Below, piece after piece: positions 1 to 64,000 of a DNA stretch of 64,000 nucleotides; position 1 is the stretch's first letter, and every line of letters begins with the position of its first letter. The DNA is from Macrostomum lignano (taxonomy: Eukaryota): NCBI GenBank assembly GCA_002269645.1, contig NIVC01000762.1:1-64000 (forward strand), written 5' to 3'. The position numbers and the translations under genes were made by a program. A model generated the notes under the pieces. That model saw only the letters and a program-made list of their open reading frames with translations, was not told where the DNA came from and made no database searches.

Positions 1-3000
1 AGCGACGGCGAGCCGTCTGCTGACGACGGCGCTCTAGCCAAGGCAATGCAAAAGACGCATGACGCCAAGGAGAGCGGCAGAAGGCCGATCTCAGCTCCCG
101 AGGAGGCAGCAACGCGCTGAGCGACGCTTTGCGTCAAGCCTCGGAGGGACGCGCTCGACAAGAAGTGCCGCTGAGAAGGCTGGCCTCGACAAGGACGCCC
201 TTGGCGCACTGAAGCTTGCCGAAGACGTGCTGAAGCGACGCGGCGTCAAGGCTGGCGACCTGACTGAGGAAGAGCGCAAAGCGGTCGGCGACGCAGTGAA
301 CGCACTCGATGAGGTGCTTGGGTCCGACGCAAGCGGCCTAAGTGAAGAGGAGCGAGAAATGCTAGCAGCGACGCTGCAGCGGATCAAGGATCGTCCGTTG
401 GACGAGCTGACCGACGAGGACCGCGCTCAGCTGGCCAAAGCGCTGGCTCTGCTGAACAAAAAGAAGAAGAAGGCCGACAAGCAGCGAAAGGAGGGCGAGT
501 CGGCCGAGTCTCTGCGCGAGAAGGCCAGTTGAGGAGCGCCGAGAATGCGGCCGATACGCTGAAGGCACTCTCATGGCTAGCCAGCGACGGCAAGGACAAG
601 AAGCTGAACGACGACCAGGCTGATAGTCTAACGAGAGCGCCAGCGCGATGAGGAAGGTTCTCGAAGAGGACCCGGAGAGTCTTGGCCTATCCGACGCTGA
701 GGCGCGCAACGCGCTCACTGTGCTGAACGCTCTCGAGAACAAGAAGGCTGGCGACACGGTCAGTCCGGAGCAGCTTGAAGCGGCTCGGCAAGGTGGCCAA
801 GATGGTCGAGGAGGGACGCGACAAGTGCAAAAAGCCGAAGATAGCCGACAGGCTCTAACCGAGCTGGAAAAGGTCAGGCGGACAGGTGGACGCCGACACG
901 GCCAAGGACATTTGAGGCTATTGGCCAGCCAAGCGACGGCGAGCCGTCTGCTGACGACGGCGCTCTAGCCAAGGCAATGCAAAAGACGCATGACGCCAAG
1001 GAGAGCGGCAAAAGGCCGATCTCACTCCCGAGGAGCAGAACGCGCTGAGCGACGCTTTGCGTCAAGCCTCGGAGGGACCGCTCGACAAGAGTGCCGCTGA
1101 GAAGGCTGGCCTCGACAAGGACGCCCTTGGCGCACTGAAGCTTGCCGAAGACGTGCTGAAGCGACGCGGCGTCAAGGCTGGCGACCTGACTGAGGAAGAG
1201 CGCAAAGCGGTCGGCGACGCAGTGAACGCACTCGATGAGGTGCTTGGGTCCGACGCAAGCGGCCTAAGTGAAGAGGAGCGAGAAATGCTAGCAGCGACGC
1301 TGCAGCGGATCAAGGATCGTCCGTTGGACGAGCTGACCGACGAGGACCGCGCTCAGCTGGCCAAAGCGCTGGCTCTGCTGAACAAAAAGAAGAAGAAGGC
1401 CGACAAGCAGCGAAAGGAGGGCGAGTCGGCCGAGTCTCTGCGCGACGCAGTTGAGGACGCCGAGAATGCGGCCGATACGCTGAAGGCACTCTCATGGCTA
1501 GCCAGCGACGGCAAGGACAAGAAGCTGAACGACGACCAGGCTGATAGTCTAACCGAGAGCGCCAGCGCGATGAGGAAGGTTCTCGAAGAGGACCCGGAGA
1601 GTCTTGGCCTATCCGACGCTGAGGCGCGCAACGCGCTCACTGTGCTGAACGCTCTCGAGAACAAGAAGGCTGGCGACACGGTCAGTCCGGAGCAGCTTGA
1701 AGCGCTCGGCAAGGTGGCCAAGATGGTCGAGGAGGGACGCGACAAAGTGCAAAAAGCCGAAGATAGCCGACAGGCTCTAACCGAGCTGGAAAGGTCAGGC
1801 GGACAGGTGGACGCCGACACGGCCAAGGACATTTTGAGGCTATTGGCCAGCCAAGCGACGGCGAGCCGTCTGCTGACGACGGCGCTCTAGCCAAGGCAAT
1901 GCAAAAGACGCATGACGCCAAGGAGAGCGGCAAGAAGGCCGATCTCACTCCCGAGGAGCAGAACGCGCTGAGCGACGCTTTGCGTCAAGCCTCGGAGGGA
2001 CCGCTCGACAAGAGTGCCGCTGAGAAGGCTGGCCTCGACAAGGACGCCCTTGGCGCACTGAAGCTTGCCGAAGACGTGCTGAAGCGACGCGGCGTCAAGG
2101 CTGGCGACCTGACTGAGGAAGAGCGCAAAGCGGTCGGCGACGCAGTGAACGCACTCGATGAGGTGCTTGGGTCCGACGCAAGCGGCCTAAGTGAAGAGGA
2201 GCGAGAAATGCTAGCAGCGACGCTGCAGCGGATCAAGGATCGTCCGTTGGACGAGCTGACCGACGAGGACCGCGCTCAGCTGGCCAAAGCGCTGGCTCTG
2301 CTGAACAAAAAGAAGAAGAAGGCCGACAAGCAGCGAAAGGAGGGCGAGTCGGCCGAGTCTCTGCGCGACGCAGTTGAGGACGCCGAGAATGCGGCCGATA
2401 CGCTGAAGGCACTCTCATGGCTAGCCAGCGACGGCAAGGACAAGAAGCTGAACGACGACCAGGCTGATAGTCTAACCGAGAGCGCCAGCGCGATGAGGAA
2501 GGTTCTCGAAGAGGACCCGGAGAGTCTTGGCCTATCCGACGCTGAGGCGCGCAACGCGCTCACTGTGCTGAACGCTCTCGAGAACAAGAAGGCTGGCGAC
2601 ACGGTCAGTCCGGAGCAGCTTGAAGCGCTCGGCAAGGTGGCCAAGATGGTCGAGGAGGGACGCGACAAAGTGCAAAAAGCCGAAGATAGCCGACAGGCTC
2701 TAACCGAGCTGGAAAGGTCAGGCGGACAGGTGGACGCCGACACGGCCAAGGACATTTTGAGGCTATTGGCCAGCCAAGCGACGGCGAGCCGTCTGCTGAC
2801 GACGGCGCTCTAGCCAAGGCAATGCAAAAGACGCATGACGCCAAGGAGAGCGGCAAGAAGGCCGATCTCACTCCCGAGGAGCAGAACGCGCTGAGCGACG
2901 CTTTGCGTCAAGCCTCGGAGGGACCGCTCGACAAGAGTGCCGCTGAGAAGGCTGGCCTCGACAAGGACGCCCTTGGCGCACTGAAGCTTGCCGAAGACGT

Positions 3001-6000
3001 GCTGAAGCGACGCGGCGTCAAGGCTGGCGACCTGACTGAGGAAGAGCGCAAAGCGGTCGGCGACGCAGTGAACGCACTCGATGAGGTGCTTGGGTCCGAC
3101 GCAAGCGGCCTAAGTGAAGAGGAGCGAGAAATGCTAGCAGCGACGCTGCAGCGGATCAAGGATCGTCCGTTGGACGAGCTGACCGACGAGGACCGCGCTC
3201 AGCTGGCCAAAGCGCTGGCTCTGCTGAACAAAAAGAAGAAGAAGGCCGACAAGCAGCGAAAGGAGGGCGAGTCGGCCGAGTCTCTGCGCGACGCAGTTGA
3301 GGACGCCGAGAATGCGGCCGATACGCTGAAGGCACTCTCATGGCTAGCCAGCGACGGCAAGGACAAGAAGCTGAACGACGACCAGGCTGATAGTCTAACC
3401 GAGAGCGCCAGCGCGATGAGGAAGGTTCTCGAAGAGGACCCGGAGAGTCTTGGCCTATCCGACGCTGAGGCGCGCAACGCGCTCACTGTGCTGAACGCTC
3501 TCGAGAACAAGAAGGCTGGCGACACGGTCAGTCCGGAGCAGCTTGAAGCGCTCGGCAAGGTGGCCAAGATGGTCGAGGAGGGACGCGACAAAGTGCAAAA
3601 AGCCGAAGATAGCCGACAGGCTCTAACCGAGCTGGAAAGGTCAGGCGGACAGGTGGACGCCGACACGGCCAAGGACATTTTGGAGGCTATTGGCCAGCCA
3701 AGCGACGGCGAGCCGTCTGCTGACGACGGCGCTCTAGCCAAGGCAATGCAAAAGACGCATGACGCCAAGGAGAGCGGCAAGAAGGCCGATCTCACTCCCG
3801 AGGAGCAGAACGCGCTGAGCGACGCTTTGCGTCAAGCCTCGGAGGGACCGCTCGACAAGAGTGCCGCTGAGAAGGCTGGCCTCGACAAGGACGCCCTTGG
3901 CGCACTGAAGCTTGCCGAAGACGTGCTGAAGCGACGCGGCGTCAAGGCTGGCGACCTGACTGAGGAAGAGCGCAAAGCGGTCGGCGACGCAGTGAACGCA
4001 CTCGATGAGGTGCTTGGGTCCGACGCAAGCGGCCTAAGTGAAGAGGAGCGAGAAATGCTAGCAGCGACGCTGCAGCGGATCAAGGATCGTCCGTTGGACG
4101 AGCTGACCGACGAGGACCGCGCTCAGCTGGCCAAAGCGCTGGCTCTGCTGAACAAAAAGAAGAAGAAGGCCGACAAGCAGCGAAAGGAGGGCGAGTCGGC
4201 CGAGTCTCTGCGCGACGCAGTTGAGGACGCCGAGAATGCGGCCGATACGCTGAAGGCACTCTCATGGCTAGCCAGCGACGGCAAGGACAAGAAGCTGAAC
4301 GACGACCAGGCTGATAGTCTAACCGAGAGCGCCAGCGCGATGAGGAAGGTTCTCGAAGAGGACCCGGAGAGTCTTGGCCTATCCGACGCTGAGGCGCGCA
4401 ACGCGCTCACTGTGCTGAACGCTCTCGAGAACAAGAAGGCTGGCGACACGGTCAGTCCGGAGCAGCTTGAAGCGCTCGGCAAGGTGGCCAAGATGGTCGA
4501 GGAGGGACGCGACAAAGTGCAAAAAGCCGAAGATAGCCGACAGGCTCTAACCGAGCTGGAAAGGTCAGGCGGACAGGTGGACGCCGACACGGCCAAGGAC
4601 ATTTTGAGGCTATTGGCCAGCCAAGCGACGGCGAGCCGTCTGCTGACGACGGCGCTCTAGCCAAGGCAATGCAAAAGACGCATGACGCCAAGGAGAGCGG
4701 CAAGAAGGCCGATCTCACTCCCGAGGAGCAGAACGCGCTGAGCGACGCTTTGCGTCAAGCCTCGGAGGGACCGCTCGACAAGAGTGCCGCTGAGAAGGCT
4801 GGCCTCGACAAGGACGCCCTTGGCGCACTGAAGCTTGCCGAAGACGTGCTGAAGCGACGCGGCGTCAAGGCTGGCGACCTGACTGAGGAAGAGCGCAAAG
4901 CGGTCGGCGACGCAGTGAACGCACTCGATGAGGTGCTTGGGTCCGACGCAAGCGGCCTAAGTGAAGAGGAGCGAGAAATGCTAGCAGCGACGCTGCAGCG
5001 GATCAAGGATCGTCCGTTGGACGAGCTGACCGACGAGGACCGCGCTCAGCTGGCCAAAGCGCTGGCTCTGCTGAACAAAAAGAAGAAGAAGGCCGACAAG
5101 CAGCGAAAGGAGGGCGAGTCGGCCGAGTCTCTGCGCGACGCAGTTGAGGACGCCGAGAATGCGGCCGATACGCTGAAGGCACTCTCATGGCTAGCCAGCG
5201 ACGGCAAGGACAAGAAGCTGAACGACGACCAGGCTGATAGTCTAACCGAGAGCGCCAGCGCGATGAGGAAGGTTCTCGAAGAGGACCCGGAGAGTCTTGG
5301 CCTATCCGACGCTGAGGCGCGCAACGCGCTCACTGTGCTGAACGCTCTCGAGAACAAGAAGGCTGGCGACACGGTCAGTCCGGAGCAGCTTGAAGCGCTC
5401 GGCAAGGTGGCCAAGATGGTCGAGGAGGGACGCGACAAAGTGCAAAAAGCCGAAGATAGCCGACAGGCTCTAACCGAGCTGGAAAGGTCAGGCGGACAGG
5501 TGGACGCCGACACGGCCAAGGACATTTTGGAGGCTATTGGCCAGCCAAGCGACGGCGAGCCGTCTGCTGACGACGGCGCTCTAGCCAAGGCAATGCAAAA
5601 GACGCATGACGCCAAGGAGAGCGGCAAGAAGGCCGATCTCACTCCCGAGGAGCAGAACGCGCTGAGCGACGCTTTGCGTCAAGCCTCGGAGGGACCGCTC
5701 GACAAGAGTGCCGCTGAGAAGGCTGGCCTCGACAAGGACGCCCTTGGCGCACTGAAGCTTGCCGAAGACGTGCTGAAGCGACGCGGCGTCAAGGCTGGCG
5801 ACCTGACTGAGGAAGAGCGCAAAGCGGTCGGCGACGCAGTGAACGCACTCGATGAGGTGCTTGGGTCCGACGCAAGCGGCCTAAGTGAAGAGGAGCGAGA
5901 AATGCTAGCAGCGACGCTGCAGCGGATCAAGGATCGTCCGTTGGACGAGCTGACCGACGAGGACCGCGCTCAGCTGGCCAAAGCGCTGGCTCTGCTGAAC

Positions 6001-6670
6001 AAAAAGAAGAAGAAGGCCGACAAGCAGCGAAAGGAGGGCGAGTCGGCCGAGTCTCTGCGCGACGCAGTTGAGGACGCCGAGAATGCGGCCGATACGCTGA
6101 AGGCACTCTCATGGCTAGCCAGCGACGGCAAGGACAAGAAGCTGAACGACGACCAGGCTGATAGTCTAACCGAGAGCGCCAGCGCGATGAGGAAGGTTCT
6201 CGAAGAGGACCCGGAGAGTCTTGGCCTATCCGACGCTGAGGCGCGCAACGCGCTCACTGTGCTGAACGCTCTCGAGAACAAGAAGGCTGGCGACACGGTC
6301 AGTCCGGAGCAGCTTGAAGCGCTCGGCAAGGTGGCCAAGATGGTCGAGGAGGGACGCGACAAAGTGCAAAAAGCCGAAGATAGCCGACAGGCTCTAACCG
6401 AGCTGGAAAGGTCAGGCGGACAGGTGGACGCCGACACGGCCAAGGACATTTTGGAGGCTATTGGCCAGCCAAGCGACGGCGAGCCGTCTGCTGACGACGG
6501 CGCTCTAGCCAAGGCAATGCAAAAGACGCATGACGCCAAGGAGAGCGGCAAGAAAACCGATCTCACTCCCGAGGAGCAGAACGCGCTGAGCGACGCTTTG
6601 CGTCAAGCCTCGGAGGGACCGCTCGACAAGAGTGCCGCTGAGAAGGCTGGCCTCGACAAGGACGCCCTTG
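1..6670 (+). repeat. Coding tandem repeat, 924-bp unit, about 7.2 copies
   Basis: The motif AGCGACGGCGAGCCG starts at 1, 932, 1854, 2777, 3701, 4624, 5548 and 6472. Units after the first are almost identical. The array ends at GACGCCCTTG (6670). Confidence 0.97.
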
Positions 6671-9600
6671 CCCTAGAGAAATTGACCGATAATATGAAAG
6701 AATCCTTAGATGACGTTGAGGTGCATCAACTTCTAGAACGACCACCAGATAAGATGAAAGGACTCCCAGATGAGGTTGAAATCGCTTTTTCTGATGTCAA
6801 TGAATTAGACATTGTTCCATTCTTTGGTAGCACCCAGACCTCAGAGGTGATATCGTCTATGCCTGGACAAAAAACATCAGCTGGCGTTTTGAATGCAGTG
6901 TTAGACTCTGAATGTCGAGTTTCCGATAGTCTCTTAGAAGCTACTGAACAGCCGTCTAGTATTGCTACGGCAATGCCTGTGGCTAGGAGCTCTCCCGGTT
7001 TTTCGTCCACTATACCTTCTCAAGACAGTGCAAAGGTAAAGACTGTTATTGAATGTGCTACCCAGACAGAGAAGCTGGAAGTCCGCGATGAAAGTGATCA
7101 ATGGGAGGATTCGGGCCGGCTGTCTCTGTCTCTTCAAAATATTCCCGTTGAGGACAATCGTCGTATGTCGTTTGCCTCGATGCCAGACCGTGTAACTGAG
7201 ACCAGTCTCCTGGTTCCTGCGTTAGCTATTTCCGACAGTCTCGGCAGTTCACAAGAGACGCCAGCAACTGCTTCGCCGGGCTTGTTAGACCAGAGTGCCA
7301 ACAATCGCCAATCGCAGTCGTCGCGCGATATTGGTCGCCTGCCGCCCTCGCTTGGTTGCTCGGAGTCTCAACTTGTGCGTTCTCGATCGGTTGAGCAAAT
7401 TGACGCTCTGGTTGTCGGCAGGCCTGCCGAGGCTGCTTCTTCTGAGACGCAGAGGCAGCCCCGTAGAACCCGGGAGATTTCAGTGTCTACAGATGCCGAG
7501 ACAGGAACTCCACGATCAAGTCGTGGTGTTTGTGATTTCATTATGCTAGACCTGAACCGATGTCGCACTTGGGAAGAGATGATTGAAGCGCAGTTGAACT
7601 ATATTCGAGGCCAGACAGACCTGCTGCTTGAGACTGTAGACAGCTCTCCAGAGCCGACACGAGCTCCATCGCCTGAGCCTGAGCCGGAACAGCAGCGCAC
7701 GGTGGAAGTGGCGGCTTCAGTTCGCACAACCGTTCAGCAAACTCCAGCCCGTGGAAGACCGGCGGAGCCACTGACCCAGCCGAATCCACGCATCAACCAA
7801 CTGCGCATGGAAATCCGAAATCAAGAGTGGCGCACCCAGATGGAGATGTTCAAGAGAGAGAGACAGTTTGCCAACTCTCAGTTGGAGGCGACGCGCCTAC
7901 TGTCGCAATGTCAGCTGGCTGGAACGCGCTCTCCCGCAGCCGAGCCGGCTTCCGGCGCCACAAACTACGCGCGCAAACTCACAGCGGAGAGGAGCAAACT
8001 GCTGCGGCCGATTGTTGCTGAACAGACAGTCGAGCCTTCAGAGCATTCGTCAGCGGCGGCTTCAGCGACAACGACGGCGACAACAGTACCGAAAGCACCA
8101 ACGGCAGAGTCTGGGAATGCTCAGGCTGGCACTGCAGCTGGCGGTGATTATCATCGTCGGTCTCAAGAGTCGACTTCGTCGACTAGTCTAGCCGAGCAGG
8201 CCGCTGCTTCTCAAGCAGCACCGCCGCCGCCACCGCCGCCGCCGCCAATTTACCGAACGCGCCCGCCGCGTCGAACTGTGACCGCCACCGCGTCCTTTCT
8301 AGACCGATCGGGCCGCCCTGCCATCCGCACGGGGTCGGCGCTGGATGCGATCAACAGATCGGCTCGGATATCTCAGGTGGGCCACTTTCCTTGAACTGCC
8401 TCTGCTATTATCACTGTGTTATTCAGCTACTTTAAAAATCACCACTCCGCTTGTACGCAGCTGCATCTAAATGGCTTGCTTTGAGGCAACAAGACACAAT
8501 AGGTGTACACGCATTGATCTAATTGCTTCTTTTATGCCAGCTCCTCAGAGTGAAAAGAAATATGGTGACTGGTGATAAAAGTTTTTCTTTTAACCGCGAA
8601 TTCAATTTACAGGGAGTTTCAATCCTATGAATCTAGTAGAATAAATGTCAGTTCACACTACTATTGTTATAAAAGCTTAAATAGTAGTATCAATGACCTA
8701 CTTATGAGTGCTGTAATTTCTGAAAATTTGTGTGGCTACTTGTAGTTCATTTTAGCCAGAATTAGGCCTTCATATAAATCTAAAAAAGGTGACATTTACG
8801 TCCTGATACTAGCCTGCATTTGAATAATTGCTTGGTCATGCTTCGGCTTTGAGTACGCTAAATTGTCTAGTTGGACACGTTAAAACAAATGCTTGGCATT
8901 TTGCTACTATGTTTAATTGCTTAAAATTTGATTTTTAATCTCGTAAGATTGTCGCGGCGGCTCTCGTGACGGCCAACAGAAGTGCAGCAGAGCTGCCGAG
9001 TGTAAGTCTCCGCCTGATAGATGAACTTCTCTGGAGCTTTTACTAACCTAAAAGTTGTGATCAAAAGAAATCAGATGTCCTGTTGATGCCGCTGTGATTT
9101 GTGCTATTCATACAGTTTGCCAATAGCTTTAACGTCATCGTATCTACTGTACTGTACAATTCCTTGACTTTACTAACCAGTAGTGAGTTAGTAACATATT
9201 AACTAGTTGAAGTAGTCGCAATTTACCGATTTGCCGTTCTGTGTAAGAACTGTTTTACGTCACTGTTTTTCATTTGCTTGGATTTTTTAACTATCGTAGT
9301 TGCATGCTATCTAAATACGTATATTTTTTGCCCTACATCGTCACTATTATAGTTTAGAGTTTACTTCTATACCTTTTCATAGTGAGGTGGATGCTGTAGG
9401 GGTAGAAAGTTGGGGTGGGTGCAGTTGGGGTAGAAAATCATAGGGTATGGGGTGATGGGGTGGGTGCAGTAGGGGTAGAAAATCATAGGGAATGGGGTGA
9501 TGGGGTGGGTGCAGTTAGGGTAGAAAGTCACAGAGTATGAGGTAATGGGGGTGGGTGCAGTTGGGGTAGAAAATCACAGGGTATGGGGTGATGGGGTGGG

Positions 9601-10055
9601 TGCAGTAGGGGTAGAAAATCATAGGGTATGGGGTGATGGGGTGGGTGCAGTAGGGGTTGAAAATCACAGGGCGTGGTGGGTGAAGGACAAGGAATTAAAA
9701 AGCTTTTTCAGAAAAAATTGATAAGTAATGCTATGTGATCTTGAATTCCATCTGGTGCAGGCAGTGGACGAGAATCTCCGTCAGCACAGGCAGCGTTACA
9801 GGCAGCTGCAGGTTACAAGCGACAGATCAAGAGGTGTGGAGCCAGCTAGCAGGTGAGAATGCTTAAACTATTGTCGCTATAAACTACATTAATTACGACC
9901 TCATTACCAAAGAGCCTGTGTCCCCTTCAAAAATCCCGGTTTGCAGCGCATCGGCCGACTTGGACATGCTGCGGCAGACTCGTGCTAACCTGGAAGAAGC
10001 TCGCGCGGGTCTCAACAGCCTTATGAGCAGCCCGCGGTCTCAGGGAGAGCTTTAG
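1..10055 (+). CDS. Giant tandem-repeat protein, 5'-partial: at least 7 x 308-aa helical repeats + unique Ser/Pro-rich tail; exons <1-8376, 8948-9001, 9761-9852, 9947-10055
   Basis: ORF 4669-8394 reads through two repeats into unique sequence. Donor CAG|GTGGGC at 8376. Three small downstream exons have AG/GT ends and compatible phases (0,0,2), giving ...SARISQ|IVAAALVTANRSAAELPS|AVDENLRQHRQRYRQLQ...EPAS|SASADLDMLRQTRANLEEARAGL...QGEL*. AATAAA follows at 10160. The reading frame is broken by 1-bp deletions at about 1836, 2759 and 4606, and by several indels in the first kb. Confidence 0.8.
9398..9680 (+). repeat. G-rich minisatellite (about 39-40 bp) in intron
   Basis: Repeating GGGGTGGGTGCAG...GGGGTAGAAAATCATAGGG. 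Confidence 0.9.
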
Positions 10056-10159
10056 TTGCTTTTTGATTGAATCGGGTCGCCAACCACTATAACTAAGCGG
10101 CCAGTTTGTTACAATTGAATCAAACTTTATCTTAATTGCTTTGCTTGTTCAAAAAATAC

Positions 10160-10165
10160 AATAAA
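10160..10165 (+). terminator. Polyadenylation signal of the repeat-protein gene
   Basis: AATAAA about 105 nt after the TAG at 10053-10055. Confidence 0.6.
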
Positions 10166-11261
10166 CAATCGGTGTGGTTATTGCTTCGTTGATTTTTAGT
10201 TGACCAAAGAGGGGGGTTTGGTCAAGCCAAATAAAGGCAGCAGTCGTGGGGTTTACAGTAAGTATAAAGTGTACGATGTATGAGGTATTGGAGGGATAGG
10301 AAAATCAGTGCCGAGAGGTCGATGTCGGAGGGGTAGGAAAGTCAATGGCGTGAGGTGGGTGTCGGAGGGATAGGAAAGTCAGTGGCGTGATGTGGGTGTC
10401 GGTGGGGTGAGAAGTTGATTGTGCGAATTTTAGGTTTTAATACAATTATGTAACTGTTTTCTTTAATTTGTGCTGACTATAGTTTGACAACGAAGTACTT
10501 ATCGGAAATTTTAAAAACCTATTTTTGAGCAAAAATCATTATCCAAATCATATTGGACGTAGCTTTGGTGCTAACATTATTAGCAATGCTTTCTTAAGTT
10601 TTGTTGAATTGCTGTGAATTTATCGCATAGCTTAGTTCGGCGTGTGCTATGCAGTTTTCCTTATCTGTACTTGTCTAATTGTCTGATTGTCGAATTCTCT
10701 ATTGTCCAATTTAATTACAAACTGCTTTCTTGCGTTGACAGCCCTTGTTTTGCTCAATAACTGCATCATGTTTCAACAGCTCTGGTTTAGCTGTCATTGT
10801 TTGTAATGCATTGTAGTTTTTTCTATTGTATCCTCATTAACAAGACTGTTACTTATTAGCACTCAGTTAATCTGCATGGCCAGATCCACTTCTAGGGGCC
10901 AAGCTATTTTTGAGTTTTTATTTCTCATTGATTGACACTTAGCCGCGTAGGGATGGATTATGTACCAAATGTACATAATAGCTTTTAGCTTTTAACTTTT
11001 AGCAGCACAACAACTTGGACATGTAAATTAATTCCATTTTTATTTGAGCTGGACTCACCTGCGGTAATTTTTCGAGCTCGTATGTAATCTTGATGCCCGA
11101 GACAGTAAAACGCTATTTTTTATAATTGCTCAAAGCATCGCTTCCATGTATGTTTAGTAGGTTTTTGCTACTGAAAACTATAATATTAAACTATCTTGTT
11201 TTTATAATATCGATTGACTACAAACTATTATTCACGTGTAACTGATACAATTATAAAGAAA

Positions 11262-11850
11262 GTGGGGTGGGTGTCTTTAGGGTAGGAAAATAACAGGGAG
11301 TGGGGTGGGTGTTTTTCGGGTAGGAAATAACAGGGAGTGGGGTGGGTGTCTTACGGGTAGGAAATAACAGGGAGTGGGGTGGGTGTTTTTCGGGTAGGAA
11401 ATAACAGGGAGTGGGGTGGGTGTCTTACGGGTAGGAAATAACATGGAGTGGGGTGGGTGTCTTTCGGGTAGGAAATAACAGGGAGTGGGGTGGGTGTTTT
11501 TCGGGTAGGAAATAGCAGGGAGTGGGGTGGGTGTCTTACGGGTAGGAAATAACAGGGAGTGGGGTGGGTGTTTTTCGGGTAGGAAATAACAGGGAGTGGG
11601 GTGGGTGTCTTACGGGTAGGATATAACAGGGAGTGGGGTGGGTGTTTTTCGGGTAGGAAATAACAGGGAGTGGGGTGGGTGTCTTACGGGTAGGAAATAA
11701 CAGGGAGTAGGGTGGAGTGTCCTTGGGGTAGGGAGTAACAGGGAGTGGGGTGGAGTGTCCTTGGGGTAGGGAGTAACAGGGAGTGGGGTGGAGTGTCCTT
11801 GGGTTAGGAAATAACAGAGAGTGGGTGGGTGTCTTCAGGGTAGGGGAGTA
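11262..11850 (+). repeat. G-rich 37-bp minisatellite, same family as 9398-9680 and a degenerate patch at about 10285-10415
   Basis: Unit AACAGGGAGTGGGGTGGGTGTTTTTCGGGTAGGAAAT with four G-tracts. Confidence 0.92.
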
Positions 11851-12194
11851 ACTGTGTGGGATGGAAACATGCTGGCACAAATCGATTCACGACTTCGTCT
11901 TACCGGACTTCGTATTTTCTGGAATTTTAGTTATCTCAGAAACTCGGCCATGCCGAATCTGAATACTTGAGTATAACAATGTAGTTCTCAGCTTTTTAGT
12001 ATTTTTACACTCCATCCTGGAAGTTTTTCTTTAAAAGAACGTAAACATTGTTATTAATAAGGCAGGCAATGAAGGCAGCAATGAAGTGCCAAAGCGGATC
12101 AACGCACTCGCAGGTTCAAAATGGAGACTGGAGCTCGGAGAATCTCTCAGCTCGGACTTGTAAAACCTGGACTGGTTGTCCGCATTGAATCCAT

Positions 12195-12827
12195 CTATTG
12201 AATCATCTGCTTTCCAGACTCAACCACCTCCAGTGCTCGGCGCTCAGGCCCAGCTGCCATTGCCCAGAGCAGCGGTGCCATCTCAGCGCTTCCAGCCAGG
12301 CCAGCTGATGCCCGCATGGCGGTCCCGTCCGAGCTGCTCAAGAAGCTCCGGCAGCTGTCGGCCTGAGCACTCCAGCTGGCCTCCTGCCCGCTCCCAGCAG
12401 TCTTGTACAGCGAGCCCTTGAAGCTGCTGCCGCTGACGCCGGACACCCAGCGATAGTCGGCGGGACAGAGCCGGCCCGGCTCGAGACCCTCCGACTGCTT
12501 GACGAAGACTCGGAGCTGCCGGCTGGCGCAGCCGCTGTTCGCCATCGAGCTGGCATCGAGCAGCAGCTGCGAGCTGCAGGCATCGAAGGAGAACAGCAGG
12601 CAGACCTGAGCGTCCGAGGCGTGTCCGGCCTCCATGGCGAAGGCCCGGCACCGCGGAGCTGCGCGACAGCGAAAGGCGCAGTTGGCGATGTCCAGGTCGA
12701 GCCGCTGGTAGTGGGCTGGCGACACGCAGTTGGAGGCGAGGATCGAGTGGAAGGAGGTTGGCCGAGTGCAGCAGGTCGCAGGTCGGCGGAGCAGCAGCAG
12801 CGGCAGCAGCAGGGGAATCGGGACCAT
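12195..12827 (-). pseudogene. Degenerate PAN/Apple + C-type lectin paralog (copy A)
   Basis: Signal peptide and PAN domain nearly identical to copies B and C. It lacks 17 codons (PLTKLADLSSVEEMQDV) and shifts frame after RASAGL. The homologous NGSWAW segment reads ...AATGGCAGCTGGGCCTGA, i.e. a stop in the ancestral frame. Confidence 0.7.
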
Positions 12828-13271
12828 ATGGTGTGACCTTCCTGTGGCATGCAGCCCCATCTGCAAGGGCCCCTGAACACCCACTCCCAGCTATGAAAAC
12901 AGTGTCACAACCTTCAGGAAAATGCAACATCAACATCCTTGATGCCGAAGCCGAAGCGAGGCAGAGGCGGGCGACAACCTGCACGTCCTGCCCCTAGGGA
13001 GAAGTGAGGAATGAGGAGGGATCTGCTGGACCGGTGACCATCATCGGCCTCATTTGCAAGCATGGGGCGTCTGCCCCTTCCAGATCGGCAGCGCTGGAAA
13101 CAGAAGAGCCCTTGGAAGAAAGAAAACATGGTAGCTCTTCTGGGAATGAAATCGCGTATTTCCGTCACTGCCAATTGAATCAGGCTTCTATGAAAAGTTG
13201 ACGCGAATGAAGCAAGCGATGCATTTTTTTCTAACAATTGCCGTACCCATAAACAATTTTCTTAGTGTTTG

Positions 13272-13704
13272 CTTAACATACAGGTGTTTTCTATCCCACT
13301 TTAGTGAGTTATATCGGGGCTTAACATACAGGTGTTTTCTATCCCACTTTAGTGAGTTATATCGGGGCTTAACATACAGGTGTTTTCTATCCCACTTTAG
13401 TGAGTTATATCGGGGCTTAACATACAGGTGTTTTCTATCCCACTTTAGTGAGTTATATCGGGGCTTAACATACAGGTGTTTTCTATCCCACTTTAGTGAG
13501 TTATATCGGGGCTTAACATGCAGGTGTTTTCTATCCCACTTTAGTGAGTTATATCGGGGCTTAACATACAGGTGTTTTCTATCCCACTTTAGTGAGTTAT
13601 ATCGGGGCTTAACATACAGGTGTTTTCTATCCCACTTTAGTGAGTTATATCGGGGCTTAACATACAGGTGTTTTCTATCCCACTTTAGTGAGTTATATCG
13701 GGGT
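13272..13704. repeat. 48-bp minisatellite, about 9 copies
   Basis: Unit ACATACAGGTGTTTTCTATCCCACTTTAGTGAGTTATATCGGGGCTTA. Confidence 0.95.
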
Positions 13705-14141
13705 TTTGAATCCAGTCGTTCCCACAACTCAGCCGCTCAACATTGCGCACCTGTAAGCTCTACCTCGCACGCACCTGTTGACGGGTGTCTTGGAGCGACT
13801 AGTTTTCAAGTGCGACATTTTCTGGCAGGCCTATTGTCAAATTATGCTGTCAATCAATATTTTTCTGGAGAAAATACTTCCTTGTAGTGCCTTTGTTGCA
13901 CAATTATTTAAACTTCTTACTACTCAAACACGTTCTTACTACTCAAACACGTTTTTATCAGCTCAAAAAACGTTAAAGCGTGTTTCTATAAATAGATACG
14001 AGGAATCGCGCTCAACTTTCATGAAGAAACAATTCCATCCACGAGAAACATCTCCCTTCAAAAATCCCCATAGATCCTGTTGTTGGGAATAGGGGAGCCA
14101 GTCTTCCACTAACAAGTTGGCGCAAAGTGGAGTGAAGGATT

Positions 14142-14499
14142 GGGGCCGTATCCCAGAGGTCCAGCGCGGCGCTCTGATGTGCCAGCGGCCCAGGCTCGAT
14201 TCCAAGTGCAGTCGCATTAATTTGGGGCTAAATTGGGATCTCTGCCGGAGCACGAGAATTTCCTACAGGGTTTTTCCTATCGGAATTTCAAGTCAACTCC
14301 AGTCTATAGACAATGCTGGACTAGATTAGAACTAGACTAGCTTTTAAATTCGATTGGATTTGACTTGAACTTACGACAGGAAAAACCCTCCGGGAAAACC
14401 TTAGCGGGAAATTCTCATAGACCCATCTCTGCTTGGTTCTGCACCTGTAATTAACGCCCTTAAAGGCCAAACATCAAGGCGAAGTGATGTGACATGCCT
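14142..14499 (+). mobile_element. tRNA-derived SINE-like element (copy 1), interrupted by a MITE
   Basis: Aligns with 61787-61960 on both sides of the insert. B-box-like GGCTCGATTCC at 14193 and degenerate A box TATCCCAGAGG at 14149. Confidence 0.6.
14246..14424. mobile_element. About 179-bp MITE with terminal inverted repeats and an 8-bp target-site duplication
   Basis: ATCTCTGC at 14238-14245 and again at 14425-14432. Inverted blocks GAGAATTTCC/GGAAATTCTC, GGTTTTTCCT/AGGAAAAACC and TTCAAGTCAA/TTGACTTGAA. The insert is absent from the second SINE copy. Confidence 0.72.
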
Positions 14500-14931
14500 A
14501 ACGATAAATAAAGTTAGGGCCGCTGTACACTCCTGTGTGAGTGTGTGCCTGCTCAGGAAAGTCGGCGGAATGGGCAGTAATGCCTCTCGCCGGTTGTGTG
14601 ACAATGTCGGTTAAAGTGCGCCAGGGTGCGCACAACCAGACTGATTCTAACTGAGCTAAACTCTATGAAACTTTTTTTGTGAGTACAAACATCAAAAACC
14701 ATGTTTAAAAAGCAAGCTCAAAATCATCGGAAAACGTTCTGGAGTTTTGCGACGCAGCCGAGATATTTCTGCTGAGCACGGATGTCTCGAATGTATTGGA
14801 ACTCGATTTAGTTACTGGGCCAAAAACAAACATTTTTTTCTAAAACGCACAAGTTCTTTTGCTACAAGTGGCTTTGTTGGTACGAGTTTAAGTAACGATA
14901 TTAGTGGGTAGCGCTCTCTTGAAAATAGAGT

Positions 14932-15771
14932 TCAATTGTCGCTCCAGAACGGGTCGAGGCACTCGCAGGCTCCGTAGTACTTTACCGAATTCGGCTTGTC
15001 GTCCAGACCAGAATCGACAATTCTGGCACGTAAGTTGGAGTTCGGTGGATCGTTAGGAGCGCTGGACCTCCAGACTCCGCCACTGGTCGTGTTCAGCAGC
15101 GGCAGCGGCCAGCCACAGTCCGCCCACGCCCAGCTGCCGTTGCTCAGAATCGATGCGCCAACCCAGATTTGCTGGCTGGAAAGTCCAGCCGACGCCCTCA
15201 CGTCCTGCATCTCCTCGACGCTGCTGAGATCGGCCAGCTTCGTCAGCGGCATGGCGGACCCGTCCGAGCTGCTCAAGAAGCTCCGGCAGCTGTCGGCCTG
15301 AGCACTCCAGCTGGCCTCCTGCCCGCTCCCAGCAGTCTTGTACAGCGAGCCCTTGAAGCTGCTGCCGCTGACGCCGGACACCCAGCGATAGTCGGCGGGA
15401 CAGAGCCGGCCCGGCTCGAGACCCTCCGACTGCTTGACGAAGACTCGGAGCTGCCGGCTGGCGCAGCCGCTGCTCGCCATCGAGCTGGCATCGAGCAGCA
15501 GCTGCGAGCTGCAGGCATCGAAGGAGAACACCAGACAGACCTGAGCGTCCGAGGCGTGTCCGGCCTCCATGGCGAAGGCCCGGCACCGCGGAGCTGCGCG
15601 ACAGCGAAAGGCGCAGTTGGCGATGTCCAGGTCGAGCCGCTGGTAGTGGGCTGGCGACACGCAGCTCGAGGCGAGGATCGACTGGAAGGAGGCGGTCCGA
15701 GTGCAGCAGGTCGCAGGTCGGCAGAGCAGCAGCAGCGGCAGCAGCAGGGGAACGAAGTTACAGGATTTCAT
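14932..15771 (-). CDS. Secreted PAN/Apple domain + C-type lectin-like domain protein (copy B), single exon, 279 aa
   Basis: MKSCNFVPLLLPLLLLC signal peptide; PAN-like C-x3-C-x5-C-x-AF...C-L pattern; CTLD motifs WVG, GSWAWAD, W-x3-APN and terminal C. Confidence 0.82.
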   Translation of the reverse strand: MKSCNFVPLLLPLLLLCRPATCCTRTASFQSILASSCVSPAHYQRLDLDIANCAFRCRAAPRCRAFAMEAGHASDAQVCLVFSFDACSSQLLLDASSMASSGCASRQLRVFVKQSEGLEPGRLCPADYRWVSGVSGSSFKGSLYKTAGSGQEASWSAQADSCRSFLSSSDGSAMPLTKLADLSSVEEMQDVRASAGLSSQQIWVGASILSNGSWAWADCGWPLPLLNTTSGGVWRSSAPNDPPNSNLRARIVDSGLDDKPNSVKYYGACECLDPFWSDN

Positions 15772-16166
15772 ATTCTTCGACAGTGGAGGCACTTTGATAA
15801 ATTTTGAGTGCAGAGGAAAACGTTGCTGCTGTCTACCAGGGTATCTTTTCATTTTGTTGCATTTTGAGTGGATTTTATCAAATATTCCTTCCTGGTGTGT
15901 TCTTCAAGCATCTGTCATTGGCTATGCTCAGCATGCTAGAAGCTGGTCGACTCAGGTTCTTCTGCTCTGTGCATGCTAGTTGCATTCAGTGAGACTCTTC
16001 AGTCACTGCTTCATTTCGGGTTGAAGGGTGCTTGGCCTGGAATCCTGTCTTTTTAAAATAAATTGCCAGTCGTCAATTTTTTTCACATTTTGACCGGATG
16101 CTTCTGGAATGCTTTTCTAGCTGAACTGCAAACGAATATTTTGGCTAGCTCGTTAGACTGCTAGTC

Positions 16167-16554
<388 letters not shown>

Positions 16555-16849
16555 GCTTTTTTACATATGTCTCAGACCGATCGTCCTGTCTAGCGTCTGG
16601 CTTGAAATAAAAACTGACTTTCAGCTTAGCATTGTTTGTTTTATGTCATACTTACGCCCGTAGATGAGTCTGACGGGCACAGAGAATGACGGGACCAATG
16701 CTCGCACCGTCATACGACGCCAGTGCCTGCTCACTTTACTAAGACTTCTTTTTGAAGTACCATGATGAAAACTAGATTAAATAACTATAGAAACTAAATA
16801 CGCTCGGACATCTCCACACGAACCAGCAATGTCACCGGCCGACGGAACT

Positions 16850-17760
16850 AAGGAGGCAGCAGACGGGACGAACGGAAGAGACGGGACTGAGCCATGCCGT
16901 CACGACCGTGAGGAACAGCTTCAACAACAAATTCCACTGCAACCTTGGTACTCCAGAATCCATCGCCAATATTGTCTGCTTTCACGACGCCTAGTAGACG
17001 TTCGTAGGATCGCAGAATCGCGAGGTCCAAGTCGGCGATGTGGTGTTGTTCATGGATTCCGGAGTACCAAGGTAGCAGTAAAAGTTGTTGAAGCTGTGCA
17101 TTACCGTCGTGACAGCGGTGACTCGGTTGTGTCTTCTACGTTTGTCTACATGTAGTCTGCTGCTTAGTCGTGGTTCTTTTGGCAGCTAAGAGCTTTTGAC
17201 CATCGGTAGTCTGCAGTGGTACCGTTTGAGCGTCAAGCAATCGTACAGCCGCGTGGAACGTCTTGAAGTTGTCCGAAATTATCGACGGGATGCCACGAAG
17301 GAAGCACAGAATCGACGTAGACTCTACAAAAACGGCTGGATGATCAGGTCTGGTACCACTTTGAGGAGAACAGCATGCAAATAGCGGAATGCAGGCCTTG
17401 TGCTGGAAGTCACCCCCCTGCGGTACTGCAGCGGACTGCATTAGTCGAGGCCAGCATTCTAGAATGCTCTTGACGTTTTAAGTCGCAACGATGGCAACTG
17501 AGCCTGCTGGTTTGCTTTTTGCGGCAATCCTTTTAGTCGGATACCTGTGTTGCCTGTTGTTGCCAGCTAACCTTTTTCGAGCTTTTATAATCCAAAATAC
17601 TCTCCGTGGGCAACCTTCCTGTGGGCGAGATCGACAAGCAATATTTGAAAGGTGAAATTTGTGGGACACAGCACGGGCGAATCTTGTCAAGTGCAAGATC
17701 GAACTCTCCTAGACGTCTCCTAAACGTCCCAAAAGTTACTTGAAAGAAGTCCAAACACAT
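16850..17760 (-). mobile_element. Degenerate BEL/Pao LTR-retrotransposon pol relic (integrase zinc-binding region, core and C-terminal DUF5641-like segment)
   Basis: Minus-strand fragments FWIIKARKRL, VVPDL..Q.FL.SLRRFC, RGIPSIISDNFKTFHAA and VVEAVPHGRDGM; plus-strand REVQVGDVVLFMDSGVPR. Many stops and frameshifts. Confidence 0.75.
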
Positions 17761-17942
17761 CGCTTTGGAATGCGCTCAAAAGTTATGGGTGAAGTGTCTA
17801 AGTGCAGCTGAGCACTCACTGATTTTGCAAAAGTTTTTATTAATCTTATTTTCACTTTTGCAACAGAATGTGAATTGCAGAGTAAAGTACCTTCTGTTTC
17901 AGGCGATTTGAGCATATCTCTAGCAACTCAAGGTGCTAGTAA

Positions 17943-18785
17943 TCAAACTTCAAATCCCCAGAACGGATCCAGGCATTCGCAGGCGCCAAAATAGTCAGTT
18001 GAATCCGGCTTGTCGTCTATACCAGAATGGCTAATTCTGGCACGTAAGTTGAGTTTCGGTGAATCGTTAGGAGCGCTGGACCCCCAGACTCCGCCATATG
18101 CAGCGCTCAGCAGCGGCAGCGGCCAGCCGCAGTCCGCCCACGCCCAGCTGCCGTTGCTCAGAATCGATGCGCCAACCCAGATTTCCTGGCTGGAAAGTCC
18201 AGCCGACGCCCTCACGTCCTGCAGCTCATCGACGCTGCTGAGATCGGCCAGCTTCGTCAGCGGCATGACGGATCCGTCCGAGCTGCTCAAGAAGCTCCGG
18301 CAGCTGTCGGCCTGAGCACTCCAGCTGGCCTCCTGCCCGCTCCCAGCAGTCTTGTACAGCGAGCCCTTGAAGCTGCTGCCGCTGACGCCGGACACCCAGC
18401 GATATTCGGCGGGACAGAGCCGGCCCGGCTCGAGACCCCCCGACTGCTTGACGAAGACTCGGAGCTGCCGGCTGGCGCAGCCGCTGCTCGCCATCGAGCT
18501 GGGATCGAGCAGCAGCTGCGAGCTGCAGGCATCGAAGGAGAACAGCAGGCAGACCTGAGCGTCCGAGGCGTGTCCGGCCTCCATGGCGAAGGCCCGGCAC
18601 CGCGGAGCTGCCCGACAGCGAAAGGCGCAGCTGGCGATGTCCAGGACAAACCGCTGGTAGTGGGCTGGCGACACGCAGTTGGAGGCGAGGATCGAGTGGA
18701 AGGAGGCGGGCCGCGTGCAGCAGGTCGCAGGTCGGCAGAGTAGCAGCAGCGGCAGCAGCAGGGGAATGATGGAGCCGGTGAGCAT
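17943..18785 (-). CDS. Secreted PAN/Apple + C-type lectin-like protein (copy C), single exon, 280 aa
   Basis: Intact ORF MLTGSIIPLLLPLLLLC... with the same architecture as copy B. Confidence 0.85.
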   Translation of the reverse strand: MLTGSIIPLLLPLLLLCRPATCCTRPASFHSILASNCVSPAHYQRFVLDIASCAFRCRAAPRCRAFAMEAGHASDAQVCLLFSFDACSSQLLLDPSSMASSGCASRQLRVFVKQSGGLEPGRLCPAEYRWVSGVSGSSFKGSLYKTAGSGQEASWSAQADSCRSFLSSSDGSVMPLTKLADLSSVDELQDVRASAGLSSQEIWVGASILSNGSWAWADCGWPLPLLSAAYGGVWGSSAPNDSPKLNLRARISHSGIDDKPDSTDYFGACECLDPFWGFEV

Positions 18786-19353
18786 TGCAGTGTGGGAAAA
18801 TCAGGCTTTTCTGCTTTTGTCAGAGATGCTGAGCTGGTCGCGAAAAATTTCGAACGTGAAAAGCATCTGCAGCTGTGGCTTAATTTATCTGCCTATCTGA
18901 CATAGTGGAGCAGATGTTGTTAGCTACGCTCGCAGCAAGTTGCTACGGATGACTGCGTGAGTTGCCTCTCTAGGAAATATTTTTTGCTAACAGTTGTTTC
19001 TAAACGGCATTCAAATATTTCAACAATGCTTCCACGAGAAGCAGGTGTTTTATGCCAGCCAGTTTGTGCTAAAAAATCGTTTCAGCTGCATAACGTTTGT
19101 GAAAACATGTTCAAGGTCGCAGTCTTCGTACTCGAAAGCAAAGGTGCACCGGTTGTACTAACGAACGGAAACAATGCTAATCTATTCGCGCAGATAATTT
19201 CCAATCACAGAAACAGAAAGATTAAATTGAAATCCGAGAATCGATAGTTATCAAAGCATATGATCAACCGAAACTCTGTCGTTACTTGAGTACTTATGGC
19301 GGTAAAAAAGACCCGATTGAAAAATCCATTCGGTCATAACCGTGAATTTCTGT

Positions 19354-30231
<10,878 letters not shown>

Positions 30232-30249
30232 CTGGTAAGAAGATGCTAC

Positions 30250-32435
30250 GTGTCTGATGCTACGGGTCTGAGATGCTACGGGTCTGAGATGCTACGGGTC
30301 TGAGATGCTACGGGTCTGAGATGCTACGGGTCTGAGATGCTACGGGTCTGAGATGCTACGGGTCTGAGATGCTACGGGTCTGAGATGCTACGGGTCTGAG
30401 ATGCTACGGGTCTGAGATGCTACGGGTCTGAGATGCTACGGGTCTGAGATGCTACGGGTCTGAGATGCTACGGGTCTGAGATGCTACGGGTCTGAGATGC
30501 TACGGGTCTGAGATGCTACGGGTCTGAGATGCTACGGGTCTGAGATGCTACGGGTCTGAGATGCTACGGGTCTGAGATGCTACGGGTCTGAGATGCTACG
30601 GGTCTGAGATGCTACGGGTCTGAGATGCTACGGGTCTGAGATGCTACGGGTCTGAGATGCTACGGGTCTGAGATGCTACGGGTCTGAGATGCTACGGGTC
30701 TGAGATGCTACGGGTCTGAGATGCTACGGGTCTGAGATGCTACGGGTCTGAGATGCTACGGGTCTGAGATGCTACGGGTCTGAGATGCTACGGGTCTGAG
30801 ATGCTACGGGTCTGAGATGCTACGGGTCTGAGATGCTACAGATCTGAGATGCTACGGGTCTGAGATGCTACGGGTCTGAGATGCTACGGGTCTGAGATGC
30901 TACGGGTCTGAGATGCTACGGGTCTGAGATGCTACGGGTCTGAGATGCTACGGGTCTGAGATGCTACGGGTCTGAGATGCTACGGGTCTGAGATGCTACG
31001 GGTCTGAGATGCTACGGGTCTGAGATGCTACGGGTCTGAGATGCTACGGGTCTGAGATGCTACGGGTCTGAGATGCTACGGGTCTGAGATGCTACGGGTC
31101 TGAGATGCTACGGGTCTGAGATGCTACGGGTCTGAGATGCTACGGGTCTGAGATGCTACGGGTCTGAGATGCTACGGGTCTGAGATGCTACGGGTCTGAG
31201 ATGCTACGGGTCTGAGATGCTACGGGTCTGAGATGCTACGGGTCTGAGATGCTACGGGTCTGAGATGCTACGGGTCTGAGATGCTACGGGTCTGAGATGC
31301 TACGGGTCTGAGATGCTACGGGTCTGAGATGCTACGGGTCTGAGATGCTACGGGTCTGAGATGCTACGGGTCTGAGATGCTACGGGTCTGAGATGCTACG
31401 GGTCTGAGATGCTACGGGTCTGAGATGCTACAGATCTGAGATGCTACGGGTCTGAGATGCTACGGGTCTGAGATGCTACGGGTCTGAGATGCTACGGGTC
31501 TGAGATGCTACGGGTCTGAGATGCTACGGGTCTGAGATGCTACGGGTCTGAGATGCTACGGGTCTGAGATGCTACGGGTCTGAGATGCTACGGGTCTGAG
31601 ATGCTACGGGTCTGAGATGCTACGGGTCTGAGATGCTACGGGTCTGAGATGCTACGGGTCTGAGATGCTACGGGTCTGAGATGCTACGGGTCTGAGATGC
31701 TACGGGTCTGAGATGCTACGGGTCTGAGATGCTACGGGTCTGAGATGCTACGGGTCTGAGATGCTACGGGTCTGAGATGCTATGGGTCTGAGATGCTACG
31801 GGTCTGAGATGCTACGGGTGGGTCTGAGATGCTACGGGTCTGAGATGCTACGGTTCTGAGATGCTACGGGTCTGAGATGCTACAGATCTGAGATGCTACG
31901 GGTCTGAGATGCTACGGGTCTGAGATGCTACGGGTTTGAGATGCTACGGGTCTGAGATGCTACGGGTCTGAGATGCTACGGGTCTGAGATGCTACAGGTC
32001 TGAGATACTACGGGTCTGAGATGCTGCGGGTCTGAGATGCTACGGGTCTGAGATGCTACGGGTCTGAGATGCTACGGGTCTGAGATGCTACGGGTCTGAG
32101 ATGCTACGGGTCTGAGATGCTACGGGTCTGAGATGCTACGGGTCTGAGATGCTACGGGTCTGAGATGCTACCGGTCTGAGATGCTACGGGTCTGAGATGC
32201 TACGGGTCTGAGATGCTACGGGTCTGAGATGCTACGGGTCTGAGATGCTACGGGTCTGAGATGCTACGGGTCTGAGATGCTACAGGTCTGAGATGCTACG
32301 GGTCTGAGATGCTACGGGTCTGAGATGCTACGGGTCTGAGATGCTACGGGTCTGAGATGCTACGGGTCTGAGATGCTACGGGTCTGAGATGCTACGGGTC
32401 TCTGAGATGCTACGGGTCTGAGATGCTGCGGGTCT
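30250..32435. repeat. 16-bp satellite, about 136 near-perfect copies
   Basis: Unit TGAGATGCTACGGGTC. Confidence 0.97.
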
Positions 32436-34189
32436 GCTGCAGGTCTGGTACCAAGGGTTTTTGTTATACGGCTGGTTGCTTCTAAATCTAAAGCTTAATC
32501 TGGGTGAATTTTCAGCCTAGTACAGCAGGAGTATACAACACAGAAGACGACTTTGAAACAGAGCGCGCTTCAGGCAAGCCTGAAAGAAGCTTTAAAAATA
32601 GAGAAGTTCCTGCAAGTTGCTGCATAAATATAGAAAAAAATGGTTGACTGCAGACGCGCTGTGGTGGGGAGGTTAGAGGAGTGTCTGTCAGGAACATTGC
32701 TACCGCAGGGAGAGAGGGGAATATACAATAGCGCAATGCGCGCAGAGTTGAAAAGCCATCAGCCATTGGCTCCGGATGGACAGGGGTTGATGATCGATGG
32801 TTAAGCATGAGGAGTAGCAGATACCTGCAGCATCATGCATAATGCTTTTAATATTAGGATTTCTAATTGTTTGCTGCCTGAATTCTCCCATTACTGCATA
32901 TGGGCTAGGAGAGGAGAAATGGAGTCGCGTACAAGTATGCTTCCATGCAGAGAGAATTGATGTGAAGAGTCAAGAGTGTGTCAGAAAACATGTGTACATG
33001 TATTGCAAACGTGGGGGGGGGAATTAATGCATATAGAAATTCCGTGTTCACCAATATGAACCAATATGCGAAATACACTACATGGTATGAATATGTATCG
33101 TTAGAAAATGCTGCATTGGATTTGAATCCACTGATTTGGCATGCATAAATGATGTGACACCCTGTTGTAACATGTAACATGTAACATACATATAATGTAT
33201 CTGATGATTGATGAAGTTTAGCTTAATGCTATATGTGCATGCATAATGGCCCAAAGTCCCAGTGGCGAAGGCAGGCCCGGGGAGCGGGTAAATCGATCGC
33301 CGACCACAAAATTCACTCCTCCAAAACTCTCAAGTCTCAATTGACTGGAACAAAACCTAAGAGACAGAAGCGCCACCAAAATAAGGGGCGCCCACCAACA
33401 AAATTAGATTTTTTTATTATCAGCTCATTAAAATTATTCTTCATTTAGATTCAACCGGGACCACGGTAGGAATAAATGGTTTCAGGTCAAACCTCGTAGA
33501 CAAGATGATCGTAATGCCAAAATGGAATTCAAAAGTGTTGCCGCAAAACAGCTACTGTTACGACTTACGAGTAAACTAAGCAAAACTTAAAATAATCATT
33601 CTACGCAAGGACGGCTTAAGTATTTTTAAGTAATACAAATAAAACTGCGAGCATCAATTTCGCTAGCGGCTTGCTTTTGTAAAGCACTAAACAAAAGAAA
33701 ACACATTTATTGTTTTCTCAGTCGTTTCTTTAGAAAGTTGTACAAAATTAACATGGAAAAAACATTTTCTTAAGATAAGTTTTTTTTAAAACAATGGCTT
33801 TATTTCCCTGATTTCTCTTTTCAATAACTCAAATTACTTTTGATGAAAATTTATGATTCGTTCGATGATTAAACTTAAAAGCCGGCTCTCTCCCTAACTA
33901 TAATGAAATAGATTGCCAGTACTTATGAGTTTTCGTTTCATACTTCATCTAAAACATTTGTAATAGACACTTCATTGCTCTCATTACTGCACGCCATAAT
34001 TACTGCTTTAGCATTGTTATTAGTATCAAGAAGTCCCTTCTTTATTTTGATTGACAATTTCTTGGGCCTATTTCTAGACTAAACCTTTACACTTACAGCA
34101 CTAGCTATAGCTTTGTAGTTGTTAGTTACTTTTAAAGTAGAAATTAGCTTAGCTTTTGCGCAGTATATTCATTAGCAAATGGCCTGATT

Positions 34190-37100
34190 ATGGACTCAGA
34201 TAGTGAAAATGTCCCAAGGAGAAGTGCACAGTGTAAGTGATATTTTAAAAGCAATCTAGTTACTTCTATTTTTTCTTTAGGTTTACTTCTAAAACCTAAC
34301 TTATAAGTTTTTTTATTTCATTATAACTCTAATTTGACAATTTTTTAATTCAAATAAAAAAACTTCTTCGTTAGTAATATTATTTTTTTAAATCTTAACT
34401 TATTCGGTAACTCTTTATGTAACTTAATTTAAGTTGACTAGAAGTTAATTAAAAATCATTAATAAGCATTAGGCCTAATCTGTTAATGACTGAACAATAA
34501 CATAGAAAATACAGTATCTTCAATTTTTTCCTAAATAGACTTCATTAATAGCTAGGGCCTAATGCATTTTTTGCTTTATTTTTAGCCAATGACAATATAG
34601 AGAAATGAGGCCCTACCCTATCCCATAGTTTGAATTGTGTGTTAGTGTTTGGGGGGTTTAATACTGGAAAAATAATGAGACCTTGTTTTGTATGCTGGGT
34701 TTTTATGCCAATACAAAAAAATAGACTATCCTGCAGAATTGTTTGTTAAATTCACTGTACATACATTTTTTAGCTATTGACATGAAACTTGGCTATTTTT
34801 GTATGCCAACTGTGTACACTTCATGTCAAACCTGAAAATTCTATATGCCAAGTGTATAACAAGATTGTCAATAAGACCAAAAATATGCCGGAAAATCCTG
34901 GCGTAAAGGCCACTTTCTAGACTATGGTCTCATAGTCTAGATCATGCTATGTGTATGCTCATACAAAAATTAAATAATTATGCACAAAAAAATGAGTATA
35001 TATTTATACTCTCAAATCTATATTAGAATTGCAACAATATTTTGAATAAATGACCTTTTTTCAATGTAATAATAAATGACCCTTTTATATTGCAATAATA
35101 AATGACCTTTTTTGAGTTGCATAAAGCCAAAAAACCTATTAAGATGCATGCCAGGTATACACACACACTTTTCTTAGGCACCAACTATGCATGCTTACCT
35201 TTGGCATGCAAGGCTAATGCATGCCCAAATTTTTAGGCATATACAAGTAAAATTAATATATAAAATACTTTTACTAGTAAGTATAAAATTAAAAAAGAAA
35301 ATTATTCATTTAAAACTTGAAAGCCAATTAGTTAGTAATAAAATATTAATAGGAAGGTATTTAAAGTATATTTATTATTAATATTTTATTTGAGATTATA
35401 TTAAAATACAATTAAAAAGTTTTTGTCAAAACATATTTAATTGCTAGTGTTTTATTTATAATCATTGCAATATTACCCAAAAAGTATATAAGTACACTAA
35501 GTATATTCTATATATCCCCTATTGGAATAAGACTTCATTTTGCAGACACTGTCTGGCATGCCTGAGAAACTTGATAGGCATAGGCATAGGCAGATTTACT
35601 CCAGCCATTTACCTAGTTCATATGTGTGCATGTATATAAGTAACTTAACTCTTTTAAGTCTTGCACAAGAGTGTCCAAGCCACTTATCCCAATAGCCAAT
35701 AGGGCTACGCAGGCACAGCCCTTTGAAGTACCCCTGTGTGGCATCCGCAGGTTTTGGTGATTCTATTCCAATAGGGTATATATTTAGCCTATATCATTAG
35801 ATTATAATAAACTTTCTCAAGGAATAAAAATTGAAAATATTTTAATCAAATACTTTATCTTTGCATCTTCAAAATTTTCTAGGAATCGCTATCTTAGAAA
35901 GCAATAGTCATTTATTAAAATATTAATGTATAGACTTTATTTCACCATCAATAAACTCCATCAACCTTTTCCCCACATCATCTTAGATGACAATGTGCAC
36001 CTCAAAGTTCTAATACCATCGATTGCTGCTGGTGCTATCATTGGCAAGGGTGGAGAAGCTCTGGCCCAGGTCCAAAAAGACTATGGGGCCAAGGTTAAGA
36101 TGTCTAAGGTTAATGATTGCTATCCAGGTGAGTAGAACATGCATGTATTTGTATTCTTTGTTTAGCATTTTCTGATAAATATGTTAATCTTTAAAATGGA
36201 ATCTGGGATTTGAATCCAATGGGATCTGGGATTTGAATCCAATGGTATCTGGGATTTGAATCCAATGGTATCTGGGATTTGAATCCAATGGGATCTGGTA
36301 TTTGAATTCAATGGGATCTGAGGTTTGAATCCAATGGGATCTGGGATTTGAATCCAATGGGATCTGGGATTTGAATCCAATGGGATCTGGGATTTGAATT
36401 CAATGTATCTGGGGTTTGAATCCAATGGTATCTGGGATTTGAATCCAATGGTATCTGGGATTTGAATCCAATGGTATTTGGGATTTGAATCTAATGGGAT
36501 CTGGGATTTGAATCCAATGGGATCTGGGATTTGAATCCAATGTAATCTGGGATTTGAATCCAATGGGATCTGGGATTTGAATTCAATGAGATCTGGGATT
36601 TGAATCCAATGGGATCTGGGATTTGAATCCAATGGGATCTGGGATTTGAATTCAATGTATCTGGGGTTTGAATCCAATGGTATCTGGGATTTGAATCCAA
36701 TGGTATCTGGAATTTGAATCCAATGGAATCTGGAAATTGAATCCAATGGAATCTGGGATTTGAATCCAATGGGATCTGGGATTTGAATCCAATGGGATTT
36801 GGGATTTGAATCCAATGGGATCTGGGATTTGAATCCAATATAATCTGGGATTTGAATCCAATGGGATCTGGGATTTGAATCCAATGGGATCTGGGAGTTT
36901 CTATTCTATATATTCTCACACCTGTTTTTTTAGGAACCACGGAGCGAATCTGCCTAATCCAGGGCGCTGTAGAGGCCATCACGGGAGTGTGCCACTACAT
37001 CATGGATCGGGTATTGGAGAAGCCCGACCCGAGTCCCAAACTGACTGGGGACGGCAAACTCAATGTAGAACGGCATAGACAGGTGAGATTGAGAAACATG

Positions 37101-40100
37101 CGCACTCTTTGCTGAATCGTATGTATGGATTTTCTATCGTTAATTATTATTCCCACAGTCGTTCTTTTCTTCACTGTGCACCTCAGAAGTACACTGTGCA
37201 TCTCAGAAGTACACTGTGCATCTCAGAAGTACACTGTGCATCTCAGAAGTACACTGTGCATCTCAGAAGTACACTGTGCACCTCAGAAGTACACTGTGCA
37301 TCTCAGAAGTACACTGTGCATCTCAGAAGTACACTGTGCATCTCAGAAGTACACTGTGCATCTCAGAAGTACACTGTGCATCTCAGAAGTACACTGTGCA
37401 TCTCAGAAGTACATTGTGCATCTCAGAAGTACACTGTGCATCTCAGAAGTACACTGTGCATCTCAGAAGTACATTGTGCATCTCAGAAGTACGCTGTGCA
37501 TCTCAGAAGTACGCTGTGCATCTCAGAAGTACATTGTGCATCTCAGAAGTACACTGTGCATCTCAGAAGTACATTGCACACCCCAGAAGTACATTGCACA
37601 ATGCACACCTCAGAAGTACATTGTACAATGCACACCTCAGAAGTACATTAAACACCCCCGAACCCGCCGCAGTTGAAGATCCTGGTACCCAACAGCACAG
37701 CTGGCATGATCATCGGGAAGAAGGGCGCATTCATCAAGGAGATCATGGACTCCAGCGGTGCCTACGTGCAGATCTCGCAGAAGCCGAAAGAGCAGGCCCT
37801 GTCGGAGCGCTGCGTCACTGTGGCAGGCGATCCCGATCAGAACCGTGCCGCGGCCGCCATGATCCTGGCCAAGATCGCCGAGGACCCACAGTCGGCCAGC
37901 TGTCCGAACATCAGCTATTCGAACATCACAGGCCCGGTGGCCAGTGCCTACCCTACTGGCAGTCCGTACGCGCTCGTCCAGGGCGGCAGCGGCCTCGGCA
38001 GCGCGGCCTCCTCTCCACAGGGAGCCAGCGGAGGCAGCGGCTTCGACCTGCAGCTGGGCGTTGGAGGCGGCAGCGGTGGTGGGGCGCCGCTCAGTCTGAA
38101 CTCGTCTCAGAACTCGGCCTGCTCGTTCGGTTCGGCCGGTTCCATCTCGCTGGACACTCTGCGAGCCTCGCTGAGGCAGAGTGGATATTCAGACTCAGCG
38201 GCTGAGGATATTATTAGCGCTATGCTCACGCTGGCTAGTTATGGCTTCTTCAATCTGCAGTCACTGGGAGCGCAGACTCCTCAGGCTGCTCCGCCAGCAC
38301 CTCCGCCGCCGCCTCCTCCGCAGGCCATCATCTCTCCTGGACCTCCGGGCGGCGGCGGCGCTGGCGGAGGCGCCATGTCGCTGTTGCAGTCGCCTCACTC
38401 GTCCTTCAACTTGTCGCACGGCTCGCTGTCGGCTCTGATGCCGCTGTCTGCCGATCCTTCCGCAGCCGCTGCAGCAGCCGCCGCCGCCGCGGCCGCCGCT
38501 GGCGCAGATTTCGGCGTCGGAGCGCCGTTTGGCGGCGGCGCCGCGGGTGGTCTGCCGGGCGGGGACGCCTTCGTTTATTCCGCCAATGCGGGCTGCCGCC
38601 GCCCGTTACTGTCGTGTCCTCGACTGCTGCTGGCGGCGGCCAGGCGTGGGACTCGACAGCCCAGTGCAAGCGCGACCTTGAGATTCCCGAAGCCCTAGTC
38701 GGGGTTATCATCGGACCCGGTGGGAAGGATATCGCGGAGCTGCAGAGCACCACTCAGACTAATATTCAAGTGAGTTGGCTGCTGCAACATACGGGAATCT
38801 AGTGGGTGAGATTCTGGAATCTAGTGGGTGAGATTCTGGCATCAAGTGGATGAGATTCTGGATTCTAGTGGGTGAGATTCTGGCATCAAGTGGGTGAGAT
38901 TCTGGCATCAAGTGGGTTAGATTCTGGAATCTAGTGGGTGAGATTCTGGAATCTAGGGGTGAGATTCTGGAATCTAGGGGTGAGATTCTGGAATCTAGTG
39001 GGTGAGATTCTCGAATCTAGTGGGTGAGATTCTCGAATCTAATGGGTGAGATTCTGGAATCTAGGGGTGAGATTCTGGAATCCAGTGAGTGAAATTCTGG
39101 AATCAAGTGGTTGAGATTCTGAAATCTAATGGGTGAGATTCTGAGATGTAGAGGGTGAGATTCTGAAATCTAGTAGGTGAGATTCTGGAATCTAGTGGGT
39201 GAGATTCTGGAATAAAGTGGGTGAGATTCTGGAATCTAGTGGGTGAGATTCTGGAATCTAGTGGGTGAGATTCTGGAATCTAGGGGTGAGATTCTGGAAT
39301 CTAGGGGTGGAATTCTGGAATCTAGTGGGTGAGATTCTCGAATCTAATGGGTGAGATTCTCGAATCCAGTGAGTGAAATTCTGGAATCAAGTGGTTGAGA
39401 TTCTGAAATCTAATGGGTGAGATTCTGGCATCAAGTGGGTGAGATTCTGAGATGTAGAGGGTGAGATTCTGAAATCTAGTAGGTGAGATTCTGGAATCTA
39501 GGGGTGAGATTCTGGAATCTAGTGGGTGAGATTCTCGAATCTAATGGGTGAGATTCTGGAATCCAGTGAGTGAGATTCTGGAATAAAGTGGGTGAGATTC
39601 TGGAATAAAATGGTTGAGATTCTGGCATCAAGTGGGTGAGATTCTGGCATCAAATGGGTGAGATTCTGGCATCAAGTGGGTTAGATTCTGGAATCAAATG
39701 GGTGAGATTCTGGCATCAAGTGGGTGAGATTCTGAGATGTAGAGGGTGAGATTCTGGAATCTAGTAGGTGAGGGTCTGGAATCTAGTGGGTGAGATTCTG
39801 GAATCTAGTGGGTGAGATTCTGGAATAAAGTGGGTGAGATTCTGGATTCTAGTGGGTGAGATTCTGGCATCAAGTGGGTGAGATTCTGGCATCAAATGGG
39901 TGAGATTCTGGCATCAAGTGGGTTAGATTCTGGAATCAAATGGGTGAGATTCTGGCATCAAGTGGGTGAGATTCTGAGATGTAGAGGGTGAGATTCTGGA
40001 ATCTAGTAGGTGAGGGTCTGGAATCTAGTGGGTGAGATTCTGGAATCTAGTGGGTGAGATTCTGGCATCAAGTGGGTGAGATTCTGAGATGTAGAGGGTG

Positions 40101-40562
40101 AGATTCTGGAATCTAGTAGGTGAGGGTCTGGAATCTAGTGGGTGAGATTCTGGAATCTAATGGGTAAGATTCTGAGATCCAGTGGGTGCAATTCTGTATT
40201 TCTAAACTCAGAAGAGACTAGATTCTAAGATCTAGTAGACTGGAGATCTAGGGGGTGAGATGTTAGGTTCTCGAGTTCCTGTTCACGTCAACTCCAAGCC
40301 AAGATGGCGCGCACTAGCTCTGAGCCGTGGGAGAACAGCGCGAGTAGCCCTTGAATCCCATTTCCCATTCGCTCAGGTGTCCAAGCGCGGCGATTATCAG
40401 TCGCACACTCGCAATCGAGTTGTAACGATTAGCGGCTCCCAGGCCAGTGTGCTCAAAGCTGAGCGGATTATCCAGCAGCGGGTGCGGCAGGAGGACCAGC
40501 GCCGGCAGCATCCCAGCGGCAGCGGTAGCGGAGGCGGACCGACCTCGCCGAACCAGCTGTGA
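34190..40562 (+). CDS. nova: Nova/pasilla family 3-KH-domain splicing regulator; exons 34190-34232, 35987-36127, 36934-37082, 37673-38769, 40377-40562
   Basis: KH1 [18 protein letters not shown]...YPG|TTER, KH2 [18 protein letters not shown] and KH3 [16 protein letters not shown]...Q|VSKRGDY...[10 protein letters not shown] all match the Nova signature. Splice phases are compatible. A frameshift at about 38590 separates KH2 from KH3. The first exon is less certain. Confidence 0.9.
36200..36895. repeat. 23-bp minisatellite, about 30 copies, nova intron 2
   Basis: Unit ATCTGGGATTTGAATCCAATGGG with internal palindrome GGATT-TG-AATCC. Confidence 0.95.
37175..37640. repeat. 20-bp minisatellite, nova intron 3
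   Basis: Unit GCATCTCAGAAGTACACTGT. Confidence 0.95.
38795..40200. repeat. 22-bp minisatellite, about 60 copies, nova intron 4
   Basis: Unit GAGATTCTGGAATCTAGTGGGT with palindrome GATTC-TG-GAATC. Confidence 0.95.
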
Positions 40563-40667
40563 GGCTGCAGAGACTGAAATTGTCGAGATTTTTTCACTCT
40601 GTCCGCTTTTCTTCTTTGGCTCTTTTTTGTCGATGTTAATTTATTATTTTTAATATCTTTAATAGCT

Positions 40668-41030
40668 TTATGGTTGCTAAGGAAAGTGGCTTTATGGTTG
40701 CTAAGGAAAGTGGATTTATGGTTGCTAAGGCGAGTGGCTTTATGGTTGCTAAGGAGAGTGGCTTTATGGTTGCTAAGGAGAGTGGCTTTATGGTTGCTAA
40801 GGCGAGTGGCTTTTTGGTTGCTAAGGAAAGTGGATTTATGGTTGCTAAGGCGAGTGGCTTTATGGTTGCTAAGGAGAGTGGCTTAGTGGTTGCTAAGGCG
40901 AGTGGCTTTTTGGTTGCTAAGGCGAGTGGCTTTATGGTTGCTAAGGAGAGTGGCTTAGTGGTTGCTAAGGCGAGTGGCTTTTTGGTTGCTAAGGAAAGTG
41001 GCTTTATGGTTGCTAAGGAGAGTGGCTGCT
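40668..41030. repeat. 24-bp minisatellite just 3' of the nova stop; related 26-bp array at 43445-43665
   Basis: Core TGGTTGCTAAGGAGAG in both arrays. Confidence 0.92.
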
Positions 41031-41744
41031 AAGGAGAGAGACAAACCTGGAAGCGTAAACATATTGTCAGTTTATTTTCAGTTATTGAATTTTTAAATTA
41101 GTGTCCTTAAAGAGTGCGCCTAAATAATATAATGCTGCCCGCTACACACTACTTATTTATGTTTATTTATTTTTGTTCAAATTTACAGGTGTCTGGCACT
41201 GAAAGTTCTTCGAGACCTATTTTTATAATACAAATATTATTTATCATATTTATAAATATGTCTATAGCTATTTTTCTTTGTCTCTGGTTCCCCGCATGCT
41301 TTCTTAGAGTCAATCAATTCATCTATTTATGCCTGCGCAACATATAACGGACTGTTGCTGTCTGCTAGACTTTCTCTGTCATCTTTGTTCAGCTTTTCCT
41401 TACTGCTCTAACTATACTACTCATCATTGCACCCTAGAGAGTAGTAGCATGCTGTGCTATAATTGAAGTTTTTTTTAAGTTAGGTTTTTGTATTTTTGTT
41501 CGTGTTGGTTGCGCTGTCTGTCTACCATAAGTTGTTGTCTTGGGTATTGTGAGTGGCCTTGGCACATAGCTTTTGTTGCTGAATTTAAAAAAAAGTAGTT
41601 TATTAATTAATATTGATTTATTACCTATCGCGATTTTTCAGTGGTCTTTCATTTCATTGTTTTGCTATATCGGCTAAATTAGCTTTGTTTTCTGTGTAAT
41701 TTTGCTCTCTTCTACATTATCCTGCAGTTTCTGTTCTCAGAGGC

Positions 41745-42500
41745 CAGACAGACAGACAGACAGGGACAGACAGACAGGGACAGCCAGACAGACAGCCAGA
41801 CATACACAGACAGACACACAGGCACACACAGACAGACAGACAGACAGACACACAGGCACATACAGACAGACAGACACACAGGCACATATAGACAGACAGA
41901 CAGACAGACATACAGGCACATATAGACAGACAGTCAGACAGACACACAGGCACATATAGACAGACAGTCAGACAGACACACAGGCACATATAGACAGACA
42001 GACAGACAGACAGACACACAGGCACATACGGACAGACAGACACACAGACAGACAGACAGACAGGCACATACGGACAGACAGACACACAGACAGACACACA
42101 GACAGACAGACAGACAGACACACAGGCACATACAGACAGACAGACACACAGGCACATACAGACAGACAGACACACAGGCACATACAGACAGACAGACAGA
42201 CAGACACACAGACAGAAAGACAGACAGGCACACAGGCACATACAGGCAGACAGACAGACACACAGACAGAAAGACAGACAGACAGGCACACAGACAGAAA
42301 GACAGACAGACAGACAGACAGGCACACAGACAGAAAGACAGACAGACAGGCACACAGGCACATACAGGCAGACAGACAGACAGACAGACACACAGACAGA
42401 AAGACAGACACTAAGACACACAAACTTACAGACACTAAGACACAAGACACACAGACAGACGACACTAAGACACTAGGACAGACAAACACTAATACAGACA
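41745..42500. repeat. Degenerate (GACA)n/(CA)n microsatellite
   Basis: Read directly from the sequence. Confidence 0.93.
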
Positions 42501-44154
42501 CAGGCTGTCAGTCTATCTAAAAACAGGCAAGCCACTACAGCAGTGCCCCGGACAAGAGGTTTGCTCTGAGAATGAAGAATAAAAATGCTAATGAAGAGTC
42601 GCCAGAGCTTTATTTATTTTCATAAATATCACCAGTGCACAAAATTCATTGGCACTTTGGCCACCTTTCACGCCCGCTCGCTTTTGTAGCAAATTTCTAA
42701 CTAACAATAGCACTGCTAAAACTTACCTAGTTGTTGAATTTAGAAATTTAAAAAAAATAGTTAGATTTATAATACGAGTGACTGTGCGCAGTTCACATTG
42801 TATGCAGCGCCTAATAGAGCTATTTAATTATGCTTCATCCATTGCTATTATCTCTTAGCCCCACCGCATGTGCAGCATCTGTCATATTATTATTTGATAT
42901 TCTATTATTATAACAGTTTATATAATAATGCCATCACGCGACTTATTATGCCCCATACTCGCTACTGCCAGTAGTCAGTTGTCTGATTTTTACTATTTGT
43001 TACATCTAAAAACTAACCCAATTAGCCTGTTAACTTTTGTTTTTTTTTAGCACAACTCACCTTGGTATTGTGACGAGTTTGTGAGAGTAAATTCTATAAA
43101 GGCTAATATTTTATGAATCAATTTAATTGTTAAAAATCTGAAAACAAAAATATATAAGTATAATATGTGACAGTATTTTATATTTCAATAGAGATTTCTT
43201 ATAATAGCAATGCCCCCCCCTAGCAACTATTTTGTTACCTCCTTCCTATCTCTCTGCTGTCTAACTCTCACCTTATATTGCACAGCTCATGCCTATGAAA
43301 GCTGTGATTTGAGTTTAAGTATAAATTATGTAGCATCTCAATTCGATGTGTGCTTCTTATACCTTAACTTATTTTTTATTTACAGCCTTGGCTTTTAAGT
43401 TTTTAACGTGCAGATTTATGATTTTAGTATATCGACGAGATAAGTTGCTAAGGAGAGAGTGACTTAATGGTTGCTAAGGAGAGAGTGACTTAATGGTTGC
43501 TAAGGAGAGAGTGACTTAATGGTTGCTAAGGAGAGAGTGACTTTATGGTTGCTAAGGAGAGAGTAACTTTATGGTTGCTAACGAGAGGGTAACTTTCGGT
43601 TGCTAAGGAGAGAGTAACTTTCGGTTGCTAAGGAGAGAGTAACTTTCGGTTGCTAAGGCGAGAGTGACTATGAATGTCACTGAAAGACTACGTGTACTTT
43701 GTGCCGGAAACAGACATTTAAAGTTTAATTGATACACTTCATAGTACTGTGTACTACCTATAAATAATTTTATTTGGCTAGTATAGGTACATGTAACTTC
43801 GAAAATACTAAGACATCGAATTCGACCTTCACGTGTACATGTATTATCAATGAAGCCATAGAAGGTCTTATAGTTTATATCCTTGCCTAGTTTCAATTAA
43901 CGCATTGACACTTAGTTCACTGTATGTTATGCATTTCCAATTTAGCATCACTATAGCGCTCGTACTCGTATATACTATTGTACTATCACTATTGTTACTG
44001 GAGTTTAAAAACATTTATATTAGCATGGAGTAACAACTAAAATTATTGCTGAAAATTTTTACCTATAACTGGTTTGTGACAATCCAACTGGTTTATTAGT
44101 GCTACAGCTACTGTCATGTCAAATTTCTGTCATTAGCGGTAAAATCTTTCTTGT

Positions 44155-44975
44155 GGCGCTTAATTGGCGCTAAAATCCGTATATTGGCGCTAAAATCTCT
44201 ATTCTGGCGCTTAATTGGCGCTAAAATCTCTATTCTGGCGCTTAATTGGCGCTAAAATCTCTATTCTGGCGCTTAATTGGCGCTAAAATCTTTATTTTGG
44301 CGATTATTTGGCTCTAAAATCTATTCTGGCACTTAATTGGCGCTAAAATCTCTATTCTGGCGCTTTTAATTGGCGCTAACATCTTTATTGTGGAGCTTTT
44401 TTGGCGCTAAAATCTGTATTCTGGCGCTTAATTGGCGCTAAAATCTCTATTCTGGAGCTTAATTGGCGCTAAAATCTGTATTTTGGCGATTATTTGGCTC
44501 TAAAATCTATTCTGGCGCTTAATTGGCGCTAAAATACGTATTGTGGCACTTAACTGGCGCTAAAATCTCTATTCTGGCGCTTTTAATTGGCGCTAACATC
44601 TTTATTGTGGAGCTTATTTGGCGCTAAAATCTGTATTCTGGCGCTTAATTGGCGCTAAAATCTCTATTCTGGAGCTTAATTGGCGCTAAAATCTGTATTC
44701 TGGCGCTTAATTGGCGCTAAAATCTCTATTCTGGAGCTTAATTAGCGCTAAAATTTCTATTCTGGTGCTTAATTGGCGCTAAAATCTTTAATGCGGCGAT
44801 TAATTGGCGCTAAATCCCTCACCATGGCGCTTAATTGGCGCTAAAATCTTTATTGCGGCGATTAATTGGCGCTAAATCCCTCACCATGGCGCTTAATTGG
44901 CGCTAAAATCTTTAATGCGGTGATTAATTGGCGCTAAATCCCTCACCATGGCGCTAAAATCCCTATTGTGGCGCT
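44155..44975. repeat. About 30-bp AT-rich minisatellite with TTAATTGGCGCTAAAATC core
   Basis: Read directly from the sequence. Confidence 0.92.
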
Positions 44976-45389
44976 TTAAAGTCCCCTTTATGCAAAAATT
45001 CCTTCTGTAGTGCTAAACAAGTTATCAGTGACTTGCAGCTAGGTTGCAGGAAACTCTTACTTGCCCCCCCCCCTTGGCAAAAAAGATTCCTCGCAGCACC
45101 TGTCCGGGGGTTATAACCAAGAGAAACCTAGAAGTCTGCTACCCACCTGCTTATTTTTCAACAGAGGCTTCCGCCTTTATGAACTCTGAATGCAGGCGGG
45201 ACTTTTGCGCTCGTGTCTCTTCGAGTTCTTAAACTTCGCCTCAACTGATAACTGAAATTCTGAATTAGTGCCAATTATAAACTCGTGGGAATGGGACCGT
45301 GAGAATCTTCCCAAGAGCTCGGATCCCAAAAAACGCAGTGGAGGGACATGCGGATTGTCACTGATAAGAACTGCATGCGAGCGGCACAA

Positions 45390-46302
45390 TTAAACAAACA
45401 ACAAAGCTAATTTTCCGTATGTCTGTGGGGGCAGCAACGAGCGGTTATAAAACTGGCAGTGTCGAGTCAGGACGCAGCTCGTGGCGGAGGGGGGCAAGCT
45501 CTGGCTGGTCAGGGACCCCTCATACTGGCAACTGGACTGGGCTGATTGTAACTAACTAATGCATCTGTCCCTGCTGTCCGTCTGTCTGCCAGCCTGTGTC
45601 TGCCTACCTGCCTTGTCTGTCTGCCTGTCTGTCTTTCTGCCAGCCTGTCTGTCCGTCTGTCTGCCTTGTCTGTCTGTCTGTCTGTCTGCCAGCCTGTCTG
45701 TCCGTCTGTCTGCCTTGTCTGTCTGCCTTTGTCTGTCTGTCTGTCTTTCTGCCAGCCTGTCTGTCCCACTGTCCGTCTGTCTGCCTTGTCTGTCTGTCTG
45801 CCTAGTCTGTCTGTCTGTGTGTCTGTCTGTCTGTCTGTCTGTCTGTGATCTGTTTGTCGATTTATCTATCTACCCTCCCTAAATGCTTCGCTCGTTTTGG
45901 CCATCCAGTCCAGTTGGCGTATTGCGCACCAGATTCGCAGTGGTCCTTGACTTTGAGGAACCGCGGCCCTCTCTGAAACTGAGACTAGATGGCTCACGCG
46001 TCTTGGCGTGTGGCCTAAAAAACCGATGAGGCAGACTGCAAGCAGACAGCACGAACCTATGCAGCCAAAATTTTATACGGGCATTGTTGCTTTCATATCC
46101 CCGGCCACCCCACTACATACTTTTTATCGCGGCAGTTAAAAATGGCCTGTTCGATGAAGGATCATATTCACCTGCGTACTCTAATCTACCATTGTTTGGT
46201 TCGGCCCCAGAGAGCATAAAGTTAGACCAGTGGGCCACGCGGTGTTTTTTAGAATTAGGAATTTGCTTGTTGAAATTGTTGGCCATCCAGTCAACCAAGC
46301 GT
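45390..46302 (-). CDS. Possible orphan gene fragment; exons 46302-46121, 46014-45874, 45541-45390
   Basis: Three stop-free segments with AG/GT boundaries and matching phases (1,1). DWMA occurs in two exons. One donor is weak (GTAGAT), there is no start codon and no recognised domain. Confidence 0.33.
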
Positions 46303-46379
46303 CTGGGTAGGAGGACATTTGATGACGTTTATATTTTTTGTACATGTACAACTTTGTGCTGGGGAAGAACGCGAAATGA

Positions 46380-47740
46380 AAGGACAGGAGAGGGTAGGAC
46401 GGGAGAGGAAGGACAGGGCAGGATAGGAAGGACAGGACAGGATAGGAAGGAAATGATAGGAAGGACAGGATAGGGTAGGACAGGAGAGAGGAGAGGGAAG
46501 GACAGGAGAGGCAAGGAGAGGATAGGACAGGAGAGGGAAGGACAGGAGAGGATAGGACAGGAGAGGGTAGGACAGGATAGAAAGGACAGGAGAGGGAAGG
46601 ACAGGAGAGGATAGGACAGGAGAGGGTAGGACAGGATAGAAAGGACAGGAGAGGGAAGGACAGGAGAGGATAGGACAGGAGAGGGTAGGACAGGATAGAA
46701 AGGACAGGAGAGGGAAGGACAGGAGAGGATAGGACAGGAGAGGGAAGGACAGGAGAGGATAGGAGAGGATAGGACAGGAGAGGGAAGGACAGGAGAGGAT
46801 AGGACAGGAGAGGGTAGGACAGGATAGAAAGGACAGGAGAGGGAAGGACAGGAGAGGATAGGACAGGAGAGGGTAGGACAGGAGAGAGGAGAGGGAAGGA
46901 CAGGAGAGGCAAGGAGAGGATAGGACAGGAGAGGGAAGGACAGGAGAGGATAGGACAGGAGAGGGTAGGACAGGATAGAAAGGACAGGAGAGGGAAGGAC
47001 AGGAGAGGATAGGACAGGAGAGGGTAGGACAGGATAGAAAGGACAGGAGAGGGAAGGACAGGAGAGGATAGGACAGGAGAGGGTAGGACAGGATAGAAAG
47101 GACAGGAGAGGGAAGGACAGGAGAGGATAGGACAGGAGAGGGTAGGACAGGATAGAAAGGACAGGAGAGGGAAGGACAGGAGAGGATAGGACAGGAGAGG
47201 GAAGGACAGGAGAGGATAGGACAGGAGAGGGTAGGACAGGATAGAAAGGACAGGAGAGGGAAGGACAGGAGAGGATAGGACAGGAGAGGGTAGGACAGGA
47301 TAGAAAGGACAGGAGAGGGAAGGACAGGAGAGGATAGGACAGGAGAGGGTAGGACAGGATAGAAAGGACAGGAGAGTATAGGACAGGAGAGGGTAGGACA
47401 GGATAGAAAGGACAGGAGAGGGAAGGACAGGAGAGGATAGGACAGGAGAGGGTAGGACAGGATAGAAAGGACAGGAGAGGGAAGGACAGGATAGAAAGGA
47501 CAGGAGAGGGAAGGACAGGATAGGAAGGACAGGAGAGGGTAGGACAGGATAGAAAGGACAGGATAGGGAGGACAGGAGAGGGTAGGACAGGAGAGGGAAG
47601 GACAGTATAGGAAGGACAGGATAGGAAGGACAGGAGAGGGTAGGACAGGATAGAAAGGACAGGAGAGGGAAGGACAGTATAGGAAGGACAGGATAGGGAA
47701 GGACAGGAGAGGGTAGGACAGGATAGGAAGGACAGAAGAG
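46380..47740. repeat. Purine-rich pentamer-based array (GGACA/GGAGA/GGGAA/GGATA)
   Basis: Almost pyrimidine-free plus strand, about 1.36 kb. Confidence 0.95.
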
Positions 47741-48072
47741 GGTAGTAAGTACAGTGAGCTTAGTGCGAGAGACACCACAGATCTGTACTTTTTAATGCGA
47801 TGTCCTGGCGTCCTGCCTTAGCACACTTAAGCCGTTACGCGTACAATCGAGTGAAAATATAATTTAAACGCCAAGAAATGTTCGGATCGGAAGTATATTT
47901 TTTTCTTTTTTCTTTCCATTTAACACGGATATGAAGGATGAAGATAAAATGTTTATAAAAATGAAACACACTGGCTATAACAAAACACAGAAGAAAATGA
48001 TAAGTTTTTTTGGGGAAATTGCACTGGGTGAGTTCTAAAGGAGTTGCCAGAATTGGGGAATTAAACTGAGGA

Positions 48073-50710
48073 TTAGCGAGTTCTATTGTGAATTCGTTGA
48101 TGAGACCTCAGGTTGGACCGGTCAGTGAAGCACCTGCCGCACTGTCTGCACTCGAATGGTTTTTCACCTGCGGGAATTGTAATAGAGATGCGGTAACTGA
48201 AGATTGATGTTACCCCTGGTAGATTAGCGGTGTGAGAGGGAGTGAGCCTGAGGAGATAAGGAGAGCGAGAGAGGGAGAGGGGACAGGGAGGAGAGTGAGA
48301 ACTGAGGAGACAGGGAGAGTGAAAGGGAGTGAGAAGGAGACAGGGAGAGTGAAAGGGAGTGAGAAGGAGACAGGGAGAGTGAAAGGGAGTGAGAAGGAGA
48401 CAGGGGGAGTGAAAGGGAGTGAGAAGGAGACAGGGAGAGTGAAAGAAATATAGTGAGGGTGAGATGCAGACAGTGAAAGTGAGAGGAATACAGGGGAAGT
48501 GATAGTGAGAGGGAGATAGGGAGGGTGAGAGGTAGACAGTGAGAGTAAGATGGAGACAGGGTCAGGGAGAGTGAGAGGGAGAGTGACAAGGAGAGTGGGA
48601 GGGAGAGTGAGAGGGAGATTGGGTCAGGGAGAGTGAGAGGGAGAGTGAGAGGGTGATTGGGTCAGGGAGAGTGGGAGGGAGAGTGACAAGGAGAGTGGGA
48701 GGGAGAGTGAGAGGGAGATTGGGTCAGGGAGAGTGAGAGGGAGAGTGAGAGGGTGATTGGGTCAGGGAGAGTGAGAGGGAGAGTGAGAGGGAGAGTGAGA
48801 GGGAGAGTGAGAGGGAGAGTGAGAGGGAGATTGGGTCAGGGAGAGTGAGAGGGAGACAGGGTCAGGAAGAGTGAGAGGGAGAGTGAGAGGGAGATTGGGT
48901 CAGGGAGAGTGAGAGGGAGAGTGGGAGGGAGAGTGAGAGGGAGATTGGGTCAGGGAGAGTGAGAGGGAGATTGGGTCAGGGAGAGTGAGAGGGAGATTGG
49001 GTCAGGGAGAGTGAGAGGGAGAGTGAGAGGGAGATTGGGTCAGGGAGAGTGAGAGGGAGATTGGGTCAGGGAGAGTGAGAGGGAGAGTGAGAGGGAGATT
49101 GGGTCAGGGAGAGTGAGAGGGAGACAGGGTCAGTGAGAGTGAGAGGGAGAGTGAGAGGGAGATTGGGTCAGGGAGAGTGAGAGGGAGACAGGGTCAGGGA
49201 GAGTGAGAGGGAGAGTAAGAGGGAGATTGGGTCAGTGAGAGTGAGAGGGAGACAGGGTCAGGGAGAGTGAGAGGGAGAGTGAGAGGGAGATTGGGTCAGT
49301 GAGAGTGAGAGGGAGACAGGGTCAGGGAGAGTGAGAGGGAGAGTGAGAGGGAGATTGGGTCAGGGAGAGTGAGAGGGAGACAGGGTCAGGGAGAGTGAGA
49401 GGGAGAGTGAGAGGGAGATTGGGTCAGGGAGAGTGAGAGGGAGACAGGGTCAGGGAGAGTGAGAGGGAGAGTGAGAGTGAGATTGGGTCAGGGAGAGTGA
49501 GAGGGAGAGTGGGAGGGAGAGTGAGAGGGAGATTGGGTCAGGGAGAGTGAGAGGGAGGGTGAGAGGGAGATTGGGTCAGGGAGAGTGAGAGGGAGACAGG
49601 GTCAGTGAGAGTGAGAGGGAGAGTGAGAGGGAGATTGGGTAAGGGAGAGTGAGAGGGAGACAGGGTCAGGGAGAGTGAGAGGGAGATTGGGTCAGGGAGA
49701 GTGAGAGGGAGACAGGGTCAGGGAGAGTGAGAGGGAGAGTGAGAGGGAGAGTGGGAGGGAGAGTGAGAGGGAGATTGGGTCAGGGAGAGTGAGAGGGAGA
49801 CAGGGTCAGTGAGAGTGAGAGGGAGAGTGACAGGGAGAGTGGGAGGGAGAGTGAGAGGGAGATTGGGTCAGGGAGAGTGAGAGGGAGAGTGAGAGGGAGA
49901 TTGGGTCAGGGAGAGTGAGAGGGAGACAGGGTCAGTGAGAGTGAGAGGGAGAGTGAGAGGGAGATTGGGTCAGGGAGAGTGAGAGGGAGAGTGAGAGGGA
50001 GATTGGGTCAGGGAGAGTGAGAGGGAGAGTGAGAGGGAGATTGGGTCAGGGAGAGTGAGAGGGAGAGTGAGAGGGAGATTGGGTCAGGGAGAGTGAGAGG
50101 GAGAGTGAGAGGGAGATTGGGTCAGGGAGAGTGGGAGGGAGAGTGGGAGGGAGAGTGGGAGGCAAATTGTGAAGCAGTAAGCTTGCAACCAATGCACAAG
50201 ATCCTATCCGCAATCTGGCTGCTAGCACAGTCACCTGTGTGGCTCCTCATGTGCCCATTGAGCAGCCAGGGCCGACTAAATCTCTTGTCGCAGATGCGGC
50301 ACTGATGCTGCAGGCTGTGCGTGAGCAGGTGCATCGATAGGGCCGGCATGGACACGTACAGCTTGCCGCAGTGCTGGCAGCTTTTAGCCAGATCGCTGTC
50401 GAATTTCCTGTGCGTCTGACTGTGCCGTCTGAGATTGCTGACGGTGGAGAAGTGCCTGCCGCACTGCTGACACGGATGGCGGCGGGTCTTCAGCGCGGGA
50501 TCCCGGTTCTCTGCCGATTGGTGCGCCTCGGTCTCGGATTTCTTTCGAAGTCGACTGGGTGGGGCGTGGGGAGGATTGACAGAAATTTGATCGATGCTTA
50601 TAAACGCTTATGATTCAATTTGGCGCCCAAGACACTTAAACTTAAACACAGGCTTTTCGGCGCCCTAAGACACAAGCTTGTTGTTGTTGGCGCCCTAAAA
50701 CACAGGCTAG

Positions 50711-50745
<35 letters not shown>

Positions 50746-52145
50746 GGCGCCCTATAACACAGTACACAGGCTAGTTGTTGTTGGCGCCCTAAAACGCAGT
50801 ACACAGGCTAGTTGTTGTTGGCGTTGGCGCGCTAAAACACAGGCTAGTTGTTGTTGGCGCCCTAAAACACAGTACACAGGCTAGTTGTTGTTGGCGCCCT
50901 AAAACACAGGCTAGTTGTTGTTGGCGCCCTAAAACACAGTACACAGGCTAGTTCTTGTTGGCGTTGGCGCGCTAAAACGCAGGCTAGTTGTTGGCGTTGG
51001 CGCCCTAAAACACAGGCTAGTTGTTGTTGGCGCCCTAAAACACAGTACACAGGCTAGTTGTTGTTGGCGCCCTAAAACACAGGCTAGTTGTTGTTGGAAT
51101 GTTGGCGCCCTAAGACATGCTTTTTGTTGTTGGAATGTTGGCGCCCTATAAAGACACATGCTTGTTGTTGTTGGCGCCCAGACGCTTGTTGTTGGCGCCC
51201 TAAGACACATGCTTGTTGCTGTTGGAATGTTGGCGCCCTATAAAGACATGCTTGTTGTTGTTGGCGCCCTAGCATAAGACTAAGAGACTTGAAATCGGTG
51301 AACTACTCTTGGTAGTCTTTGAGGCCGTTAAATTTTTACTTGTTTAGCTATTTCTACAATCAATCACAAAAAATATCGATTGCTCACAGATCCAGCGGTG
51401 CATAGTCGCGTCCTTGAGCATCAGTAGACGTAGACGTCATCATCATGGGCGAATCCGAAGCTGCCACCGATGTGGTTGCGATCAACTGCTGACTGGGTTG
51501 AAAGTTGGTTGGAGTCAAATGAAGCATTGAGTCCATAGCTGTCGTCTGCACACAGATCTGCTGAAGTGGGCGCTGCTGCTGCTGCAGTCCCATCATCAGC
51601 TGCCGATGACGCCACCACAAGGGACTGGTCCAGTTGGACAACTGCCAGTCAGACTTCTGGTACTGCATATGCATAGGCACTGTCAAGAGAATTGAGCCTG
51701 GTGTAAATTGTTGCTGACCAGAATACTGCATTGTGGGCTGTTTAAGGTTTAGTTTTGCAACAATATGAATCTAGGAAATTAGGAATTAAGGAATTATTAT
51801 TTTAAAAAGGCTGGGTCTTAAAAACGTGGAACTTACAAGTTGTTTTAACTGGAGATGTTTTGTAGCCAATTGAAGCTCAGCAACTTGTAAAATGGAGTCC
51901 CTCAGCTCGCTTCCAATTTGACGAGGGGAGGAGAGGAATTGAGTGAGCGGGATCGGCCGGGGGCTTTGAAGTACAAGGACTGCTGTTGCGTCTGGATTGG
52001 AAAGGCCCTCACCTCCAATCACTGCTTTCTTGGAAAGTGAAATCTGCACTGATCGACTGTGCTGATCGCACAGCGGTCGCTTAACGGAATTCAGACGATA
52101 ATTGAGGTCTCTTTTTCGGTGTGGTGGATGTGGACATTCTTGCAT
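48073..52145 (-). CDS. scrt: Scratch (Snail superfamily) C2H2 zinc-finger transcription factor; exons 52145-51837, 51737-51388, 50554-50235, 48167-48073
   Basis: CQQCGRHFSTVSNLRRHSQTHRKFDSDLAKSCQHCGKLYVSMPALSMHLLTH...FSRPWLLNGHMRSHTG|EKPFECRQCGRCFTDRSNLRSH. The STxSNLxRH, HR-x2-D and YVSMPALxMH motifs are Scratch-diagnostic. Intron phases 0,2,1 join cleanly. The start codon is uncertain. Confidence 0.9.
48232..50162. repeat. Purine-rich 12/14-bp array filling scratch intron 3
   Basis: Units GGGAGAGTGAGA and GGGAGATTGGGTCA. Confidence 0.95.
50625..51270. repeat. About 30-38-bp minisatellite filling scratch intron 2
   Basis: Unit GTTGTTGTTGGCGCCCTAAAACACAGGCTA and variants. Confidence 0.92.
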
Positions 52146-52944
52146 GAATTTTATCGATTTTCTTGCATGAACCCTCCCGCTTACCCCTCTGCGCGCGCGC
52201 GCCAGCCACCTATTTTTCTAACCCCATTGGCCTTATCACTTTGCCCCGTCTTGTTTTCTGTCTGTCCCTCGTCCCCCTGACCCCCCGTCCGTTATCAGTG
52301 CACCCACCACCCCAACCCCTGTTATTTAATTAAAGTACATGGATTATTAAACTAAATTAAATAATACGAGCGTACATGTAAGTGGCTGGGCCCTCTCCGT
52401 TAAAATGTTAGCCCAGTTTGTTTTCGTTTCTTACGCTGTTCAATTGAATAGTGATTCTTGTTAATCGCTCTAAATAAAATATAATGTTTATACTCGTAGT
52501 TTTCTTTTTAATTCTATTAGCTACTATAATTTTAACCACAATACATTGCGTAGGTCAGTCCACATACAGTAAAGGCAAGGGCTCCATCTTGTTCCTTTTC
52601 TCTTTTTTGCTACAGGTTGCATTCTCGACATTCTAGAATAGAATTATTGTTTGCTAGATCATAATCCATATCAATTAATCTTATGTTGTGTTAGTTGTGT
52701 TTGGGCTTTCTGTTGGTTTGCCTTGCTTCCAGTCCAGTTCGATTCTTAGCTATCCTTATCCCTTGTCCTTCCTTGGTTCAGTAAGAAAACTTCTAATGGA
52801 TTTTGGATCGAATTTCCTGGTCTGTTATTTGAATTTTTAACCGTGGCCAATGTGACTCTTAAAAGCTTCTTTTTATTTTAGAAAGCGATTAAAGACTCAA
52901 GTAAAACGGAGATTGAAGCTAGGAGAGGCCATTCGCAGTGAGAT

Positions 52945-53200
52945 GAGAGATTTGAGGAACAGGAAGATAGGAGATTTTGGGAAACAGGGAGATGGGATAT
53001 TTGGGGAGACAGGGAGATGGGAGATTTGGGGAGACAGTGAGATGGGAGATTTGGAAAGACAATGAGATGGGATCTGAGAGATAGTGAGATTGGATCTTGG
53101 AAACAGTGAGATGGGATCTGAGAGACACTGAGATTGGATCTTGGAAACAGTGAGATGGGATCTGAGAGACAGTGAGATTGGATCTTGGAAACAGTGAGAT
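52945..53200. repeat. Degenerate about 22-bp minisatellite
   Basis: Repeating GAGATGGGATCTGAGAGACAGT / GAGATTGGATCTTGGAAACAGT. Confidence 0.8.
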
Positions 53201-53809
53201 AATAACTTTGTAACGATGACAAATGAAAAGAATGAGCTGAGCAAATACTGTGCTTGTGAAATAGAACTTCATAATATTAAATATAAAAATTATTTTACCA
53301 AATGTACTAACACTTTCTCGTCATACTACTGGCAAAGTTAGTACTATTTAAAGAAAAGCTTTGAGCCATCCAGACAACTTTTTTGTAAGACTTTTTACTG
53401 CACTAGTTAGGATATACATTGGGTATTTCACTGATCCTCTTCAGGAAAAATGGGAAATGTTTGAAAAAGCATCACACACGCGCCCAACAAAGCATTAACA
53501 CTTCCTCCTAGAGGAGACACAAAGTCATAAGCCAGAAACTTCTGAGCTTGTCTGTCTATCTGTACACCTGTAGTCTCTTTTGTTCTCAGTCTCAATGGTG
53601 CCCACCCACCCCCCAGCAGCCGTTCATCTGCTTCCACAACAATTCCTCATTAATGCTTTATCAATTTTAGCCATTATTGCCATCCCCGACTATTAGGCTG
53701 ACTGGTTGACAACTGACATTGACAACTGACAGTGGCTCTTCAATGCGATCATCGTTCCTGCTCATCACTCATCACCCCCATTTTTTCCTTCCTCACATTC
53801 CCATCCTCC

Positions 53810-54575
53810 CTCTACCCGCTCTCACCCTCCCTTGTCTACCTGCTCTCACCCTGCCTTGTCTACCCGCTCCCACCCTACCTTGTCTACCCGCTCCCACCCT
53901 CCCTTATTTACCTGCTCTCACCCTCCCTTGTCTACCTGCTCTCACCCTGCCTTGTCTACCTGCTCTCACCCTGCCTTGTCTACCTGCTCTCACCCTGCCT
54001 TGTCTACCTGCTCTCACCCTGCCTTGTCTACCTGCTCTCATCCTGCCTTGTCTACCTGCTCTCACCCTGCCTTGTCTACCTGCTCTCACCCTGCCTTGTC
54101 TACCTGCTCTCATCCTGCCTTGTCTACCTGCTCTCATCCTGCCTTGTCTACCTGCCCTCATCCTGCCTTGTCTACCTGCTCTCACCCTGCCTTGTCTACC
54201 TGCTCTCATCCTGCCTTGTCTACCTGCTCTCACCCTGCCTTGTCTACCTGCTCCCACCCTCCCTTGTCTACCCGCTTCCACCCTCCCTTGTTTACCCGCT
54301 CCCACCCTCCCTTGTCTACCTGCTCTCACCCTACCTTGTCTACCCGCTCCCACCCTACCTTGTCTACCCGCTCCCACTCTCCCTTGTCTACCCGCTCCCA
54401 CCCTCCCTTGTCTACCTGCTCTCACCCTCCCTTGTCTACCTGCTCTCACCTTCCCTTGTCTACCCGCTCTCACCCTCCCTTGTCTACCCACTCTCACCCT
54501 ACCTTGTCTACCCGCTCTCACCCTCCCTTGTCTACCCGCTCTCACCCTACCTTGTCTACCCGCTCTCACCCTGCC
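53810..54575. repeat. 24-bp pyrimidine-rich minisatellite, about 32 copies
   Basis: Unit CTCTCACCCTGCCTTGTCTACCTG. Confidence 0.95.
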
Positions 54576-55289
54576 TTGGGAGTTGGTCACTTAAGCACTA
54601 AGTTTCAGGAATGCCTCATTACTCAGTCGCCAAAAACTGATCATGGAATCAATGCAATCGATTAATTTTAGCACTTTTGTCTGCGAGACATCGACGTTTC
54701 AACCAGGGCAAGAGGGCAAGCACAGCTGCCCTTGTAAAATTAATTGACAGGCAGTTTTATAAATCATTAACAAACCATGTCGTACTCCACCCCTCCCCTC
54801 ATTCAATCCATCCCTATCTCTACCAAGAGTAGACAGACAGCTATACATGAACTTTCCCTCGCGTCTATTGTAATCACTTACTATGCAGCTTTTTTGTAAT
54901 CAACTTCCTTCCCTCTCCATTGTGACTGACTTCGTCGTGAACAATGTAATTATTGTTCTTTCATTCCAGTCCCGGATCTGCAGAGCCCCACTGGCGGACT
55001 GGCGGAGCAGCTCGCAGCGTGCAACCGTTTGCTTTCTCAGACGCGTTCTCCAGCTCTACCGCAGCCACCAGCCGCTCTCAAAGAAAGCCGCCTCTCTTCC
55101 CGACCTTAAAGACAATGCATGAAATTGCTAATTGCCGACTGCAAACCAACCCACCTTCCTAGCAGCTGTGTTTCTTCTCGTAATGTTTGCTGAACACTTT
55201 CTCTTTCTGTGCGTCCTTGCCGGGCCATTAATTCTCTGTCGGCTTCCTTTTATTCTGCTTCTTTGAGAGCAGAATTGCTGCTTTCTGCT

Positions 55290-55335
<46 letters not shown>

Positions 55336-55377
55336 AATCAATCTATCTATCTATCTATCTAATCTATCAATCAATCA

Positions 55378-55419
<42 letters not shown>

Positions 55420-55448
55420 TTATCTATCTATCTATCAATCTATCTATC

Positions 55449-55508
<60 letters not shown>

Positions 55509-55509
55509 C

Positions 55510-55550
<41 letters not shown>
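55290..55550. repeat. (CTAT)n microsatellite
   Basis: Read directly from the sequence. Confidence 0.96.
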
Positions 55551-55551
<1 letters not shown>

Positions 55552-55959
55552 GCTATGACTGTTCGTTCATGCTCCCCTGAAATTTTGCAATACACAGCTA
55601 AACTAAGAACAAAATTCACATAGAATGCAGCTAGCTTGAGGTCTATGTATTTTTTGCTAGTGTTTCTGACAAAATAATTCTAAAAAAGTGCTTACACGTT
55701 GGCTTCAATCTATAACTTGTAGAATGATGAATATTGCATTATCTTTTTCTTGTAAAAAGCGATGAAAAATGCAGAAACGGATAGAGAAAGGGGAAGAGGC
55801 GGGCGTGCAGGGAGCGGGAGCAGCGGGCGCAGCTGAGGCGAGAGAGAGAAGTGGGCGATGCCAACCATTGACCTACCTACGGAGAGACATGTAAAGAGAG
55901 ATTTAGGGCGAGCGATGTAGGGAGATATTGATGTCGGGGTAGAGGGATGTCGGGAGAGA

Positions 55960-56260
55960 TACGTAGGGAGAGGCATGTAGAGAGAGATGTAAAGAGAGAG
56001 ATGTAAGGAGATGTCTAGATGTAGAGAGAGAGTTGTAGGGAGAGATAGATGTAGGGAAAGAGCTGTTGATAGAGATTTAGTGAGAGATAGGTGTAGGGAG
56101 AGAGATGTAAGGAGAGAGATGTAGGGAGATAGATGAAAGTAGAGCGATGTAGGGAGAGAGATGTAGGGAGATAGATGTAAGGAGAGAGATGTAGGGAGAG
56201 AGATGTAGGGAGAGATGTAAGGAGAGAGATGTAGGGAGAGAGATTTAGGGAGCAGGAGAC
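55960..56260. repeat. Degenerate about 15-bp purine-rich repeat
   Basis: Repeating AGAGATGTAGGG(A)G. Confidence 0.8.
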
Positions 56261-56559
56261 AAATGCAGAGAAAGAGACATTAAAATGCAAGAACGGCAGA
56301 ATTTCTAGCAATGGAGCGGAGAGAGGCTGAGTGCAGAGATGAAGGGCGATAGAGAAATTCTTGCATTTTGCCCAGCAAACCGTTGTTGCCGAGTGCACAG
56401 CGGAAGCCTGCAGCTGCAAGATGTGAAAGTGAATGCAGCAGCTTGGCTGCTTTGGTGTTTTGTCCCCGCACGGCCTGGCCATTGTTGTGGAAATGATTGA
56501 CAGGAAGCTGCAAATTAAATGGCTTTTAGAATTAACGATGCTTCTTCATGGAAACGAGA

Positions 56560-57085
56560 CTTTTAGCGCCAATGATAATTTTCTGGCGCCAGTTTGTAGC
56601 GCCATTTCTAGCGCCAACTCAAGTGCATTTTTTCTAGCGCCAACTCTGGTGCCATTTCTAGAGCCATTTCTAGCGCCATTTATAGCGCCAACTGTAGCGC
56701 CATTTCTAGCGCCAACTCTGGCGCCATTTCTAGCGCCAACTCTGGCGCCATTTCTAGCGCCAACTCTGGCGCCATTTCTAGCGCCAACTCAAGCACCATT
56801 TCTAGCGCCAACTCAAGCACCATTTCTAGCGCCAACTCTGGCGCCATTTCTAGCGTCAACTTTAGTGCCTTTTTTCTAGCGCCAACTCTAGTGCCTTTTT
56901 TCTAGCGCCAACTCTAGTGCCTTTTTTCTAGCGCCAACTCTAGTGCCTTTTTTCTAGCGCCAACTCTAGTGCCTTTTTTCTAGCGCCAACTCTAGTGCCA
57001 TTTTTAGCGCCAACTCTAGCGCCATTTCTAGAGCCATTTCTAGCGCCATTTCTAGCGCCACCTCTAGCGCCATTTCTAGCGCTAT
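56560..57085. repeat. 24-bp minisatellite with GCGCCAA core
   Basis: Unit AGCGCCAACTCTGGCGCCATTTCT. Confidence 0.9.
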
Positions 57086-58198
57086 TTCCATTTAATGTGC
57101 CTGTATGTAGGAGTGTGTAATGAGAAATTCAGGACCACTGTGAATGCGAAGAGCGTGTGCTCATAGTGTCCCCCCTAGCCCCCTAACAACTAACGAGCTT
57201 GAAAAGTCCAGAGCTTGGAGTTCGTCAGTTAATAGAAAATTGCTCTTTACTTGATGCAGAATTTACTCAGCCATGCCAACTGCACTTATTCATTAATTCG
57301 TATAACAAAAAGTGGACTCCCACGACTCTGTAGCTACAATTTGGGATAAAAAAGCTTAAGGCATCGTGCCTAGAAATATTCCATTTTAATTCTCTGCATC
57401 TCACGCTGTAGACTTTTGCTCCAGCTTGGCACGTACGAGCCAAGATGGAGCGTAGCGTTGATAATAAACCCCGTTTATGACGCACCGCAATCGAGGGGTG
57501 GCGTGGAGAGGTCACGTCTTTCTCTCTCTACCGAAAAGGACCAATTTTTAGATTTATTTTTCAGTACAGATTTGTACAGATGATGATGGGTTCTGAGCTG
57601 GGTCCATCTGGACTTCTAGCAATGTCCGTGAAGCTGTAATTTGGGGGTCCGGTAACTAGGCTGGTGTCTGATGTGGTCTGCTGTGGTCTGTTGTGCTCTG
57701 GCAATGTCTGTTAGCTGCACTCCTCCTCTGCCTGAGCTCTCTCCCCTCCCCTTCCTAGCCTCTCTCCTCTGTCCTTCGTCCTCCTCTCTCCTCTGTCCTC
57801 TCTCCTCTCTCATATCTCCTCTCTCATCTCTCATATCTCCTCTCTCCTCTTTTCTCTCTCCTCTCTTCTCTCTTATCTATTATATTTCATCTCAAATATA
57901 TCATCCCTAATCTCTAATCTCTCATCCTTATCTATAAACTCTCATCTATTATCTGTCATTTCTCATCTCTCATCTCTCATCTCTCAATCTTTCATATCTC
58001 ATTTCTCATCTCCTACCTGTCACCTGTCATCTGTCATCTGTCATCTCAGATCTCAGTAGCTATTGAATTTAATTTAGCGTGCAAAAGCTTTTGACAGCTT
58101 TGACCTCCTCATCAATTGTCGTTAGACGAAAGAAAATTGATATTCTCTGGTCAAATTAATTGGAGACAGTCACTAATTAGTGCACCAATTAACTAGAA

Positions 58199-59487
58199 TG
58201 TAGTGCATGCGCCCTTGTCAGTTGGCAGGGCGCGTTGCACTTTGGGGCTGGTTGGGGGGGTTGGCGGGCGTGGCAGGGTTTGGCCGCCGGCCGGGCTTTG
58301 CGCGTGCCCCTCCCCAGCCGTGCCCCTGCCCCGTGCTCAGGGCTGGTTGGCTGCGGCCGGGCCAGCTTTGGCGCGGGTGCTGCCCCTCCCCCCTTAGGCG
58401 GGGTTTTGATTGGCTGGGCCGGCGTGGTTTGTTTTGGTGAGCTTAGCCGGTGGGGCCGTCTGCCCAGGGTTTGGGTGCTATTTATGGTGCGACTCTGGCT
58501 CTTGCCCACCTCCTGCGTGCTTTTTGTGTTTTGGTGTGCTCCGAGAGTGCAAGCGCGAGACCTGATAAAAGAAACAGCAACATTAGCTACTTCGATAAAA
58601 GAAACAGCAACATTAGCTACTTCGATAAAAGAAACAGCAACATTAGCTACTTCGATAAAAGAAACAGCAACATTAGCTACTTCGATAAAAGAAACAGCAA
58701 CATTAGCTACTTCGATAAAAGAAACAGCAACATTAGCTACTTCGATAAAAGAAACAGCAACATTAGCTACTTCGATAAAAGAAACAGCAACATTAGCTAC
58801 TTCGATAAAAGAAACAGCAACATTAGCTACTTCGATAAAAGAAACAGCAACATTAGCTACTTCGATAAAAGAAACAGCAACATTAGCTACTTCGATAAAA
58901 GAAACAGCAACATTAGCTACTTCGATAAAAGAAACAGCAACATTAGCTACTTCGATAAAAGAAACAGCAACATTAGCTACTTCGATAAAAGAAACAGCAA
59001 CATTAGCTACTTCGATAAAAGAAACACAATAGCCTAATTGAGAAGAGTCTTGGAGAATTAAGAAGAAGTCGGAAACTGCGCTTGAGACCTGCGAATAATA
59101 AACGGTGAACAGTCATCTGGCCACTGGTAAGCCGCCTGCTGTTTGAGTCCTTTCTTTTCGGGAAGCTTGCTAGGCCGAATTCTTGCCAGAGCGTCATAAC
59201 GCCGGGAGACCATATAGCTTCTGTAGTACGGTACCGTTTACCATATATATTGCGTACGCCCTACGGTATAGAGAATAGAAGCACTCGAGAGTGTCACCAC
59301 ACCTCGAGCCGCAGCGTGAACTCTGAGTGTCACAACACCAGAGGGATCGAATTATTATCGCAGAGCGTCGCCACGCCTGCTCGTCGTATTCATAAAAGTA
59401 CAGACAGAGCGTCACAACGCCTGTTATATCACATATAATATATATTGTACTCGGGACTGGGCACCCAAGCCGACCCGGGTTACAACA
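58199..59487 (+). mobile_element. Solo LTR (1289 bp), copy 2, with an internal minisatellite expansion
   Basis: Ends TGTAGT...ACAACA; 4-bp TSD AGAA at 58195-58198 and 59488-59491. Confidence 0.85.
58564..59027. repeat. Perfect 30-bp repeat, about 15.5 copies, inside solo LTR 2
   Basis: Unit GATAAAAGAAACAGCAACATTAGCTACTTC. Confidence 0.97.
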
Positions 59488-59624
59488 AGAAATTAATTGT
59501 CTAAAAAATTCCTCCCATTTAGTTTTTAGTATGCTTGAGACTTCGACTCAAGCATAATACGCTAACGCTATCAGATCTAACAGGTGCGAGGAACCACTTA
59601 ACAGGCGCAACTTACATGTCTCTA

Positions 59625-60315
59625 ACACATGAGAGGCGCCATTCCCATGTGTTCTAAACAGGTGAGAGGCGCCATTCCCAGGTGAGAAGCGCCCTTCCCA
59701 TGTGTTCTAAACAGGTGAGAGGCGCCATTCCCATGTGTTCTAAACAGGTGAGAGGCGCCATTCCCATGTGTTCTCACAGGTGAGAGGCGTCATTCCCACG
59801 TGTTCTAACAGGTGAGATGCGCCATTCCCACGTGTTCTAACAGGTGAGAGGCGTCATTCCCACGTGTTCTAACAGGTGAGAGGCGCCATTCCCATGTGTT
59901 CTAAACAGGTGAGAGGCGCCCTTCCCATGTGTTCTAAACAGGTGAGAGGCGCCATTCCCATGTGTTCTAAACAGGTGAGAGGCGCCATTCCCATGTGTTC
60001 TCACAGGTGAGAGGCGCCATTCCCATGTGTTCTAAACAGGTGAGAGGCGCCCTTCCCATGTGTTCTAAACAGGTGAGAGGCGCCATTCCCATGTTTTCTA
60101 AACAGGTGAGAGGCGCCATTCCCATGTGTTCTAAACAGGTGAGAGGCGCCATTCCCATGTGTTCTCACAGGTGAGAGGCGCCATTCCCATGTGTTCTAAG
60201 CAGGTGAGAGGCGCCATTCCCATGTGTTCTCACAGGTGAGAGGCGCCATTCCCATGTGTTCTCAAAGGTGAGAGGCGCCATTCCCATGTTTTCTAACAGG
60301 TGCGAGAGGCGCCAT
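59625..60315. repeat. About 32-bp minisatellite, about 21 copies; same family as 61960-62452
   Basis: Unit ACAGGTGAGAGGCGCCATTCCCATGTGTTCTAA. Confidence 0.94.
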
Positions 60316-60654
60316 TATTTTTGTCTACTTATATTTAAAGCCGATACAAAAGAAGAAATCCCTCTCGGTAAAAAGGGAAGAGGAGCAGAGGATAAGCTGG
60401 GAACGCAACGAGAGTTCTGGCATTTTGTTTGACAGACAATTATTAAGTGTAATATTTCTGCTCTCTGTCAGACTTGTTGGCGTCAGGTGGACATAACGGG
60501 TGGCAATTGTCTGATGGGACAAGAGGGAGGCTGAGTCAGGGAGCACTGGAGCAGCATCTGGAGTGTTGGTCGGACAATCGCCCACAAAAAGTGCATTGAC
60601 CTTAAAATTCGTTCACCAAAGAACCAGAAGGTGTCAAAGAAAGACGTATGTGGT

Positions 60655-61480
60655 GTCCACCTAGGAGACAGGGGTTGTCCACCTAACAGACAGGTTGTCC
60701 ACCCCTAAGAGACAGGGGTTGCCCTAAGAGACAGGGGTTGCCCTAAGAGACAGGGATTGTCCACCTAGGAGACAGGGGTTGTCCACCTAACAGACCGGTT
60801 GTCCACCCCTAAGAGACAGGGGTTTCCCTAAGAGACATGGATTGTCCATTTAGGAGACAGGGATTGTCCACCTAGGAGACAGGGGTTGTCCACCTAACAG
60901 ACCGGTTGTCCACCCCTAAGAGACAGGGGTTTCCCTAAGAGACATGGATTGTCCATTTAGGAGACAGGGATTGTCCACCTAGGAGACAGAGATTGTCCAC
61001 CTAAGAGACAGGGATTGTCCACCTAGGAGACAGGGATTGTCCACCTAAGAGACAGGGATTGTCCACCTAGGAGACAGGGATTGTCCACCTAGGAGACAGG
61101 GATTGTCCACATAGGAGACAGAGATTGTCCACCTAAGAGACAGGGATTGTCCACCTAGGAGACAGGGGTGTCCACCTAGCACCTAGGAGACCTGGGGTGT
61201 CCAGTTAAAAGTGACAGGGTTTTCCACATAAGAGACAGGGGTGTCCACCTAGCACCTAGGAGACATGGGGTGTCCAGTTAAAAGAGACAGGGTTTTCCAC
61301 ATAAGAGACAGGGGTGTCCACCTATGAGACAGAGATTTTCCACCTAAGAGGCATGGATTGTTCAACTAAGAGACATGGGGTGTCCACATAAGAGACCGGT
61401 ATTGTCCACCTAAGAAACAGGGGGTGTCTACCTACATGTAAGAGATACAGGTGTCCACCTAAGTGACAGGGGTGTCTACT
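60655..61480. repeat. 22-bp minisatellite
   Basis: Unit TGTCCACCTAGGAGACAGGGAT. Confidence 0.92.
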
Positions 61481-61786
61481 AACTCAATACAAGCTGCATT
61501 TGACACGGCCAAGTCATAGTTAACATCTCATCTTGGAATGAGAAGACTTACTTAAACCATGACTCCAATTTCTATTCTGAGACCACCTTGACAGAGCAGT
61601 ACTTTGCAGATGCAAGCGAAAGCATTCACTTCAGCTATTCCACTCTGAGTTGATGTTTCCATTCTGAATGGCAGGACTGAATAGCCGATGCAAGACCAGA
61701 CAAAGTGATGTTTAACTGGCTCTGAGCACTGCAATTATAGAGCATTAATTGCGTAATTATGGAGCATAACTTTCTCTGGCATGCAA

Positions 61787-61960
61787 GGCTGCTCCTAGCC
61801 CAGTGGTCTGTGCGGCGCTCCGATAAGCCAGCGGCCCAGGCTCGATTCCAAGTGCAGTCGTACTAATTTGGGGCTAAATTGGAATCTCGGCTTGGCTCTG
61901 CTCGTGCAATTAATGGGCTTGAGGGCCAACCCCTTAAGGCACAGTGAAGTGTACATGCCT
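61787..61960 (+). mobile_element. tRNA-derived SINE-like element (copy 2, uninterrupted)
   Basis: A box TAGCCCAGTGG (61796-61806), B-box-like GGCTCGATTCC (61839-61849) and acceptor-like pairing GGCTGC/GCAGTC. No canonical anticodon arm. Homologous to 14142-14499. Confidence 0.62.
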
Positions 61961-62452
61961 AGGAAGCGCCATTCCAATGTGTTTTACAGGTGAGAGGCGC
62001 CATTCCCATGTGTTTTATAGGTGAGAGGCGCCATTCCCACGTTTTATAACAGGTGAGAGGCGCCATTCCCATGTGTTTTACAGGTGAGAGGCGCCATTCC
62101 CACGTTTTATAACAGGTGAGAGGCGCCATTCCCATGTGTTTTATAGGTGAGAGGCGCCATTCCCACGTTTTCTAACAGGTGAGAGGCGCCATTCCTATGT
62201 GTTTTACAGGTGAGAGGCGCCATTCCCACGTTTTCTAACAGGTGAGAGGCGCCATTCCAATGTGTTTTACAGGTGATAGGCGCCATTCCCATGTGTTTTA
62301 AAGGTGAGAGGCGCCATTCCCACGTTTTCTAACAGGTGAGAGGCGCCATTCCAATGTGTTTTACAGGTGAGAGGCGCCATTCCCACGTTTTCTAACAGGT
62401 GAGAGGCGCCATTCCCATGTGTTTTACAGGTGAGAGGCGCCATTCCAATGTG
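61960..62452. repeat. About 31-bp minisatellite, about 15 copies
   Basis: Unit ACAGGTGAGAGGCGCCATTCCCATGTGTTTT. Confidence 0.94.
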
Positions 62453-62760
62453 TAAATAGACTAAAGTGTCCGGGGAAATTTGAAGGGTTGGGCATTGGAA
62501 AAGAGTTGCTGCTCCAAGTCCTGGGTCTGTGTATTCCTTGCCCAGACTTTGTCGGCTAGGGACTTTTAGAGAGCAATAAAATCATGCCGCCGCTGTATAA
62601 TTGCAGGTTGCCATGGAGACGGCAGAAAACCCTACACAGACATCGGCGCCCCCGTCTTCTCGTCTCTGCCAATCAGCGGCAGCTGGAAATCTTGGCCAAA
62701 CTGAGAGCCTATTTTAGGCTGCTGCGATCCAGCCAGCGCCCCCAGCTGTCGCTCGGCAAC

Positions 62761-63657
<897 letters not shown>

Positions 63658-63717
63658 GTGAGTCTGCAAATCTCTTTGTTATTCCTGCTTTCAGTCACTG
63701 TGTGCAGCAGTTCATGA

Positions 63718-64000
63718 GCTCTATCCACACTCTATCCACACTCTATCCACACTATCCTCACTCTATCCATACTCTATCCACACTCTATCCACACTCTATC
63801 CCCACTCTATCCACACTCTATCCCCACTCTATCCACTCTATCCCTACTACCACACTCTATCCTCACTCTATCCACACTCTATCCCCACTCTATCCACTCT
63901 ATCCCTACTACCACACTCTATCCTCACTCTATCCACACTCTATCCCCACTATATCCACACTCTATCCACTCTATCCACACTCTATCCCCACTCTATCCAC
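63718..64000. repeat. 11-bp minisatellite in CAP intron 2
   Basis: Unit CTCTATCCACA. Confidence 0.93.

Follow-up and report, generated by a model that had tools for sequence, protein, structure and literature searches.

What does a highly uniform tandem repeat at the end of a flatworm contig encode, and does it belong to a described protein family? We addressed this question in a window of 64,000 nucleotides, corresponding to positions 1-64000 of contig NIVC01000762.1 of Macrostomum lignano; the first-pass annotation had correctly guessed a flatworm. A tandem array was found on the + strand at positions 1-6669, with seven full 924-nt (308-aa) units, two partial units, and a period of 923/924 nt. 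It spans about 2,220 codons, in agreement with the first-pass annotation, which had described at least seven near-identical 308-aa units and more than 2,200 aa. Since the contig begins within the array, the unit count is a lower bound. The GC content of the array was 62%, versus approximately 46% in the surrounding DNA.

The contig opens with the end of a preceding unit (1-45), which the contig start truncates and which matches the final 45 nt of the consensus exactly; as consensus we took unit 6 (4669-5592; 924 nt, 308 aa). The annotated CDS of BOX15_Mlig008056g1 begins at this unit. Unit 1 (46-976; 931 nt) was rich in errors, departing from the consensus at 15 places (14 indels), and its alignment revealed the remnant of a 15-nt insertion ('AEKAA') typical of the units of another contig, NIVC01000561.1. 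Comparison with the consensus showed that units 4 (2822-3745) and 7 (5593-6516), both of 924 nt, were intact, unit 4 being equal to the consensus. Two 1-nt deletions were present in unit 2 (977-1898; 922 nt), at 1011/1012 and 1835/1836, and one in unit 3 (1899-2821; 923 nt), at 2758/2759, which changes TTTTGGAGG to TTTTGAGG; this same deletion was found again in unit 5 (3746-4668; 923 nt), at 4605/4606. Apart from such 1-nt deletions, units 2 to 7 were identical, with zero substitutions among them. Partial unit 8 (6517-6669) encodes the first 51 residues with a single substitution (A14T) and is followed by unique sequence.

The four deletions, together with the differences of unit 1, break the frame of the array, leaving ORFs at 1057-1890 (277 aa), 1899-2813 (304 aa), 2822-4660 (612 aa), and 4669-8394 (1241 aa); no exact match to the frameshifted 304-aa ORF was on record in other assemblies. 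The array had initially been described as one intron-free stretch. The array and its exon are indeed intron-free, but the deletions and the indels of unit 1 interrupt the frame, and three introns lie downstream. One identical 1-nt deletion was shared by three of six otherwise identical units, and the annotation takes just the ORF past the last frameshift; both observations would fit a decaying pseudogene, in which real, recurrent deletions had spread as a frameshifted unit variant in one neopolyploid subgenome. We consider this quite improbable, however, as the deletions lie in short homopolymers of a PacBio assembly made with Canu and polished with Pilon, which cannot place short reads there (PMC5730564). 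Moreover, the ends of NIVC01000762.1 and NIVC01000561.1 both fall in the array and carry dense random indels, decay would have brought some substitutions into units 2 to 7, and the intact frame past the deletion site is conserved in a homologue (see below). The frame breaks are most likely long-read consensus errors left uncorrected in repeat sequence beyond the reach of short-read polishing. If real, the recurrent deletion would leave a shortened protein or turn this copy into a pseudogene. We also considered a fortuitous ORF in satellite DNA, which was ruled out by the single open frame conserved across species, one of the six frames being open in the window array and in the homologue alike.

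Downstream of the array, the same exon encodes a unique C-terminal region (6670-8376), rich in S/A/R/T/P, with a Pro9 run and a short predicted coiled-coil-like stretch, in which no Pfam domain was found. Mapping of the annotated protein onto the window placed three canonical GT-AG introns after 8376: intron 1 (8377-8947), with its GT donor at 8377; intron 2 (9002-9760; GTAAGT..CAG), which holds a 45-nt tandem repeat at 9411-9671; and intron 3 (9853-9946; 94 nt, GTGAGA..TTGCAG). These separate coding exons at 8948-9001 (18 aa), 9761-9852, and 9947-10055, the last of which ends with a stop codon at 10053-10055. The GenBank annotation, which is transcript-based, models only the last ORF piece, as the hypothetical protein BOX15_Mlig008056g1. 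We regard it as reasonably probable that positions 1-10055 are the 3' part of one very large M. lignano protein-coding gene, of which the GenBank model would be a fragment. No Rfam match was obtained across the whole window, and no mention of Mlig008056, Mlig011902, PAA77137, or A0A267FVN1 was found in the literature or supplements.

The composition of the consensus unit (A 49, L 39, E 36, D 35, and K 33, with no Cys, one Trp, and one KKKKK run) agreed with the first-pass annotation, and all seven sub-motifs quoted there were present. The modules, of 308-313 aa, are strongly acidic, with a pI of 4.6 and a net charge of -23 each. The strict motif [LV][TSN].[ED][EDQ] occurred six times per unit, versus 0.41 expected, a count reached in none of 2000 shuffles. 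The spacing of these strict motifs was irregular (55, 26, 23, 64, and 52 residues), with a weak periodicity of about 22 residues in the unit. AlphaFold predicted an all-helical unit of about ten helices, with a pLDDT of 70 for the single-sequence model and 78 for the model built on a three-sequence alignment. In both models, helices started at residues 18, 73, 99, 122, 186, 214, and 238, each two residues after a motif Leu (16, 71, 97, 120, 184, 212, and 236). A conserved L-[S/T]-x-[E/D]-[E/D] capping box marks the start of seven of the about ten predicted helices per module. In agreement with the first-pass annotation, the S/T-x-x-E motifs act as helix N-caps in these models. The seven capped helices also resembled one another beyond the motif (score of 100, versus -180 ± 50 at random positions; 0 of 5000). 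Such likeness fits the earlier suggestion that an older short repeat was re-amplified, but a shared structural constraint explains it equally well.

We then compared the module with described families. Pfam searches on the multi-unit ORF, the single unit, the homologue, a diverged unit, the C-terminal region, and the upstream exons returned only sub-threshold or summed motif matches; NCBIfam gave nothing meaningful, and searches of PDB sequences, with a single sequence or a profile, gave nothing below an E-value of 0.04. The absence of a recognised family, as first reported, was thus confirmed. A Foldseek comparison of the predicted unit structure, which had been proposed as a check, was run against the PDB with the two AlphaFold models and matched no family: the best E-values were 0.48 and 0.79, with TM-scores of at most 0.34, and the spectrin, vinculin/alpha-catenin, and talin rod families, all non-significant, were on top.

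With the multi-unit protein as query, DUF5053 (PF16476) was the sole Pfam model to exceed its gathering score, with 33.1 bits, a match also precomputed for the GenBank protein. Three partial matches to one LTPEEQ helix of about 31 residues (profile positions 30-61 of 71) add up to this score. The single unit reached 19.3 bits at profile positions 31-61 only, below the gathering threshold of 26.6, and DUF5053 matched neither the homologue MEE4247509.1 nor the diverged unit; we rejected membership and regard the match as a motif-level resemblance. For a spectrin repeat or a vinculin/alpha-catenin-type bundle, no significant structural or Pfam match was obtained; the models are of moderate confidence (pLDDT 70-78), so that a distant relationship may still exist. 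The 11/22-mer repeats of exchangeable apolipoproteins or LEA-type proteins were rejected, with no PF01442 or LEA match at E-values up to 1 and an irregular motif spacing. The array nevertheless resembles spectrin, vinculin/alpha-catenin, and talin rods, which form long cytoskeletal linkers, in its all-alpha, Ala/Leu-rich modules arranged in series. It differs in that the unit is about three times longer than a spectrin repeat, and in that the array units are identical at the DNA level, whereas the repeats of helical-bundle scaffolds diverged anciently.

An exhaustive HMMER search of 1.84 billion cluster representatives returned just two clusters, that of the window array and one other. The latter contains MEE4247509.1, a protein from a metagenome-assembled genome labelled Kangiellaceae bacterium in GenBank. 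Its 305-aa unit was 47% identical over the full length, with few gaps and with all seven motifs at conserved positions. Its contig measures 1,032 nt and has an exact terminal overlap of 117 nt, which corresponds to a collapsed, perfect 915-nt tandem repeat. Comparison of the window unit with the homologue gave a pS of 0.75 (saturated) and a pN of 0.38, so that amino-acid change between the two organisms is about half of the synonymous level. Judged from these sequences, the units are uniform within a genome and diverged between genomes.

Taken at face value, the Kangiellaceae label and the GC content of the array would point to a bacterial family, present here through horizontal transfer into the flatworm or contamination of the contig. 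Several observations make this exceedingly unlikely. The homologue is a collapsed repeat on a contig with no flanking bacterial gene; 185,579 prokaryotic species genomes yielded no relative, in a search that included a positive control, and neither did the other cluster representatives; and three spliceosomal introns interrupt the window gene, which lies on a 288-kb, minisatellite-rich eukaryotic contig. Coastal brackish mats presumably hold meiofaunal flatworms. The homologue comes from such a setting, a co-assembly of brackish microbial mats from the Etang de Berre (PMC8605020), and MEE4247509.1 is probably mis-binned animal DNA. Metagenome scans did not recover the unit, in a collection that evidently lacks the sample of the homologue. 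Protein homology searches were of limited sensitivity: the 1241-aa ORF retrieved itself only; the unit profile returned MEE4247509.1 and one more protein and missed the annotated protein of the window; and a conceptual kinesin-tail/linker protein returned nothing, not even its own annotated counterpart, so that negatives from these searches are weak.

The first-pass annotation had also proposed extending the sequence in the 5' direction, in search of the N-terminus and any signal peptide. The 5' side of the array was located at the end of NIVC01000561.1, but no signal peptide was visible at the candidate start. The shared 15-nt insertion variant suggests that, in this neopolyploid species, the window contig adjoins NIVC01000561.1, and the array would continue on the reversed start of that contig (L003, whose numbering is used below), with degenerate older units leading in. 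These units follow an uninterrupted coding stretch of about 1,300 codons, annotated in GenBank as the last exon of a gene encoding a 2505-aa kinesin + FHA protein; the two domains are known from the precomputed Pfam list of the annotation and the CDS coordinates. The kinesin/FHA CDS stops at L003 7868, and further ORFs extend over 7745-8464 and 8485-9765; a degenerate partial unit occupies about 8413-8631, and a full but diverged one follows at 8794-9693. ORFs thus run from the exon annotated as kinesin (the motor and FHA coming from the annotation alone) into the array, through two frame switches in homopolymer-rich sequence between the kinesin stop and the array, which might alternatively be bridged by GT..AG introns of 56 and 83 nt. 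An intron at L003 8429-8505 has a GTGAGT donor but was rejected, as it would remove a unit-homologous stretch. The upstream kinesin model is probably truncated.

The array could instead belong to a separate gene, encoding a giant intracellular repeat protein from an ATG at L003 4500, possibly through SL trans-splicing of a polycistronic precursor; the annotated join of the kinesin to this exon would then be spurious, caused by a transcriptional unit that had not been cut. A good, pyrimidine-rich acceptor (tcctcag) lies 5 nt before the ATG, which in-frame stops closely precede; upstream of the exon, repeat-rich non-coding DNA extends for more than 4.4 kb; and approximately 7% of the assembled transcripts of M. 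lignano are multi-gene precursors (PMC5730564). On the other hand, the annotated 2505-aa CDS and this ORF share their stop codon, which requires an in-frame splice into the ORF; an unprocessed precursor would contain stops. We therefore regard a separate gene as rather unlikely.

M. lignano makes very large repetitive adhesive proteins, and the large tandem-repeat architecture and the lysine run might recall a secreted structural or adhesive protein, such as a filament or glue, as had first been put forward. This was not sustained by our data and appears very unlikely. Features of secreted flatworm adhesives were not found: the unit lacks Cys, no carbohydrate- or protein-binding domain was identified by Pfam, and the candidate start at L003 4500, the only one inspected for a signal peptide, has no hydrophobic N-terminus. 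In addition, the net charge per unit is -23, and the annotation assigns the upstream sequence to a cytoplasmic motor.

Overall, the modules belong to an undescribed family, and the array probably forms the long tail of a giant modular protein inside the cell, a scaffold or a motor, possibly linked to kinesin, rather than an adhesive. The protein would be cytoplasmic, because the array is preceded by coding sequence annotated as kinesin + FHA. From its composition and context, the array would most likely serve as a spacer or tether that is long, multivalent, and negatively charged, either as the tail of a kinesin-3-type motor or as a scaffold associated with the cytoskeleton and encoded by a separate gene immediately downstream. 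Should the two contigs adjoin and the gene include the kinesin, the product would exceed approximately 8,000 aa. A bolder reading, held at less than even confidence, is that of a kinesin-3-type motor of more than 8,000 residues, with a tail of at least 15 concertedly evolving, acidic, helical-bundle modules of 308 aa from an undescribed fold family, the tandem array being conserved in one or more further species, probably macrostomid. Concerted evolution through unequal crossing-over and gene conversion, combined with purifying selection on the protein, would keep the array uniform.

A comparable layout is known from the Leishmania antigen K39/LcKin, in which a motor precedes a long array of near-identical, helix-forming acidic/basic repeats, contained in one exon and hard to assemble in their exact number, as here, where the link to the motor is inferred. 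The K39 unit, however, is 39 aa long and a predicted coiled coil, versus 308-313 aa and about ten predicted helices with loops, and the two share no sequence similarity and come from different kingdoms. These details of the K39/LcKin unit and architecture are general background; repeats in a Leishmania kinesin are also mentioned in paper titles. With other giant, concertedly evolving tandem-repeat proteins, the array shares a large coding unit, uniform within a species and divergent between species, and an assembly broken at the array; it differs in that its unit sequence and predicted fold match no described family.

The initial notion of an undescribed system was overstated, as what we describe is one lineage-restricted gene, whose product GenBank already lists as a hypothetical protein. 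If our reading holds, this gene would nevertheless provide a domain family without relatives in Pfam, the PDB, or the cluster representatives, except for one environmental fragment, and a perfectly homogenised large building block in possibly one of the largest motor-associated proteins known. The unit of about 0.9 kb is a clean case of concerted evolution on coding sequence, identical within a genome and 47% identical between genomes. A giant modular motor tail of this kind would, if true, be of a new type, serving as a long-range tether or a multivalent scaffold for cargo or the cytoskeleton, and transgenesis and RNAi in M. lignano make the function of the array directly testable.

The window covers the opening 64 kb of contig NIVC01000762.1 (288,637 bp) of Macrostomum lignano (GCA_002269645.1), and the flatworm origin guessed in the first-pass annotation, which was made from sequence alone, was right. 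Tandem units started at window positions 46, 977, 1899, 2822, 3746, 4669, 5593 and 6517, and positions 1-45 were the tail of one more unit, truncated where the contig begins. The eighth unit (6517-6669) was partial, keeping the consensus for 51 residues and passing from there into unique sequence. The consensus unit (4669-5592; 924 nt, 308 aa) contained 49 A, 39 L, 36 E, 35 D and 33 K residues. It lacked Cys and had a single Trp and a KKKKK run; its pI was 4.6 and its net charge -23. The strict sub-motif [LV][TSN].[ED][EDQ] was observed 6 times versus 0.41 expected, a count reached by none of 2000 shuffles; LSDAE, outside the strict pattern, brought the number to seven. Composition and motif counts thus confirmed the unit as previously described (308 aa, rich in A/L/D/E/K, without Cys, with one Trp, KKKKK and the sub-motifs).

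AlphaFold predicted an all-helical unit; pLDDT was 70 for the single-sequence model and 78 when an alignment of three sequences was used. In both models, helices started at residues 18, 73, 99, 122, 186, 214 and 238, each two residues past a motif leucine, so that the N-cap role proposed for the sub-motifs holds in these predictions. The seven capped helices were alike beyond the motif, sharing the pattern L-S/T-x-E-E-x3-L-x3-L-x2-L (likeness score of 100 versus -180 ± 50 at random positions; 0 of 5000). This resemblance fits, without proving, common descent from the older short helical repeat that had been suggested. Searches of Pfam, NCBIfam and PDB sequences with the unit or array protein gave nothing convincing, and Foldseek against the PDB matched the unit models to generic helical bundles only (vinculin/alpha-catenin, spectrin and HEPN; E of at least 0.48, TM of at most 0.34), in agreement with the earlier statement that no family could be recognized. 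Membership in DUF5053 was rejected, as the multi-unit score added up partial matches of three repeats to the same helix, whereas one unit by itself stayed below threshold.

When 1.84 billion cluster representatives were scanned exhaustively by HMMER with a single unit, exactly two clusters came up, its own and that of MEE4247509.1, a 343-aa protein labelled in GenBank as belonging to a 'Kangiellaceae bacterium' MAG. The contig encoding this protein (JGI 3300040801, Ga0450804_0071181; 1,032 nt) is a collapsed perfect tandem of 915 nt (305 aa), because its terminal 117 nt overlap exactly. Rotated into register, the protein was 47% identical to the M. lignano unit from end to end, with all seven motifs at conserved positions. 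The contig came from a co-assembly of brackish microbial mats from the Etang de Berre, France (PMC8605020). No relative of the unit was found in the 185,579 prokaryotic species genomes scanned, for which a pattern control was run. Such brackish mats are presumably a habitat of meiofaunal flatworms; given this habitat and the absence of relatives from the scanned prokaryotic genomes, MEE4247509.1 most likely represents DNA of a flatworm that was binned by mistake with a bacterial MAG. The metagenome collection scanned did not include the sample containing this contig, and its negatives are weak for the unit. Judged from these sequences, the unit family is lineage-restricted, and its units, uniform inside each genome and diverged between genomes, bear the signature of concerted evolution.

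Across two intact window units, only one of the six frames was open, and the sole open frame of the homologue was the one homologous to it. Between the two species, pS was 0.75 (saturated synonymous sites) versus a pN of 0.38. The large array-bearing exon ended at 8376 and was followed by three canonical introns (8377-8947, 9002-9760 and 9853-9946). The locus is a genuine spliced eukaryotic gene. The region C-terminal to the array was rich in S/T/P/R and had no known domain. Part of the locus is modelled in GenBank as the hypothetical protein BOX15_Mlig008056g1 (PAA77137.1; 1320 aa; CDS at 4669-10055), in a published annotation that is transcript-based (PMC5730564). Tandem repeats of 45 nt and 37 nt, G-rich on the + strand (9411-9671, 10290-10406 and 11261-11844), were also observed within the second intron and just 3' of the stop codon.

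The first-pass annotation had described a single open stretch; the tandem array stood, but its frame was not unbroken. Units 2-7 were identical at every base, with zero substitutions, save four 1-nt deletions: the same one (TTTTGGAGG to TTTTGAGG) at 1835/1836, 2758/2759 and 4605/4606, and another at 1011/1012. Unit 1 exhibited 15 differences, 14 of which were indels. These deletions and indels split the array into four ORFs (1057-1890, 1899-2813, 2822-4660 and 4669-8394), and the GenBank model starts just past the last break. The M. lignano assembly was built from PacBio reads with Canu and polished with short reads using Pilon (PMC5730564). Dense random indels, as in a poorly supported consensus, were present at both contig ends located in the array (NIVC01000762.1 and a second M. 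lignano contig, NIVC01000561.1). Short reads cannot be placed uniquely on identical 924-nt units. That three units share the very same deletion is what speaks most for a real frameshifted variant, which could make the window copy a pseudogene; this is countered by the lack of any substitution in units 2-7, by the frame 3' of the deletion site, which is kept in the homologue from another organism, and by the error-prone assembly context. On the same grounds, we consider it quite probable that the breaks are assembly errors.

A profile search also identified BOX15_Mlig011902g2, an annotated 169-aa fragment with 95% identity to the unit, whose contig, NIVC01000561.1, likewise ends within the array. 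Units in the stretch taken from this contig (L003) measured about 936-939 nt; compared with those of the window, they had a 15-nt insertion (AEKAA), a few substitutions and numerous 1-nt deletions. A remnant of this insertion in window unit 1 points to a single array shared by both contig ends, or to equivalent arrays of a neopolyploid genome. On L003, a full diverged unit (8794-9693) led into the array, with a partial degenerate unit further 5' (about 8413-8631). These were preceded by long ORFs (7745-8464 and 4500-7868) that left no room for intergenic sequence, the latter stopping exactly at the stop (7866-7868) of an annotated 2505-aa CDS with precomputed Pfam matches to Kinesin, Microtub_bd and FHA. 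Directly past the annotated stop, long ORFs continued in other frames. Both frame switches on the way from this stop to the array lay in homopolymer-rich sequence, and they could alternatively be bridged by GT..AG introns of 56 nt (7827-7882) and 83 nt (8361-8443, GTAAGA..CAG). With two such introns, or with a 1-nt assembly error at each switch, the CDS would reach into the array, and the GenBank kinesin model is probably truncated. The word-indexed protein search gave zero matches for a kinesin-tail/linker query containing an annotated exon; with the unit profile it overlooked a database protein of 100% identity, and its negatives are weak for this K/E/A-rich query. Since long ORFs run on from the kinesin/FHA stop to the array, the array would most simply be the continuation of this CDS and the giant tail of a kinesin-3-type protein, a reading in which our belief and doubt are about equal. 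Alternatively, it would belong to a gene of its own whose start is the ATG at L003 4500, 5 nt past a good acceptor.

In the rest of the window (12000-64000), minisatellites prevailed: there were dozens of arrays, their periods ranging over 4-63 nt, among them 16 nt x 137 (30241-32436) and 22 nt x 64 (38794-40196). At 46380-47745 and 48305-50162, the extreme GC and AT skew was due to arrays composed of purines alone. A 685-aa ORF on the + strand (22818-24875) matched Pfam Cornifin/SPRR (E 2e-20) but lay over a tandem repeat of 24 nt x 77 (22876-24720), and the match is probably to a translated minisatellite and not to a gene. A further ORF (37673-38698, + strand) clearly encodes a KH_1 RNA-binding domain (E 5e-17) and probably represents one exon of another gene.

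Overall, the locus encodes a tandem, homogenized, acidic 308-aa module, all-helical by prediction, followed by a C-terminal region of about 650 aa; its sequence is public yet uncharacterized. Unequal crossing-over may maintain the array. The protein would be intracellular, given the absence of Cys, the lack of secretory features at the candidate start and the cytoplasmic-motor context, which also make the adhesive-type or secreted role proposed earlier unlikely. With its negative charge and multivalency, the array may serve as a long spacer or tether, either joined to a microtubule motor or forming a separate cytoskeletal scaffold. A giant tandem-repeat helical scaffold, perhaps a kinesin tail, is of a kind already known, as in Leishmania K39, a kinesin whose tail carries repeats, but the module itself has no described family. 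Much hinges on assembly quality for this array architecture, which is testable and potentially striking.
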